DNA of 64,000 nucleotides from Candidatus Latescibacterota bacterium (lineage in GTDB: Bacteria > Latescibacterota > UBA2968 > UBA8231). This document shows positions 1 through 64,000 of this stretch, piece by piece. The notes beneath the pieces are model-generated. The model was not told the origin of the DNA. It saw nothing but the letters and a program-made list of their open reading frames with translations, and did no database searches. A program made the position numbers and the translations under genes. Numbering within the stretch: the stretch's first letter is position 1; each line of letters opens with the position of its first letter. The stretch spans positions 4,800,001 through 4,864,000 of the forward strand of contig OZ242214.1 of assembly GCA_965206595.1 (NCBI GenBank), read 5' to 3'.

Positions 1-336
1 GTTCGAGACCTCGCGCACATCCTCGAGTGGAACCCCGGGCGCCTGCTCCAGCTCGAAGAGCAGCAGGTCCGACAGCGACGACTGCGTGCCTTCGATCTGG
101 GAGGAAAGCACCGCTTCCTTGCGCACGTAGGCGTACAGAAACATCTCCTCGTCCGGCAGCAGCTTCGCGACGCCGTCGAGGCGGCCAAGCGCCAGTACTG
201 CGGACTCCAGTGCCTTCTGCAGCGAACCGTCCAGAACCACGGGCGGCTTCGGTGGCAGCGGCGCCGGGACAAAGGCGCTGACTCGCTCGCCACCGACGAA
301 CGTCACTGCATGGCTGCCGCTTTCTCCGCGCCGCAT
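1..336 (-). CDS. Fic family protein, N-terminal part (runs off the window edge)
   Basis: Manual translation of the minus strand from ATG at 336 gives MRRGESGSHAVTFVGGERVSAFVPAPLPP...ALGRLDG...FLYAYVRKEAVLSSQIEGTQSSLSDLL. The EAVLSSQIEGT motif is typical of the Fic/DOC N-terminal domain. Not in the ORF track. Confidence 0.88.
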   Translation of the reverse strand, partial: MRRGESGSHAVTFVGGERVSAFVPAPLPPKPPVVLDGSLQKALESAVLALGRLDGVAKLLPDEEMFLYAYVRKEAVLSSQIEGTQSSLSDLLLFELEQAPGVPLEDVREVSN

Positions 337-483
337 GATAGCAATCCTTATTCGCGATTGTGCAATAGCAGGATTTGCTAATTCACTTTCGGATCTAAAT
401 TACAATAGCTCACCTTCACCATCGCAAGGGGACGCAGAGTGTGTCCCGCGCTGCCCTCACCTTCGTGAAGGCCAGGATTTCCG

Positions 484-513
484 TCGGAGATAACCGATTC
501 GGAGATAACCGAT
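484..513. repeat. Perfect 15-bp tandem duplication (TCGGAGATAACCGAT x2)
   Basis: Read directly: 484-498 is identical to 499-513. It lies in the divergent intergenic region. Confidence 0.9.
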
Positions 514-611
514 GAAGTAGATTGGCGGGGTCCGGCGCTTGGGCCCCGAACCGCTGCTGGGCATCCCGGGCTGAGCCAAGTTCACAAAACCGCAATACAA
601 GGACCCCTCCC

Positions 612-1682
612 ATGAACCGAACCATCTCCAGCACCTCCCTGCGCCAGCTGATGCTCGACGTCTTCGGGCACCTCGGGGTGCCTCCGGAGGACGCGGCCAC
701 AGTGGCCGGCATCCTGTGCGAGGCGAGCCTGTCGGGCTACGACTCCCACGGGGTGGTGCGGGTGGCGATGTACGCCGGCGACCTGCGGCAGGGCCGGACC
801 CGGCCGAAGGCCGAGATGAAACTGCTGCGCGAGTCCGCGGGTTCGGCCCATCTCGACGCCGGCTTCGCCCTCGGCCCGCTCGCCTGCGTCAGGGCGTTCG
901 AGATCGCCGCGGAGAAGGCGCGTGCCTCCGGGTGCGGCTGCGTGACGATCCTCAACTGCACCGACGTCGCCCGTCTCGGCAGCTACGTCGGCGATCCGGC
1001 ACGGCAGGGGCTGATCGCCCTGATGATGGTCAACGACGCCGGCGGCAATCCCGCGGTGGCCCCTCTGGGAGGCTCGGCCCCGTTCTTGAGCACCAACCCG
1101 GTCGCCGCCGGCATCCCGTGGCAGCCGGGGAATCCGATTTTGATGGATTTCTCCACGAGCGTCGCCGCCGCCGGCAAGGTCAAGATGGCGGCGCGCTCCG
1201 GCGAGCCGACCCCGGAGGGATGGCTCATCGACGCCAGCGGTGAGCCGACCCGCGACCCGGCCGACTTCTCGATAGACGGCAGCAAGGGGGCGCTGCTGCC
1301 GCTCGGGGGGCCAGCCGCCGCTCACAAGGGGTTCGCCCTCAACCTGCTGGTCGACGTGCTCGCCGGCGTGCTCAGCGGCGCCGGGGCCAGCACCGGCCTG
1401 CAACCGCAGGAGGACCACAACGTCAACGGCGTGTTCGCGCTCGTAGTCGACCCCGACCACTTCGTGTCCCGCGGGGTTTTCGAGGGAGCGGTCGGCGAGC
1501 TGGCAGCCGGGCTCAAGGCCTCGCGCAAGGCCCCCGGGTTCGACGAAATCCTCGTGCCGGGAGAGCGCTCCCACGGCGAGCGCAGGCGGCGCGAGCGCGA
1601 GGGAATTCCCCTCGACCCGGAGACCAGCGCCGAGCTGGGGCGGCTGCTCAAGGAGCTGGGCCTGCCCGATAGTTACGACTGA
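612..1682 (+). CDS. Ldh_2 family (malate/L-lactate/ureidoglycolate-type) oxidoreductase
   Basis: Motifs GYDSHGV, STNPVAAGIP, DFSTS, HKGFAL and PGERS. ATG at 612 preferred over the upstream TTG. Confidence 0.9.
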   Translation: MNRTISSTSLRQLMLDVFGHLGVPPEDAATVAGILCEASLSGYDSHGVVRVAMYAGDLRQGRTRPKAEMKLLRESAGSAHLDAGFALGPLACVRAFEIAAEKARASGCGCVTILNCTDVARLGSYVGDPARQGLIALMMVNDAGGNPAVAPLGGSAPFLSTNPVAAGIPWQPGNPILMDFSTSVAAAGKVKMAARSGEPTPEGWLIDASGEPTRDPADFSIDGSKGALLPLGGPAAAHKGFALNLLVDVLAGVLSGAGASTGLQPQEDHNVNGVFALVVDPDHFVSRGVFEGAVGELAAGLKASRKAPGFDEILVPGERSHGERRRREREGIPLDPETSAELGRLLKELGLPDSYD

Positions 1683-1780
1683 CCCGGTGCCTCCGGGCAC
1701 CCGACCTCAAAAAGCGCAGCTGTTCCCGGTTTCCGAACTCCCGGGCGGCTCCGGCTGCGGCACTGCCATCAGGACCTGAC

Positions 1781-3022
1781 CTACACCTCCACCGCCCACT
1801 CGCCGCCCCGCATCACCGCCTCCCTGGTGCCGTCGGAAAGCACCCCGTCCATATCCATCTCCTCCGAGCCGATCATGAAGTCGACGTGCACGACGCTGCG
1901 GTTCCCGCCCGCCGCGGAGAACTCCTCCTCCGCCATGGCGGCGCCGTTCTCCAGGCAGACGTTGTACGCCTGCCCGAGGGCGACGTGGCTCGAGGCGTTC
2001 TCGTCGAACAGGGTGTTGTAGAACAGCCGCCCGAACTGCGAGACCGGCGAGCTGTGGGGAACCAGGGCGATCTCCCCCAGCCTCGCGGCGCCGTCGTCGG
2101 TCTCGACCAGGTTGCGCAGAATTTCCTCCCCCTGCGCCGCGGCCACCTCGACGATGCGGCCCTCCGCGAAGGTGACGGAGAAATCCTCGATCAGAGAGCC
2201 CCCATAGTTGAGCGGCTTCGTCGAGCGCACCCTGCCCTCGGTGCGGCGGCAATGGGGCATGGTGAACACCTCCTCGGTCGGGATGTTGGGAACGAAGAGG
2301 GTCCCGGCGTCGCTGCGGTCGATGCCGCCGCGCCAGACGTGCCCTTCCGGCAGCCCGACGGTCAGTTCGGTGCCGGGAGCGCGGTAGTGGAGTGAGGTGT
2401 AGGCCTTCTCCGTCAGCAGCTCGCGCCTCCTTTCGAGGTGGTCGATGTGCTCCTTCCAGGCGGCCGCGGGATCGCCGGCGTCGATGCGGCACATACGGAA
2501 GATCGCATCCCACAGCAGGCCGACCCGGTCGGCCGCGGGCGCCTCGGGAAAGACGCGCGCCGCCCACGGCGGCACCGCCGCGGAGATCACGCACCAGTTG
2601 ACCGCCATGCGGGTGATGTAGTCGAGCAGGGGCCGCGACTGCTCCGAGGCGATCCTGCGCGTCAGCGAAATCAACTCCGGATCCTGGCCCTTCAGAAGGT
2701 CGGGGTCGTCGCCCGATACGCGCAGGAAGGCGTCCCCTTCCCCGGCGCGCCCGGCCAGCCCCTCAACCTGCCAGGACGGGTACTCCTCGAACGAGTCGCG
2801 CGCGGCGTGCTCGAAGCGGATCAGCTCGAGCTGCTCGTCCCCGTAGAGGACGTCGACGTAGCGGCAGCCGAGGTCGTAGGCCGCGGCGGCGACGGCGCGG
2901 ACCAGCTCCGCGGCGTCGATCGGAGCGCGCACGATCAGCCGCTGATCCGGCTGCAGGTTGAGCCCGACCCGCACCGCCAGCTCGCCGTACTTCTTCAGGT
3001 TGCTCTCGAAATCGCCAGGCAT
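1781..3022 (-). CDS. Aminopeptidase, peptidase M29 (AmpS/AmpT) family
   Basis: Motifs PNIPTEEVFT, LGEIALVP, LFDENASSHVALG and HVDFMIGS. Confidence 0.95.
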   Translation of the reverse strand: MPGDFESNLKKYGELAVRVGLNLQPDQRLIVRAPIDAAELVRAVAAAAYDLGCRYVDVLYGDEQLELIRFEHAARDSFEEYPSWQVEGLAGRAGEGDAFLRVSGDDPDLLKGQDPELISLTRRIASEQSRPLLDYITRMAVNWCVISAAVPPWAARVFPEAPAADRVGLLWDAIFRMCRIDAGDPAAAWKEHIDHLERRRELLTEKAYTSLHYRAPGTELTVGLPEGHVWRGGIDRSDAGTLFVPNIPTEEVFTMPHCRRTEGRVRSTKPLNYGGSLIEDFSVTFAEGRIVEVAAAQGEEILRNLVETDDGAARLGEIALVPHSSPVSQFGRLFYNTLFDENASSHVALGQAYNVCLENGAAMAEEEFSAAGGNRSVVHVDFMIGSEEMDMDGVLSDGTREAVMRGGEWAVEV

Positions 3023-3369
3023 TCGGGACTTCCCTTTCAGATAACAGTCAGTCGATGGAGTTGCTTTTTCAGGCGAGGCCGCCAAGGCCGCCGAAGACAA
3101 GGGGCGCGGCCGGGTCTAAGCGCAGAAGATTCGGGGAGTGTCGCAACCTCGGCTGCTGGCCTCGGGACCGGTCGCAGTCCGTATGGCTTTTCACCGGAAC
3201 TTACAAGGTAATTGTTATGCAGCAGCTCTCATCGAGACGACCGCAGACGGCCGCGCTTCCCTTTCTCCAGCAGGTTGGATCTCCGTCCACCTGCCTCGCG
3301 GTTTGGCCCGCGCCTGCGGCGATCCTGTAAATCCTGCGCAGCCGTAAGCCAGCCATCGGAGGAGGAACC

Positions 3370-4110
3370 ATGACTTCAGACGGACGCACACTCGAAGGCA
3401 AGGTGGCCGTCATCACCGGGGCGGGGCGCGGCATCGGCCGAGCAATCGCCGCCGGGTACGCCGCCGCGGGGGCCGCGGTGGTCTGCGCCGCACGCACCCG
3501 CGCGCAGGTCGAGGAAACGGCCGCGGCCATCGCCGAATCCGGGGGCCGCGCGCTCGCCGCGGCCGCGGACGTCACCCGGGAGGAGGAGGCCGGCCGCCTG
3601 ATGCGCCGCGCGGCGGAGGCCTTCGGCGGCATCGACATCCTCGTCGCCAACGCCGGGACCACCGCCCACGGTCCGGTCGAAGGCAGCGACCCGGAGAAAT
3701 GGTGGCGCGTGCTCGAGGTCAACCTGCTCGGCGCCTACCTGTGCGCCCGCGCCGCCATCCCGCATCTGAAGGCGCGCGGATCCGGCAAGATCATCACCAT
3801 CGGATCCGGGATGGGACAGCGGGCCTACGCGGAGGCCTCGGCGTACGGCTGCTCCAAGGCCGGCCTGTCGATGCTGACCCGGGTGCTGGCCGCGGAGCTG
3901 TGGGAGCACGACATCAGCGTCAACGAGCTGATCCCCGGCCCCGTGATCACCGCCATGAACCCAGTCGGCCCTGGCAGTCCCTCGCGGTTCGGGGAGATCG
4001 AGTGGAACAAGAAACCGGAAGACGTCGTTCCTCTGGCTCTATTCCTGGCGACCCAGCCGGCGCGCGGACCGACGGGTCAGAAGTACAGTCTCACTAGGCG
4101 CGACCTTTAA
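3370..4110 (+). CDS. SDR family NAD(P)-dependent oxidoreductase
   Basis: TGAGRGIG, ANAG and YGCSK (YxxxK) motifs; GGAGG RBS upstream. Confidence 0.95.
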   Translation: MTSDGRTLEGKVAVITGAGRGIGRAIAAGYAAAGAAVVCAARTRAQVEETAAAIAESGGRALAAAADVTREEEAGRLMRRAAEAFGGIDILVANAGTTAHGPVEGSDPEKWWRVLEVNLLGAYLCARAAIPHLKARGSGKIITIGSGMGQRAYAEASAYGCSKAGLSMLTRVLAAELWEHDISVNELIPGPVITAMNPVGPGSPSRFGEIEWNKKPEDVVPLALFLATQPARGPTGQKYSLTRRDL

Positions 4111-4135
4111 GGGAGTTGCCGCCCCGGAGGATGCC

Positions 4136-4762
4136 TCAGCCCTGCTGTTCCAGGGAGCGTCTCAGATGTTCCAGGAGATCCTCGGCCGCTCCCGCCTCGC
4201 TGTCGGGGACGAGCTTCCGGTAGCGGGACAGGGCGTCGATGGCGAGCTCGAACTCCTCGTCGATCGCCAGCACCAGGCCGAGGTTGAAGTAGATGTTGCG
4301 GAATCCCGGCTCGATCTCGGCGGCGAGCTCGTAGTGCACCCGGGCAGGCCGGAACTCCTCGGTGTCGAAGTAGAGGTTGGCGAGGTTGTAGTGCGATTCC
4401 CAGTGCTGCTGGTCGTGTTTGAGGGCGTTGCGGAAGCAGTCGAAGGCCTGCTCGACACCACCCGCCTTCGATTCCATCACCCCGAGGTTGCAGTAGGCGT
4501 CGGGAACCGAGTCCCCTTCGGAAACCGCTTTCTCGTAGAGCCTGCGGGCCGCGGCCTCGTCGCCGCCGTCCTCGAGCGCCAGGGCCTCCTCGAACGGCCC
4601 GGGGCCGGCAGCGGCGGGAAACTCGATCAGCTTGCCGCCGCTGCGGCCGGCAAACAGGTCCAGCTGGCCCTTGTCCTCCCGGTCCCGCTTGCGAACCCGC
4701 TCATACCCGAACTTCGAGGGACTGCGCGCCTTCGCCGCGGGGAACTGAAGCAGCTTGCTCAT
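4136..4762 (-). CDS. TPR-repeat protein at the end of the ligD-ku operon
   Basis: TPR repeats AYCNLG, SHYNLA and IYFNLG; N-terminal QLDLF pentapeptide. Confidence 0.85.
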   Translation of the reverse strand: MSKLLQFPAAKARSPSKFGYERVRKRDREDKGQLDLFAGRSGGKLIEFPAAAGPGPFEEALALEDGGDEAAARRLYEKAVSEGDSVPDAYCNLGVMESKAGGVEQAFDCFRNALKHDQQHWESHYNLANLYFDTEEFRPARVHYELAAEIEPGFRNIYFNLGLVLAIDEEFELAIDALSRYRKLVPDSEAGAAEDLLEHLRRSLEQQG

Positions 4763-4805
4763 GCCCCGGTCCGCTCGCGGGCCGCCGAGAAAGGGAACCG
4801 TCGGG

Positions 4806-5699
4806 TCATGCGACCTTCCTCGCCTCGGCAGCCGGCTTCTTCGCCGCCTTCTTCGTGGCCGGCGCCTCCCTCTTTTCCTTGGCCTCCGCCTTCTCCCCTT
4901 CTGCCCGCTCCATCGGCTTCTTCACGGTTTTCGCCTGCTCGATGCTCTCCTTGAGGGCGGACATGATGTCGACCACCGGCTTCACCTCCTCGGCGACGGC
5001 GACGATCTCCTGGCCCTCCACCTTGGCGTCGATCAGCTCCTTCACCGCCTCGCGGTAGGAGTCCTTCATCCCGATGTCGGCGAACGAGGTCGTCATCGAG
5101 TCGACGAGGCTCTGCGCCAGCTTCAGCTCCTCGGCGGCGACCTCGACCTGCTCGGTGTCGGGGACGTCGCCGATGCTGCGCAGGAACTCCGGGTAGCGGA
5201 CCTTGTAGATGACGAGCCCGCCCTCCTGCTGGCCGATCAGCACCATGTCCTCGCGGTCGCGCATCACCACCTTGCCGACGCCGACCTTGCCGCTGGCCTC
5301 CAGGGCCCCCGCCAGCAGGCCGTACACCTTCTTGGCGACTTCGCCGTCGGGCCCGGCGTAGTAGGGGGTTTCGTAGAGCATCTGGTCGACCTCTTCGGCG
5401 TCGACGAACCCCTCGATCTCGATGATGCGGGTGCTGGCGAGCTTGATCTTCTGCAGGTCCTCATCCTCGATGATGACGTACTCGTCCGGGGCGTACTCGT
5501 ACCCCTTGACGATGTCGTGGTTGCTCAGGGCCTCGCCGCAGCTCTTGCACTTCTTGTCGTAGCCGACGCGGCCGTTGTCTTCCTTGTGCAGCTGGTTGAA
5601 GCGGATGGTCGATCCGGAGTCGACGGCGTTGTACAGCCGCACCGGGATCGTCACCATCGAGAACCTGATGTGCCCCTTCCACAGGGATCGCATGTTCAT
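4806..5699 (-). CDS. ku: Non-homologous end joining protein Ku
   Basis: RSLWKGHIRFSMVTIPVRLY, FNQLH, IVKGYEY and VVDIMSALKES motifs plus a Lys/Ala-rich tail. Confidence 0.96.
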   Translation of the reverse strand: MNMRSLWKGHIRFSMVTIPVRLYNAVDSGSTIRFNQLHKEDNGRVGYDKKCKSCGEALSNHDIVKGYEYAPDEYVIIEDEDLQKIKLASTRIIEIEGFVDAEEVDQMLYETPYYAGPDGEVAKKVYGLLAGALEASGKVGVGKVVMRDREDMVLIGQQEGGLVIYKVRYPEFLRSIGDVPDTEQVEVAAEELKLAQSLVDSMTTSFADIGMKDSYREAVKELIDAKVEGQEIVAVAEEVKPVVDIMSALKESIEQAKTVKKPMERAEGEKAEAKEKREAPATKKAAKKPAAEARKVA

Positions 5700-5739
5700 T
5701 TTCACCTCCTGTCGCTTGCGGGCGCGCGCTGGCGCCACG

Positions 5740-8076
5740 CTACTGTTCCGGTTCCATGTCGGGGCGCAGGCGAACGAAAGCAGGTTCGCGCAGCGTTCCC
5801 ACGGGGGTCATCGACGCGTACTCCACCTCGCAGTACAGCCGAGGCTCGATCCAGGTGGTCTGCGCGTCGTCGGGCGGTTTCACGGGAATCGGCCGCTCGA
5901 CCTCGGGAAAGCGGCGAAGTTCCTTCATCACCGAGGTCATGGTCCGGGCGTTGAAACCGGTGCCGACCTTGCCGAGATAGTCGAGGCCGGGGCCGTTGCC
6001 CGCGGCCGCCAGGTGCAGGGCTCCGAACTGGCTCTTGCGGTCCCCCTTGCCCGCGGTGTAGCCGACCACCAGGCACTCCATGGTCTGCCGCACCTTGATC
6101 TTCAGCCACCTGTCGGAGCGTTTTCCCGGAAGATACGGGGCCTCCCGCAGCTTCGCCACGATCCCCTCCAGCCCGGCCTGTCTCGTCGCTTCGAACAGGG
6201 CGTGCCCGTCGGCGACCACCTCGCTGACCCGGTACGGGGACTCCGGCTTCAGGGCGCTCTCCAGCCACTCCCGGCGCCGGCTCAGGGGCTCGTTGACGAC
6301 CGGCCGCCCGTCGAGGTAGAGGCAGTCGAAGAGGTAGCAGTGGGCGGGGTGGCGCTGCCGCGCCTTCTCGATGCCGCGCTCGCCGCGCGCGTGCAGGCGG
6401 CCCACCGCGTCGGTGAAGACCGGCCGGCCCTCGTCGTTCAGGCAGACGATCTCCCCGTCGAACAGGGCCGACGAGGCGCGGAAGGCCTCCTCGGGCAGCC
6501 GCAGCTCCGGGAAGTGTTCGGTTACGTCCCGGCGGCTGCGGGTGCGGATGCGCACCTCCCCCTCGTCGAGGGCGATCGAGGCGCGGATGCCGTCCCACTT
6601 GAGCTCGTACAGGTAGTCGCCGCGGTCCGGCACTTCTTCGCGGTTCTCGGCCAGCATCGGCTCGACGAACTCCTCCAGCCAGTCGACCTGCGGGTTGTCG
6701 AGGCGCTCGAGCAGCCAGTCCTTGCCGCGGGTGTTGATCAGCCGGAACTCGGCGCTCAGCTGGCGGCTCTGCAGGCGGAAGTAGAAGCTGTCCTTCTTGT
6801 CGTTGGTGACCTCGTAGCGGCCGAGGGCGTAGACCCACATCGGGCCGGCGCCGTACTCCCCCTTGGGGATGCGCCCCTCGAAGGTGAGGTACTCGAGCGG
6901 GTGGTCCTCGACCTGGACCGCCAGCCTCTTGATGCCCGGCCGCGGCGGCAGCCCCTTCGGCACCGCCCAGGACCTGAGCACCCCGTCCCGCTCGAGGCGC
7001 AGGTCGTAGTGCAGGCGGGAAGCGTGGTGGCGGTGGACGACGAAGGCGTTGCCGTCCCCTGCCTCGACATCCGGGGCCGGCTCCGGCGTCTTTTCGAAGC
7101 TGCGCCTGCCGGCGTAGGACTCGAGCTGGTCCGGGGTCTTGTGGGTTCTCGACCGGGCGGGGGCCCGCTTCTTCTTCGCCGCCTTGCGGTCGGTGTGCAG
7201 GCGCACGGCGTACGCCCCCATCCCTTCCCACGGGTCCCCTTCGCTCAGCACCTTGTCGGCCGCGGTGTGCAGGTTGTACTCGACGGGATCGCTCAGCTGC
7301 TCGAGCTCCTCCCATGCCAGCGGCATCGACACCGGGGCGGCGGCGGAACCGCGCACGCTGTAGGCGGCGACGATGGTCTGCGCCGTGCGGTTGCGGAACA
7401 CGTCGACGAGGACCTTGCCCTGGCGCGCCTCCTTCTTGATGTGCAGGGTCGTCGTCGCGGCGTGGGCGCGGACGAACGGCTGGAACATCCCTTTGGCCGC
7501 GGCGAACACCGTCTCGAAATCCCACTTCGGCTCGATCGGCGCCACCACGTGAATCCCCTTGCGGCCCGTGGTTTTCGCGAACGGGTGGTAGCCGTGCGAC
7601 TCGAGGTGCTCCCTGACCTCGAAGGCGAGCTCGACGACGTCGGGGAACGGGTACCCTTCCGGGGGATCGAGGTCGACGACGAAGTAGTCGGGCTTGTCGA
7701 AGTGGGGCCGCCGCGAGTGCAGGTGGTGGACCTCGATGCAGGCGTGGTTGGCGATCCAGACCATCGAGGCCTCGTCGGAAGCGAGCACGTAGTCGAGGGA
7801 GTCCCCCGCTTCGCCGATCACCTCGTGATCGAGCCACGCCGGCGCCCACCTGGGGCGGTTCTTCTGGAAGAAGCTCTCGCCGTCGATGCCGTCCGGGAAG
7901 CGCACGAACGACAGCGGCCGCCCCCTGAGATGGGCGAGGATGGTCGGGGCGATCTTGAGGTAGTACTCGATCAGCTCCGCCTTGACGATGCCGTCGTTGG
8001 GCCACAGCACCTTGTCGAGGTTGGTTATCTCGAGCTTGTGTTTTCCGACCTGGGTCAGCTGTGCTTTTCTCGGCAT
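5740..8076 (-). CDS. ligD: NHEJ DNA ligase D (primase-polymerase, phosphoesterase, ATP-dependent ligase)
   Basis: POL motifs (TNLDKVLWP, RFPDGI, DLDPP, KTTGRKGIH), PE motifs (HHASRLHYDLRLE, SWAVPKG, EDHPLEY) and LIG motifs (ELKWDG, EGIVAK, WLKIK). Confidence 0.96.
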   Translation of the reverse strand: MPRKAQLTQVGKHKLEITNLDKVLWPNDGIVKAELIEYYLKIAPTILAHLRGRPLSFVRFPDGIDGESFFQKNRPRWAPAWLDHEVIGEAGDSLDYVLASDEASMVWIANHACIEVHHLHSRRPHFDKPDYFVVDLDPPEGYPFPDVVELAFEVREHLESHGYHPFAKTTGRKGIHVVAPIEPKWDFETVFAAAKGMFQPFVRAHAATTTLHIKKEARQGKVLVDVFRNRTAQTIVAAYSVRGSAAAPVSMPLAWEELEQLSDPVEYNLHTAADKVLSEGDPWEGMGAYAVRLHTDRKAAKKKRAPARSRTHKTPDQLESYAGRRSFEKTPEPAPDVEAGDGNAFVVHRHHASRLHYDLRLERDGVLRSWAVPKGLPPRPGIKRLAVQVEDHPLEYLTFEGRIPKGEYGAGPMWVYALGRYEVTNDKKDSFYFRLQSRQLSAEFRLINTRGKDWLLERLDNPQVDWLEEFVEPMLAENREEVPDRGDYLYELKWDGIRASIALDEGEVRIRTRSRRDVTEHFPELRLPEEAFRASSALFDGEIVCLNDEGRPVFTDAVGRLHARGERGIEKARQRHPAHCYLFDCLYLDGRPVVNEPLSRRREWLESALKPESPYRVSEVVADGHALFEATRQAGLEGIVAKLREAPYLPGKRSDRWLKIKVRQTMECLVVGYTAGKGDRKSQFGALHLAAAGNGPGLDYLGKVGTGFNARTMTSVMKELRRFPEVERPIPVKPPDDAQTTWIEPRLYCEVEYASMTPVGTLREPAFVRLRPDMEPEQ

Positions 8077-8226
8077 CGGCGGCGGTTCGGTTCCGGGGCG
8101 CTGGATTGGAGCGGTAACTGGTTCAGGGACATAAAGATAATACGGGGAACGGGGTTTCAGTTAATGCCCTTCGAACATCCAATCTGATATGCAAATCGAG
8201 GTTTTCCTTGCTGTTGCATGCTGCAT

Positions 8227-8255
8227 ATGATGTCTTAGCAGTCATATGACATCAT
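8227..8255. promoter_or_regulatory. Inverted repeat overlapping the drmD start (possible operator)
   Basis: ATGATGTC (8227-8234) pairs with GACATCAT (8248-8255). A perfect palindrome GTCATATGAC lies at 8241-8250. AT-rich divergent region. Confidence 0.3.
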
Positions 8256-11200
8256 TTATAAACAGCCTGCCCGAAAAAACCCCGGAACCGGGTCAGCTGG
8301 TCCTGGTTCGCTCCCGCCGCTGGTTGGTCGAGGAGGTGGTGGCCAACGGAGCCGCATCCCCGCTCGTGCGTCTCGCCTGCGCTGACGACGACGCCCAGGG
8401 CCAGAGCCTCGAGGTCTACTGGGACTACGAGATCGACCGCCTGATCCTCGAGGAAGAGGGCTGGGCCGATCTCGCGTCGAAAGGGTTCGACTCGCCGCGG
8501 CAGTTCGCCGCCTTCCTCCACACCCTGCGCTGGAACTGCGTCACGGCGACCAACCCGAACCTGTTCCAGTCCCCCTTCCGCGCCGGCATCAAGATCGACG
8601 CCTACCAGATGGAGCCCCTGCGCAAGGCCCTGCGTCTGCCCCGGGTGAACCTGTTCATCGCCGACGATACCGGGCTCGGGAAGACGATCGAGGCCGGGCT
8701 GATCGCCCGGGAGTTGCTGTTGCGGAGGAAGGCGAAGACCATCGTCGTCTCGGCTCCGCCCTCGGTGATCGAGCAGTGGAGGGGGGAGTTGGAGGAGCGC
8801 TTCGGACTGGTGTTCGAGATCCTCGACCGGCGCTACCTGGCGCGGGTTCGCCGCGAGCGGGGATTCGGGGTGAACCCGTGGCGGACGCACAGCCGCTTCC
8901 TGGTTTCTCACAACCTGCTGATCGATCCGACCTACGCCGACCCGATGCGGGAATGGCTGGGCGGGTTGCTGCCGGGGAGTCTGCTGATCCTCGACGAGGC
9001 CCACCACGCGGCGCCTTCCAGCGGCGGCCGCTACGGGATCGAGACCAAGTTCACGCGCGCCATCCGGGATCTGTGCGGCCGCTTCGAACACCGGCTGTTC
9101 CTCTCCGCCACGCCTCACAACGGCCACTCGAACAGCTTCTCCACCCTGCTGGAACTGCTCGACCCGTACCGGTTCACGCGCGGGGTGAAGATCCGCGGCA
9201 AGGGCGAACTCGAGGAGGTGATGGTGCGCCGCCTCAAGGAGGACATCCGCGAGATCCAGGGAGGGTTCCCAAGGCGGATCGTCGAGAGGATGGGGATCGA
9301 CAACCTGCCGCCCGAGGCTCCCGAGATCCTTCTGTCGGAACTGCTCGATCAGTACCGCACCGCCCGGGAGGAGCGGCACGCGACGACCTCGCTGAGGTCG
9401 CAGGCCGCGGCCGGGCTGCTCGTCGTCGGGCTGCAGCAACGGCTGCTCTCATCCATAGAAGCCTTCGCCCGCACCCTCCAGGTGCATCGCCGCACCGTAG
9501 TGAAGCAGTGGGAAAAGCAGCAGGAAGCGGAAGCCGAAATCCCCGAATCCGAAGAACAGGACAGCCTGCTGCGGACGGCGCCGGACTCCGACGACGAGCG
9601 GGGGGAGTGGGAAGAGGATCAGCTCGAAGCCGAAGAAGAAGCCGAGGTCGAGGCGATGACGGTCGCGGCCGAGGCAGGGGGACTGCGAGACGAAAGGACG
9701 GAGGAGCTGTGGAACCGGGAGCAGAAGCTCCTGGACCGCATGGAGAAAATCGCCGAGGAGACGCGGTACCTGCCCGACGCCAAGGTGCGGCGGCTGATCC
9801 AGTGGATTCGAGAGAACCTCTGCCCCGGGCTCCCTTCCTTCGGCGAGATAGCGCAGGGTGAGCCGGCCCCGTGGAACGATCGCCGGGTGCTGATCTTCAC
9901 CGAGAACCGGGAAGGGACGAAGCGCTATTTGAAGACCATCCTGGAGGAGGCGATCGCAGGGACAGACCTGGCAGACGAGCGCATCGAGGTGATAGACGGA
10001 CTGGTCAGCTCGACCAATCGGCGGGAGATCCAGAAGCGCTTCAACACCCACCCCGCCAAGGACCCGCTGCGCATTCTGCTGGCGACGGACGCGGCGCGGG
10101 AAGGACTGAACTTCCAGGCGCACTGCACCGACCTGTTCCACTTCGACCTCCCCTGGAACCCGGGACGGATCGAGCAGAGGAACGGCCGTATCGACCGCAA
10201 GCTGCAGCCCGCCCCGGAAGTGCGCTGCCACTACTTCGTCCTGCCCCAGAGAGCGGAGGACCGCGTGCTCGAGGTGCTTGTCCGGAAGACGGAGAGGATC
10301 AAGCGGGAGTTGGGCAGCCTGTCGAAGGTTATCGACGACGACGTCGAAAGGCTGCTTCGCGGAGGCATCCGCCACGCGAACGCCGGCCGCCTCGCCGAGG
10401 AGATCGAGAGGGCGGACCTGGATGAGAATCGGAAACAGGTAGCAGAAGAGGAATTGGAAGGCGCCCGCGAGCGCCGGGAGGATCTGAAGGTGCAGATCTC
10501 CCGCTGCCAGACGCTGCTCCAGAACTCGCGCGGATGGGTCCGCTTCGAAGAGGGTGCCTTCCGGGATGCGCTTTCCTGCTCGCTGGAGCTGCTGGGGGCG
10601 AATCCGCTGGAGGAGACCCGCGACCAGGAGGGACGGCGGGTGTGGAGATTCCCGGCTCTCGACCAGAAAGCGGAAACCGACGCCAGCTGGTCGTCCACGC
10701 TCGATACGCTGCGGCAGCCTAAAAAGCCCGATCAAAAGGTGACCGAGTGGCGCCAGCAGGCGCCGATCCGCCCGGTCGTTTTCGAGGACCCCGGCGCGGT
10801 CACCGAGGACAGCGTGCATCTGCACCTCGAGCAGCGCGTGGCACAGCGGCTGCTGGCCCGGTTCCGGGCCCAGGGCTTCATCTACCACGACCTGTCGCGG
10901 GCCTGCCTGGCGCAGGCCAGGGATTCGATACCGCGGGTGATCCTTCTCGGACGGCTCTCCCTGTTCGGCCGCGGCGCCGAGCGCCTGCACGAGGAGCTGG
11001 TTCCGGTTGCCGCAAGATGGGTCGAGGCCTCGAAGCGGAAAGGGCCGCTCAGGGCGTACGCCCGGGAGACGGAGCTGCGAACGCTCGACCTGCTCGAAGA
11101 AGCGCTGACCGGTGATGGGATGCGGGTGCCGCACGAGACGATCCGGCGCCGGCTTCTGGAGACCGCCGCCCGGGATATCGAGGAACTGCTGCCGCAGCTG

Positions 11201-11539
11201 GAACCCCGGGCCGAGGAGCTGGCCGCTATCGCCGTCGAGCGCCTGACCGAGCGCGGCAACCGCGAGGAGCAGGATCTGCGGGAGACGCTCGAGCGCCAGC
11301 GCGCCCGGGTGATCGAGGAGCTGGAAAATTACGATCGCAAGTTCACTCAGCTGACCCTGGACTTCAACGCGGAGGAGAAAGGCCAAGTCGAGGCGAACAT
11401 GCGTGGGTGGCGTCATCGTCTCGAACAGTTCGAGAAGGACCTTGAAGTGGAGCCGGCCCGCGTGCGCGAGTTCTACGAGGTCCGGGCGACCCGGGTGGAG
11501 CCGGTCGGCCTGGCCTACCTGTGGCCGGAGACCAACTGA
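8246..11539 (+). CDS. drmD: DISARM SNF2-like helicase DrmD
   Basis: IADDTGLGKT, LILDEAHH, LSATPHNG, TDAAREGLN and EQRNGRIDR motifs; first gene of the drmD-MI-A-B-C order. Confidence 0.93.
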   Translation: MTSFINSLPEKTPEPGQLVLVRSRRWLVEEVVANGAASPLVRLACADDDAQGQSLEVYWDYEIDRLILEEEGWADLASKGFDSPRQFAAFLHTLRWNCVTATNPNLFQSPFRAGIKIDAYQMEPLRKALRLPRVNLFIADDTGLGKTIEAGLIARELLLRRKAKTIVVSAPPSVIEQWRGELEERFGLVFEILDRRYLARVRRERGFGVNPWRTHSRFLVSHNLLIDPTYADPMREWLGGLLPGSLLILDEAHHAAPSSGGRYGIETKFTRAIRDLCGRFEHRLFLSATPHNGHSNSFSTLLELLDPYRFTRGVKIRGKGELEEVMVRRLKEDIREIQGGFPRRIVERMGIDNLPPEAPEILLSELLDQYRTAREERHATTSLRSQAAAGLLVVGLQQRLLSSIEAFARTLQVHRRTVVKQWEKQQEAEAEIPESEEQDSLLRTAPDSDDERGEWEEDQLEAEEEAEVEAMTVAAEAGGLRDERTEELWNREQKLLDRMEKIAEETRYLPDAKVRRLIQWIRENLCPGLPSFGEIAQGEPAPWNDRRVLIFTENREGTKRYLKTILEEAIAGTDLADERIEVIDGLVSSTNRREIQKRFNTHPAKDPLRILLATDAAREGLNFQAHCTDLFHFDLPWNPGRIEQRNGRIDRKLQPAPEVRCHYFVLPQRAEDRVLEVLVRKTERIKRELGSLSKVIDDDVERLLRGGIRHANAGRLAEEIERADLDENRKQVAEEELEGARERREDLKVQISRCQTLLQNSRGWVRFEEGAFRDALSCSLELLGANPLEETRDQEGRRVWRFPALDQKAETDASWSSTLDTLRQPKKPDQKVTEWRQQAPIRPVVFEDPGAVTEDSVHLHLEQRVAQRLLARFRAQGFIYHDLSRACLAQARDSIPRVILLGRLSLFGRGAERLHEELVPVAARWVEASKRKGPLRAYARETELRTLDLLEEALTGDGMRVPHETIRRRLLETAARDIEELLPQLEPRAEELAAIAVERLTERGNREEQDLRETLERQRARVIEELENYDRKFTQLTLDFNAEEKGQVEANMRGWRHRLEQFEKDLEVEPARVREFYEVRATRVEPVGLAYLWPETN

Positions 11540-11541
11540 GC

Positions 11542-14500
11542 ATGGCCAAGCTGGACCCACAGGTACTCAGGCACCTCGAGTGGATCGGCTTCGTCCAGCC
11601 GAGCGGTCTCGTCGTCTCCGCGCCGGCGCTGGTGCGCGCAAGTGCCATCCTCGACCGGCAGGACGCCGAAGGGCAGCGGCGGCTGCGCGACTGCGTCGAG
11701 GAAAGGGCGTTCCCGCAGGACCGCGATCCGGAGCCGTGGTTGCCCGACTTCGAGACCTTCGCGAGGACCGTTCTGGAGTGGAACTTCTCGCCGAGAGGCT
11801 ACGCCGGCACCACAGAGAACCCCATCCCTGAGGACCTGATAGTGACCGCCGCGGATGGGGAAACCCTCGCCCCCGACTTCGCCGTCCGCGAGCGCAGCCC
11901 CGGGGAAGGAGAGTCCGACTGGCAGCTCCTCGTCCAGGTCCTGGAGCCGGGGCAGGCATTCGACAAGGAAGTGAAGGGCTCCGGAACGCTTGAAGCCTCC
12001 CCGCACAGCAGGATGGAGCGGCTCCTGCGGCGCACCGAAGTGAAGGCCGGCCTGCTGTTCAACGGCCTGGCAATCCGGCTGATCTCGGCGCCTCGGGGCG
12101 AAAGCTCCGGCTGGATGGACTTCCGCGTGGCGGAGATGGTGCAGACCTCCGGCCGGCCGATCTGCGCCGCCATGCGGCTGCTCTTGAAGGAAAGCCGGCT
12201 GTTGGCCATGCCCGCCCCGCAGCGGCTGGCGGCCCTGCTCGTGGACAGCCGCAAGTTTCAGAACGAGGTCAGCGAGCGGCTGGCTGAGCAGGTGCTGCAC
12301 GCCCTCTACGAGATGCTGCGGGGATTCCAGGCGGCGCACGACGCCTCGCACGGAGAGCTGCTGCGACGGACCCTCGCTGAGAATCCCGACCGCGTCTACC
12401 ACGCCCTGCTGACCATGATCCTGCGGCTCGTGTTTCTGCTCTACGCCGAAGAGCGGGACATGCTACCCAAGGACGGGACCTTCCAGCGCTACTACTCCCT
12501 CCTGGGACTGTACGAGCGCCTGCGCGAGGACGCGGCCCTGTTCCCCGACACCATGGACCAGCGCTACGGCGCCTGGGCGCAGCTGCTGGTGCTGTTCCGC
12601 CTGATCCACGACGGCGCCGAGACCGGGGCGATGAGCCTTCCCAGGCGGCACGGCGTCCTCTTCGACCCGGACCGGTTTCCGTTCCTCGAGGGTCGGCCGG
12701 ACATGGTGGCGCGCCAGATTCACGAGCGCATCGAGCCGCCCCTGGTAGCGGACGGCACCATCTACCGCGCCCTGGAGAAGCTGCTGGTGCTCGACGGCGA
12801 GCGGATCTCCTACCGGGCCCTCGACGTGGAGCAGATCGGCTCGGTCTACGAGACCATGATGGGGTTCCGCCTGGAGACCGCGAGCGGAAGGTCCTTGGCG
12901 ATAAAGGCCGCGAAGAAGCAGGGCGCACCCACGACCGTGGACCTGGAGGCGCTCGCGGCGGAACCGGGAACCCGGCGTGACAAGTGGTTCCGGGACCGCG
13001 CCGACCGGAAGCTCGGCGACAAAGTGAAGAAGGCCGTGAAAGAGGCGGAGAGGCTGGAGGACCTGCACGCGGCCCTCATGCCGGTGATCGAGGTCGACGC
13101 CACGCCCGACCTCGTGCCGCAGGGGGCGATGGTGCTGCAGCCCAGTGAAGAGAGGCGCCGCTCCGGTTCGCACTACACGCCGCGCGAGTTGACCGAGCCG
13201 ATCGTGCGCACGACGCTGGAGCCGATTCTGGGGCGGCTGCAGGGAGGGAACGGAAATCCCCCGCGGCCCGAACAGATCCTCGACCTCAAGGTCTGCGACC
13301 CGGCCATGGGCTCGGGCGCGTTTCTGGTTGAGGCTTGCCGCCAGCTTGGAGACGCCCTCGTCGAGGCTTGGCGCGCCCACGGCGAGGTGCCGGAAATCCC
13401 GCCCGACGAGGACGAGGGGATCTTCGCCCGCCGGCTGATCGCCCAGCGTTGCCTCTACGGGGTGGACCGCAACCCGATGGCGGTCGACCTGGCCAAGGTT
13501 TCGCTATGGCTCGCCACTCTGGCCAAGGATCACGCGTTGACCTTCGTCGATCATGCCCTGAGAGATGGGGATTCCCTGGTCGGCCTGTCCCGAAAGCAGA
13601 TAGAGACGTTTCACTGGGAACGGGAGGAATCGCCCTCGTTCATGCTGGGCTTCGAGACCATGCGGGTTCGGGATCAGGTGCAAGAGGCCGCCGAGTTGCG
13701 AGAGCTCATCCGGGAGGCGGGCGAGGAAACCGCCGACTGGGAGTTGCGCGACCTGTGGAACCGGGCGCAGTTCGCGTTGCGCAAGGTGCGGCTTTTCGGA
13801 GACCTGGCCACGGCGGCCTTTTTCGACGGGCCTAAGCCGAAGCAGCGGGAGGCGAAGCGCCGCGAGTACGGCGAAGCGATATTCGGAGGCAAAGCCGAGC
13901 AGTACCTGGATTGGCTCGACGAGCGCCGCAAGGTAGAACCGCCCCTGGCGCCGTTCCACTGGGAGGTCGAGTTCCCGGAGGTGTTCGACCGCGAAAACCC
14001 TGGGTTCGACGCAATCGTGGGGAATCCGCCGTTTCTTGGTGGTACAAAGATCTCGTCAACTCTCGGCAAGAACTTCCTTGATTGGCTGCTTGGCTTGCAC
14101 GAAGGATCCCATGGTAACGCCGATCTCGTAGCCCATTTCTTTCGACGTGCATTCTATCTCGTCCGCACGGACGCCAGCTTCGGTCTAATCGCCACCAACA
14201 CCATCGCCCAAGGGGACACGCGTTCGACCGGCCTGCGCTGGATCTGCAACCATGGGGGAGAGATCTATCACGCGCGCCGGCGGGTCAAATGGCCAGGGGT
14301 CGCAGCAGTAGTTGTGAGCGTTTTGCACCTTTGGAAGGGATCGTCGTTAAGTGTTCTTAAGAAACTCGACGAAAAGGAAATGGATATGATTACGGCATTC
14401 CTTTTCCACCGAGGAGGTCACGATGATCCGAGCCGGCTCTCGGCGAATGTCGGCAAGAGTTACACGGGCTCTAAGGTTTATGGTCAAGGCTTTACCTTCG

Positions 14501-15570
14501 ACGATGCGGACAAGAAGGGCGTCGCATCATCGCTCGCGGAGATGCGTCGAATCATCGAGCAGAACCCTCGTAACCAAGAGGTGATTTTCCCCTACATTGG
14601 AGGGGAGGAGGTAAACACAAGCCCAACCCATTCTAACCACCGGTACGTCATCAACTTCCACACCTTTCCGCTGCGCCGGGAGGACTTGGGCGAACGGTGG
14701 CTGAACGCAGACCCGAATCAGTGTCGTGAATGGCTTCAGAGGGGAATCGTGCCCCTCGACTATCCCGGACGCGTAGCGTCAGACTGGCCGGAACTGCTGG
14801 CCGTTGTGGCGGCGAGAGTGAAACCAGATCGCGCCAAGCTCACACAAAACCCCATTGGACGAAAGCGCGCTGCCTTCTGGTGGCAGTACGGATCGCATGC
14901 CAATGAACTATACAGCGCCATTACCGGCATGAAGCGCGTGTTGGCTAACTCGCAAGTCAGCCAAAGAGTGCAGTTCGCTTTCTTGCCAGCAGAAATGGTG
15001 TACTCACATGCCTTGAATGTATATCCAATTCAAACTTACGCCGCTTTTTGCGCACTCCAGTCCCGCCCCCACGAGACCTGGGCACGGTTCTTCGGGTCGT
15101 CAATGAAGGATGACCTCCGCTACACCCCTACAGATTGTTTCGAGACATTCCCTTTCTCCGATGGCTGGGAAACCGACCCGGCCCTCGAAGTCGCAGCCCA
15201 AGCCTACTACGATTTCCGCGCCAGCCTTTTGGTCCGGAACAACCAAGGGCTGACCAAGACCTACAACCGCTTCCACGACCCTGACGAAGACCACCCCGAC
15301 ATCGCCAAGCTCCGCGACCTGCACGCCGCGATGGACCGGGTCGTACTCGATGCCTATGGTTGGAACGACATCCCCACCGACTGCGAGTTCCTCCTCGACT
15401 ACGAGATCGACGAGGAAGAGTGGGGCAAACGCAAGAAGCCCTACCGCTACCGCTGGCCCGACGACATCCGGGACGAAGTGCTGGCGCGGCTCCTCGAACT
15501 GAACGCCAAGCGCCCCAAACGAGAGACAGGTACCAAACCAGCGTACTGGGAAGACGACGATGACGAATGA
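11542..15570 (+). CDS. drmMI: DISARM N6-adenine DNA methyltransferase DrmMI (type IIG-like, C-terminal target recognition region)
   Basis: GSHYTP, DPAMGSGAFL (motif I), GNPPF (motif IV) and C-terminal LTKTYNRFH. ATG lies 2 nt after the drmD stop. Confidence 0.92.
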   Translation: MAKLDPQVLRHLEWIGFVQPSGLVVSAPALVRASAILDRQDAEGQRRLRDCVEERAFPQDRDPEPWLPDFETFARTVLEWNFSPRGYAGTTENPIPEDLIVTAADGETLAPDFAVRERSPGEGESDWQLLVQVLEPGQAFDKEVKGSGTLEASPHSRMERLLRRTEVKAGLLFNGLAIRLISAPRGESSGWMDFRVAEMVQTSGRPICAAMRLLLKESRLLAMPAPQRLAALLVDSRKFQNEVSERLAEQVLHALYEMLRGFQAAHDASHGELLRRTLAENPDRVYHALLTMILRLVFLLYAEERDMLPKDGTFQRYYSLLGLYERLREDAALFPDTMDQRYGAWAQLLVLFRLIHDGAETGAMSLPRRHGVLFDPDRFPFLEGRPDMVARQIHERIEPPLVADGTIYRALEKLLVLDGERISYRALDVEQIGSVYETMMGFRLETASGRSLAIKAAKKQGAPTTVDLEALAAEPGTRRDKWFRDRADRKLGDKVKKAVKEAERLEDLHAALMPVIEVDATPDLVPQGAMVLQPSEERRRSGSHYTPRELTEPIVRTTLEPILGRLQGGNGNPPRPEQILDLKVCDPAMGSGAFLVEACRQLGDALVEAWRAHGEVPEIPPDEDEGIFARRLIAQRCLYGVDRNPMAVDLAKVSLWLATLAKDHALTFVDHALRDGDSLVGLSRKQIETFHWEREESPSFMLGFETMRVRDQVQEAAELRELIREAGEETADWELRDLWNRAQFALRKVRLFGDLATAAFFDGPKPKQREAKRREYGEAIFGGKAEQYLDWLDERRKVEPPLAPFHWEVEFPEVFDRENPGFDAIVGNPPFLGGTKISSTLGKNFLDWLLGLHEGSHGNADLVAHFFRRAFYLVRTDASFGLIATNTIAQGDTRSTGLRWICNHGGEIYHARRRVKWPGVAAVVVSVLHLWKGSSLSVLKKLDEKEMDMITAFLFHRGGHDDPSRLSANVGKSYTGSKVYGQGFTFDDADKKGVASSLAEMRRIIEQNPRNQEVIFPYIGGEEVNTSPTHSNHRYVINFHTFPLRREDLGERWLNADPNQCREWLQRGIVPLDYPGRVASDWPELLAVVAARVKPDRAKLTQNPIGRKRAAFWWQYGSHANELYSAITGMKRVLANSQVSQRVQFAFLPAEMVYSHALNVYPIQTYAAFCALQSRPHETWARFFGSSMKDDLRYTPTDCFETFPFSDGWETDPALEVAAQAYYDFRASLLVRNNQGLTKTYNRFHDPDEDHPDIAKLRDLHAAMDRVVLDAYGWNDIPTDCEFLLDYEIDEEEWGKRKKPYRYRWPDDIRDEVLARLLELNAKRPKRETGTKPAYWEDDDDE

Positions 15571-15692
15571 CAGCTTACACCTTTGGCCGTAAGTGCGTGG
15601 ACTCCTTGGGACGCATCGGAACAGGACATGGTACTGCCGTCAAAGCTGTTCGCCCGCAATCGAGGCACACAGCTATCGTTTGTAAGTCCCAG

Positions 15693-17849
15693 ATGACTGA
15701 AAAAATCCTTCAGGATCCTCCCGGTGTAGTGGATTACATCGACCAGATTCGTCAACTCGCAGATGACAATAGGTCCTCTCTCGGTTTTCTCCCCGCAAGT
15801 GCCTATACAGAAGCCGCAATGAAAGGACACCTCTGGATCGCCATCGACAGGAATACGAAGAAACTACGTGGTCATCTGTTCTTTGGCGGAAGCTATCCCC
15901 ACCTCAAGGTCTTCCAAGTCCATGTTCTCCCTGAGTATCGATTTGAAGGCGTAGGAGGAAGACTGGTCGGGGCGCTCAAGGAATACGGGGAAGACAACAG
16001 TTGGTTGACCATCCGTTCCAGAGTGGCTTCGGACTTGGAGGCGAACAAATTCTGGCAGGGGTCGGGGTTTCGAATTGTACGCCAGATCCCTGGAAAATCG
16101 AAAAGGACGATAAACGTTTATGAACTCGAACTGGACGTCCCATCCCTTTTCGGTAGGAGACAGTTTCCCGGGGCATCCAGTGGTGATGACGGAAGGCAAA
16201 TAGCCTACGCCAGGCCCCTGTTGCCCACGCCCTCCTATGTGATCGATCTGAACGTATTCTTCGATGCTGTGAGGCAACGGGATGCGGGAGAGTCAGCTTT
16301 CATATTCTCCTCGGCTCTAAACGGCGAAATACGTGTCAGGGTCACCCCTGAATTCAGGAGGGAACTGGAACGTCGCTCGCCAGATGTGTCCGACGACCCT
16401 GTTCTGGAATTTGCCAGAACCCTCCCGACCTTGCCAGAAATATCGCCAGGAATACTGGCGCGTCTGATTTAGGATCTGAAAGACAAACTTTCGGTGGCTG
16501 ATACAAGAACGGGTAAGTGGGCCGCAAATGAGCAATCGGATCTTGTTCACTTGGCATCGTGCATTCATCATAAAGCCTTCGGTTTTGTAACTCGCGACGC
16601 CAGAATTCTTCGACACAGCGGGACACTTCTGGAAAAGTACAGCCTGAGAGTTATATCACCCCTTGACCTCAGGGAACCGTTCGGGGAGGTGGACACATAC
16701 CTGCCTGAGTTCTCGGTAGCTGTTGGCCAAGAGGAAATCAGGGTTTCAAATCTTGATGAAGGCGATGCGGGGGCCGAGAGCTTCCTGAGAGAGATGGGGA
16801 TTGATGAAACCGCTATATCCTATTGTCTTGCCGCTGGAACAACGCAGTCTCCGAGGACGAGATTGGTTGTACGAACGGGGGAGGGAATAGTAGGAATAGG
16901 ATCATGGGAGGCAAGAACCAGTTTGTCCAGGAAGGCGGACGCATACCTATATGTCGACGAGGGGAACTGGAATGCTGACAGAGCGATCGATTACCTGTTG
17001 GAATCCATGACCAACCGGGGGCATCAGGGACAACTATTCTCGTTCGACCTGAAGACGGGGCCAGGGCAAAGACTGACCCGAGAAGTGGCAATCCGCAGGG
17101 GATTCCAGCCGATTCGAGGTGAAGAAGGAAATGCTTTACAGAGTCTCAGGAAGGTGTCCCATAGAGGAGTAATTACAAATGACAATTGGGAGTCCTTCAG
17201 AAATGACTTCAAGGAAGCTACTGGTTTTGAACTTGCTCACAGCATGCCAAAGCACGATGAGTTGTCCAACACCGGCATTGTCTTTAATAACAGATCTTGG
17301 CCTATAACGCTTTCCCTTTTCGACTTCGAAACCTTGGTGTCTCCCGGCTCGATCATTTGTCCCGGCCGAGGCGGCGTAATTGTGCCCATTAGGGAGAGAT
17401 TTGCCCATGAATTGGTACCCCCGACCGATAGTCAGACATCATTTCTTCCTGGTAAGGAAGCTGCATTGCGGTTGGAAAGGGCCTATTTCTGCCGGGTCGG
17501 GACCCAGAGAATGGTCGGACGGGGCACAGTGTTGGTCTTCTATGTCAGCGGCAGACAGAAGGCGGCCGTTGCCATTGCGAGGGCTACCTTCTGTGACAAG
17601 CTGACGAAGACCCAAGCGGTATTGAACCTCCGGAGGCAAGGAGTATTATCGGAGGAGGAAATAGGCCAGAGGGCAAATTCTAATGGTGAGCTCACGGCGA
17701 TGACCTTTGATAACCTGTTCCTTTTCCGCAGAAGTATTCCTTACCGGGACCTGAAGCAGATGGGATGTGTGGGAGGAGCGAATCTGGTTACAGCACAGCG
17801 ACTTTCCCATGAAGCACTTTCCGCAATCGTGGAAAGAGTATTGGATTGA
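15693..17849 (+). pseudogene. GNAT acetyltransferase - PIN - PUA/EVE-like multidomain gene interrupted by one in-frame TAG (16470-16472)
   Basis: ORFs 15567-16472 and 16494-17849 are in the same frame. GNAT motif (VLPEYRFEGVG...ANKFWQGSGF). The PIN domain (YVIDLNVFFD ... DLVHLA..FVTRD) straddles the stop. PUA-like C-terminus (GTVLVFYVSG). Confidence 0.75.
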
Positions 17850-17856
17850 AGAGTTC

Positions 17857-18318
17857 ATGGACCAAGCCATAATTTCTCTTAAGCCTCAATACGCGAACCT
17901 GATTCTGTCTGGGGAAAAGACGGTAGAACTCAGGAATAGAACTGTTAGATTGAAATCTGGAACCACGATTTGGATATACGCAACCCAACCTGTGGGCAGG
18001 ATAGTCGCTAATGCGAAAATAAAAACGGTTTCTCATGGAATCCCTGCCGAAATATGGGACCGCTACGGTGAAAAAATCTGCATCGAAAAAACACACTTCG
18101 ATTTCTACATAGGAAATAGTCGGCAGGTATCGGCCTTGGTCCTTTCCTCGGTAAAGAGAATCCAGGATCCTTGCACCCTGGAAAACATTCGTCAAGTCGT
18201 TGAGGATTTTCACCCCCCACAGTTTTATTCTCATCTACCTTCGGATGACCTGCTATTCGGAACTCTGAACAGTTTAGCGAACCATTCTGTTTCACGCCGG
18301 CGAAGGTCGTCCGGGTAA
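17857..18318 (+). CDS. ASCH domain protein
   Basis: ISLKPQYANLILSGEKTVELR (GxKxxExR), IYATQPV and PPQF motifs. Confidence 0.92.
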   Translation: MDQAIISLKPQYANLILSGEKTVELRNRTVRLKSGTTIWIYATQPVGRIVANAKIKTVSHGIPAEIWDRYGEKICIEKTHFDFYIGNSRQVSALVLSSVKRIQDPCTLENIRQVVEDFHPPQFYSHLPSDDLLFGTLNSLANHSVSRRRRSSG

Positions 18319-18874
18319 GGATCCTGGCAAACGCCCAACCCCTGAAAAAATTCGTTCGCTCCCTAACAGAACCGGATTTGGGAGGCTTTCGTAACGCGGA
18401 AAAAGCCCGTGATCGAAGAGGAACGGGAAAAGCAGCACCACCTGCTCCTGGAGGACTTTGGAGACCATTCTCTATGGCCGCCCATCCACTAAATCCTTTT
18501 GGCTCCTGCAAGATGCTCCACGCCTACGGAGGCCGCTGCCTCCTCATCCCCGCCACCAACCACGAGGGTCTCCTCGATACCGCCATCTGGCGGGGCTTCG
18601 AGGAAGTGCTTTCCTCAAGCCGCCTACGCTTCGCTGTGCCGGCTACTTGCGGTCAAGCTGCGCGGTGGACGACGGGGTTTCGAGGTGGTGGAGATCGCCG
18701 GGCGGGGCCGGTTCAAGGGCGCCAGTCATGCCGACGTCGGGCGCTTCGTGCGCCGGGCAGTGAAGGAGATGGTGCTGGAAGGTGAGGCTCCGGGTGCAGC
18801 ACCTTGAGTCGGCGCGACAGTCGGACAACTTCCCCTGGCGCGTAACGTACTTGCGGAACAGGGGTGGGTGACAA

Positions 18875-19255
18875 ATGGCTGAGAACGACTGGTACGAAGA
18901 ACTTCCGGAGGACTGCCCGCCAAGAGACGCGGGGGCGCCCGTTTCTGAACCGCACTTCCGGGTCGTTCGGACGATTCCCCCGACTGACTGCGATTTCGTT
19001 TCCCAGAGAGCACTCTACCCGGAACGACCGTTCTCGGTACCTGAGTGCCAGGCACGGGCGGTATCGCTTTTCCCCGTTCGCAAGAGCGCCAGTGGGGTCT
19101 TGAAATTGCCACGGTTCAAGGGTGGAGCGATCGTTTCCCTTACTCTTCCTCCAACCGCTGGCGTTACCAAGAAGACCGGTGGCAAGCCGGGCCACGTGTC
19201 CTGGTGGCGCCGCGCCAACTTCGACCCGGTCCCATTGGCCTTGCCAGTTAGCTGA
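18875..19255 (+). CDS. Small protein with ADP-ribosyltransferase-like (R-S-H) motif pattern
   Basis: LPEDCPP, FRVV, AVSLF and GHVSWW; 15 nt upstream of the next gene. The fold is inferred. Confidence 0.65.
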   Translation: MAENDWYEELPEDCPPRDAGAPVSEPHFRVVRTIPPTDCDFVSQRALYPERPFSVPECQARAVSLFPVRKSASGVLKLPRFKGGAIVSLTLPPTAGVTKKTGGKPGHVSWWRRANFDPVPLALPVS

Positions 19256-19270
19256 AGCGGGGGCTCAACA

Positions 19271-20440
19271 ATGCGCAGATCCGTCCGGCTTGTGCGAACC
19301 CTGATCTACTACGATGGACCTCAGGTGATCGTGGCCAGTGATGAGGTGGGACAACTCTATCTCGGATTGCTGGTCCAGGCCCCGGACGGCGGGGATGCAT
19401 ACCTGCTGACGCCCATCTCAGCAAGTCGGTTGTATCAACTGGAGACCGGTATTCTGGACGTCCGCGGTGCGCTTACGATCCCTGAAGTTGACGAGTACTA
19501 TACTGCGGCGCTCACTGGTGACACCGAAGTGGAGGACCGCTTGCCGCTGTCTCCAGTGGGTCACCCCCCTGAGAAGTGGCTCCCCGAGCCCGACCTTCGA
19601 GTGTCGGACTTCGTGGAGCCGGACGCTGTGACGCAGGAGGTAACGTCCCGTGGCAAGGCCGTCTTGCACCTTCGGATGAGCCCTCCCGAATCCCACATCG
19701 CGGCACAGATAGGTGTTACCAACCTGGCCATATGTCTGTCACTTTTCCAGAATCTGGTTGGCCAGGCATATCGGAAGGTTCTTCGCGATGTCGGCCCCGA
19801 TACACGAAAAATGATTGCCGATGAGTCTAACTGGATGATGGACGTCTCTGGCTTTTCCCACGGGTCCTTCACCATCCATTTGCAGTCGAGGGCGGAGCCT
19901 GACTTGCTCGGATACGTAGGTCTGTCCCGGGCCCTGGATCGGGTCGATGCCCTGACCGAAGGCATCGATGCACCGGAGGCAGGACTTTCGACTATGCGTC
20001 AGAACAGGGGTCACCTCGTAGCTGCCTATCGGCGATTGCTGAAGTTCCTGGTTGACTCGGAATCGGCCCTTGGATACCAGTGGTCGGCACCGGACCGGAC
20101 GTTCTCATCCACCAGGGCGATTTCTCGAGATTCCGCAGAGAGACTCTACAGCTTGATCGTGGCGCAGAAGGACTTGACGGTCGAGGAGGTCAGTCTCAGG
20201 GGTGTCTTCATACACGTCAACGTGGAATCGGGCCTCTGGACCCTGCGGGACGACGAAGGGATCTCGCATCACGGCCGTTCCGCCAGTGACTTGCAAGGCG
20301 CGCTGAGTGGTTTGATCGTGGACACTCAACGATACGAGGTGGACTGCATTGAACGAGTTGAAGAGACTGGAGTTGGCGAGATCCGGACAAGTCTTGAGTT
20401 GAAGGGGATCGAGCCACTCGAAGGGATAACTACTGCATGA
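19271..20440 (+). CDS. DUF6575-like N-terminal domain protein with extended C-terminus
   Basis: N-terminal TLIYYDGPQV...YLGLL pattern recalled for DUF6575; central GFSHGSFTI; beta-rich C-terminus. Confidence 0.65.
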   Translation: MRRSVRLVRTLIYYDGPQVIVASDEVGQLYLGLLVQAPDGGDAYLLTPISASRLYQLETGILDVRGALTIPEVDEYYTAALTGDTEVEDRLPLSPVGHPPEKWLPEPDLRVSDFVEPDAVTQEVTSRGKAVLHLRMSPPESHIAAQIGVTNLAICLSLFQNLVGQAYRKVLRDVGPDTRKMIADESNWMMDVSGFSHGSFTIHLQSRAEPDLLGYVGLSRALDRVDALTEGIDAPEAGLSTMRQNRGHLVAAYRRLLKFLVDSESALGYQWSAPDRTFSSTRAISRDSAERLYSLIVAQKDLTVEEVSLRGVFIHVNVESGLWTLRDDEGISHHGRSASDLQGALSGLIVDTQRYEVDCIERVEETGVGEIRTSLELKGIEPLEGITTA

Positions 20441-20483
20441 GTGCCGGGGAGAACAGCGGTTGTGAGTCGCCCCAGAGGAGCCT

Positions 20484-20542
20484 CTGGGCCAGCCTGGCGA
20501 GCTCGACTGGTCCGCGATCGCTACGGCACTGGTTACTTCTAA
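20484..20542 (+). pseudogene. Probable darT (DUF4433) scar
   Basis: LGQPGELDWSAIAT followed by RHW-[+1]-YF-stop, just before the darG RBS. These resemble an internal and the terminal segment of DarT. Confidence 0.35.
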
Positions 20543-20558
20543 CGCGGAGGAAGATGGG

Positions 20559-21131
20559 ATGGTAGAGTACAAGACAGGCAACATCCTCGACGAGGATGTG
20601 GAAGCCCTCGTAAACACGGTCAACTGCGTCGGCTTCATGGGCAGGGGAATCGCCCTGCAGTTCAAGAAGTCCTGGCCTGATAATTTCAAGGCATATGAAG
20701 CTGCCTGTCGCAAGAAGGAAGTTCAGCCTGGACGCATGTTCGTGTTCGAAACGGGACAGTTGGTTTCGCCTCGCTACATCATCAACTTCCCGACCAAGCG
20801 GCACTGGCGGGGCAAGTCCAGGATCGAAGACATCGACTCGGGTCTGAATGCGCTGATTGCCGAAGTCCGGTCTCGGAAAATCTGCTCCATCGCGATTCCT
20901 CCCTTGGGCGCTGGGCTCGGCGGACTTGCCTGGGCAGATGTACGGGTGCGGATCGAAAGGGCAATGCAGGACCTTCCGGACGTACGGACGATAGTGTTCA
21001 AACCCCATGATGCTCCTGATCCGGTGGAACCAGCAACTGCGAGAAGGGTGCCCGGGAGGCAGCAAATACCATCGGACAAGCCATCCATTCCCGCAGGCAA
21101 TGCCAATGGAATCAAAGCTCAAACATCTTGA
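20559..21131 (+). CDS. darG: DarG-type macrodomain ADP-ribosylglycohydrolase, lacking the C-terminal domain
   Basis: ALVNTVNCVGFMGRGIALQFK, IINFPTKRHWRGKS and AIPPLGAGLGGL motifs. Only 190 aa with a low-complexity tail. GGAGG RBS. Confidence 0.85.
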   Translation: MVEYKTGNILDEDVEALVNTVNCVGFMGRGIALQFKKSWPDNFKAYEAACRKKEVQPGRMFVFETGQLVSPRYIINFPTKRHWRGKSRIEDIDSGLNALIAEVRSRKICSIAIPPLGAGLGGLAWADVRVRIERAMQDLPDVRTIVFKPHDAPDPVEPATARRVPGRQQIPSDKPSIPAGNANGIKAQTS

Positions 21132-21534
21132 ATTGATCCAAGGAGTGGTCAACCGCCTTGCGACCGACTCGTTCCGCGTGAAGGGGTGGATCGTGGTTCT
21201 GGTCACTGCCTTGTTCGTCCTGTTGGCGATAGAGGATCGCCTCCATGCTGCCTACATCGCATTGGCACCTGTCCTCGTCTTCTGGGGCCTCGACGGCTAC
21301 TACCTGTGGCAGGAGCGCCTGTTCCGGGCGCTTTACGACCGTGTCCGGGTGGTGGACGAAAGTGAAGTCGACTTTTCAATGGCCACCGCTGCGTTCCGAA
21401 CGGGTTGGAAGCGCTCTTGGCTTGGCTCAACCTTGTCGATAACGCTGGTTCCGTTCTACGGAGCTCTCATCATCGCGATTGTTCTGGTCGTATTCTACCT
21501 TCCAGGAGAACAAGCTATTAATAACGGCTCGTAG
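21106..21534 (+). CDS. Small multi-pass membrane protein (TIR-associated family)
   Basis: MESKLKHLELIQGVVNRLATDSFRVKGW, FWGLDGYYLWQERLFRALYDRVR and three hydrophobic segments. Confidence 0.82.
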   Translation: MESKLKHLELIQGVVNRLATDSFRVKGWIVVLVTALFVLLAIEDRLHAAYIALAPVLVFWGLDGYYLWQERLFRALYDRVRVVDESEVDFSMATAAFRTGWKRSWLGSTLSITLVPFYGALIIAIVLVVFYLPGEQAINNGS

Positions 21535-21637
21535 AGGCCGGGACGGCGTCGCCGATTCCGTACAAAGGCGGATAGGTTTCTTTACCTACCCTTCCGGATA
21601 GCACCCCTTTCCGTCTTGCTTTCGAGAGGATACAACG

Positions 21638-23215
21638 ATGCGTTTTTTCAGCACTGCTGGTCCGGTCAAGCCCGAAAAGCACCACTGCATCCCGCCGTTG
21701 GACCGGCTGAACCTCGCCGAGGTGCTCGCGTTGGTGCGGGACGAGAAGTACTTCGTTTTGCATGCGCCGCGTCAGACGGGCAAGACGTCGGTCCTCCTGG
21801 CGCTGCGCGACCTGCTCAACGCCGGAGTGGCCTATCGCTGCGTGTACGTCAATGTCGAGGCCGGGCAAACCGGGCGCGAAGACGTGGAACAGGTCATGCG
21901 CACCATTCTGGGAACGTTGGCGTTGCGAGCGAGCGTGACCCTGGACGACGAATTTCTGCTCGCGGTCTGGTCGGACATCTTAGCCGAGTTCGGTCCGCAC
22001 GCCGCTCTGCAAGTGGCGTTGACGCGCTGGTCCAAGGCCGACCCGAAGCCCTTGGTGCTGCTCATCGACGAAATTGATTCCTTGATCGGCGATTCCTTGC
22101 TGTCGGTGCTGCGCCAGTTGCGGTCGGGATACGATCTGCGGCCAGAGGGTTTTCCGCAGAGCGTGGTGCTGTGCGGGGTGCGCGACGTGCGCGACTATCG
22201 CATTCAATCCACCGCGGAGAACGCCATCATCGCCGGTGGCAGCGCGTTCAATATAAAAGCGGCATCCCTGCGGTTAGGGGACTTTTCCCGGGAGGAGGTG
22301 CGGGCGCTGCTCGGTCAGCACACCGAGGAGACGGGGCAGGTGTTTACCCCCGAGGCGCTGGAGACGGTCTGGACGCAGACACAAGGGCAGCCGTGGCTGG
22401 TCAACGCGCTGGGCGACGAAGCCTGTTTCCAGGGCGAATGTGCGCAGGCGTGGCATCGTCCGGTCACCGCCGAAGCCATCCGCGCCGCCCAGGAGCAGCT
22501 CATCCTGCGGCGCGAGACGCATCTGGACCAGTTGGCCGACAAACTCAAGGAGGAGCGGGTTCGCCGGGTTGTCGAGCCGCTGTTGAGCGGCGGAGAGGAA
22601 CGCCACTTCGCCGACCGCGACATCGAGTATGTGCGGGATCTCGGGCTGGTCGCACAAGACCTGCCGTATCGCATCGCCAACCCGATCTATGCCGAGGTGG
22701 TGCCGCGCGAACTGACGTGGGTGGTGCAGGGGGAATTCGAGCAGGACGCCGCCTGGTATGTGGATGCCGGGGGGGGGCTGGACGTGGTCAAGCTGCTGTC
22801 GGCGTTCCAGGAGTTCTTCCGCGAGCACTCCGAACACTGGGTCGAGCGATTCGAGTACAGGGAAGCCGGCCCCCAGTTGCTGCTGCAGGCGTTTTTGCAG
22901 CGGATCGTCAACAGCGGCGGTCGCATCGAGCGCGAGTACGGATTGGGGCGGATGCGGACGGACTTGCTGATCGTGTGGCCGCAAGGAGAGCGGACGCGCC
23001 GGTTCGTCGTCGAGTGCAAGGTGCTGCACAGGAGCTTGGAGCAGACGATTGCCGAGGGATTGGAACAGACGTTCGAATACATGGATCGCTGCGGAGGGGA
23101 GGCGGGCCACCTGGTGATTTTCGACCGGCGTGAAGGTCGGCGTTGGGCGGACAAACTGTTTCACTGCCGCCGGGTGTCGGACAGCGGGGTCGAGATCGAT
23201 GTGTGGGGGATGTGA
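21638..23215 (+). CDS. AAA-like ATPase with C-terminal PD-(D/E)XK nuclease-like domain
   Basis: HAPRQTGKT (Walker A), LLIDEID (Walker B) and C-terminal REY..RTDL..VVECK. Confidence 0.88.
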   Translation: MRFFSTAGPVKPEKHHCIPPLDRLNLAEVLALVRDEKYFVLHAPRQTGKTSVLLALRDLLNAGVAYRCVYVNVEAGQTGREDVEQVMRTILGTLALRASVTLDDEFLLAVWSDILAEFGPHAALQVALTRWSKADPKPLVLLIDEIDSLIGDSLLSVLRQLRSGYDLRPEGFPQSVVLCGVRDVRDYRIQSTAENAIIAGGSAFNIKAASLRLGDFSREEVRALLGQHTEETGQVFTPEALETVWTQTQGQPWLVNALGDEACFQGECAQAWHRPVTAEAIRAAQEQLILRRETHLDQLADKLKEERVRRVVEPLLSGGEERHFADRDIEYVRDLGLVAQDLPYRIANPIYAEVVPRELTWVVQGEFEQDAAWYVDAGGGLDVVKLLSAFQEFFREHSEHWVERFEYREAGPQLLLQAFLQRIVNSGGRIEREYGLGRMRTDLLIVWPQGERTRRFVVECKVLHRSLEQTIAEGLEQTFEYMDRCGGEAGHLVIFDRREGRRWADKLFHCRRVSDSGVEIDVWGM

Positions 23216-23230
23216 GCGGTGGGGTTCTGG

Positions 23231-23302
23231 TTGACCCTGAAGTCGGATTTCACCGATGCCCATCGCCGGCACTGGTCAGACGCTGAACTGCTCTTCCAGT
23301 GA
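23231..23302 (+). pseudogene. N-terminal remnant of a HEPN-like gene
   Basis: Translates as LTLKSDFTDAHRRHWSDAELLFQ-stop. This resembles the DFxDAHxRHWxDAELL start of HEPN-like proteins (from recall). Confidence 0.45.
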
Positions 23303-23325
23303 TGCATCAAAGACAGCCAAGAAGT

Positions 23326-23370
23326 AAGTCCCCGTGACCGACAAACCCCAGACCCGCAAACCCGGTAGCT
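23326..23370 (+). repeat. Diverged direct copy of the drmA 5' end (matches 25752-25796)
   Basis: Hand alignment gives 40/45 identical nt. Encodes MTDKPQTRKPGS versus MTDKPPNRQPGS in drmA. Confidence 0.9.
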
Positions 23371-23763
23371 GCAATGGTCGTCCGCAACAGCTGGGTGACG
23401 CAGGGAAAGGAGGCAGCGGGTTTTGTTGACGCTGCTGATTTCGAGAAGATCAAGCGACAGGGGGATGCGGCCATTGAGCGATGGATCGACAACCAACTCC
23501 TTGGCACCTCCGTAACCGTCGTATTGGTAGGAGCTCGCACCTGTTCAAGCAGGTGGGTAAAGTACGAAATAGAGCAGAGCAAGAAGCGGAACAACGGTTT
23601 ACTTGGAATCGACATCGGCAAAATCAAGGATCTGGATGGAAACACGACTAAACGGTGCGGCAAAATACCGGCTGGTTACCCGTTCTATCTCTGGAATAAA
23701 CATGATGGCTACAACAACATGGACGATTGGATAGAGGAAGCGGCCAGGGACGCAGGGCGCTGA
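23371..23763 (+). pseudogene. ThsB/MTH538 (DUF1863)-like TIR domain gene, 5'-truncated
   Basis: AMVVRNSW, WIDNQLLGTSVTVVLVG and SRWVKYEI (catalytic Glu). The usual N-terminal MARRVFFSF strand is absent. Confidence 0.8.
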
Positions 23764-23820
23764 AGCGTATTGGGATTGGACGACGGACGAACTATACACC
23801 ATTAGCGGATCAGATAAAAA

Positions 23821-25053
23821 ATGACGGAAACGTCCACGACATCTGAGTTCGATCCAAGGATCATCACCCGGGTCGCTCTGCGAAACTACAAGAGCATCGC
23901 CGCCTGCGACGTCGAGCTAACGCCGCTGACGATCCTGGTGGGCGCAAACGGCGCCGGCAAGAGCAACTTCCTCGACGCCCTCCGCTTTACCGCCCAGGCC
24001 CTGCGCTTCTCCCTGGATCACGCCCTGCACGAGCGCGGCGGCATCAACGAAGTCCGGCGGAGGTCCCGAGGTCATCCGAATCACTTCGGCGTCCGTCTCA
24101 ATTTCCGGCTTCCGGAGGCAACTGGCTGGTACGTGTTCGAAGTAGGCGCCCGGCCGAAAGGGCGCTACGTCGTGCGGAAAGAAGAGTGCGTGGTCAAGTC
24201 CGCGGACAGCGACCGGACGGGACTCTTCCGGGTAGAGAACGGGCGTCCGATCACCACTTCATTCGCCCATCCGCCCGGGGCGGGAGACGACCGTCTCTAC
24301 CTCATGCAGGTAGCCGGTTACCCGGCGTTCCGTCCTGTCTACGACGCGCTCGCCGGGATGGGTTTCTACAACATCCATCCCGAACAAGTCCGGGATCTGC
24401 AGTCCCCGGATCCCGGCGACCTCCTCAAGCCAGACGGAAGCAATATCGCCAGCGTGCTCGCGAACCTGAAGTCCGAGGCGCCGGAGAGTGCGGCGCGCGT
24501 CGGTAAGTATCTCTCCAAGGTAGTCCCGGGAACGGTGGACGTGGAGTCGAAGACGGTGGGACCCAAGCTGACGTTGGAGTTTCGCCAGGAAGTCCGCGGC
24601 GACCCTCATCCCTGGCGTTTCCTCGCCAACAACGTTTCGGACGGAACGTTGCGCGTTCTCGGAGTGCTCATTGCCCTCTACCAGGGCGCCGGCATGGAGT
24701 CGGGAAAAGCGAAGCTGATCGGCATCGAAGAGCCGGAGGGCTCCCTCCATCCAGCCGCAGCGGGTGTGCTGACCGACGTGCTGCGCGAGGGGAGCGAACG
24801 CGCGCAAGTGATCGTCGCCAGCCACAGCGCGGACCTTCTGGATCGGGAGACAATTCCGTTGGAATCCATCCTGGCCGTGGTCTCGGAGGATGGAGAGACG
24901 CGGCTAGCCCCGCTGGACGAGACGAGTCGGGCCATGCTTCGAGACCATCTTTTCACTGCAGGTGAGCTGCTACGCATGGATCAGTTGATACCCGATCCCG
25001 CGCTCTCGAGGCCGAACCAGCTAAGTATGTTCGGCGGCGAAACTGACACCTGA
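23821..25053 (+). CDS. ABC-type (AAA_21-like) ATPase
   Basis: LRNYKSI, GANGAGKSN, VSDGTLR signature, IEEPE and ASHS motifs. Confidence 0.92.
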   Translation: MTETSTTSEFDPRIITRVALRNYKSIAACDVELTPLTILVGANGAGKSNFLDALRFTAQALRFSLDHALHERGGINEVRRRSRGHPNHFGVRLNFRLPEATGWYVFEVGARPKGRYVVRKEECVVKSADSDRTGLFRVENGRPITTSFAHPPGAGDDRLYLMQVAGYPAFRPVYDALAGMGFYNIHPEQVRDLQSPDPGDLLKPDGSNIASVLANLKSEAPESAARVGKYLSKVVPGTVDVESKTVGPKLTLEFRQEVRGDPHPWRFLANNVSDGTLRVLGVLIALYQGAGMESGKAKLIGIEEPEGSLHPAAAGVLTDVLREGSERAQVIVASHSADLLDRETIPLESILAVVSEDGETRLAPLDETSRAMLRDHLFTAGELLRMDQLIPDPALSRPNQLSMFGGETDT

Positions 25054-25054
25054 C

Positions 25055-25627
25055 ATGGTGAAAATCGCCGCTATTGTCGAAGGGGACGGCGAAGTGGAGG
25101 CCGTCCCCGTGTTGATTCGGCGGATCAGCACGGAAGTTTCCCCACTTGCCCCGCCGAATGTGTTGAGACCGATCCGCGTGCGTCGCCAGAGAATTCTCAA
25201 GGAGGGCGAGCTGGAACGATACATGAGCCTGGCAGCGGCCCGCGTCGGTGACGGGGGTTGCATATTGGTTTTGCTGGACGCCGAGGGAGAATGCCCGGCT
25301 GAACTCGGTCCAGATATCCTGCAACGCGCCCGCGATGCCAGACCGGATCGCCAAATCGAAACAGTGTTGGCGAAGTACGAGTATGAGACCTGGTTTGTGG
25401 CGGCGTCCGAGTCGATCGCAGGCTCGGGGATTTCACAGGATGTATCTCCCCCGCCAAATCCGGAATCCATCCAGGGCGCCAAGGAGTGGCTACGCCGAAT
25501 GCTTCCGGCCTACAGTCCGACAGCTGATCAAGCTGCCTTGACCGCTCGCTTTGACATGGAGCTGGCGCGCCAACGCTCCCCCTCATTTGACAAGATGTGG
25601 CGGGCGGTGGCCAAGCTGTTGCAATGA
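25055..25627 (+). CDS. DUF4276-like TOPRIM-fold protein
   Basis: IVEGDGE, LLDAE, EYETWF, PESI..AKEWL and RSPSF motifs; 1 nt after the ATPase stop. Confidence 0.85.
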   Translation: MVKIAAIVEGDGEVEAVPVLIRRISTEVSPLAPPNVLRPIRVRRQRILKEGELERYMSLAAARVGDGGCILVLLDAEGECPAELGPDILQRARDARPDRQIETVLAKYEYETWFVAASESIAGSGISQDVSPPPNPESIQGAKEWLRRMLPAYSPTADQAALTARFDMELARQRSPSFDKMWRAVAKLLQ

Positions 25628-25759
25628 CCTTTCGCATTGGGGCATTTGCCGGCGGCGCAAGGCTATGCGACCGGAGAAACGGCGGTGAAACCGACCTACC
25701 TGGAATTCTAGTCCGGTTCCATCGACTCATCGAAGCCAACCCCGATACAGGAAGTCCTC

Positions 25760-28700
25760 GTGACTGACAAACCCCCGAACCGCCAACCCGGTAGCTCTGC
25801 CGAAGTACGCAAACGCCTGATTGAGGCCCTGAATCTCGATCTGGTTGGGCCCTGGGTCGGCCACTCCCTGGCCGACGAGCGCCTTCCAGGATGGCGGCGG
25901 CCATCGAACTGGTACCTGGCCGGTTTTTTGATCCCGTCTGGGTCCGCAGCTGATACGAGCGCCGACGCGGACGAAGATGACGACATGGACGGGGAAGTCC
26001 CGGAGTCCGCTGGCCTTGCCGAAGAGTCGACCGAGGAAAAGAAAGCTGCCAAGAAGGGTTATTTCCCTTCCTCCATGGGCTTGAGCTTCCTCGTCCCGGA
26101 AGACGCGGACTCGGTGGAGGTGGCCGTCTCCTGGGGCGACTACGCCCCGGAGGAAGTCGAAGATGACGGCGGCAAGGCCCTGTCCGTCTGGCAGCGGACC
26201 CCCCGCCTGGAGGTGCTCACCCTGAAGCTCACCGAATCCGACGATCCTGTTGTCTGCGATGTCCCTGAGTCCGGCGGTCTCCTGCTCCATGTTGTCGAGC
26301 GCAAGGTCGTCGCACAGGACCTCGAGAAACACATCCCTCCGGGAACGCGGTCGGTTTCGGTTTTCCTGGTCAACAACCGGACCCCTGTGGAGGCCGATGC
26401 AGACCGCGCCTATGTCTTTCAGCCTGAGCTCAAAGTGAGCGGTAGACGCCCGTTTGTCCCGCGGCCGGACCTGCGGGGAACGCGCGCCGATCGCTGGGAT
26501 GATCGAGTGGCCGACCTCCACTACGCGGACACCCCCTCGTACGCTACCGGCCACGGCGTATCGGCAGACTGGGAGATCATCGACGGCGAGTGCCGTCTCC
26601 TGCGGACCGCGTGGATCCCCCGTGCCGAGGTGGAAAAGACGGAGACCGCCGAAGTGCCGGGGGTCGAGTTGACGATGGAGGCACTTGGCTCGCTGCCCGA
26701 CGGGGCGGCAGCCGAGGACGCTCTACGGCCGCTCGTCGACCAGTACCGCACCTGGGGCGAAGCGAGGCAGGCGGAACTCGAGGATTTGGAGGGAACTCGC
26801 CGTGAGACAGCAGCGGAGCTGCTGCGGTTGGCCGACCTCGCGGCTGACCGGATCGAGCGCGGGATCGCGGTATTGGCGGCCGACGAAGACGCGCTCGATG
26901 CATTCCGGGTGGCTAACCGGGCGGTGGCGCGGGCGCTGCGCCAGCGTCTGGGCATCGAAGAGCCGGGCTGGCGGGCGTTTCAGCTCGCCTTCATCCTGCT
27001 GAATCTCCCCGGGCTGATTGACCCGGCCGACAAGGATCGCGAGACGGTGGACCTGCTGTTCTTCCCCACCGGCGGCGGCAAGACCGAAGCCTATCTCGGC
27101 CTTGCGGCGTTTGCCATGGTGCTGAGAAGACTGCGCCATCCGGATGCGCAGGGATGTGCGGCCGCCGGGGTGAGCGTGATCATGCGCTATACCCTGCGAC
27201 TTCTGACCCTCGATCAGCTCGCGCGCGCCTCGGGTCTGGTCTGTGCACTGGAGCTGGAACGTGCCGAGGCGGGAGGCCGCTACGGCGACTGGCCCTTCGA
27301 GATCGGGCTCTGGGTAGGCAAGGCGGCAACACCCAACCTTCTCGGAAAAAAAGGGGACGGCCGCTCGGATTCCGCGCGCACCAAGGTGAGGCAGTACAAA
27401 GCAGACCCAAGAGGAAAGCCGTCGCCGGTCCCGTTGGAGAGCTGCCCCTGGTGCGGAGATCCGTTCGGACCGGACTCGTTCGCGCTGCTGCCCAACGATG
27501 ACCAGCCGCGCGAGCTGCGGATCGTGTGCATGAACTTCGAGTGCGACTTCAGCGGTGACCGTGCATTGCCGATCCTGGCCGTCGACGAGCCGATCTACCG
27601 GCGGCTGCCCGCCTTTCTGATCGCCACGGTGGACAAGTTCGCATCGCTGCCCTGGATGGGACCCTCCGGCGCACTTCTGGGCGGAGCCGACCGATATGAC
27701 GGGAGCGGCTTCTACGGCGCCACCGACACGGGAAGAGGAACCCGGCTGCCTGCCCCGCTGCTGCCGCCCGACCTGGTGATCCAGGACGAGCTGCACCTGA
27801 TCTCCGGGCCATTGGGAACGATGGCCGGGCTGTACGAAGCGGCGATCGAAGCGCTGTGTGTGCGCGGGACCGGAGGGAATGCCGTCCGGCCCAAGATCGT
27901 CGCCTCCACGGCCACTGTAAGGCAGGCGCAGGACCAGATCCAGGCGCTCTTCGGCCGCTCGCTGACACAGGTTTTCCCCGCCCCCGGCCCGGATCGGCGC
28001 GACTCCTTCTTCGCGCGCACGGCGACCTCCAATGTGCCCGGCCGGGTATACGTTGGGATCGCGGCCCAGGGCCGGAACCCCAAGGTGATCATGCGCAGGG
28101 CCTGGCTGGCGCTGATGGGAACCGCCCAGAAGGCCTACGTGGAAGCGGGAGGGCGCCCCAACAAGGAGAACCCCGCCGACCCGTACATGACGGTGCTGGG
28201 CTACTTCAACAGCCTTAAGGAGCTGGGCGGCGCCCGGCGCATTCTCGAAGAGGAAATCCAGAACACCATCAAGGGCTACGGAATCCGCAAGCGAATCGGC
28301 GAGACGACCGGGCTGTTCCGGGACCGGAGGACCTTCTCCGAAGTGTTGGAGCTGACGTCGCGCGTCTCCACGGACAAGGTGGCCGAGGCCCGCCGCCGGC
28401 TGGAGTGCGGCTTCCACGAGAATGACCGCGTCGACTGCGCAATCGCCACCAACATGATCTCCGTGGGACTGGACATCCAACGGCTCGGCCTGATGGTCGT
28501 GCTGGGGCAGCCCCTGCGCCACGACGAGTACATCCAGGCCACGAGCCGCATCGGTCGCGACGACGAACGGCCGGGCCTGGTGGTGAGTCTGCTCAACATC
28601 CACAAGCCCCGGGACCGCTCTCACTACGAGCGGTTCCGTCACTACCACGAGACCTTCTACCGCTCCGTCGAGGTCGGCAGCGTCACGCCGTTTTCCGCGC

Positions 28701-29167
28701 GCGCCCTGGACCGGGGGTTCGCCGGGGCCCTGGTAACGCTCGCTCGACACGGGCGGCCAGAGCTGACACCGGCATTGGAGGTGAAGCGGATCGGCGAGGT
28801 GCGCGCGGAGTTGGAACGCTTGCTGCTCGATGCCTTCCTCGAACGGGTGCGGCAGCAGCCGATCACCGACGAGGAAGAGCGCGAGCAGTATTTGCGCAGC
28901 GTGCAGAACCGCGTCGTCGACCTGCTCGACTCCTGGACCAAGGTGATCGACGACTACCGGTCGGCCGGAGTCGAGGTCCAGTATCAGCGCTACGAAATCC
29001 CGGGGCTCCGGCATCCCCGGCCGCTGCTTCGCGAAATCCTGGACAAGGAATTCGAAACCGAGCATCACGCGAAGTTCCGGGCCAACCGTTCCATGAGAGA
29101 TGTCGAACCCAGCGTAAACCTGTTCCTGGAAGACCTTGGTGGATTCCGGAGAAAAGCGGACAGATGA
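25760..29167 (+). CDS. drmA: DISARM SF2 helicase DrmA
   Basis: FPTGGGKTEAY, RYTLRLLT, IQDELHLI, ASTAT, ATNMISVGLDI and QATSRIGR motifs. Confidence 0.95.
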   Translation: MTDKPPNRQPGSSAEVRKRLIEALNLDLVGPWVGHSLADERLPGWRRPSNWYLAGFLIPSGSAADTSADADEDDDMDGEVPESAGLAEESTEEKKAAKKGYFPSSMGLSFLVPEDADSVEVAVSWGDYAPEEVEDDGGKALSVWQRTPRLEVLTLKLTESDDPVVCDVPESGGLLLHVVERKVVAQDLEKHIPPGTRSVSVFLVNNRTPVEADADRAYVFQPELKVSGRRPFVPRPDLRGTRADRWDDRVADLHYADTPSYATGHGVSADWEIIDGECRLLRTAWIPRAEVEKTETAEVPGVELTMEALGSLPDGAAAEDALRPLVDQYRTWGEARQAELEDLEGTRRETAAELLRLADLAADRIERGIAVLAADEDALDAFRVANRAVARALRQRLGIEEPGWRAFQLAFILLNLPGLIDPADKDRETVDLLFFPTGGGKTEAYLGLAAFAMVLRRLRHPDAQGCAAAGVSVIMRYTLRLLTLDQLARASGLVCALELERAEAGGRYGDWPFEIGLWVGKAATPNLLGKKGDGRSDSARTKVRQYKADPRGKPSPVPLESCPWCGDPFGPDSFALLPNDDQPRELRIVCMNFECDFSGDRALPILAVDEPIYRRLPAFLIATVDKFASLPWMGPSGALLGGADRYDGSGFYGATDTGRGTRLPAPLLPPDLVIQDELHLISGPLGTMAGLYEAAIEALCVRGTGGNAVRPKIVASTATVRQAQDQIQALFGRSLTQVFPAPGPDRRDSFFARTATSNVPGRVYVGIAAQGRNPKVIMRRAWLALMGTAQKAYVEAGGRPNKENPADPYMTVLGYFNSLKELGGARRILEEEIQNTIKGYGIRKRIGETTGLFRDRRTFSEVLELTSRVSTDKVAEARRRLECGFHENDRVDCAIATNMISVGLDIQRLGLMVVLGQPLRHDEYIQATSRIGRDDERPGLVVSLLNIHKPRDRSHYERFRHYHETFYRSVEVGSVTPFSARALDRGFAGALVTLARHGRPELTPALEVKRIGEVRAELERLLLDAFLERVRQQPITDEEEREQYLRSVQNRVVDLLDSWTKVIDDYRSAGVEVQYQRYEIPGLRHPRPLLREILDKEFETEHHAKFRANRSMRDVEPSVNLFLEDLGGFRRKADR

Positions 29168-30954
29168 ACCGCGCGCACGGACAGATTCGCAGCAGCCAGG
29201 TGATCACGAGCTACGGGCCCGGGGCACTGATCGACCTGCCCCAGGACTCCGCGATTGTCGGCGGCCTGGAGACCTGGCCGAGGACCGGCGACCTCGAAGA
29301 GATCCAGGAGCCGAGACTGGCGCGGAAAGTCCGGAATATGACCGCTGTGACTGCGCCGAGGCTGTACGCGCCGCCACCGGAATCGACCGACCCGAGCCAG
29401 CCTGTCCGGGGAATCGGTGTCTGGCGCTTTCCCGAGTGGTTCGTGGTGCAGGAAGGGGGAGACGGCGACAAGCCCGAGCAATCGCGCCGGCTTGTGCACC
29501 GGAAGGGATTGGATCAGAGAAGGAGATTCGACGGCCGCGAGGTGGTTGCCACCCGCTTCGTCCGGGCATGTCCCAACGGGCATGTGGACGATCTGGACTG
29601 GTGGTATTTCGTGCATGGGGAGAACGCCGCCTGCAAGAGGCAGTTGTGGCTGGACGAGCGCAGCACCGGGGGGGACCTCGCTGACCTCGTCGTCCGGTGC
29701 GGATGCGGGAAGCGGAGGAGTTTGTCGGAGGCGACGCAGCTGGAGATGAATCCCCTCGGGACCTGCCTGGGGGCCAGGCCCTGGCTGGGCCGCAATGCCA
29801 ACGAGGCCTGCGGTCAGCCGAGCCGGCTGCTGATCCGGACGGCGTCCAACGCCTACTTCCCGCAGGTCGTCAGCGTGCTCTCCCTTCCGGACCGGGGTAG
29901 CGACGTCGGGCAGGCAGTGCGGGAACTGTGGGACGACCTGTCGATCGTCGAGGAGGCCGGCGATCTCGCGTTCGTGAAGAGGAAGCCGAAAAACGCCGAG
30001 GCCCTGGCAGCTTTCGACGACCAGGAAATCCTCCAGGCCATCGAGGAGATCAAGACCGGAAGCAGCGAAGAACGGCCCGTGAAACAGGTGGAGCTGGAGG
30101 CCATCCTCGCGGCCCCCGAGGGGTACGGCGACGACGTGCCGGTCGATCCCGACTTTCACGCCCGGCGTCTTCCCGAGCCGCTGTGGCGCACCTCGGAGTT
30201 CGCCGCCGGGATCGCCGCGGTGATCCAGTTGCACCGGCTGCGGGAAGTGCGGGCGCTGACCGCGTTCTCCCGTTTCGAGGCGGTGATGCCGGACATCAAC
30301 GGCGAGTACGACACCGACGTGGTGCTCGCCCAGCTGGCGGTGGAGCCGGAGTGGTTTCCCGCTACGGAAAACCGCGGCGAGGGCATCTTCCTGCAGCTTC
30401 GCCCGGAGGCGGTGCGGTCATGGCTCGCCAGAGATGCCGTCCGGCAACGGCTGGATCAGTTGGAAAGCGGACACCGGCGCTGGATGGAGGAGCGGCAGTC
30501 GGAGAGATCCTTTCCGGGAGGTCCGTACCTGCTTCTCCACACGCTGTCCCATCTGATGATCCAGTCGCTGGCCATGCGCTGCGGATATCCTGCAAGCTCG
30601 ATCCGCGAACGGGTCTACGTCGGCGGTGCGGGCGAGGACTACGGCCTGCTCCTCTACACCGCGAGCCCGGACGCGGAAGGGACCCTCGGCGGCCTGGTCC
30701 AGCAGGGCCGGCACATCGAGGACCACCTGTTCCAGGCGCTTCTCATGAGCGAGCTGTGCTCGAACGACCCGATCTGCGCACACCACCAGCCGGGAGAGAG
30801 CATCGAAGGGAGATTGCTTCACGGTGCGGCCTGCCATGGATGCGCCCTCGTGGCGGAGACCTCCTGCGAGATGCGGAACGACTACCTGGACCGCGCCCTC
30901 GTCGTGCCGGTAATGGGAGTGCCGGACGCGGCCTTCTTCGAGCCGCCCGGGTGA
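29164..30954 (+). CDS. drmB: DISARM DUF1998 protein DrmB
   Basis: IRSSQVITSYGPGA, HTLSHL, GTLGGL and CSNDPIC...ACHGC..C motifs; 4-nt overlap with drmA. Confidence 0.95.
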   Translation: MNRAHGQIRSSQVITSYGPGALIDLPQDSAIVGGLETWPRTGDLEEIQEPRLARKVRNMTAVTAPRLYAPPPESTDPSQPVRGIGVWRFPEWFVVQEGGDGDKPEQSRRLVHRKGLDQRRRFDGREVVATRFVRACPNGHVDDLDWWYFVHGENAACKRQLWLDERSTGGDLADLVVRCGCGKRRSLSEATQLEMNPLGTCLGARPWLGRNANEACGQPSRLLIRTASNAYFPQVVSVLSLPDRGSDVGQAVRELWDDLSIVEEAGDLAFVKRKPKNAEALAAFDDQEILQAIEEIKTGSSEERPVKQVELEAILAAPEGYGDDVPVDPDFHARRLPEPLWRTSEFAAGIAAVIQLHRLREVRALTAFSRFEAVMPDINGEYDTDVVLAQLAVEPEWFPATENRGEGIFLQLRPEAVRSWLARDAVRQRLDQLESGHRRWMEERQSERSFPGGPYLLLHTLSHLMIQSLAMRCGYPASSIRERVYVGGAGEDYGLLLYTASPDAEGTLGGLVQQGRHIEDHLFQALLMSELCSNDPICAHHQPGESIEGRLLHGAACHGCALVAETSCEMRNDYLDRALVVPVMGVPDAAFFEPPG

Positions 30955-31733
30955 CGGAGTCCCTGTTTCGGTTACCGGCCCACGTGCGCCGCGGCCTGGC
31001 GAGCGCACTCGAGTCGGGCATGCTGCCGCTTCCCTGCACACCTGCCGCAGTCAATTCGGTACTCAATCTGCGCGAGGGAGCGGAGGACGTGATCGCAGTA
31101 GTGGAGGAGTTGAGCGCCAATGGGATTGACGGGAAAGCGGCAGGTGCCTGGATCCGAACAGTCGAGGAAGCAGTAGCGCGCGTGCCTGCGCCCGACCTCG
31201 TCTGGTCGGGCCCGGAAGTGCCAGGATTGCACGCCAGGGACACCCGCCGGGTGTACGAGGAACTGCTGGGACAGGCGGCGAAATCGGTGTGGGCGTCGAC
31301 TTTCGCGTACTTCGACGGACAGCGGGCCTTCGAGGTGCTGGCGCGGCGGATGGACGAGGTTGGCAGCTTGCAGGTGAAGCTGCTGCTCAACATCCAGCGG
31401 GGCGTCAGGGATACCACTGAGCAGGAACATCTGGTGCGGCGGTTCGCCGACCGGTTCTGGTCCGAGGACTGGCCGGGAGAGCGCCGTCCGGAGGTGTTCT
31501 ACGATCCCAGGTCGCTCCAGCCGGACGGCCCGGCGGGGGTGCTGCATGCCAAGGCGGTGGTGGCCGATGAGGAGACGGTGTTCATCACCTCGGCGAACCT
31601 GACCGAGGCGGCGCTGGACCGGAACATCGAAATGGGGCTGGTGGTGCGGGACCGCGCCCTGGCGGCGAGTGTGACGAGGCATTTCCGGGGGCTGATCGAG
31701 CGGGGATTGTTGCGGGCGTTGCCGCGGGATTGA
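30951..31733 (+). CDS. drmC: DISARM phospholipase D-like nuclease DrmC
   Basis: The GTG start overlaps the drmB stop. LVWSGP, LHAKAVVAD (HxKx4D), TSANLT and NIEMG motifs. Confidence 0.93.
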   Translation: MTESLFRLPAHVRRGLASALESGMLPLPCTPAAVNSVLNLREGAEDVIAVVEELSANGIDGKAAGAWIRTVEEAVARVPAPDLVWSGPEVPGLHARDTRRVYEELLGQAAKSVWASTFAYFDGQRAFEVLARRMDEVGSLQVKLLLNIQRGVRDTTEQEHLVRRFADRFWSEDWPGERRPEVFYDPRSLQPDGPAGVLHAKAVVADEETVFITSANLTEAALDRNIEMGLVVRDRALAASVTRHFRGLIERGLLRALPRD

Positions 31734-31864
31734 TCCCGAGGGCCGCTGTTCGGACCGCATATTCAGCATTTCGCCGTTCACCTTCCTTGTAAAAAGCAAC
31801 CCAACTTGATACCCCGGGCGGGCTGCAATAACCTGTTGCCTCCCCAACCCACGGGAGAAATCGC

Positions 31865-32986
31865 ATGCACTGGAGAAGAGCCGGCGCCCTTCTGGCGGTT
31901 CTGTGCGCCGGCGTTCCGCACCCCACCCCGGGAGATTCAGACGTGAGCTCGGTTACACGGGATACCTTGGGAACGATGAGCGACGGCCGCGCCGTCGACC
32001 GCTTCACCCTGACCAACGGCAACGGCAGCATCCTCCGAACCATAGCCCTCGGGGCGACGGCGACGGAGCTGCACGTCAGGGACCGCGGCGGCGCCCTCGG
32101 CGACGTCCTGCTGGGATTCGACACGGCCGCCGAGTACGAGGCCAACCCCCCCTTCATGGGCTGCACCACCGGACGGGTCGCCAACCGCATCAGCGGGGCG
32201 CAGTTCGTGCTCGACGGGGTGACCTACCAGTTGGCCCGCAACTTCGGCGAGCACCACCTGCACGGCGGGGAGGTCGGCCTGCACCGGAGGCTCTGGAGCG
32301 GCGAGGCGGTCGACCACGCCGACGGCCCGGCGGTCCGCTTCACCTATCTCAGCCCCGACGGCGAGGAGGGGTACCCGGGCAACCTGTCGATGGCGGTGAC
32401 CTACGTGCTCACCGAAGCCGACGGCATGCGCATCGAGTACGAGGCGACGACGGACAAGGCGACCCCCGTCAACCTCACCAACCACAGCTATTTCAACCTG
32501 TCCGGCGCCGCCGCGGGCGACATCTTCGGCCACGAGCTGGTGATCCACGCCGCCAAGGCGACCGAGCGGGGCGAAGAAGGAGTTCCGACGGGTGCGATCG
32601 TCCCGGTCGCCGGCACGCCCCTCGACTTCACAAATCCGAAGCGGATCGGCGCCGACATCGCCGGCATCGAGGTCCATTACGACCACAACTACGTCCTCGA
32701 TCACGGCGGCGGCGAAGAGGCGGCCCTCTCCGCCGAGGCGTTCGACCCGGCCAGCGGGCGGGTGATGCAGCTGTTCACGACCGAGCCGGGGGTGCAGCTC
32801 TACACCAGCTACTACCTGGAACCGATCAGGGGCAAGGAGGGCGTGACCTACCAGCGCTTCCAGGGGCTCTGCCTCGAGACGCAGCACTTCCCGGACGCAG
32901 TCAACAAGCCCCAGTTTCCCAGCGTCATCCTGCGCCCCGGCGAGACCTACTGGCAGCGGACCGAGTACCGCTTTTCCACGAGGTGA
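31865..32986 (+). CDS. galM: Aldose 1-epimerase (galactose mutarotase) with signal-peptide-like N-terminus
   Basis: GRVANRI, HLHGG, EGYPGN, NLTNHSYFNL, YDHNY and CLETQHFPD motifs. Confidence 0.93.
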   Translation: MHWRRAGALLAVLCAGVPHPTPGDSDVSSVTRDTLGTMSDGRAVDRFTLTNGNGSILRTIALGATATELHVRDRGGALGDVLLGFDTAAEYEANPPFMGCTTGRVANRISGAQFVLDGVTYQLARNFGEHHLHGGEVGLHRRLWSGEAVDHADGPAVRFTYLSPDGEEGYPGNLSMAVTYVLTEADGMRIEYEATTDKATPVNLTNHSYFNLSGAAAGDIFGHELVIHAAKATERGEEGVPTGAIVPVAGTPLDFTNPKRIGADIAGIEVHYDHNYVLDHGGGEEAALSAEAFDPASGRVMQLFTTEPGVQLYTSYYLEPIRGKEGVTYQRFQGLCLETQHFPDAVNKPQFPSVILRPGETYWQRTEYRFSTR

Positions 32987-32993
32987 TACGTTG

Positions 32994-34136
32994 ATGAACG
33001 ACCTGCTGATAAAAGGAGGGACCCTCGTCGATCCCGCCGAGGGAATCCACGGCCGCAAGGACGTCGCCTTCGCCGGCGGCCGGGTGGTCGAGGTGGCGGA
33101 CGACCTGCCGGCGTCAGAGGCGCGCGAAGTCGTCGACGCCGGGGGCCTGATCCTTACCCCGGGCCTGATCGACCTGCACGTCCACGTCTTCCACGGGGTC
33201 AGCCACTACGGTATCGAGCCGGACTCGACCTGCCTGGCGCGCGGAGCCACCACCGTCGTCGACGCCGGCTCCGCCGGGGCCGACACCTTCCCCGGTTTCC
33301 GCAGGTTCGTCATCGACGTCAGCGACACCCGCATCCTCGCGCAGATCAACGTCTCGACCCAGGGAATGCTGACCCAGGAAATCGGCGAGTTCGAGATCCC
33401 CGAGTACGCCGACGTCGCCAGAACCTGCGCCATGATCGAGCGCCACCGCGACGTCATCCTCGGGGTCAAGGTGCGGCTGACCAAACACACCATCGTCAGC
33501 GAGCGCTCCGGCATGACGCCGCTGCAGCGGGCCCGCGAGGCGGCCGACGCCGCGGGCCTGCCGATCATGGTGCACCCGCAGGACGCCTGGTGCGACTCCC
33601 TCGACGACATCCTCGCGCTCATGGGGAAGGGGGACATCCTAACCCACTGCTTCCACGGCATGGCCTGCGGCATCCTCGAGGGCGGCAAGATCCGCGCCTC
33701 CGTCCGCGAGGCGCTCGACCGCGGGGTGGTCTTCGACGTCGGCCACGGGGCCGGCTCCTTCTCCTGGGGGGTGGTCGAGACCGCCCTCGAGCAGGGGGTG
33801 CAGCCGACCTCCATCTCCTCCGACCTGCATGTCTACAACGTCGACGGCCCGGTCTACGACCTGGCCAACGTCGTCAACAAGTTCCTCCACCTCGGGCTGC
33901 CTCTCGACGACTGCATCGCCAAGGTCACCTCGGTGCCTGCCGGGGTCGTCAGCATGGAGGGTGAGATCGGCACGCTGCGCGGCGGCGCCTGGGGGGACGC
34001 CGCGCTCTTCGAGCTGCGCGAAGGGGAGTTCCGGCTCGACGACGCCTACGGCCATTCACGCGCCGCAAGCAGCGTGCTGGAGCCGGTCACGGTGGTGAAG
34101 TCCGGTTCGATCTACCGCCAGCGGAGCCTGCGGTAG
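32994..34136 (+). CDS. Amidohydrolase/deacetylase family metallohydrolase (dihydroorotase-like)
   Basis: PGLIDLHVH, DAGSAG, THCFHG, FDVGHGAGSF and ISSDLH motifs. Confidence 0.9.
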   Translation: MNDLLIKGGTLVDPAEGIHGRKDVAFAGGRVVEVADDLPASEAREVVDAGGLILTPGLIDLHVHVFHGVSHYGIEPDSTCLARGATTVVDAGSAGADTFPGFRRFVIDVSDTRILAQINVSTQGMLTQEIGEFEIPEYADVARTCAMIERHRDVILGVKVRLTKHTIVSERSGMTPLQRAREAADAAGLPIMVHPQDAWCDSLDDILALMGKGDILTHCFHGMACGILEGGKIRASVREALDRGVVFDVGHGAGSFSWGVVETALEQGVQPTSISSDLHVYNVDGPVYDLANVVNKFLHLGLPLDDCIAKVTSVPAGVVSMEGEIGTLRGGAWGDAALFELREGEFRLDDAYGHSRAASSVLEPVTVVKSGSIYRQRSLR

Positions 34137-34196
34137 CGCCGCCCGGCGCAAGCAGGTAGCGCTGTCGGCGCAAGCAACGGTGCGCGGCGAGGGGCC

Positions 34197-34219
34197 CCGT
34201 CCCCGGGATGCGGGGACGG
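34197..34219. terminator. GC-rich hairpin between convergent genes
   Basis: CCGTCCCCG-GGATG-CGGGGACGG forms a perfect 9-bp stem; no clear U-tract. Confidence 0.45.
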
Positions 34220-34441
34220 CTTGAGAGGAATCAGCGCGGCCTTTGCGAGCCTCCGGAAGCGCGCCGGCGCGTCGAAATGGCCCCTTGTAGCTCAGTCTGT
34301 AGCTGCTCAGGCGTACCGTTGCGACCCAGCGGTCCCTGCAATTCTGTCGTATATACAATTTTGGCGTTTTGAAATTGATACAAAATGTCGCTTTGACATC
34401 TGGTCACCCAGCGTCCCCTGCCGGGCTTCGGCCGGCTGCGA

Positions 34442-35660
34442 TCAGAACGGCCGCCAGCTCGGTGACTTCTCGTCGCGATCGGTGGTGTTCGTCAGGTTGA
34501 CCGGCATGACGGGGTGATCCTCCACGTGGTCCCAGTCGAAGCCGACGGCGGGTACGACGAAGATGTCGTACGTGCCGTGCAGCACCCACTTCCCCGTGCG
34601 GTCGTTGAAGTCGACGTCGAGCTCTCCGTCTTCGCGGAAGTTCATCTTCCCCTGGTAGGCCAGGGCGCGGCCGTCCGGGGACCAGGTCGGATCCAGCTCG
34701 AACGTGTTCCTGGCCACGGTGATGCGCACCTGACCGCCGCTCTTGACGTCCGCAAGCATCAGCTCTTCGCCCTGGAAGCGCTCGGAGTTGAAGGCGAGGC
34801 GGCCGCCGTCCGGAGACCAGGATGAGTGCCAGTCGTAGTGCTGGTCCTCGGTCATGCGGCGGAGGTTGGAGCCGTCGACGTCGATAATGTAGATCTCGTC
34901 ATTGTCGTCGAAGTCTCCGGAAGTGAAGGCGATGCGGCTGCCGTCGGGAGACCAGGACGGCTCCTTTCCTTTCACCAGCCTGCGCTTGTTGCCGCCGTCT
35001 TCACTGTCCATCAGCCAGATCGCCAGGTCGCCCTCGCGCTGGCTGAGAAAGGCGATGGTGCCGCCGTCCGGAGACCAGGCCGGGTTTTCGTCCCGCTCCG
35101 GGTGTTCGGTCAGGCGCCGCTCACCGCTGCCGTCTGCCGCCATAACCCAGATGTCGATGTTGGTCATCACCTCGCCGCGGGAAAAAGCGATCTCGTTGCC
35201 GTCTGGCGACCAGGCAGGATGCTGCTCGAACTCGCGAGTGTGAGTCAGCTGAGTTGGTTCGCCGCCCCCTGCAGGGATGGTGAACAGGTCCCAGTCGCGA
35301 ACCGCTGTCGGCGTGGAGGCGTAGGCGATGGTGCCCTGCGGCTGGTAGGGGCCGTTGCTCCCTCCGGGAATGGCGATCGACAGCTCGTACGTCTTTTTCC
35401 CGAAAAACGGCTCCGATTCGACATTCAGCGTCCGGGTCACCACTACCTCGCTGGCTGCTACGTTGATCGCGTACTCCCCTTCCCGGACTCCCGCAAAGGA
35501 AAAGGACCCCGCGTCCACGAGCCGGTTGAACTTGTGCTCGAGCCCGGCGGCGTCCAGCCGGATCTTGTTGCCGTCGCCCCCTTCGATCCGGACAGTCACT
35601 TCGTTGACCCCGCACGCGGCCATCGACAGCGCCGCCCACATTCCGACGAAAAAACCTCAT
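34442..35660 (-). CDS. TolB-like PD40-repeat beta-propeller protein, probable lipoprotein (start region frameshifted)
   Basis: Five (P/S)xWSPDG repeats and a lipobox-like SMAAC. The ATG at 35660 with an RBS is out of frame by one base in a T6 run; the open frame is 34442-35641. Confidence 0.85.
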
Positions 35661-35791
35661 CAAGCTCTCTCCAGAGATTCGGTATTTGTACGCGTCATCC
35701 ACCCGGGACGACAGGTAGCCATGGGTGTCGTAATGTATGGGGGATCGGCAATGGCATGAAGAAAGACCATCAGCGAGGTTCCTGAATCCCG

Positions 35792-36982
35792 ATGTCTCCA
35801 GAATCAGTCGAGGTCTTCGACAACCGGGCCGCTGCCCGCGACGGGACCGGGTCCGACACTTCCCGGTATGCCCCCCGGTTCGCGGAAGATGCCGCCGCCT
35901 TTCACCGCTCGATTCCCGGCTACTCCCCCACGGCGCTGCACTCCCTTCCTGCCCTGGCCGCGTCGCTCGGCATTTCCGCGGTATGGGTCAAGGACGAGTC
36001 GGCCCGTTTCGGGCTCAACGCCTTCAAGGGGTTGGGAACCTCGTATGCCGTGGCCGGCGTCCTCGCCGGCAGGCTCGGCCGCGATGTCGCCGGCGTCACC
36101 TTCGGCGACCTGACTTCCCCCGAGGCGAAGGCGGCGCTGGGCGACCTCGTCTTCGCCACGGCCACCGACGGCAACCACGGCCGCGGCGTCGCCTGGGCGG
36201 CGCAGCAACTCGGACAGAAGGCCGCGGTCTTCCTGCCCTCCCACGCGGCCCCGGTCCGGGTCGAGCGCATCCGCGGGCACGGCGCCGAGACCACGGTCAC
36301 CGACTGCAACTACGACGACACCGTGCGCATCGCCGCCGCCGAGGCGGAAAGGCAGGGCTGGGTGCTGATTCAGGACACCGCCTGGGAGGGGTACGAGGAG
36401 GTGCCGGTGTGGATCATGCAGGGGTACCTGACCATGTTCGCCGAAGCCCTGGAGCAGGCGGGAGAGCTGCCGACGCACCTGTTCATTCAGGCCGGGGTCG
36501 GATCATTCGCCGGCGCCCTGCAGGGGTATCTCGTCGAGCGCTACGGAGCGCGGCGGCCGCTGCTGGCGGTGGTCGAACCGCTGGCGATGGCCTCGTACTT
36601 CGCCTCCGCCCGGGCAGGGGACGGGCGCTCCCGCGCCATCGTCGATGCCCACCACGAGACCATCATGGCCTGCCTGGCAGCGGGCGAGAACAACCCGCTG
36701 GCCTGGCCGATCCTGCGGGATCACGCCGATTTCTTCGTCCGTTGTCCGGATCAGGTCGCGGAGTCGGGAATGCGCAGCCTCGCCCATCCGGGTGCCGGGG
36801 ATGCGCGCGTCGTCTCGGGAGAGTCGGGGGCGGTGACCGCGGGCCTGCTGGTCGGCGCCGGCAACGACGAGCGGCTGTTCGGGGAGCTGCAGCTCGACGC
36901 GGAATCGAAGGTGCTGCTGTTCTCGACCGAGGGGGCCGGAGATTCCGCCGACTACCGGCGAATCACCGGAACCGAGCCGTAG
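35792..36982 (+). CDS. dpaL: Diaminopropionate ammonia-lyase (PLP-dependent)
   Basis: KDESARFGLNAFKGLG, ATDGNHGRGVA, QDTAWEGYE, QAGVGSFA and SGESGA motifs. Confidence 0.95.
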   Translation: MSPESVEVFDNRAAARDGTGSDTSRYAPRFAEDAAAFHRSIPGYSPTALHSLPALAASLGISAVWVKDESARFGLNAFKGLGTSYAVAGVLAGRLGRDVAGVTFGDLTSPEAKAALGDLVFATATDGNHGRGVAWAAQQLGQKAAVFLPSHAAPVRVERIRGHGAETTVTDCNYDDTVRIAAAEAERQGWVLIQDTAWEGYEEVPVWIMQGYLTMFAEALEQAGELPTHLFIQAGVGSFAGALQGYLVERYGARRPLLAVVEPLAMASYFASARAGDGRSRAIVDAHHETIMACLAAGENNPLAWPILRDHADFFVRCPDQVAESGMRSLAHPGAGDARVVSGESGAVTAGLLVGAGNDERLFGELQLDAESKVLLFSTEGAGDSADYRRITGTEP

Positions 36983-37033
36983 GGTGACGGCCCGGTGCGA
37001 AAATGCCTGCCGCCCATCCCCCGGGCCCGGCCC

Positions 37034-37837
37034 TCAATGCTCCCAGCGGGCCAGCTCCATCCAGCGCGTCAGCTCGAGCCGCTTCGGCGTCAGCCTCCTG
37101 CGCATCCCGGGAGGCAGGTAGAAGTGGTGACAGTTGATCGGCTCGCGCGACATGACGTTGTAGTGGGCGTGGACGTAGTTGAAATACAGGTTGGAGCGGA
37201 TTCCGGGGGTCGTCTTCAGCAGGCCGTTGTGGACCACCGTCTCGGAGAACATCAGCACGTCCCCCGCCTTGCCGGTGACCGGCTGCGCCCCCGGAAGCTC
37301 GAGACCTTCGTAGTCGCCGAAGGGGAGGTCGAAGCTGCTCTTGTGCGACCCCGGCAGGGCGACGATGCAGCCGTCGTCCGGGCCGTTGTCGGTCAGGAAC
37401 CAGACAATGTTATACATGCGGGAGCGGATCTCGCCGTTGAAGTAGGAGAAATCGGAGACCGGCACCCCCCGGTGCCAGCCGCTGTGAACCGCTCCCTCGA
37501 ACTTGGAGATCGACCAGGTGTTGATCAGCTGGGGCAGGCCGACGAACTCCTCGAGGTAGGGGAGCACCCGGGGGTGGTCGATCAGCTCGTCGAACACCGG
37601 GTCGAGGCGCAGGAGGCCGTTCATCCTGACCTGGTTGGCCCGCTTGAGCTCCTTGGTCGGCCGTCCCTTGCGGCCCTCTTCGAGGTCATCCTGCCAGCGG
37701 TCTTCGTACTCCCTGCTCTCGGCCGCCTGGAGCCTGCCGAGGAAACGCTCGCATTCGGAAGGAGACAGCACCTGCCGCAACAGCAGAAACCCCTGCAGGT
37801 CGAACAGGAACCGCTCCTCTGGGCTGACGGCGCTCAT
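37034..37837 (-). CDS. Phytanoyl-CoA dioxygenase (PhyH) family Fe/2OG enzyme, HxG variant
   Basis: FDLQGFL, LIDHP, WHRG, LPGSHK and AGDVLMFSETVVHNG motifs. Confidence 0.88.
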   Translation of the reverse strand: MSAVSPEERFLFDLQGFLLLRQVLSPSECERFLGRLQAAESREYEDRWQDDLEEGRKGRPTKELKRANQVRMNGLLRLDPVFDELIDHPRVLPYLEEFVGLPQLINTWSISKFEGAVHSGWHRGVPVSDFSYFNGEIRSRMYNIVWFLTDNGPDDGCIVALPGSHKSSFDLPFGDYEGLELPGAQPVTGKAGDVLMFSETVVHNGLLKTTPGIRSNLYFNYVHAHYNVMSREPINCHHFYLPPGMRRRLTPKRLELTRWMELARWEH

Positions 37838-37866
37838 GTCGCTCCCTTTCTTCGGTGATTCATCGT

Positions 37867-38268
37867 CTACCCGGTCCCCTCCTCGAACCGCAGCGACGCC
37901 GAGTTGATGCAGTAGCGCATCCCGGTGGGAAGCGGCCCGTCGGGAAACAGGTGGCCGAGGTGGCCGCCGCAGGCGCTGCACAGGACCTCGGTCCGCACCA
38001 TGCCGTAGCTGGGGTCGGTCTCCTCGTCGATGCTTTCGGGATCGTGCGGCTGGTAGAAGCTCGGCCACCCGGTCCCGGAGTCGAACTTGGTGTCGGAGCT
38101 GAACAGTCTGGCGCCGCAGCCGGCGCAGGCGAACGTCCCCTTCCCCTTGAAGTCGTTGAACTCCCCGGTGAACGGGCGCTCCGTCCCCTTCCGCCGGAGG
38201 ATGTCGAACTGCCCGGAAGTGAGAATCTCCCTCCACTCCGCTTCCGTTTTTTCGACCTTCGGTGCCAT
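37867..38268 (-). CDS. msrB: Peptide-methionine (R)-S-oxide reductase
   Basis: [28 protein letters not shown] and RYCINS motifs. Confidence 0.97.
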
Positions 38269-38575
38269 GCTTTCCTCTTTGCAGGTAATTTGTCCCGACA
38301 ACCGGTGCCGCAGCCGCCGTGGATTGCATGTCGCGGATAATGGCCCACGCACCTGCGAGAAGCCAGCGGCCTTCCGGCCGACATGGTTTCTTAGAAGGTG
38401 CACCATGAATCCACTTCCCCGGGGCCTCAAGTGTCACGTTGCCGCGGCGTTCACGCCGATAACCCCGGCGTGGCTGCCCTCCCGTTCGTCCCGCGGGGCT
38501 CTGCGGCTCGCGAAACGCCACTTCCGGTGCGGGCTAAATTAGGCGGCCAACGGGAGCCATCAAAGGAGGCTGGAA

Positions 38576-39319
38576 ATGCCGGACACGGACCTGAACAACA
38601 TCGTCGTCCTCTACAAGGGGGGACGCCTTCCCACGTGGGATGCCCTCACCGACCGGCAGCGGGATGAGTATCAGCAGGAGCACGTCGACCTCATGCTCGA
38701 GGTTGCAGGCCGGCACCGGATGATCGGCCTGGAAGGCTTCCGCCTGATCACCCCGCAGCAGAACTGGCAACGCTTCTGGACGATCGAGTTTCCGACCTTT
38801 GCCGGGGCGCGGGACTGGATAGAGAGCGAGGTCGCTCCGCCGTACGGGCGCTACGGATTCTACGAGTACTACCTGGCAACGCGATGGCTCCGGGAACAGC
38901 ACGACGCATGGGTGACGAATCCGCAGCCATCGGCCGCGGTGCCGGCCGGTGCGAATCCCCGGGAGGTTCCCCCGCTCTCGGTCTCCGGCGATTCGGTCGT
39001 CGTCCTGACGTTCTGGCGGCGACCGCCGGAGGTGGAAGAAAGCCCGGCCGGGACGGGGCCCGCCGAGGAGAGGGAAGCCCTGATGAAGTCGGTCGCCCGC
39101 GACTTCGGGCTGATGCGCTGCGAGGCGTTCGAGCTGATCGCACCCCAGCAGGACTGGAATCTGGTCCGAATCGCGGAGTTCCCCGGGCTCGCCGGGGCCG
39201 AGGCCTGGATCGACGCCGAGGTTCAGCCGTCGCTCGGGCAGGAGGAAACCCGTTCGTATTTCCTCGCCCGCAAGTGGGCTCCGGAGTACTTCGCCACCTG
39301 GGTGCCGCAGCCGGCGTGA
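38576..39319 (+). CDS. Hypothetical protein made of two homologous halves
   Basis: GGAGG RBS. EGFRLITPQQNW..EFPTFAGARDWIESEV aligns with EAFELIAPQQDW..EFPGLAGAEAWIDAEV. Confidence 0.8.
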   Translation: MPDTDLNNIVVLYKGGRLPTWDALTDRQRDEYQQEHVDLMLEVAGRHRMIGLEGFRLITPQQNWQRFWTIEFPTFAGARDWIESEVAPPYGRYGFYEYYLATRWLREQHDAWVTNPQPSAAVPAGANPREVPPLSVSGDSVVVLTFWRRPPEVEESPAGTGPAEEREALMKSVARDFGLMRCEAFELIAPQQDWNLVRIAEFPGLAGAEAWIDAEVQPSLGQEETRSYFLARKWAPEYFATWVPQPA

Positions 39320-39341
39320 CCGGAGAGGGTCACAGGCATGG

Positions 39342-40187
39342 TTACACGGCCGTGTTCGCCGCTTCGTAGTACTTGTTGATTCCCGGGACGTCCCTCATCC
39401 CGTGCCAGACCCCGCGGAACAAGGTTTGCCGCTTCGGCTTCATGGCGGCGATCACCTCCGGCGCCGGGCAGCCCTTCCCCCACTTGGAGTTCACCGTGTT
39501 GTAGCAGGTGAACAGCGACAGCCGGTCCCGCTCTTCGTTGACCCACTTCGTCCCGGTGTGGCCCAGCGCCTCGGTGAAGATCAGCGCCGAGCCGGCGGGG
39601 CAGGCGTAGGTCTCCCAGAGGTCGCTGTCGCGCCCGCTGAGGGCGTCGGGCCGGGGAAAGGCGGACTTGTGGCTTCCCGACAACAGCATGGTGCCGCCAT
39701 CGCCGGGTCCGACCTCGTTGAGCTCCCACACCACCCGCGTCAGGCCAGCGTGGATCTTGCCCGGCTGCATCTGGTAGATGTGGGAGTTTCCCTCGAAGTT
39801 GAACAGTCCGCCGCCGCCGTGCGGATTGTAGTTGTCGTGGCCCGCGGCGCGGTGGCTGGTGTAGGTGTGGTCGTAGCGGAACCCGTAGCAGGATTCCGAC
39901 GCGAGCCCCTGGTGCGACAGGACCTCGTTGAGCACGCCGACCACCGCGGGGTGATCGAGCAGGATCTCCGACGGTCCGCCGTGGTTGTCGCGCTCCTGCG
40001 GCGGCAGCGACTCGCGGTCGTGGAGGAAGGCGTGCTGATGGGCGCGGATCGCCTCGAGCTGGTCCCCGGACAGCAGGCCGGGCAGGCAGATCCAGCCCTT
40101 GAGATCGAAGAGGTACTTCTGCTCGTCGCTCATCGGCACGACGGGGAGACCGTCGGCATTGGTTGCAGGCAGCAGCTCGGCGCTCAT
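39342..40187 (-). CDS. PhyH family Fe/2OG enzyme, HxG variant
   Basis: FDLKGW, LLDHP, PHGGG, LSGSHK and AGSALIFTEALGHTG motifs. Confidence 0.85.
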   Translation of the reverse strand: MSAELLPATNADGLPVVPMSDEQKYLFDLKGWICLPGLLSGDQLEAIRAHQHAFLHDRESLPPQERDNHGGPSEILLDHPAVVGVLNEVLSHQGLASESCYGFRYDHTYTSHRAAGHDNYNPHGGGGLFNFEGNSHIYQMQPGKIHAGLTRVVWELNEVGPGDGGTMLLSGSHKSAFPRPDALSGRDSDLWETYACPAGSALIFTEALGHTGTKWVNEERDRLSLFTCYNTVNSKWGKGCPAPEVIAAMKPKRQTLFRGVWHGMRDVPGINKYYEAANTAV

Positions 40188-40329
40188 GACGCTCCGTTTC
40201 CTTGGAAGAGATGTGTGGGATGGTATGTGCGGAATATCGAACGCTCCGGCAGCGGCCGGGGAAGTGATCCTGCCAGCGCCGGGCGGCGGCCCTTGCCGGC
40301 GGCGGATCTGTTTCGGCGGATCTGCCGCC

Positions 40330-41253
40330 TCAGGCCCCGTACACCTCCCGGGCGGTGCCCCCCAGCACGAGGGCGCGCTCGTCCGGCGACAGAAACTCGG
40401 TGTGCAGCTGCGCCAGGCGCAGCCAGGCCGGGTAGTTCTGGTGCTTCAGGGTTCCCGGCTGGTCGGTGCCCCACATGATCTTCCGCGGCCCGACGGCCTC
40501 GACCGCGCGCTCGAGGAACCGCTGCGCCGCCGGGTAGGGGAAGTCCTCCTCCCAGTCCGGCAGCGACGCCATGTCGAACCAGACGTTCGCCAGCCTGCCG
40601 AGGGCGATCTGCTCCTGCCACATCCGCCACTTCAGCGGGTCGGCCTGCTCCGCCTGCTTGCGGGGTTGCCCGAGGTGGGCGATGACGATCCTGAGACCGG
40701 GGTGGCTCTCCGCAATCCCGCGCACCGCGCCGGTCTGGTACGAGGGATCCCCTGCCGTGCCGAGGTCGAGGACGAGGGGAACCCCCGCCTTCTCCGTCGC
40801 CGCCCAGAGCCAGGAGATGCCGTCGTCGTCGAGGCGGGCGCCCAGGTGAACGCCGGATAACCCGGCCTCGTACGAGAACTCGATCTTCACCGCCGAGAAC
40901 TCCCCGGTCTCCAGCATGCGGTCGAACTCGCGCCGGTACTCCGGGCGCCAGGGATCGGCGTGCAGGGCCCCGAGCAGACGGTCCGGGTAGCGGCGCACGG
41001 CGTCGAGGACAAACTGGTTGCACTCGCCGTAGATCGTGCCCTGCTGCAGCACGGCCTTGTCGACGCCGGCCCAGTCGAGGTTGGCGATCAGCATCTCCGG
41101 GGTGAACTCGGTGCGGGCGTTGAAGGGGGGAATCATGCGCACGATCCGCCGCCCGCCCACGGTCATGTTCCCGTACCCGGCGCCGCGCGTGGCGCCGCCA
41201 CGGATGACGCCGTCGACCTCGGGGAAGATGTGGTTGTGGGCGTCGACGATCAC
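40330..41253 (-). CDS. Amidohydrolase_2 family protein
   Basis: VDAHNH, IAHLG and MWGTDQP motifs. The GTG start overlaps the upstream stop. Confidence 0.88.
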   Translation of the reverse strand: MIVDAHNHIFPEVDGVIRGGATRGAGYGNMTVGGRRIVRMIPPFNARTEFTPEMLIANLDWAGVDKAVLQQGTIYGECNQFVLDAVRRYPDRLLGALHADPWRPEYRREFDRMLETGEFSAVKIEFSYEAGLSGVHLGARLDDDGISWLWAATEKAGVPLVLDLGTAGDPSYQTGAVRGIAESHPGLRIVIAHLGQPRKQAEQADPLKWRMWQEQIALGRLANVWFDMASLPDWEEDFPYPAAQRFLERAVEAVGPRKIMWGTDQPGTLKHQNYPAWLRLAQLHTEFLSPDERALVLGGTAREVYGA

Positions 41254-42005
41254 AGTTCGTACTGCCCCTCTCTGCGGCGCCCGAACTTGCCGACGCAGAG
41301 GGCCCGGTGGCCCTCCGGCATGCGCTCGTACGTCTCGCGCCACAGCGGCTGGTGTCCCCCCTCGATCCAGTTGTTCATCCAGCTGGGGTAGTAAGCGATG
41401 TTGAGACCGACGCGGATATCCCCGCCGGTGTTTGCCCCGGCGCCGTGGAAGAGGCCGCCGTGCCACATCATCACCGAGCCGGAGCGGCCGGTGACGTCGC
41501 GGACCACCGGGTCGTCGGGCTCGAGGTCGGCCGGGGGGCTCTTCAGCCGCGAGCGGTGGCTCATCGGCACGACCCGGGTGGCGCCGTTGGCTGCCGTGAA
41601 GTCGGTCAGCATCCAGATCGAGTTGATCATCCAGGGTACGTCCGGCACCTGCTGGAAATTGCCGGCCGAGTCGACGTGCAGGGGCCACTGGCCTTTGAAG
41701 CCGGGCCAGTTCGGCTTGCTGCAGGCCTCGACGACGCGGCAGCGGTGGCCGAGAAGGTGGCGGGCGATGGCGACGGTGTCGGGGTGGAAGGCGCAGTCCC
41801 AGACGCGGTCGTCGTGGTTGAGCATGCCGAACAGGGTTTCGTACGGCTTCTCGCCGGCCTTGAAGTCGGAGTAGCGGGGGTCTTCGTGCAGCTCGAGGAA
41901 GTCGGCGGCCATCGACCGCGTCTTCTCCTCGGGAAGGCGGTCCTCGAGGATACAGTATCCGTAGGTCAGCAGGTGGTCGGCGGCGGCGAGCAGTTCTCCC
42001 TTCAT
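41250..42005 (-). CDS. PhyH family dioxygenase
   Basis: LHVD, WMLTDFTAANGATRVVPMSH and FHGAGAN motifs. Confidence 0.92.
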   Translation of the reverse strand: MKGELLAAADHLLTYGYCILEDRLPEEKTRSMAADFLELHEDPRYSDFKAGEKPYETLFGMLNHDDRVWDCAFHPDTVAIARHLLGHRCRVVEACSKPNWPGFKGQWPLHVDSAGNFQQVPDVPWMINSIWMLTDFTAANGATRVVPMSHRSRLKSPPADLEPDDPVVRDVTGRSGSVMMWHGGLFHGAGANTGGDIRVGLNIAYYPSWMNNWIEGGHQPLWRETYERMPEGHRALCVGKFGRRREGQYEL

Positions 42006-42051
42006 CGCTGTTCCTTCTGTTGTCGCCGAAGCACCGCGTACCGGGCTGACC

Positions 42052-43122
42052 TCAGGGAAGCCGGGGGACGACCTCCTTCGCCATCAGCTCCATCGACCGC
42101 TTCATCCTCGCCTTGTCGTCCCAGTCGTGGCCGATCATCAGCACGGTGCCGAATCCGCCGGTGACCTCGTACAGCTCCTGCAGGCGCGCGGTCACCGTGT
42201 CGGGACTGCCGACGATGGCGACTTCATCGACGATGTACTCCCGGGTGACGTCGGCGTCGGACATGGAGGAGTCCTTCTTCGGCAGGTCGATCATGTTGGC
42301 GATCGCCAGCATGCCGCGCAGGTATACGAGCGAGTCGCCGAAGGCCCCGTTCAGGGCGTGCTCGCGGGCCTCGGCATCGGTCTCGCCGACGTAGATGCTG
42401 CGCGAGACGCGCCAGTCGGCGCGGTCCGGTTCGGGCCGATCCGCCTCGGCGGCGCCGTCGCAGTACATCTCCCACTGGCGTGTCACCTTGTGCGGCGGCG
42501 CCAGGTTGATGCTGATCGGCAGGAACCCGCGCCTGCCGCCGGTAGTCGCCGCCATCGACTCCTCCTTGACGATGCTCATGGCGATCGGCGGATGCGGCTT
42601 CTGGTACGGCTTGAGCACCTCTCCGAGGCCGAGCTCCGGAACCCTGTCCCCCAGGACGACCTTCCAGAAATCCCCGTTGAACTCGAAGGGGCCGTCCTCG
42701 GTCCAGAGCTTCAGGACGATGTCCATCGCCTCGAGGTTCATCAGCCCCTGGGTGCGGGGATCCGGCAGGTCGAACAGCCCCCAGTCGGTCGGCACGCCCC
42801 CCTGCCCGAAGCCGACGTTGATGCGGCCCCGCGACAGGTGGTCGAGGTAGGCGAGGCGCACCGCGACGTTGGCCGGGTGGTGCTGGGTCATGATGGTGAC
42901 TCCGGTGCCCAGGCGGATCGTCCGGGTCTGCGGCAGCACGTGGGCGATGAACAGGTCGTTGGCCGGGATCGGCTCCCACATGGCGGTGTGGTGCTGGCCG
43001 ATCCAGGCCTCGCTGAAGCCGAGCTCCTCCGCCCACAGCACGCACTCCGTGTCCTCGTCGAAGGTCTGGGTGCGGTCCTTCTGCGGCGGATGCAGCGGCA
43101 TCATGAACTTCCCGATCTTCAT
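42052..43122 (-). CDS. LLM class (luciferase-like) flavin-dependent monooxygenase
   Basis: GFSEAWIGQHH, IRLGTGV, LDHLSRGR and KPYQKPHPP motifs. Confidence 0.93.
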   Translation of the reverse strand: MKIGKFMMPLHPPQKDRTQTFDEDTECVLWAEELGFSEAWIGQHHTAMWEPIPANDLFIAHVLPQTRTIRLGTGVTIMTQHHPANVAVRLAYLDHLSRGRINVGFGQGGVPTDWGLFDLPDPRTQGLMNLEAMDIVLKLWTEDGPFEFNGDFWKVVLGDRVPELGLGEVLKPYQKPHPPIAMSIVKEESMAATTGGRRGFLPISINLAPPHKVTRQWEMYCDGAAEADRPEPDRADWRVSRSIYVGETDAEAREHALNGAFGDSLVYLRGMLAIANMIDLPKKDSSMSDADVTREYIVDEVAIVGSPDTVTARLQELYEVTGGFGTVLMIGHDWDDKARMKRSMELMAKEVVPRLP

Positions 43123-43158
43123 TTTCGATCCTCCCGAACGGCCGGCGCCGGTCCGTCC

Positions 43159-44142
43159 TCAGTTCTCGTTCACCGCCTGCAACATCGCGTGAATGTATCC
43201 GTAGGTGTAGGCGAAACCGACCTGCCCCGGCTCGTCTCCCGAAAGCCCGGGGACGTGGTCGGGCATGATCATGTACTCGTACCCCACTTCCCTGAAGGTG
43301 CGCAGGGCCTTGAGCATGTCGACGTCCCCTTCGTCGGGGAAGACCTCGACGAAGTTGCCGAGCCCGCCCTTTATGTTGCGGAAGTGCAGGTTGAAGATCT
43401 TCTTGCGCTCGCCGAACCAGCGGATGACGTCGTAGACCTCTTCGGCGGGGTTCTCCAGGCTCTCGGCGACGCAGCCGAGGCAGAAGTTCAGGCCGTTGTA
43501 CGGGCTGTCGTAGAGCTGGGTCAGTTTCTTCAGGCCGTCGACCATTCCCATCACCCGCGCCACGCCGCGGTAGGTGTTGCCGACCCCGATGCCGGGGTCG
43601 GAGGGATGGCAGGCCATCTGCACCTCGTACTCCTCGGCCACCGGGATGATGCGCTTCAGCCAGCACTCGACGCGCGCGTACATCTCGTCCTCGTCCGCGG
43701 CGCCCCCTTCGAACTCCGGCAGCGACTGGTCGAGCTTGTCGTACTCCCACGACGACAGCCGCGCCCCGCCGCGCCCGTAGCGCGACTCGGTCCGCAGATG
43801 GCCGAGGATGGTGATGTTGTAGTTGAGGCCGCGAATCCCCGCCTGCGAGGCCATGCGCACGGTCTCGCACATCCTGTCGAGCTGGCGTTCGCGCTCGTCG
43901 CTGCCGGGCAGGAAGATCGCCCCCGCCTCGTTCTCGAAGGCGCTGCCCGAACCGAGGGGGATGTGGATCATCTCGAGGTTGATGCCGTGCCTGTCGAAGC
44001 GCTCGCGCAGCCGCACGAGCGTGTCGGCCGTCCACTCCTCCCAGGGTTCGGTCGGGGTCTGGTCGACGTTTCTTACTCCGAGCTGGGCGAGGACCTCGAT
44101 GTCGGCGTCGTGGCGGCAGTGAAACTGGGTTCCGATGTACAT
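43159..44142 (-). CDS. Mannonate dehydratase (UxuA)-family protein
   Basis: ACHPSDP, NGLNFCLG, HFRNIKG, EVFPDEGDVDM and MPDHVP motifs. Confidence 0.88.
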   Translation of the reverse strand: MYIGTQFHCRHDADIEVLAQLGVRNVDQTPTEPWEEWTADTLVRLRERFDRHGINLEMIHIPLGSGSAFENEAGAIFLPGSDERERQLDRMCETVRMASQAGIRGLNYNITILGHLRTESRYGRGGARLSSWEYDKLDQSLPEFEGGAADEDEMYARVECWLKRIIPVAEEYEVQMACHPSDPGIGVGNTYRGVARVMGMVDGLKKLTQLYDSPYNGLNFCLGCVAESLENPAEEVYDVIRWFGERKKIFNLHFRNIKGGLGNFVEVFPDEGDVDMLKALRTFREVGYEYMIMPDHVPGLSGDEPGQVGFAYTYGYIHAMLQAVNEN

Positions 44143-44162
44143 CCGTTTCTCTCTTTCCGTGA

Positions 44163-45371
44163 TCAGGCCCGCATCAGCCGCAGGCAGTTTTCATACACCT
44201 CGAACCGCTCTCCCTCGCGCTCTTCCCGATCGACTTTCTTGAGGAACAGGGCGCTGCCGGGCCTGGAGCCGGCGAAGCTGCGGTGGCTGCCGATGTGGGC
44301 CGGGTCCGGCCCGTTCCACTTGACCTCGCCGTCCTGCAGATAGATGAAATCCCCGGCATAGCGATCCGTCATCTCCTTCATGCGGTCGCGGTAGAACAGG
44401 CCCTGCTCGCAGGCGCTGCTGCGCACCGAGGCCATGCGCTCGGGGGATTCCTGTTCGATGGAGTCGAACTCGTTCAGCGGCGCCTCCACTTCGCTCTCGA
44501 GGTCGATGGCGTCGAGGTCGACGGTGCCGAACCCACCCTGCGCCGCCACCAGCAGGTGGTTGCGGTCGCGGCGGAAGGGCGGCGTCGGCCAGTCCGATGC
44601 CGGATCGTGCCCCATCAGGTGGGCGCCGACGGCATCGGTGGCGACGATCTGGTCCCCGGCCACCAGGGCGTTACCGACGCGGCCCTCGCCGCCCCACTCG
44701 CACCCCCACTGGCCGGTGGTGGCGTCGATGATGTTGAGCGCCGGATCGGTGATGCGCCCCAGGTCGGGGAGCACGTAGGAGAGCCTGATGGCGTGGTGGA
44801 AGTAGGTGCGCACGCGGCCCTCGGGGGGAATGGTCGGCGTGATCCCGAACAGGTTCTTCATGCACAGGGTCACGCCCATGAACCCGTGGTTCTTCATCTT
44901 GGCGACCGAAACCACCTCGTCGGCGTCGCGCCAGCAGCTGCTCAGGGAGTAGCGGTCGAACATGAAGCCGCCCCCCGGGACCTCGTACTCGGCGAACGGG
45001 GCCAGCGTCGACTCGTCGTACTCGACGCCGAACTCCTGCAACAGCTCCAGGTAGTTGAGGCCGTCGGTCCGCTTGCCCTCGGCGTCGTACCCGTGCGTGT
45101 CGCTGGCCACCAGGTCGGCGGAGGTGCGCTCGCGCAGCAGCCTGAGCACGGCGCGGGCGACGGCGTCGTCGACGAGCTCGCGGCGGCGCCCTTCGAAATG
45201 CTCCACCTTGGTGTGCATCATGTTGAACTTGAGGGCGATCCGTCCCGCTTTCTCCAGCTTTTCCCAGGACCGCGCCAGCGGCGCGGTCGCCCGTGCGAGC
45301 GCCTGGTATACCTCTTCGTCGGAGGCGAGGTGGTCGCAGCGCACCGCGCGGACGCTGAACGGCTTTGCCAT
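44163..45371 (-). CDS. DUF362 domain protein
   Basis: LKFN, AKMKNH, TLCMKNLFG and DQIVATDAV motifs. Confidence 0.85.
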   Translation of the reverse strand: MAKPFSVRAVRCDHLASDEEVYQALARATAPLARSWEKLEKAGRIALKFNMMHTKVEHFEGRRRELVDDAVARAVLRLLRERTSADLVASDTHGYDAEGKRTDGLNYLELLQEFGVEYDESTLAPFAEYEVPGGGFMFDRYSLSSCWRDADEVVSVAKMKNHGFMGVTLCMKNLFGITPTIPPEGRVRTYFHHAIRLSYVLPDLGRITDPALNIIDATTGQWGCEWGGEGRVGNALVAGDQIVATDAVGAHLMGHDPASDWPTPPFRRDRNHLLVAAQGGFGTVDLDAIDLESEVEAPLNEFDSIEQESPERMASVRSSACEQGLFYRDRMKEMTDRYAGDFIYLQDGEVKWNGPDPAHIGSHRSFAGSRPGSALFLKKVDREEREGERFEVYENCLRLMRA

Positions 45372-45829
45372 TTGTCCTGCCTTCTTCTGCGTGGAACGGA
45401 TTTGTGCCCTCGAATCCGGCTGCCGGGGCGGTGATCACTCGGGGAAGCGGCCTGATAATACGCCCCCTCTCGAAAGAGGGTCAAGCAGGATCGCAGGCCC
45501 GCCCCGCTCCCTGCCGGGCCGGAGCCCGGGCACCTCCGGGGCGTGAAAACATGCCGCTTCGGACGCCCTCCTCCCCACAGGCCGGCGGACCCCGCTTCCA
45601 TGCCGCCGCGCCCCTTCCAGCGACGAGCCGGCGGCGCGCCAAAACCTCGGGGTCGGGACCCGGCCGCTCGATTTCGAGGGCACTCCCGGACAGCTGAGCT
45701 GGATCCTGCCCCCCGGCGAATGGCAGCGGCACTCGATGGACTCATACCGCAGGAACTGGAACCCCGCACCGGGCGCGGTTTCCCGATAATTCCCCAGGCC
45801 GGCCTCGGGATCCCGACCCCTCCGACCTG

Positions 45830-47845
45830 CTACACGAATGATCCGCCGATCGGGTTGTTGCCGATCTTGCCGGTGAAGAAGTCGACTACGAGCCAGAAGC
45901 CGGCGACGAAGATCTGCCCCATGATGAGCCCGAGGAAGAAGGGGCGCGCCGCCCTGTAGAGCGTCGTCCCGCCGCTGCGCAGGATGATCGTCTTGGCCGC
46001 CCAGGCCAGGAACACGTTGAACCAGACATTGGTCAGGATGTGGAAGGTGCTTACCGCGAAGCCGAGCGGGTGCAGCGGCCACCAGATGAACCGGATCCGC
46101 GCCCAGATGAGAGCCCCCATGACCACCGCCCCGATGCCGGTGAACATCCAGCCGCTGGCGCTGGCCTCGGTGGGCATGGTCAGCTGGCGGTGCATCATCT
46201 CGCCTACCCATCTGGGGATGGCGACGAACCAGAAGTAGTGGAGGTTCACGCCCCCGTACTCGTAGGAAAGCGTCAGGACGCTCCAGATGCTACCGCAAAG
46301 GGCGAGGAGCACGGCGATGATCCCCGCCCACAGCAGCGGCCGCTTATTCCCGCCGATCTCCCCGGCCATCTTGAGGGCGTTGGCGAAACAGGGCATGAAG
46401 AAGAGACGGAGGTTGGCCGCCCAGACGTAGGTGAGTCCGAGGGCGACCACGCCGGAGGGACCCAGGACGCCGGTCCCCAGGCCGGAGACGACGAAATCCG
46501 CCGGCGTCAGGGGAGTGCGGATGAAGGCGATTCCCCCCTCGACGACGGCGCGGGTGATGGCGACGAAGACGACGAGGGCGGCGAACAGGAACACCGGTAC
46601 CACCCACAGCGGCAGCCCCGACTCCCACAGCCAGGCGCCGACCACGGCGAGGCCGGCGGCGAGGCCGATCGTCGAGGTGCGGCAGGAGAGCAGCTCGCCG
46701 CTGTCGTCGACCGCGGCGCCGCGGCCGCAGGCTTTCGAGACGACCTGCCGGAGGTGCTCGCGCCCCGCCCAGATTCCCGACAGCACGAGGACGATCATCG
46801 CCCCCATCGCCTGGTGGGCGAGGTAGGGGCCGGCGAGGTTGGCGAAGCGGCTCAGGGTTTCCTCGCTCCTGATGTCGAAGAAGGCGAAGACACCGCGCTC
46901 GACGTTGGCGAGGAAGAAGAACAGCCAGACGCTGAGGGCGACGTCGCGGTTCAGGAGGAAGGCGAAACCGAGGAGGCCGAAGTTGAACTGCGCCGTGAGG
47001 GCGGTGCGGTCGACCAGGGTGAACAGGACCCCGTGGCCGCTGAAGGCGCCCATGTGGGGGAATTCGGGAAAGTAGGAGTTCAGCGCGTTCAGGGAGCCGA
47101 TGAAGAAGGGGAGCGCGAAACCGGCCCACATCACCTTGCTGCGGAAGAACGGCTTGAGGAGAGATCCCCGCTCCTTTCCGTCGCCCTCCTCGATCAGGGC
47201 GAGGGGCACCTGGACGAGGGGATACGGCAGCCTCTCGTGCTCCATCCACTGCCTGCGGACGATCACCATCAGACAGATGGAAACCCAGTACACCGCCAGG
47301 ATGAGCAGGCACCACCAGAGGACCGGTTCGATCCACGCACCCCAGGGGACGCCCCCCTCCGGGTCCCCTTCGTAGAACCCCTGAATGGCTTCCTCGTCCG
47401 TCGGGGCGAGCCTGTCGGGCAGGTGGGGGACGAAGCTGTCGCCCCATTTGTTCTCCTGGGTCGCGTAGAAGCGCACCCCGGCGATGATCGGCAGCATGTA
47501 CTCGGAAAAGCCGATCGTCGGGACCGACGTGGCCAGCATCGCCATGATGTAGACCGTGGCGAGCTCGCCTGAACCGAACTCCCAGGAGCGCTTCACCAGG
47601 CCGAGGAGGACGTTGATCACCCCGACGAAGAGGAAGAAGGAGAAGACCGCCGCCGGGGTGTTGAAGTTGTGCCCGAGCAGCCCCCCCTTGATGATCATGT
47701 TGCTGTAGGGAAGGGCCACCCCGATCCCCAGGCTCAGGGCGGCCCCGGCGATCACGGAACGCACCGTGACGCCGCCCCGCTCGCGGCCTGCTCCGTGACG
47801 ATGGAGGAGGTGAGCGGAGTATTCGGAAGGGATTTCCTTTTTCAC
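45830..47845 (-). CDS. DUF6785/DUF6784-type polytopic membrane protein (putative transporter)
   Basis: Many TM segments; RRQWMEHERLPYPLVQVP, WWPLHPLG and PFFLGLIMG motifs. Confidence 0.85.
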   Translation of the reverse strand: MKKEIPSEYSAHLLHRHGAGRERGGVTVRSVIAGAALSLGIGVALPYSNMIIKGGLLGHNFNTPAAVFSFFLFVGVINVLLGLVKRSWEFGSGELATVYIMAMLATSVPTIGFSEYMLPIIAGVRFYATQENKWGDSFVPHLPDRLAPTDEEAIQGFYEGDPEGGVPWGAWIEPVLWWCLLILAVYWVSICLMVIVRRQWMEHERLPYPLVQVPLALIEEGDGKERGSLLKPFFRSKVMWAGFALPFFIGSLNALNSYFPEFPHMGAFSGHGVLFTLVDRTALTAQFNFGLLGFAFLLNRDVALSVWLFFFLANVERGVFAFFDIRSEETLSRFANLAGPYLAHQAMGAMIVLVLSGIWAGREHLRQVVSKACGRGAAVDDSGELLSCRTSTIGLAAGLAVVGAWLWESGLPLWVVPVFLFAALVVFVAITRAVVEGGIAFIRTPLTPADFVVSGLGTGVLGPSGVVALGLTYVWAANLRLFFMPCFANALKMAGEIGGNKRPLLWAGIIAVLLALCGSIWSVLTLSYEYGGVNLHYFWFVAIPRWVGEMMHRQLTMPTEASASGWMFTGIGAVVMGALIWARIRFIWWPLHPLGFAVSTFHILTNVWFNVFLAWAAKTIILRSGGTTLYRAARPFFLGLIMGQIFVAGFWLVVDFFTGKIGNNPIGGSFV

Positions 47846-48146
47846 GTCTCGTGGACGCAGGCGGACCCCGGGTTCCCGGGTCCGGGCCCTTGCGGGCGTC
47901 GGGGGCTCACCTCGGGCCTCGAAGGCAAAGGGGGATGGGGAGGCAGAATTTCACCGACCTCCCTGGAGGCCTCAACCCTCCCGGCATCGAGGCGTGGCGG
48001 ATTCATCCCCTGGCAACCGGCTGTCCCCGGAACAGGCCCGAGGATGGGACAGGAAAAACACAGGAGGGAGCCCGATGGCCCCCTCCCTGAAGACCCTGAT
48101 GTTCGTTCCCCTTACTTCATTGAGTTGTGTTCCCCTGGCGATGCAG

Positions 48147-49112
48147 CTACTCCATCAAGGTTCCCGTGTAGGAAAGCCCGACCGTCCAGGTCGGCCCGGC
48201 GAAATACCGGTTGCCGCTGGCGGTCATGCGCGACGAGGCCTCGATACTCAGGTCGGGATTGAGATCGACCAGCACCGTCGGCGCCAGGTAGGTGACGCTC
48301 TGGCTGAGCGTCTCCTGTTCTCCCGGGTTGCTCAGGGCATCGTACTCCGCTCCCGAGAGGCCTTCGAACTTGAGGGCGACGAGGAGCCTGTCCATCGGGC
48401 TGTACCCTGCCTCGGCGTTGAAAACAAACTCGGGGCCGGGAGTATAGCTGCGGTCCGGCTCGACGCCGTCGGTGTCCTCGTATTCACCGCGCATCCGATA
48501 CCCCAGGTCGACATTTGCGTACACAGGTGTTGGCCAGAAAGAGCGGCCGATCTGCCCGACCACCTCGAAATCCCATTGACCATCGGTTACGGAAAGAGCC
48601 TCGGGCACCGGGCGATACTCACCAATGGGGGTCTTGAATCCCAGTTTCAGCGTGCCGACGAGCTGGGATCGGTCCAGGAGCTTGATCTTGGCGAATCCGC
48701 GCAGGTCGGACAGACCGGATTCCGTTTCCAGGGCAGGGGGCGGAGTCGCCACATCGTTGCCTTCGTCCTTGTCGACGAACTTGTTGCTGACCAACGGGAC
48801 CTGCAGGCCGAGATCGATCCCGTCCTTGACGCCGTAAAACAGGTCGAAATAGACCTGCCGGGTCTGATAGCGGGCATCCAAGGGCATTTTAACCGCACTT
48901 CCCTCACCGTCGTAGTGTTCGTCGGTCGTCTGCGACAGGAAGGTGACTTTGCTCCACAGGTTCCCCTTTCCAAGCGTCCAGGCTCCCGCATCGGCGGTCC
49001 TTGGCAGAAGAGCAGCACCGAGGGCCACGACGAGAAAGGGGATCAGGTGGTTTGTGAGTTTCCGGTGCAGAAACTTCAGGCCCCGGTTCGAGATGGGGGT
49101 GGAAGGGTGCAT
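48147..49112 (-). CDS. Exported protein, probable outer-membrane beta-barrel
   Basis: Signal peptide ending in ADA, then AWTLGKG, GLSD and alternating beta strands ending VGLSY. Start uncertain. Confidence 0.7.
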   Translation of the reverse strand: MHPSTPISNRGLKFLHRKLTNHLIPFLVVALGAALLPRTADAGAWTLGKGNLWSKVTFLSQTTDEHYDGEGSAVKMPLDARYQTRQVYFDLFYGVKDGIDLGLQVPLVSNKFVDKDEGNDVATPPPALETESGLSDLRGFAKIKLLDRSQLVGTLKLGFKTPIGEYRPVPEALSVTDGQWDFEVVGQIGRSFWPTPVYANVDLGYRMRGEYEDTDGVEPDRSYTPGPEFVFNAEAGYSPMDRLLVALKFEGLSGAEYDALSNPGEQETLSQSVTYLAPTVLVDLNPDLSIEASSRMTASGNRYFAGPTWTVGLSYTGTLME

Positions 49113-49334
49113 GTACGTACTCTGCTTTCTGAAATAGTCCTCCAATATGGAGGACAAGATTGTGAAATGGCAGTTTCCTGCCGCTTTGCCCTCCCGCGGG
49201 CAGTGTCATTTAACATAAGGCGGGGTAAATAGTTCTCAAGGTTCCGATACATCGCTCCAGGTGGAGAATCTTCCTTTAGTTTGAACAGCAGGACAGCCCG
49301 GTACCCGGCCCGGAGCACAGGCAAGGGAATGCCA

Positions 49335-49754
49335 ATGCCCGAACGCACCTTCGAAGAGAACGTCTACACCCGCCTCGGGGCGAGGCCGCTCATCAACGCC
49401 AACATCCCGTTCACCTTCCTCGGCGGTACGACCGTGCGGCCCGAGGTTCGCCGCGGCAGCAACCGCTTCCTGCAGATGGTCGTGCGCTGGGACGAGGAGG
49501 CGTTCGCGTTGACCGCGGACGAGTGCGCGCGCCAGCTGCGCGAGGGGGACCCGCCGATATCGGTGCTTTCGAACTACAACCCGTACGTGACGCGGGTTCG
49601 CGAGTTCTTTCCTCCCGGCGCCGCCAGGGAGCGAAAGGGCAGCCCCCTGACCGTGTACGCCCTCAGCCTAAAGCCGGACGAGGAGCCGATCGTCGGCGAG
49701 CGGCTGCGCGGCCTGCTGCAGTCGGCGCGAACGAAAGGGCCGGGGAATGGCTAG
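49335..49754 (+). pseudogene. SelA/DgaE-like PLP enzyme with a large in-frame internal deletion
   Basis: The N-terminal VYTRLGARPLINA...TFLGGT.VRPEV is joined directly to the C-terminal LREGDPPI...LKPDEEPIVGERL. The PLP core is absent. Confidence 0.7.
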
Positions 49755-51393
49755 GCTTTCGGCGGCGCGGGCGCTGATCGAGTCGCTGCGGGCCCACGGG
49801 GTGGACACGATCTTCGGGATCATCTCCAGCCACACCATGGAGATCTTCGACGCCCTCTACGACTACCGGCAGGAGATCCGCTTCATCAGCGCCCGCCACG
49901 AGCACGCCGCGGCGATGATGGCGGACGGGTACGCCCGTGCCACCGGAAAGCCGGGGGTCTGTCTGACCAGCACCGGTCCGGGAGCGGCCAACTCCATGGG
50001 CGGCCTGGGGGAGGCGTACTTCGCCTCCTCCCCCGTGCTGAGCGTAACGAGCACTGCCGAAGAAGAGCTGTACGAGCGCGGGTTGGGCACGATCCACGAG
50101 ACCAGGGACCAGCTCGGGATGCTCTCGTCGGTCACCCGGATCGCCTTTCACGTCAACCGCCCCGGGGAGGTGCCGGCGCGGATCGGCGCGGCTTTCGAGC
50201 TGTTCGCAGGGGCGCGGCCGCGGCCGGTCGCCATCGAGATCCCGGTCGACGTCCAGGGACAGGAGGCCGAGGTCGAAATCCCCGAGGCGGCAGAGGTGCC
50301 AGCTCCGGCGGCCGACACGGCCCAGGTCGAAAAAGCCGCTGCCCTGCTGCTGGCAGGCGGACGCGCCGGGGTGCTTGCGGGCACCGGGGTGCACCGCTCC
50401 GGGGCGGCGGCGGAGCTGCGGCGCCTGGTGGAGAGGCTGGGGCTTCCGGTGTTCACCACCGCCAACGGCAAAGGGTCGATCCCGGAAGACCATCCCCTGA
50501 GCCTCGGTATGTACGGCGGCGAGTACGACTTCCCGCCGGGCGGCCACGAGGATCCGCGGCAGACCTTCGCCAACTCCCTCGATACGCTCCTCGCCGTCGG
50601 CTCGAGCCTGTCCTGGTTCCGGGTGAAGTCGCAGGGGCTCGAGCAGCCGGCCAACCTGATCCACCTCGACATCGATGCCGAGCCGATGGGGAAGTGGTAC
50701 GACACCTCTGTGAGGTTGGTCGGTGACGCGGGAACGGTGCTCCGGCAGCTCTACGACGCAATCGCCGCCCATTCACCGCGGCCGAACCCCGGGTTCGCCA
50801 GCGAGGTCGAGCGGGTCAGGGACGCGATCAGGGAGTTCAAGGGGCGGACCATGCCGTGCGAAACCCGCATCATGGCGACCGTCCGCGCCGCCGCGGCCAG
50901 GGACGCGATCTTCAGCGGCGACGTCGGCATCTGCAACCACCGCGGCGCCAACTACTGTCTCGACGCCCTCGGCCAGCGGAGCTACATGACGCCGGCCTGG
51001 GGAGGCCTGGGTTTCGGGCTGCCCGCCGCTATCGGCGCCAAGGCGGGGGCCCCGGACCGCCAGGTCATCTGCATCACCGGGGACGGCGGCTTCCAGTTCA
51101 ACATCCAGGAGCTGGGAACCTGCGTTCAGTACGGCCTCGATCCGGTGATCTTGCTGTTCAACGACAACGCCTGGGGACTGCTGCGCCAGTACCAACAGGC
51201 CCGTGACGGACGATACATCGCCAGCGACCTGCGCAACCCGGACTTTCCCGGGCTGGCCGAAGCCTACGGCGCCCGCGGCCTGCGGGTAGGCTCGCTTGCC
51301 GAGCTGGGAGCGGCGCTCGAAACCGCCCTTCATTCCGGGGTAGTCACCGTCGTCGAGGTGCGGACCCCGGACGGCTTCGCCAACTTCGGGTAG
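49747..51393 (+). CDS. Thiamine diphosphate-dependent enzyme (acetolactate synthase-like)
   Basis: RHEHAAAMMADGYARATG, TGPG and GDGGFQF...NDNAWG motifs. Confidence 0.93.
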   Translation: MARLSAARALIESLRAHGVDTIFGIISSHTMEIFDALYDYRQEIRFISARHEHAAAMMADGYARATGKPGVCLTSTGPGAANSMGGLGEAYFASSPVLSVTSTAEEELYERGLGTIHETRDQLGMLSSVTRIAFHVNRPGEVPARIGAAFELFAGARPRPVAIEIPVDVQGQEAEVEIPEAAEVPAPAADTAQVEKAAALLLAGGRAGVLAGTGVHRSGAAAELRRLVERLGLPVFTTANGKGSIPEDHPLSLGMYGGEYDFPPGGHEDPRQTFANSLDTLLAVGSSLSWFRVKSQGLEQPANLIHLDIDAEPMGKWYDTSVRLVGDAGTVLRQLYDAIAAHSPRPNPGFASEVERVRDAIREFKGRTMPCETRIMATVRAAAARDAIFSGDVGICNHRGANYCLDALGQRSYMTPAWGGLGFGLPAAIGAKAGAPDRQVICITGDGGFQFNIQELGTCVQYGLDPVILLFNDNAWGLLRQYQQARDGRYIASDLRNPDFPGLAEAYGARGLRVGSLAELGAALETALHSGVVTVVEVRTPDGFANFG

Positions 51394-51480
51394 GCTGCCT
51401 GCGGGAAAACGGCCCGGGGGAGGCGCGCGGCTCCTGGTTGAAAGGCAGCGCCGGCAACTGCGCCGGAGATTGCCCGAGGC

Positions 51481-53157
51481 CTAGGTCACCGCCAGAGGCG
51501 CCATCGCATCGATGTCCGAGACGGCATCGATGATGACGGGGCGCCTGGCGGCAAAGGCGCGCTCGAGGGCACCGGGCAGCTCCGCGGGTTTTTCCACCCG
51601 GATACCCACGGCGCCCATGTTTTCGGCGATTGCCGCGAAGGCGACGTCCGTGAACTGCCACAGGCGCAGCCCCTCCTCGGTCTGCTCGCCATCGTAAACC
51701 CGGTCGAAGCCGCGCTTCGACTGGTTGCCGGAGCTGTTGTTGTTCACCAGGATGACGGCGTCGATGCCCCAGCGCGCCGCGGTCTCGACCTCGGCGATGT
51801 GGTACCAGAAACCGGCGTCGCCGATAAAGCAGAACACCGGCCGTTCGGGAGCCCCGCACTTTGCCCCGAGCGCCGCCGGGAAGGCCCATCCCAGATGCCC
51901 GGCGCTGCGCATGTAGCTCTGGCCCGGAGTGCGCAGATCGAACATGCCGCCCATCCACATGCCGCCGTGCCCGGTGTCGGCGACGACGATGGCATCCCCC
52001 GGCAGGTGGTCGGTCAGCTCCTTGCAGATCCGTTCGGGCCGCATCGGGACGGCGTCCGATGCGAGCAGGCCGCCGTACCTGGCGCGCCACTCGCCGACGA
52101 TTGCCCCGGCGCGCTCGACCCAGGCGGTCCGTTGCGCCGCCGAGTGGGAGTCCGCCAGCGCCAGCATCCGGGTCAGGGCCGCCTTTGCATCGGCCTGAAC
52201 CGCGGCCTGCAGAGGGTAGTTGCGGCCGATGATCTGCGCTTCGATGTCGATGTGGATCGCCGGCACTCCGGGCGGCGGAACCTGCCAGAAGTGGGTGGTC
52301 ATGCCGCCTGCGGTGGTTCCGATGAAACAGACCAGATCCGCCTGGTTGACCACCTGGTTGGCGCATTCCCGCGAATAGGTGCCTACCACTCCGACGGACA
52401 GGGGGTGGAATCCGGGTATGACGTCCTTGCCGTTCAGAGAAGTGGCGACCGGGATGTTGAGGGATTCTGCCAGGGCAACCAGTTCGGCGGCTGCCCCCGA
52501 TGCGCGCACTCCGCCGCCGGCGACGATGACGGGCCGCTGCGCCGCTTCCAACAGCGCCAGCGCAGCTCGGGCCTCCTCATCGCCAGGCTCGGGCCGGAAC
52601 GGCGGCAGTTGCGCGAAATTCGGTTCGCACAGCGTCTCCATGTCTGCCTGCTCGGCGTCGATCTGGCCCTCGTTTCCCCGGAATTGCAGGTGCACCGGAC
52701 CGGGCGTGCCGGAGGTGGCGGCGCGAAACGCCTGGCGGATCATGTCGGGAAAGCGCTCCACGCCGTCGACGGTGGCGTTGAATTTGGTCACCGGCTCGAA
52801 AGCGGGGAGGTCGTCGACCTCCTGGTACACACCGCGAAACTTGGTGTGCGGATCGCGGCCGCCGGTCATGGCGATCACCGGAGAGTGGGCGAGGTGCGCG
52901 TCCCGCAGGCCGGCTGCGAGATTGAGGGCGCCGATCACCTGGGCCATGCAGACCCCCGGACGCCTGGTGGCGCGGGCGTAGCCATCGGCCATGTAGGCAG
53001 CCGACTTCTCCGAGTGGACGTGCAGACGCTTGATGCCGGTGCGGCGCTCCAGTTCGACCATGGTCCGCCGCAGCACCGCGGGCACCATGAACAGATGGCT
53101 GAGGCCGTACCCTTTCAGCATGTCGGCCATGACCTGGGCGCCGGTCATCGTGGGCAT
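51481..53157 (-). CDS. Thiamine diphosphate-dependent enzyme (acetolactate synthase-like)
   Basis: HSEKSAAYMADGYARA, GHLGWAFPAALG and GDAGF...NNN motifs. Confidence 0.93.
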   Translation of the reverse strand: MPTMTGAQVMADMLKGYGLSHLFMVPAVLRRTMVELERRTGIKRLHVHSEKSAAYMADGYARATRRPGVCMAQVIGALNLAAGLRDAHLAHSPVIAMTGGRDPHTKFRGVYQEVDDLPAFEPVTKFNATVDGVERFPDMIRQAFRAATSGTPGPVHLQFRGNEGQIDAEQADMETLCEPNFAQLPPFRPEPGDEEARAALALLEAAQRPVIVAGGGVRASGAAAELVALAESLNIPVATSLNGKDVIPGFHPLSVGVVGTYSRECANQVVNQADLVCFIGTTAGGMTTHFWQVPPPGVPAIHIDIEAQIIGRNYPLQAAVQADAKAALTRMLALADSHSAAQRTAWVERAGAIVGEWRARYGGLLASDAVPMRPERICKELTDHLPGDAIVVADTGHGGMWMGGMFDLRTPGQSYMRSAGHLGWAFPAALGAKCGAPERPVFCFIGDAGFWYHIAEVETAARWGIDAVILVNNNSSGNQSKRGFDRVYDGEQTEEGLRLWQFTDVAFAAIAENMGAVGIRVEKPAELPGALERAFAARRPVIIDAVSDIDAMAPLAVT

Positions 53158-53263
53158 TCGATTCTCTCCGCTGATGTGCCTTCCTGCTGAATTCGGGGCG
53201 GCTTGTCCGCAAGGCATCGAGGTCGCTGTTTTGGGGCCGCGACAACAGAGGAGGATAGACAGG

Positions 53264-54199
53264 ATGGGGCAATGGATACAGCGACAGCCGATGCCGACGC
53301 CGCGGCACGACCTGCAGGCGATCACCGTCGGCTCGAAGATCTACGCGGTCTCCGGCGCCGGGGACGATACCGTACACGCCGTCGAGATCTACGACCCGCA
53401 AAGCGACAGCTGGGAAAACGGCCCGCCGATTCCGACGGCGCGGGGGTGGTTCGGCGCCGGACTGGTGAACGGCGCCATCTACGCGATCGGCGGCAAGCGG
53501 GTGCGCCCCGACGAGGAGAAGCGGCGAACCGGGGACGAGCGCCACTTCGAGATCCGCGACAGCGTCGAGCGCCTAGATCTGGCCGCCGGCACCTGGTCCG
53601 CGGTCGAATCCCTGAGCGAGCCGCGGGCAGGCCTGGTCGCCACCGTCTGCAGCGGCAGGATCTACGCCGTCGGCGGCAACTCCATGAACAACGAGAGCGG
53701 CAGCGGCGGCGCCCATCTCGACCGCGTCGAGGTGTTCGATGCGGACACCGGCCACTGGTCGCCGGGGGTCCCCCTGCCGCTGGGTCTGCAGGGTCCCGCG
53801 GTCGCCACCGTCGGCGGCCGCATCTACGTCAGCGCCGGCATCGGCGGACCGGAAGGGGGCGTGAACAGGCGAACGTTCGCGCTCGATCCCGACGGCGGCC
53901 GATGGGAGGAACTGGCCCCGATTCCGACCGGCCGCTACGATCCGGGGGTGCTCGCCGTCGGCCGCAGGATCTACACCTTCGGGGGCTGGGGCGGAGACGA
54001 CGGGCCCTACCACGCCAGGGTCGAGATCTACGACGTCGACGCCGATTCCTGGTCTGTCGAAACCCCCATGCCGGACAGGAAGGCCTGGATGGCGTCCGCC
54101 CTGGTGGACGGACGCATCTTCGTGATAGGAGGGGGGTACAAGCTCGCCGACGCCCCGGGGTACCGCTGGATAGAGGACCTGCACGAACTGGTGCCGTAG
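53264..54199 (+). CDS. Kelch-repeat protein
   Basis: Six IY(A/V/T)xGG...VE(I/V)(Y/F)D..W-type repeats. Confidence 0.92.
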   Translation: MGQWIQRQPMPTPRHDLQAITVGSKIYAVSGAGDDTVHAVEIYDPQSDSWENGPPIPTARGWFGAGLVNGAIYAIGGKRVRPDEEKRRTGDERHFEIRDSVERLDLAAGTWSAVESLSEPRAGLVATVCSGRIYAVGGNSMNNESGSGGAHLDRVEVFDADTGHWSPGVPLPLGLQGPAVATVGGRIYVSAGIGGPEGGVNRRTFALDPDGGRWEELAPIPTGRYDPGVLAVGRRIYTFGGWGGDDGPYHARVEIYDVDADSWSVETPMPDRKAWMASALVDGRIFVIGGGYKLADAPGYRWIEDLHELVP

Positions 54200-54760
54200 G
54201 CAGGACGTCAGAGGGATTTGGGCACGGTCGCTGCCGGCTGCTGGCGTCCCGCCCATTGCCGCGGCGCTTACCCGGGTTGCCTCGGGACCGCTCCTCCTTT
54301 GGCGGGCGGGATTTCCGCCCCGAAGAATGACCAGTGAGCAAACCCTTGGAGGCGCTTGCCTCACCCGGCCGAAACTGCTCGTACGGAGCCTGCACCTCCA
54401 TCTTCGGTAGCGGCGGAACCAGCCCGCCCTGCTTTACGGGGTAGATTCCTGGAAGCGCCCTACCCCGGCTTTGCCCGGACTCCCCGCATTTCCGCGCACC
54501 TGGGCTCTCCCCCGGGTCCCCCGGCGGGATCAGGTTACGGAAGGGCCGGACGGTCGGGCTGCCGGTGCAAGCCGGTCACTCCCGGCAAGCCAAGTTTGCC
54601 TCGTCCCCGGGCTCCCAGTGTCCTGTCCCGGAAATGGATTGCAAAAATTCGGCCCACCGAGGCACCCGGCTCGCAAGCCCTGAGCGAGTCGTACCGGGGA
54701 ACCAGCATGGTGCTGTCAAGAAGCTGAATCCGGCGGCGCTCCCCATTTCTCCGGCAGGAC

Positions 54761-55340
54761 TCAAGAGGACGGATCCCCGGGGTGGAACCACTGCTCCCAG
54801 GTCGGGGCCAGGTACCCGGGTACGCCGTGCAGCTCGACGTCGGGGTCAATCTGCACGGTACGCCGGTTGCCGGCGCCCTGACCGAGAAGCCGGGTGGAGC
54901 TGCCGGCCGACAGCTTCAGGAACCAGACCTTTCCTCCGAGGCCGTCCGGAACAGGCACCGTCACCTCCCGCGGGGCGCCCCCCTGTGCGTACAGCACCTG
55001 GACGATCCGGTCCGGGGCGTTGATCTCGACCTGGAGCGCGTGGTTGGGGTCGGCGAGCTCGACGCGCACAAGGAACTCCTCCGTCCCCTCGGGAACGCCG
55101 AAGAACCAGTGCCGTCCCAGGGCGAGCATCAGCGAGAACCGGGCTCCGCCGTCGGCAGTGGGTGCGCCGGCCAGCACCGTCGGCATGCTCGGCTCGCTCC
55201 ACCCGTACCGGCGCGGCGAGTCGACCTCGACCTCGTAGACGCCGGCGCCGGCCGCAGGCACCCTGATCGAAGCCGGCTCCGGCGGCGACCGGTGGGTGAA
55301 CGACCCCTCCGCTTCCCCGAGCTCTTCATCTTGCGGCCCC
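54761..55340 (-). pseudogene. C-terminal fragment of a hypothetical protein
   Basis: Protein-like frame (HWFFGVPEGTEEF...GVPGYLAPTWEQWF) with no convincing start of its own. Confidence 0.45.
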
Positions 55341-55380
55341 CTCGCCCGGAACGCAAGCGATTTCCCGGGTCGGCAAGGGG

Positions 55381-56250
55381 TTACTCCTCTATCCATTTGG
55401 GCACGTCCCACGAGTTGAACCATTCCCATGCCCACTTCACCTTCTTCAAAGGCATCTCGACCTCGTACTGCACCGGTGCGGTGAACGGCAGCATGGTGGA
55501 CCTGCCGCCGATCTGTTCGCGGAGATCTTCGAGGAAGGCGTTGACGTCGGTGAGGTTGGGCGGCCAGTGGCCCACGGGGATCGGCTCGGTCTCGCGGTCC
55601 GTGCGGTAGTGGGTGGGCACCACGAAGCGGGGCTGCACCGCTTCGACCAGGGGTCCGATCGGGGTCTTCATGTGCACGAGATAGTCGACCCGTCCCCGCA
55701 TCCGCTCGAGGGCGGGATAGTCCCCGTGCAGGTCGCCGGTGTGGAACACGGAGACGTCCCGCTCCGCGTGCACCACGTGGTAAGCGCAGGTGGGCAGGTC
55801 GGGCCGCGCGTTCTCGCCGCTTTCGTACACCTCTACCTGCAGCGGGCCGAGATCGAACTCGAACGGTCCGGGGAATTCGCGGCGGCCGTTCTTCTTCTCG
55901 TCCTGGTATTTCGGGTAGGCCACTTGCACCTTGTCGGCGGGAATGTGCTTGGTGATCGGCAGGTCGCGATCGAAGGCGGCGTATCCGTACTTCGCGTGCA
56001 CCGGCACGTTCGGCGTCAGGCAGCCGATCGGCACGAACAGCTTCTTGAAGCGGTCCCCCCGGCACAGCTTCTTCAGCGTCTTCGGATGGGCGTGGTCGAA
56101 GTGCTCGTGACTGATGAAGATGTAGTCGAAGATCGGCTCGGCCGCTTCGAGGTCGTCGCCGAACAGGTAGGGATCGAAGCAGATGTTGACATCCCCCATC
56201 AGCACATCGAAGTGGCCGCACCCGGCCCATCGCAGATAGATGTTGTCCAT
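55381..56250 (-). CDS. MBL-fold metallo-hydrolase (UlaG-like)
   Basis: DPYL, ISHEHFDH, HTGD and PTHY motifs; GGAG RBS. Confidence 0.9.
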   Translation of the reverse strand: MDNIYLRWAGCGHFDVLMGDVNICFDPYLFGDDLEAAEPIFDYIFISHEHFDHAHPKTLKKLCRGDRFKKLFVPIGCLTPNVPVHAKYGYAAFDRDLPITKHIPADKVQVAYPKYQDEKKNGRREFPGPFEFDLGPLQVEVYESGENARPDLPTCAYHVVHAERDVSVFHTGDLHGDYPALERMRGRVDYLVHMKTPIGPLVEAVQPRFVVPTHYRTDRETEPIPVGHWPPNLTDVNAFLEDLREQIGGRSTMLPFTAPVQYEVEMPLKKVKWAWEWFNSWDVPKWIEE

Positions 56251-56380
56251 CGGTTCTCCTCGTCTGGTAACCGGTTGCCGCGGAACGAAAGGTCGCCGCG
56301 GTCCGCGCAGACCCGCACGGGAAGCGGGAAGATGTAAGGGGCCGCGCGCGCGTCAAGCATGCGGCCGGCGTTTCCTGTGG

Positions 56381-56735
56381 TCAGCGGACGCCGCCGCTCC
56401 GGCCGGCTTCCAGGCGGGCGGAGGCCTCCCGGAAGGAGCGGGCGCGGCCCGGAAAGCGCTCGACCGCATCTTCCAGAACCTCGCGGGCGCGATCAGGCTG
56501 CCCTGCCATCATCAGGGCCCGCAGCAAGCCGCCGTAAGGGTGATGGGCGTCCGGCGCCGCCTGCACCGCCCTGCGGTAGGCCCCGGCCAGGTCCATCCAG
56601 GGTTCGAGCCGCCCGGGAGCGCCGCGAGCCACGCGGAAGATCGGCAGCCCCCCGCGCGGGTCCCCGCCGCGGACCTCAGCGTGCCGAGGTTGAGCCAGGC
56701 CTGCCAGTGGGTGGAGTCGAGCTGGACCGCCCGCG
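56381..56735 (-). pseudogene. TPR-protein remnant
   Basis: RAVQLDSTHWQAWLNLG and AYRRAVQAAPDAHHPY segments in broken frames. Confidence 0.5.
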
Positions 56736-56774
56736 GGTCAGGGCTTGGCGGGCTTCCCGGAGACGCCCCTGCCG

Positions 56775-57217
56775 TCTCGGGTATCGATTTCGATCACGTC
56801 AAAGGTTCGGCCGGGGACTATTTTCTGATCGAGACGATGGCTGCCGGCGGCGGCGGCGCCGACTTCGACGGCGACGGCCACCTCGACCTCTACCTGGTGA
56901 ACGGATTCGATCTCGGCGCAATCCACTCCCGACTGACCAGTCGAGAGCAGGGTGGGGGACACCTGGTGGACGCGCGGGCAATGGAAGCGCGCGGGTCAGC
57001 CCCGGCCGACCCCGACAGCTACGCCGTGCAGCTGGCCCCGGCTGCCGGGGTCCAGGGGCTGGAGGAGGAGGCGCCCCGTATCCGCGGCATCCTCAACATG
57101 ATCCGCAGGAAGGAACTCTTCAACGGGTACATCGAAGAGCTGCGGGTACAGTACGCCGGTGAGGTCCGAATCGACGAGGCGGCCCTGTCCCGCATACGCC
57201 TTCCGGAAGAAGGCTGA
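56775..57217 (+). pseudogene. Fused remnants: CRTAC1/ASPIC-UnbV (FG-GAP) N-terminus plus PPIase-like C-terminal helix
   Basis: SGIDFDH...IETMAAGGGGADFDGDGHLDLYLVNG, then in the same frame ELFNGYIEELRVQYAGEVRIDEAAL. Confidence 0.55.
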
Positions 57218-57461
57218 ACACCCTTGCCCATCGATCCCGGTATCGAGCTGAACGGCTGTTGCCGGTTCCCGGCGGCGACCCGGAGCAGTGGGTCCGGGCT
57301 GACCAATAGCCCTGTCCCCAAATTCTCTTGCCATACTTCCGCCGATCCATTCGAGGGAAAAATCGCGGCTCAATGAAATCTTCCTCCGCGCGGTTTTTTC
57401 CCTCAATCCCGCCTCGCGGCCGAATCCCTGCAATCCATCTCCTGGACAGGACGCCAGCGCC

Positions 57462-59396
57462 GTGATCCTCCGATTCCGGGCGTTCCTGATCGGGGCGGCA
57501 TTGTGCGCCACCATCGGCACCAGCGCGATTTACGCCAACACCATAATCCGCGGCAGTTTCGTCGCCTGGTGCTTCAGCAACCCGATCGCCCTCTTCTTCT
57601 TCTTCTATCTCGTCCTGGGCAACGTCCTCGTCGGCCTCGCGGCGCGCCGCTTCGCCCTGCGCCGCGAGGAGCTCGTCCTCATCTTCGCGATGATGTTCGT
57701 GTCGGCCTCGCTGCCGACCTTCGGCCTCGTCGAGCACCTGCTGCCGATGATCACCGGCGTCTTCTACTACGCGACCCCGGAGAACGGCTGGGTCGACCTC
57801 ATCCAGCCGATGGTCCCCGGGTGGATCGCACCCAGCGAGGAGGGGGTGATCCGCGGGTTCTACGAGGGGCTTCCGCAGGGGGAGGGGATCCCCTGGGGCG
57901 GATGGATGGTATCGCTGTCGGCCTGGCTCCTGTTCCTGCTGTCCCTGCACCTGGTCTCCATCTGCCTGATGGTGCTGCTGCGCAAGCAGTGGATCCAGGG
58001 GGAGCGCCTGCTCTACCCGATGATGCAGGCACCCATCGAGCTGGTCGCCTCGGAGCCGGACAGCGGCTCCCTGGCGGCGGTCCCGCCCCTGCTGCGACGG
58101 TCGCTGTTCTGGATCGGCTTCGCCCTGCCGGTATTCATCGGGTCGATCAACGGCCTCAGTCACTACTCCCCCTATTTCAGGGGCCTCGGCCTGAGCACGG
58201 GGTTCTCCGTTCTCGGCGTCAGCGTGCCGGTGCAGGTCTCCTTCTCGCTGCTGGGGTTCTCCTACTTCATCAGCCAGCCGCTCGGACTCGGCATCTGGGT
58301 CTTCTATCTCCTGACGATCATCGAGCGCGGGGCCTTCCACACTCTCGGCATCGCCAGCACCGAGAAGCTCGGGTGGTTCTCCAACCCCGAGGCCCCCTAC
58401 CTGACCCACCAGGCCCTCGGGGCGATGCTGATGTTCGCGCTGTTCACCCTGTGGAAGGCGCGCACCCACCTGCGCCAGGTGGTGCGCAAGGCGTTCACCG
58501 GGGACCCCGGTATCGACGACAGCGAGGAGATCATCTCCTACCGCGGCGCCCTCTTCGGCCTCATCGGCGGCCTCGCGGTGATGACGGTGTGGCTCAACGC
58601 CGCCGGCATCCCCCTGTGGGTCGTTCCCCTCTTTCTCGCCGTCGCCTTTCTCATCTTCATCGCCCTCAGCCGCATCGTCGTCGAGGCCGGTGTGGCCCTG
58701 GTGCGCGCGCCCCTCATCGCCCCGGACTTCATCATGGCCAGCATGGGGGTGTCGCGGCTGGGAGGATCCGGCCTGACCGGGCTGGCCTACTGCTATCCCT
58801 GGACCGCCGACATCGTCACCTTCCCGATGGCTTCGTGCGCCAACAACCTCAAGCTGATCGAGGAGACGGTGGCGGGGCCGCATCGCAGGCCGTTCTTCTG
58901 GGCGATGATGCTGGGGATACTGGTGACCCTGGTCTCCTCGTTCTGGATCGTCATCCACCTGTCGTACTCGTACGGCGGCATCAACCTGCACGACTGGTGG
59001 TGGCGCTACTCCTCGGAGTTCCCTCTCACCTATCTCGCGCAGATGCTGAACAGTCCGGCGACCACCGACTTCTGGGGCTGGATGTTCACCCTCTTCGGCG
59101 CCGGCATGATGTGGCTGATGATGATCTGCCAGCTGCGCTTCGTCTCCTGGCCCCTGCATCCCCTCGGGCTCGCCATGGGAGGCACGGTGTTCACGTCCGG
59201 CGTCATGTGGTTCAACGTGTTTCTCGCCTGGCTGATCAAGGGCTGGGTGCTGAGGTACGGCGGCAGCGCCGCCTACAGGAGCCTGCGCTCGTTCTTCATC
59301 GGCATGATCCTGGGGGCTTTCGTCGTCTCGGGAACCTGGCTCGTCATCGACCACTTCACCGGCATGACCAACAACTCCGTCCTCGGCTGGCAGTGA
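57462..59396 (+). CDS. DUF6785/DUF6784-type polytopic membrane protein (second paralog)
   Basis: RKQWIQGERLLYPMMQAP, WPLHPLG and FFIGMILG motifs; collinear with 45830-47845. Confidence 0.87.
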   Translation: MILRFRAFLIGAALCATIGTSAIYANTIIRGSFVAWCFSNPIALFFFFYLVLGNVLVGLAARRFALRREELVLIFAMMFVSASLPTFGLVEHLLPMITGVFYYATPENGWVDLIQPMVPGWIAPSEEGVIRGFYEGLPQGEGIPWGGWMVSLSAWLLFLLSLHLVSICLMVLLRKQWIQGERLLYPMMQAPIELVASEPDSGSLAAVPPLLRRSLFWIGFALPVFIGSINGLSHYSPYFRGLGLSTGFSVLGVSVPVQVSFSLLGFSYFISQPLGLGIWVFYLLTIIERGAFHTLGIASTEKLGWFSNPEAPYLTHQALGAMLMFALFTLWKARTHLRQVVRKAFTGDPGIDDSEEIISYRGALFGLIGGLAVMTVWLNAAGIPLWVVPLFLAVAFLIFIALSRIVVEAGVALVRAPLIAPDFIMASMGVSRLGGSGLTGLAYCYPWTADIVTFPMASCANNLKLIEETVAGPHRRPFFWAMMLGILVTLVSSFWIVIHLSYSYGGINLHDWWWRYSSEFPLTYLAQMLNSPATTDFWGWMFTLFGAGMMWLMMICQLRFVSWPLHPLGLAMGGTVFTSGVMWFNVFLAWLIKGWVLRYGGSAAYRSLRSFFIGMILGAFVVSGTWLVIDHFTGMTNNSVLGWQ

Positions 59397-59429
59397 CCGG
59401 CGCCTGAGAAGTGCGGTGACGGCACCGGG

Positions 59430-59753
59430 TCAGTACAGTTCCTCGCGCCGCAGGGCGAAGCCGCGTGCCAGGGCGGCGATGAGAAGATTCCCCAGCACGA
59501 GGTAGAAGAACAGGAAGAGCGCCACCGGGTTGCTGAAGCACCAGGCCATGAACGTGCCCTGAACGATGGCGTTTCCGTATATCGTTCCGACCCCGATGAA
59601 CAGACAAAGGGCGGCTCCCAGCAGGAAGACCCGCGCGGAGACCGGTTCGGAGGACGCCGTATCCGGCCCCTTCCGCTCCTGGAAATCCAGGACAGAGGGA
59701 ATGCGCCTGGAAAACGGAAGCGGGCTGTCCGATTGCGGTTTCAAGGTGGACAT
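59430..59753 (-). pseudogene. Truncated third DUF6785-type paralog (N-terminus only)
   Basis: AWCFSNPVALFLFFYLVLGNLLI...FALRREEL is nearly identical to the start of 57462-59396 and is followed by a stop. Confidence 0.8.
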
Positions 59754-60002
59754 GGATGGTGGGGGACGGCCTGATCGCGTGCGTGGATTCCGGTGAAGCG
59801 TCTCGCCCCGCGCATGGATATAAGCCCTGGCAGTGGCATTTGCGAGGATTGTACGCATGTTTCCCCGGCGCCGCCCGAAGCGGATGCAGCGAAGTCACCT
59901 GTCCGGGGGGAGCCGTCCAGCGGCTCTTCGACGCGGACGCCAGGGCAAGGCGGGTGGTCCGGGAGCTGGCCGCCTGCCCCCCGGGAAGCCAGGGGAGCGA
60001 TA

Positions 60003-60815
60003 ATGACCGATTCAGCCATGGAAGCGCACTTTGGCGAGCTCGACGAGCAGGGCTTCACCATCCTCGAGGGGATGCTCGACCAGCGCCGGATCGACGCGGC
60101 CGTCGCGGCGCTGCGCGCGAGCTATGAGGAAGAGCGCTCGGAGGAACACGAGCCGGGCGCCAGGCGCACCCACAACCTGACCGCGCGCGCCGAGGTGTTC
60201 CGGGAGATCATCCAGCTGCCGCGGCTTGTCGCCTGCATGGAGTACCTGCTGGGCCCCGACTACATCCTCTCCGACATGGGGGCGCGCTCGCCGCTGCCGG
60301 GAATGGAAGCCCAGGGCCTGCACCGGGACGGCGGCCCCTTCGTTCCCAACCCTCCCTTCAACGTCCACGCCGCGTTTCCCACCACGGCGCAGTCGTTGAT
60401 CGCGCTGTCGGAGTTCACCCCTGAAAACGGCGCTACGCGGTTCGTGCCCGGCTCCCACAACAGGGATATCGACCCGAAGTCGGTGCCCCCCGAAGAGGAG
60501 CGGATGTTCATCTGCCGGCCGGGAACGATACTGGTCTTCGACGCCCGCCTGCTTCACGGCGGCGGCGCCAACAGGACGGGGGAGGTCCGCTACGCCATCC
60601 AGGGTTTCTGCTGCCGCAGCACGGTGAAGCCCTTCTGCGACCACACGCGCTCGACGCCGCCCGAGATCGCCGCCGCGGCGACGCCGCTGCTGCGCCGGCT
60701 GCTCGGGTTCGAGTGCCAGTCCGCCTGGGAGGAATCGCCGCGCGACTTCAAAATCGTCGAGGCCCCGGGGGCCAGGCCGAGGTTCGAGTACCGGGGCGCC
60801 GCGGCGCCGCGGTAG
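60003..60815 (+). CDS. PhyH family dioxygenase
   Basis: LHRD, FTPENGATRFVPGSH and LHGGGAN motifs. Confidence 0.92.
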   Translation: MTDSAMEAHFGELDEQGFTILEGMLDQRRIDAAVAALRASYEEERSEEHEPGARRTHNLTARAEVFREIIQLPRLVACMEYLLGPDYILSDMGARSPLPGMEAQGLHRDGGPFVPNPPFNVHAAFPTTAQSLIALSEFTPENGATRFVPGSHNRDIDPKSVPPEEERMFICRPGTILVFDARLLHGGGANRTGEVRYAIQGFCCRSTVKPFCDHTRSTPPEIAAAATPLLRRLLGFECQSAWEESPRDFKIVEAPGARPRFEYRGAAAPR

Positions 60816-61033
60816 TGCCTGCGTGCGAGTAAGCGTACGAACGAGGGCGAGGATCAACTGGTCCTTTCGCTGATGCCCCCGGCTCACAGGCGCCCGAGCG
60901 AGTCGAGTTCGACGGATCCTGCATGATGGTCCGTGTCGCCCCGGGCCGCACTCATGCCCAGAGTTTCGGCGCACCGATTGCCGGAAACCCGTTATTTTCC
61001 GTATCCGTCTTCAGCACCGAACGAGGAGGAAAG

Positions 61034-61996
61034 ATGCAACTGAGCACCGGGCAACTCGCCCATTTCGACGAGCACGGGTACCTGATCGCCGAGGACGTCC
61101 TCGAGGACGGCGATCTCGACCCGGTGATCCGCGATTACGCCGATCACATCGATCGCCGCTCCCGCGAGCTGCACGCCGCCGGCAAGCTTTCGAGGACCTT
61201 CGAGGAAGAGCCGTTCGTACGCCGCCTGGCGCGCATCTGCGAGGAGAACACCGAGATCTACGACGACATCGACATCCCGGCTTTCCGCGGCCGCGGGGTA
61301 TTCGAGTTCCTCGGCAACGAGCGCCTGATGGACGTCGTCGAACCGATAGTCGGACCGGAGATCATCTGCAGTCCCATCCAGCATACCCGCGCCAAGCTGC
61401 CGCAGTCCTTCGTGCCGGACACGGACGACGGCGATGCCGAGGCGGAGAAGCGCAAGCAGATGGTGAGCGGAAACGTCGCCCCTTGGCATCAGGACGCCCA
61501 GGTGCACCAGGAAATCGCCGACTCGACCTTCATCCTCACCGTCTGGATCCCCCTGGTGGACGCCACCCCGGAAAACGGCTGTTTGCAGATCGTCCCGGGG
61601 GTCCACAGGGAAAAGACGGTGCTGTGGTGGAAGGGTCCCGGTTGGGGGATCGACGACCAGGACCTCGAGAGCCGCGAAGCCGTCACCCTGCCGATGCGCA
61701 GGGGCAGCGTTCTTCTCCTGCACAAACTGATCCCCCACCGCTCGACGCCGAACCTCACCGACGGCATCCGCTGGAGCATGGACCTGCGCTATCAGAAAAC
61801 CGGCACCCCGACCGGGCGCGAGCTCTACCCCCACTTCGTCACCCGCAGCCGCTCGCGGCCCGATTCGAAGTACACCGACTACGAAGACTGGTGCAGACGC
61901 TGGGTCGAAATCCTCGAGGAGGTGCCGCTCGGCTCCCACCCGATCCGGGAAACGCCGCTGACGGAACATGCCTCCGTGCCGATAGAAACCCGATGA
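61034..61996 (+). CDS. PhyH family dioxygenase
   Basis: PWHQD, WIPLVDATPENGCL and PHRSTPN..RWSMDLRY motifs; GGAGG RBS. Confidence 0.93.
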   Translation: MQLSTGQLAHFDEHGYLIAEDVLEDGDLDPVIRDYADHIDRRSRELHAAGKLSRTFEEEPFVRRLARICEENTEIYDDIDIPAFRGRGVFEFLGNERLMDVVEPIVGPEIICSPIQHTRAKLPQSFVPDTDDGDAEAEKRKQMVSGNVAPWHQDAQVHQEIADSTFILTVWIPLVDATPENGCLQIVPGVHREKTVLWWKGPGWGIDDQDLESREAVTLPMRRGSVLLLHKLIPHRSTPNLTDGIRWSMDLRYQKTGTPTGRELYPHFVTRSRSRPDSKYTDYEDWCRRWVEILEEVPLGSHPIRETPLTEHASVPIETR

Positions 61997-62000
61997 AGAG

Positions 62001-62663
62001 ATGAACGAGAACCTGCGTTTGACCATGCTGTCCGGTTCCTTCGAGTACGACTCGGAGGATTCGCTGACCGTCCTGCGCGACTACCTGCGGCACCACTCCC
62101 CGGGGATCGCCCCGGCCCTGATCGCCTACAGCAGCGAGGACGACGACCCATCGCTGCAGCTGCTCGAGGAGGAGACAGACGTCCTCCTCGTCTTCACCCG
62201 CCGCCTCACCACGACCGGGGCCGAGCTCGAGCGTTTCAGGCAGTACTGCGCCGCCGGCAAGCCCGTCGTCGGAGTGCGCACCGCCAGCCACGCCTACCAG
62301 AACTGGCTGGCGTTCGACCGCGAGGTCCTCGGCGGCAGCTACGACGGCCACTACGGCAGCGGCGTGGCCGCCCGCATCGAGATCGCGGACGAGGCGGCCG
62401 GCCACCCGGTCCTGAAGGGAGTCGAGCCGTTCGAATCCCAGGGAAGCCTGTACCGGAACACGCCGATCGCCGAGGACACGGAGCTACTGCTCAGCGGCCG
62501 CACCCCGGAGCATTTCGAGCCGGTCGCCTGGACGCGAAGGCATCCAGGCGGGCGCCGGGGCCGCATCTTCTACACTTCGCTGGGACACCAGAAGGATTTC
62601 TGGGAGCTCGATTTCCTGCGCCTGATCGACAACGCCGTCAACTGGGTGGGAGGCACGGAATGA
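62001..62663 (+). CDS. ThuA-like domain protein
   Basis: VGVRTASHA, HPVLKG, PVAWT and RIFYTSLGH motifs. Confidence 0.88.
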   Translation: MNENLRLTMLSGSFEYDSEDSLTVLRDYLRHHSPGIAPALIAYSSEDDDPSLQLLEEETDVLLVFTRRLTTTGAELERFRQYCAAGKPVVGVRTASHAYQNWLAFDREVLGGSYDGHYGSGVAARIEIADEAAGHPVLKGVEPFESQGSLYRNTPIAEDTELLLSGRTPEHFEPVAWTRRHPGGRRGRIFYTSLGHQKDFWELDFLRLIDNAVNWVGGTE

Positions 62664-63811
62664 GAATCGCCGAGGTCAGGTGGTTTCCGGTCTGGGCCGG
62701 CGGCCGCAATCAGATGATCGTCAGGATCGAGACCGACACCGGGCTGTTCGGCCTGGGGGAGTCCGGCGTCAGCGGGCGCGAGCTCGCCGTGGCCGGCGCC
62801 ATGCGCCATTTCCGGGAGTTCCTCCTCGGACGCGACCCGAGGCGCATCGGCGCCCTCTGGCAGGAGCTCTACCGCGGCCAGTACTTCGAAGGCGGCCGCA
62901 TCCTGACCGGGGCGATCTCCGCCATCGACATCGCCCTTCACGACGTCGTCGCCCGCAGCCTCGGGATCCCGGTGTACCAGCTGCTCGGAGGAGCCCACCG
63001 CGACCGCATCCCCGGGTTCCCGACCATCGGCCTCGACGGCCCGCAGGCGGTCGCAGGGGCGCGCCAGCTCATCGCCGAGGGCTGGGACGTCATTCGCTTC
63101 GGCCCGGCAGAGGGGAACAGCTCCAACCCGGACGACGAGCAGCTGTACGAGCCGCGGCACTCGATCGCGCTGTCGGCCGAGTGGATCACCGCGGTGCGCG
63201 AGGAGGTCGGGAACGGACCGGTGCTCGGCATCGACTACCACCACCGGCTCAGCGTCGCCGAGACCGCCTCGTTCTGCCAGATGGTTCCACCGGGAACCCT
63301 CGATTTCCTCGAGGAGCCTATTCGCGACGAATCCCCGGAAGCGTACGCCGCCCTGCGCGGGATGACCCCGGTGCCGTTCGCCATCGGCGAGGAGTTTTCG
63401 AGCAAGTGGGCGTTCCTGCCCTACATCGAGCGCGGCCTGACGAACTTCGCCCGCGTCGACGTCTGCAACGTCGGCGGCCTGACCGAGGCGATGAAGGTCG
63501 CCGGCTGGTGCGAAGCTCACTACATCGACATGATGCCGCACAATCCGCTGGGGCCGGTCAGCACCGCCGCCCACATCCACTTCGGGGCCGCGGTGCCGAA
63601 TTTCTCCTGGCTCGAGGTGCGGGAGCGGGAGTTCCTCTTCGAGGAAGACTTGTTCCCGCAGCAGCACCGCCTCGAAGGCACCTCCTTCCCGCTGCCCGAG
63701 GGACCGGGCCTCGGGGTGGAGTTCAACGAGAAGCTCGCCTCCGAACAGGAGTGGAAGTTCTGGGAGGCGCCGCACCTGCACCGGCGCGACGGGTCCTATA
63801 CCAACTGGTAG
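62660..63811 (+). CDS. Mandelate racemase/galactonate dehydratase-like enolase superfamily enzyme
   Basis: GLGES, ISAIDIALHD, DYHHR, FLEEP, IGEE, PHNPLGP and PGLGVE motifs. Confidence 0.93.
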   Translation: MRIAEVRWFPVWAGGRNQMIVRIETDTGLFGLGESGVSGRELAVAGAMRHFREFLLGRDPRRIGALWQELYRGQYFEGGRILTGAISAIDIALHDVVARSLGIPVYQLLGGAHRDRIPGFPTIGLDGPQAVAGARQLIAEGWDVIRFGPAEGNSSNPDDEQLYEPRHSIALSAEWITAVREEVGNGPVLGIDYHHRLSVAETASFCQMVPPGTLDFLEEPIRDESPEAYAALRGMTPVPFAIGEEFSSKWAFLPYIERGLTNFARVDVCNVGGLTEAMKVAGWCEAHYIDMMPHNPLGPVSTAAHIHFGAAVPNFSWLEVREREFLFEEDLFPQQHRLEGTSFPLPEGPGLGVEFNEKLASEQEWKFWEAPHLHRRDGSYTNW

Positions 63812-63844
63812 CCAAAACGCGGCGGAAGCGAACGGCCGCACAGA

Positions 63845-64000
63845 CTACTGCAGGACGGCCCGGTAGATCGCCTCGGCGTCCCTCTCTGTGACCTCGACCG
63901 GATTGGGGTCGAGCAGGCGGCGCACCGCCATGCCGACCTCCACCATCCGCGGCAGATCCTCTTCGCCCAGCCCCGCCGCGGCCAGCGACCCGTACGGGGT
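63845..64000 (-). CDS. C-terminus of a probable iron-containing alcohol dehydrogenase (partial)
   Basis: Manual translation gives SLAAAGLGEEDLPRMVEVGMAVRRLLDPNPVEVTERDAEAIYRAVLQ-stop. Confidence 0.65.
   Translation of the reverse strand, partial: TPYGSLAAAGLGEEDLPRMVEVGMAVRRLLDPNPVEVTERDAEAIYRAVLQ

Follow-up and report, generated by a model that had tools for sequence, protein, structure and literature searches.

Defence modules stacked between drmMI and drmA of a class I DISARM operon in a Candidatus Latescibacterota bacterium

The 64,000-nucleotide stretch of DNA analysed here (the window, from contig OZ242214.1 of genome G000) carries an intact class I DISARM operon with a stack of defence genes nested inside it, which confirms the observation made in the initial annotation. 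At least seven unrelated modules, of known or candidate defence function, occupy the interval between drmMI and drmA. Most probably the stack is lodged in a permissive seam of the operon, a recurrent cargo site whose contents are exchanged by recombination. This spacer lies between the modification half of the system (drmD-drmMI) and its motor/nuclease half (drmA-drmB-drmC).

The DISARM operon and its interval

The five DISARM genes, all on the forward strand, were recognized by PADLOC and Pfam through near full-length profile matches without internal stops, and they stand intact in the class I order drmD, drmMI, drmA, drmB, drmC, as originally proposed. The SNF2-type helicase gene drmD (8246-11539) matches PADLOC PDLC02621 (E = 0, residues 10-1096 on profile positions 10-1036 of 1040) and contains the Pfam domains SNF2-rel_dom and Helicase_C. 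The N6-adenine methyltransferase gene drmMI (11521-15570) matches PDLC02643 (E = 0, profile 8-1317 of 1347) and carries Eco57I, MmeI_Mtase, MmeI_TRD and N6_Mtase domains. The MmeI_TRD match falls within the C-terminal part, at about 13800-15300, which is swapped relative to the related genome G001 (72-85% identity, compared with 93-100% elsewhere); the 3' part of drmMI (13501-15570) is low in GC (0.587). The helicase gene drmA (25760-29167; PADLOC DrmA, 8.4e-267) encodes a protein 99% identical to that of G001, and is followed by drmB (29164-30954; DUF1998/MZB domain; DrmB, 2.9e-83; Pfam MZB). The PLD-family nuclease gene drmC (about 30951-31733; DrmC, 1.1e-77) was recognized on residues 344-599 of a long frame at 29928-31733, covering profile positions 3-265 of 267, and has both Pfam PLDc_2 and the PLDc active-site motif.

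The interval, 15571-25759, is exactly the 10,189 bases separating the stop of drmMI from the start of drmA. It is tiled by 12 main reading frames, all on the forward strand and co-oriented with DISARM (12/12), with remaining gaps of 104 to 557 bases; eight of the 12 match PADLOC families at E <= 0.001. Its GC content is 0.578, and 0.510 in the first 2.7 kb, compared with 0.659 in drmA and 0.637 in the genome. No integrase or transposase family was matched among the interval frames scanned with PADLOC and Pfam, and the original description of about 10 kb of co-oriented, mostly lower-GC cargo free of such genes stands. Neither tRNA nor Rfam families were found in the interval, nor were strong terminators (10 found and 17 expected in a scan whose consensus may be ill-suited to this phylum); the lack of strong terminators is in itself no sign of the suggested co-transcription with DISARM.

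Modules in the interval

At least five modules in differing states of decay had been proposed; the count is now at least seven, four of them damaged, namely a PDC-M11A-like gene, a possible IetA scrap, a DarG stump and a ThsB-like TIR gene. The intact cargo is under purifying selection (dN/dS 0.08-0.22, and 0.11-0.22 in deep comparisons).

The long PDC-M11A-like gene (15567-17849, forward strand) shows weak GNAT and PIN_3 matches in Pfam followed by the PDC-M11A C-terminal domain, the only part covered by the PADLOC PDC-M11A match (6.7e-14). It keeps one frame throughout, broken by a single in-frame TAG at 16470-16472 where G001 has GAG, and is intact in G001 (729 residues) and G020 (744 residues). 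The following PDC-M11B gene (17767-18318, forward strand; PADLOC PDC-M11B, 4.4e-27; Pfam ASCH) is intact, with a dN/dS of 0.12 against G020; it probably starts near 17857, since the profile is matched only from residue 33 on. A non-coding scar follows (18319-18874). It holds a possible IetA-like remnant in the frame 18378-18785, whose PADLOC IetA match (9e-08) spans 31 residues only; two other overlapping frames there match no family, and the scar shows no similarity to G020 or G002.

Two intact forward-strand genes without overlapping frames come next, p126 (18875-19255) and p389 (19271-20440), encoding 126 and 389 residues. Neither protein matches a PADLOC profile at E <= 1. Homologues of p126 (41-45% identity in an alignment, 42-47% by tblastn) match PD-T4-10_A at 7e-07, 1.7e-06 and 3.1e-05, and those of p389 match PD-T4-10_B at 2.6e-03, 2.1e-04 and 6.7e-05 in PADLOC. 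Judged by these homologues, the two are a putative antitoxin and a putative toxin, distantly related to PD-T4-10, a published toxin-antitoxin system. The p389 protein comprises an N-terminal DUF6575 domain (Pfam, 5.5e-07; 29.7 bits, cut-off 26.6), a helical middle and a C-terminal OB fold; in its AF2 model (pLDDT 77.9), residues 304-385 resemble the OB folds of SSB and PriB (Z 9.7, rmsd 2.0 over 76 residues). Structural modelling predicts that p126 binds residues 7-122 of p389. Both genes are under purifying selection (dN/dS 0.12 for p126 and 0.14-0.15 for p389). The N-terminal domain of the pair is fused to DrmA in other genomes.

Downstream lies a DarG macrodomain remnant (20559-21131, forward strand; PADLOC DarG, 9.2e-79) that covers only profile positions 1-155 of 329; the C-terminal half is deleted and DarT is absent. 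The matching place in G020 holds DarT (215 residues) and a full DarG (349 residues), relative to which about 590 bases are missing here. The PDC-M50A gene (21007-21534, forward strand; PADLOC PDC-M50A, 2.5e-45, profile match from residue 34) is intact, 90% identical in nucleotides to G020 and 85.5% to G002, with a dN/dS of 0.11-0.15.

A 525-residue ATPase, AAA525 (21638-23215, forward strand; Pfam AAA_22, AAA_16 and AAA_35), has no PADLOC or NCBIfam match. A D...ExK motif read from the sequence near its C-terminus may be a nuclease motif. ESM Atlas neighbours are ATP-binding proteins of about 520 residues, some in clusters with PDDEXK_3. The family is widespread and multicopy: 63 of the 168 genomes in the phylum together hold more than 240 matches, tandem arrays included, and G000 has three copies. 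Members also occur among metabolic genes.

A stub of the drmA 5' end, comprising the drmA upstream region and first 12 codons, is found at 23294-23370 as a direct repeat of 25717-25796 on the same strand (77.5-82.5% identity over about 80 bases by blastn; 88% over 48 nt in a repeat search). In both G000 and G001 it lies directly upstream of the TIR/HEC-01 block. The G001 stub is longer, about 105 codons, its protein 87% identical to that of the resident drmA. The ThsB-like TIR or PDC-M50B-like gene behind the stub (23374-23763, forward strand; PADLOC ThsB, 5.2e-46 from profile position 19; PDC-M50B, 1.8e-38) lacks its N-terminus: relative to G001, whose full-length copy begins 18 codons further upstream, a 367-base deletion has removed the first 18 codons. 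A TIR copy 77.5% identical follows a PDC-M50A at locus L062. The block ends with two intact forward-strand genes, HEC-01A (23821-25053; ABC-type ATPase; PADLOC HEC-01A, 2.6e-156, profile 7-395 of 399; dN/dS 0.08-0.15) and HEC-01B (25055-25627; PADLOC HEC-01B, 1e-70, profile 1-192 of 197; Pfam DUF4276). HEC-01B is described as TOPRIM-like, and the one assay of HEC-01 in print saw no protection (Payne et al., bioRxiv 10.1101/2024.01.29.577857).

Related and unrelated DISARM loci

DISARM loci both related and unrelated hold different cargo at the drmMI-drmA junction. In eight related genomes, which are non-independent samples, the interval measures about 0, 2.0, 3.7, 5.0, 8.0, 9.0, 10.2 and 10.6 kb. 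It is about 0 kb in G102 and about 2.0 kb in G146; G155 (3.7 kb) has PDC-S28, and G165 (5.0 kb) a retron-type RT-protease, a DarG stump and HEC-01. G020 (8.0 kb) carries PDC-M11, DarTG, PDC-M50A, the p126/p389 pair and others, while G002 (9.0 kb) carries PDC-M50A/B, Gabija, the same pair and a pentapeptide-repeat protein. The content is a mosaic in which modules differ and shared ones are re-ordered, rather than one fixed interval. Between G000 and G020, PDC-M50A has a synonymous divergence of 0.24, p389 of 1.19 and PDC-M11B of 1.62, and the modules therefore have different histories. The independently assembled G001 (10.6 kb), of another species, is collinear with 8202-31733 at 93-100% identity, barring 13800-15300 and the 367-base difference.

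This picture was extended by 80 DrmA loci surveyed across many phyla, with gaps estimated from tblastn coordinates and at most 10 kb covered upstream; 12 of these loci had 9 kb or more of DNA upstream yet no drmMI there and were left unclassed. The drmMI-drmA gap was at most 462 bases in 22 of the 51 measurable cases and 1,554-9,593 bases in the other 29, two of which are the G155 and G020 records themselves. Together with the variation among the eight relatives, this bears out the proposal that the junction is a recurrent landing pad. All 28 drmD-drmMI junctions lay between -20 and +12, drmB-drmC was at most 143 bases in 57/57, and drmA-drmB at most 163 bases in 72/76 (949-1,793 bases in the remaining four). 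Since these other junctions overlap or nearly touch, it is the drmMI-drmA spacer that accepts DNA without gene breakage. The cargo is defence-related elsewhere too: 23 of 27 survey intervals contain at least one defence-family match (PADLOC, E <= 1e-08), and among the crudely called ORFs 39 of 131 match PADLOC families at that threshold.

Origin of the stack

We infer that DISARM loci exchange cargo through recombination in which the conserved drmMI and drmA serve as homology arms. Where the exchange is illegitimate at one end, a block would be added instead of replaced and a drmA 5' stub would remain; the TIR and HEC-01 block may thereby have been placed behind an older cargo set. The stubs, a modest extra, may thus mark imprecise recombination. 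In the DISARM relic of G019 a Phd-PIN pair is flanked by two drmA stubs. Duplicates of this type occur in only 3 of 72 wide-survey loci, and since stubs are so rare outside the clade, one-sided recombination would be occasional, not the rule. Once in place, modules fare individually: some gain a nonsense codon or deletions and others stay under purifying selection.

A less probable account, which nevertheless deserves some weight, is that the spacer simply tolerates DNA and that most of its content is junk in decay, driven by promoters of its own or by none, not co-regulated and gaining nothing from its place in DISARM; drmD-drmMI and drmA-drmB-drmC would then be two separable units flanking an ordinary defence island. 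A 'genomic sink' has been invoked by Payne et al. (bioRxiv 10.1101/2024.01.29.577857). With four modules damaged in this genome, the stack does include dead weight; several of the intergenic gaps (104-557 bases) could fit internal promoters, and the halves can be separated, as at loci L055 and L076, where drmD and drmMI are found downstream of drmC. However, the low dN/dS of the intact cargo, the co-orientation with DISARM (all 12 frames in this interval, 33 of the 39 survey matches) and the recurrence of HEC-01, DarG, PDC-M50A and PDC-M11B at this junction across phyla argue against it.

Integron-like capture, in which a recombinase inserts cassettes at an attachment site in the drmA 5' end, is very unlikely. 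Blocks in G000, G001, G019 and L084 are indeed flanked by repeats of the region upstream of drmA and its first codons, but these stubs vary in length (12, about 25-32 and about 105 codons) and show no conservation of their upstream parts from one clade to another. Module borders lack a recurring repeat or inverted repeat, the G000 deletion joint shows only 3 bases of microhomology, and the interval, as noted, yielded no integrase or transposase match. An assembly artefact that joined reads of several strains into a chimeric interval has a negligible chance of being the explanation: the genome is probably metagenome-derived, its relatives are labelled MAGs and only parts of the interval are present in public runs, but the genome is one contig of 7.05 Mb, G001 is collinear from 8202 to 31733, and the module borders at 18847-18852 are common to G020 and G002.

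Comparison with known systems

To call the unannotated genes strong candidates for new anti-phage systems was an overstatement, because eight of the 12 frames match catalogued families, the p126/p389 pair relates distantly to PD-T4-10, and AAA525, the only one remaining, belongs to a widespread multicopy family. PD-T4-10 likewise has a small first gene followed by a protein of about 350-390 residues, a point of difference being that the p126 and p389 frames do not overlap; DUF6575 is among the new defence domains listed by Vassallo et al. 2022 (PMC9519451).

The separate DrmA and DrmB genes and the PLD-nuclease DrmC identify the host system as DISARM, distinct from ARMADA (Bell et al., PMC12458937). 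As in the class I DISARM of Serratia sp. SCBI (Aparicio-Maldonado et al., bioRxiv 10.1101/2021.12.28.474362), drmD and drmMI precede the drmA-drmB-drmC core; that system has an extra drmMII and is described as a single gene cluster, whereas the two halves here are split by 10 kb of other systems.

The nesting of defence genes inside DISARM has published precedent. Payne et al. (bioRxiv 10.1101/2024.01.29.577857) described embedded genes in DISARM under "guilt by embedding", with 96.7% co-orientation across Hma, BREX, DISARM and type I R-M. As in their cases, a single multi-gene system encloses co-oriented defence or candidate genes between its own, and HEC-01, PDC-M11 and PDC-M50 here, with PDC-S28 in a relative, are candidates they catalogued. 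They also place PrrC of EcoprrI type I R-M and BrxU of pEFER BREX, each a second defence gene inside a restriction-like system, next to a motor or restriction gene of the host, with PrrC held in check by its host system. The p126/p389 pair has the same arrangement between hsdS and hsdR in the relatives G109 and G111. The available text of Payne et al. names no DISARM junction and leaves open how stacking happens, a point on which the decay states and drmA stubs bear. The case is clear and well documented, its modest extras being those stubs and the PD-T4-10-like pair, and compared with the loci described there, a stack of seven modules with decay states and drmA stubs is unusually deep.

The host operon

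The window carries a class I DISARM system on the + strand, made up of drmD (8246–11539), drmMI (11521–15570), drmA (25760–29167), drmB (29164–30954) and drmC (about 30951–31733). The initial annotation had held all five genes to be intact and in canonical class I order, and this was confirmed when the long + frames were scanned with PADLOC and Pfam: each gene matched nearly the whole of its profile and contained no internal stop. DrmD and DrmMI were matched by PADLOC over nearly their full length (E = 0 for both), DrmA at 8.4e-267 (Pfam Helicase_C), DrmB at 2.9e-83 (Pfam MZB, DUF1998/MZB) and DrmC at 1.1e-77 (Pfam PLDc_2, a PLD nuclease). Upstream of the drmA/drmB/drmC core triplet and on the same strand are the SNF2 helicase gene drmD and the N6-adenine methylase gene drmMI, as in the published definition of class I DISARM, which places both before the core (Aparicio-Maldonado et al., bioRxiv 10.1101/2021.12.28.474362). 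The related ARMADA system is distinguished from DISARM by the separate DrmA and DrmB and the PLD-type DrmC of the latter (Bell et al., PMC12458937). Since DrmA and DrmB are here two distinct frames and DrmC is a PLD nuclease, ARMADA is ruled out and the system is class I DISARM.

Directly upstream of drmD, and divergent from it, Ku (4806–5738) and LigD (5740–8076) are encoded on the - strand. An 870-residue + frame at 5575–8187, antisense to these two genes and with GC peaking at codon position 1, was rejected as an artefact. At the other end of the operon, G001, a genome of the same phylum, has about 1.9 kb more than the window directly downstream of drmC, before an aldose epimerase gene (L009/L010), and window 31733–31819 corresponds to these 1.9 kb.

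The C-terminal part of DrmMI (13800–15300), which includes an MmeI_TRD match, is 72–85% identical to G001 compared with 93–100% over the rest of the locus, and its GC is low (0.587). This stretch looks like a swapped specificity region, so that the two species probably methylate different motifs.

Modules carried between drmMI and drmA

The 10,189 bases from 15571 to 25759 run precisely from the drmMI stop to the drmA start, as first delimited. All 12 main frames in this interval are on the + strand, in the orientation of DISARM, and eight of them match a PADLOC family at E <= 0.001. The first is a GNAT-PIN-PDC-M11A-like gene (15567–17849, +) with a single in-frame TAG at 16470–16472, where G001 has GAG. 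Next come an intact PDC-M11B (+), 556 bases of scar that include an IetA-like scrap of 31 residues, and an intact pair of + strand genes, p126 (18875–19255) and p389 (19271–20440), putatively antitoxin and toxin. Beyond p389 lie a DarG macrodomain stump without DarT (+), an intact PDC-M50A (21007–21534, +), an AAA_22/AAA_35 ATPase of 525 residues (+) that matched no defence family, a 77-base stub of the drmA 5' end (23294–23370), a ThsB-like TIR gene (+) whose first 18 codons are missing, and an intact HEC-01A/B pair (+).

HEC-01 is complete in both parts, an ABC ATPase A covering profile positions 7–395 of 399 and, 1 base away, a DUF4276/TOPRIM-like B covering 1–192 of 197. PDC-M11 is not a whole pair in the window: B is whole, and A, with its in-frame TAG, matches the A profiles only C-terminally; whole A copies occur in G001 and G020. 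Nor is there a DarTG system, as no DarT was matched in the interval by PADLOC or Pfam and DarG retains only profile positions 1–155 of 329; G020 carries DarT at the matching place. The TIR gene resembles PDC-M50B, but it lies 1.8 kb from PDC-M50A, is truncated at the N-terminus and shares only 38% identity with PDC-M50B from G002, compared with 86% for PDC-M50A. Likewise, PADLOC found no ThsA among the 12 frames with which the TIR gene could form a Thoeris pair within the interval.

The cargo had been described as mostly lower in GC and free of integrases and transposases, and both statements were borne out. The interval has a GC of 0.578 and its PDC-M11 block 0.510, against 0.637 for the genome and 0.659 for drmA. 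The PADLOC and Pfam frame scans found no integrase or transposase, and tRNA and Rfam scans of the interval found no tRNA or Rfam family.

Variation among relatives

A DrmA search over 61 relatives gave close full-length copies in G001, G002 and G020, and a DrmMI family search covering 168 genomes of the phylum brought in G146, G155, G165 and G102, along with a truncated match in G134. Among these eight genomes, the window's included, which as relatives are non-independent samples, the interval ranges from 0 to 10.6 kb. It is about 0 kb with no cargo in G102, about 2.0 kb in G146 (an unknown 339-residue protein and a p126-like gene), 3.7 kb in G155 (PDC-S28 and a p126-like gene) and 5.0 kb in G165 (a retron-type RT-protease, a DarG stump and HEC-01). 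In G020 it holds 8.0 kb, with intact PDC-M11A/B, intact DarT and DarG, PDC-M50A, p126/p389 and, immediately ahead of drmA, a 178-residue protein, and in G002 9.0 kb, with intact PDC-M50A/B, Gabija, p126/p389 and a pentapeptide-repeat protein. The window's own interval is 10.2 kb, and the 10.6 kb of G001 are like it except that PDC-M11A and TIR are intact and the drmA stub is longer. Modules common to two genomes differ in order, and synonymous divergence between the window's genome and G020 is 0.24 for PDC-M50A, 1.19 for p389 and 1.62 for PDC-M11B. The interval is therefore a mosaic and not a fixed insert, in keeping with the variable content that the initial annotation had expected.

An assembly chimera was rejected because G001 is collinear; both flanks are syntenic with it as well. 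Parts of the interval were present in 20 of the 24 public sequencing runs listed. Contigs from four metagenome-like runs cover the interval only piecewise, their low-cover stretches (e.g. 15984–18639 in X8 and X12) not being counted as absence. The breaks of two metagenome contigs, at 18824 and 23371, fall on module borders and give no more than a weak hint. The sole metatranscriptome found contained 0.07 of the sampled words, and a promoter/terminator consensus scan was uninformative for co-transcription.

Decayed DISARM loci were also noted in the phylum. G158 (L017, 12799–17999) has drmD in pieces, drmMI with two TAG stops and no drmA nearby, and G147 (L016, 8198–8712) has only the drmMI tail left, beside a DUF6575 fragment.

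Junction preference across phyla

A DrmA alignment search of genome contigs yielded 80 loci from many phyla, on which the window's DISARM proteins were placed; gap sizes are estimates from tblastn coordinates, and ORF calls are approximate. The drmMI–drmA junction could be measured in 51 loci, being tight in 22 (18–462 bases) and holding an insert of 1,554–9,593 bases in 29, two of which are the records of G155 and G020. All 28 drmD–drmMI junctions (-20 to +12) and all 57 drmB–drmC junctions (at most 143 bases) were tight, as were 72 of the 76 drmA–drmB junctions (at most 163 bases), the other four having inserts of 949–1,793 bases. These counts indicate that cargo enters almost only at the seam where the operon's modification half meets its motor half. 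This seam is also the sole junction at which "empty" loci show a spacer instead of overlapping genes. The four drmA–drmB inserts (L046, L056, L059 and L068) measure 0.9–1.8 kb, and those of L046 and L059 contain a weak HEC-01A-like ATPase match (27% identity).

Twelve loci showed no drmMI in their upstream DNA, which spans 9 kb or more in each. Two of these (L055 and L076) have drmD and drmMI downstream of drmC and not upstream of drmA, which shows that the order of the two class I halves can change; the others may have longer intervals or a different make-up.

From the 27 occupied intervals other than those of G155 and G020, 131 crudely called ORFs were scanned, and 39 of them, distributed over 23 of the intervals, matched a PADLOC family at E <= 1e-08. 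Thirty-three of these 39 share the DISARM orientation. HEC-01A was found in five of the 27 intervals, DarG in three, and PDC-M50A and AbiL in two each. Further cargo families were PDC-M11B, ThsB, PDC-M28, PDC-M41B, PDC-S01, PDC-S02, HEC-03A and HEC-05, together with a CBASS cyclase with 2TM effector, GmrSD-like proteins, a kinase and a cytosine methylase with nuclease. The HEC-01A of one Gammaproteobacteria-labelled MAG is 81% identical to that of the window.

Proposed origin of the stacked arrangement

Integron-like cassette capture was rejected, since no integrase family matched in the PADLOC and Pfam frame scans and no recurring site lies at the module borders; in a repeat search of the interval, the drmA stub was the only direct or inverted repeat recurring there.

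The stub repeats drmA from 43 bases upstream through codon 12. In G001 its counterpart is about 105 codons long, has 87% protein identity to the resident drmA and is directly followed by an intact TIR gene, with flanks 97–99% identical to the window's genome. The latter has a 367-base deletion at the stub/TIR joint, with a 3-base microhomology. A TIR 77.5% identical to that of the window follows PDC-M50A in another phylum. On the simplest reading, a donor DISARM locus ending in TIR-HEC-01-drmA would have recombined with a recipient ending in PDC-M50A-ATPase-drmA. The right-hand crossover would have been homologous, within drmA, and the left-hand joint illegitimate, inside the 5' end of the recipient's drmA, so that the block was added and a drmA stub left behind. 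Plain replacement between both homology arms would leave no scar. The drmA stubs suggest how the modules may have come to be stacked. Outside the clade, drmA-stub duplicates are rare (three of 72 loci), indicating that this one-sided route is occasional.

A second case is offered by a DISARM relic of about 1.6 kb in G019 (L008, 5185–6826), which contains partial drmA copies in the order drmD'-drmA'(1–32)-Phd-PIN-drmA'(1–178)-drmC'. The Phd-PIN toxin-antitoxin pair is intact-looking, and this addictive cargo appears to have outlived its host DISARM.

The p126/p389 pair and its relation to DrmA

Neither p126 nor p389 of the window matched a PADLOC profile at E <= 1, but their homologues match those of PD-T4-10. 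The p126 homologues (41–45% identity by alignment, 42–47% by tblastn) match PD-T4-10_A at 7e-07 to 3.1e-05; those of p389 in G111 and G109 (33–34% identity in alignment) match PD-T4-10_B at 2.1e-04 and 6.7e-05, and the G020 orthologue (72% identical) at 2.6e-03. In addition, p389 is above the Pfam cut-off for DUF6575. PD-T4-10 has been described as a toxin-antitoxin abortive-infection system, with DUF6575 among the new defence domains (Vassallo et al., 2022, PMC9519451), and in one full-text literature search that paper and its preprint were the only items to mention DUF6575.

The predicted p126–p389 complex scored 0.84, against 0.00 for the best of three controls, with an interface at p389 residues 7–122. 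Of 157 solved complexes, 116 reached the mark applied to this score, as did two of 215 mismatched pairs; these counts hold only roughly here because custom alignments were used. At least 86% of contacts agree between runs and partner pLDDT is at least 87, and the prediction supports binding of p126 to residues 7–122 of p389. The AF2 model of p389 (pLDDT 77.9) has a C-terminal OB fold that is SSB/PriB-like (VIA-align, Z 9.7, rmsd 2.0 over 76 residues), which may be taken as a lead and not as a function. Foldseek gave no PDB match to the model at E <= 0.001, and its middle part had no known fold in these searches.

In G020 the unfused p126/p389 pair is upstream of drmA, with a single gene of 178 residues in between, and in G109 and G111 the pair is nested in type I R-M loci between hsdS and hsdR, directly upstream of hsdR. 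The cargo of the G109 locus (L015, 4502–15271) consists of Septu (PtuA/PtuB) and the PD-T4-10-like pair; in that of G111 (L014, 10–13034) the pair is accompanied by a cytosine methylase, a nuclease-like protein of 986 residues and a protein of 634 residues. HEC-01 similarly lies directly upstream of drmA in seven of the eight intervals that have it.

Moreover, DrmA carries the DUF6575 N-domain as an in-frame N-terminal fusion in G146 (L019, 305–4075, - strand), G155 (L020) and a Binatia-labelled MAG (L057, 9596–13384, + strand), and a p126-like gene lies directly upstream of each fusion in these three genomes with two phylum labels. PF20215 or a matching N-domain occurs on DrmA-sized proteins in 21 protein clusters (at 90% identity), and between phyla the fused domain has a dN/dS of 0.25, indicating purifying selection. 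It is conceivable, though we consider it unlikely, that p126/p389, and perhaps HEC-01 too, are guard modules acting via the downstream motor (DrmA or HsdR) and not random passengers, with a toxin-antitoxin-derived sensor recruited to regulate or back up DISARM. The fusions with their upstream p126-like gene, the number of clusters carrying them, the selection on the fused domain and the predicted binding of p126 to the DUF6575 domain would all fit such a role, as would the places of the pair near drmA or before hsdR and of HEC-01 before drmA.

The 525-residue ATPase

The 525-residue ATPase is a member of a widespread family. In this phylum the family is multicopy: 63 of the 168 genomes together give more than 240 matches (67–84% identity), with tandem arrays of up to five copies. 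The five copies of G044 (L013, 2334–10853) lie beside an IS1595 transposase fragment, and a further locus of the family is L011 (8024–9595). The window's genome has three copies, one in the interval, one in a defence island (L012, 8600–10249) and one in a setting of metabolic and unknown genes. That second island (L012, G000:C1:4046000–4064000) comprises an HmaA-like HTH-SNF2-NOV_C helicase, the ATPase paralogue, PDC-M07A and an ATPase fragment, the paralogue lying between the helicase and PDC-M07A, with a TIR-APAZ/short-pAgo pair (SPARTA-like) nearby. The AF2 model of the ATPase (pLDDT 46.3) was too poor for a structure search and a search against PDB sequences had no hit at E <= 1, so its C-terminal nuclease is a motif reading only. 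The gene is a candidate at best for a role in defence.

Comparison with known embedded defence genes

The modest new detail added here concerns junction preference and stacking, namely which DISARM junction accepts cargo and how often, that stacking may arise by one-sided recombination leaving drmA stubs, and that nested modules live and die independently of each other. The DISARM variant whose helicase has borrowed a toxin-antitoxin defence domain is a lead through which cross-talk between nested systems could be tested.

That BREX, DISARM and type I R-M loci frequently contain embedded genes has been reported by Payne et al. (bioRxiv 10.1101/2024.01.29.577857), who drew 145 candidates from such genes, found 96.7% co-orientation and left the mechanism of embedding unexplained; their main text does not name the DISARM junction. 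The evidence supports well that the present locus is a real and unusually deep example of this known arrangement, the principle of which is not new.
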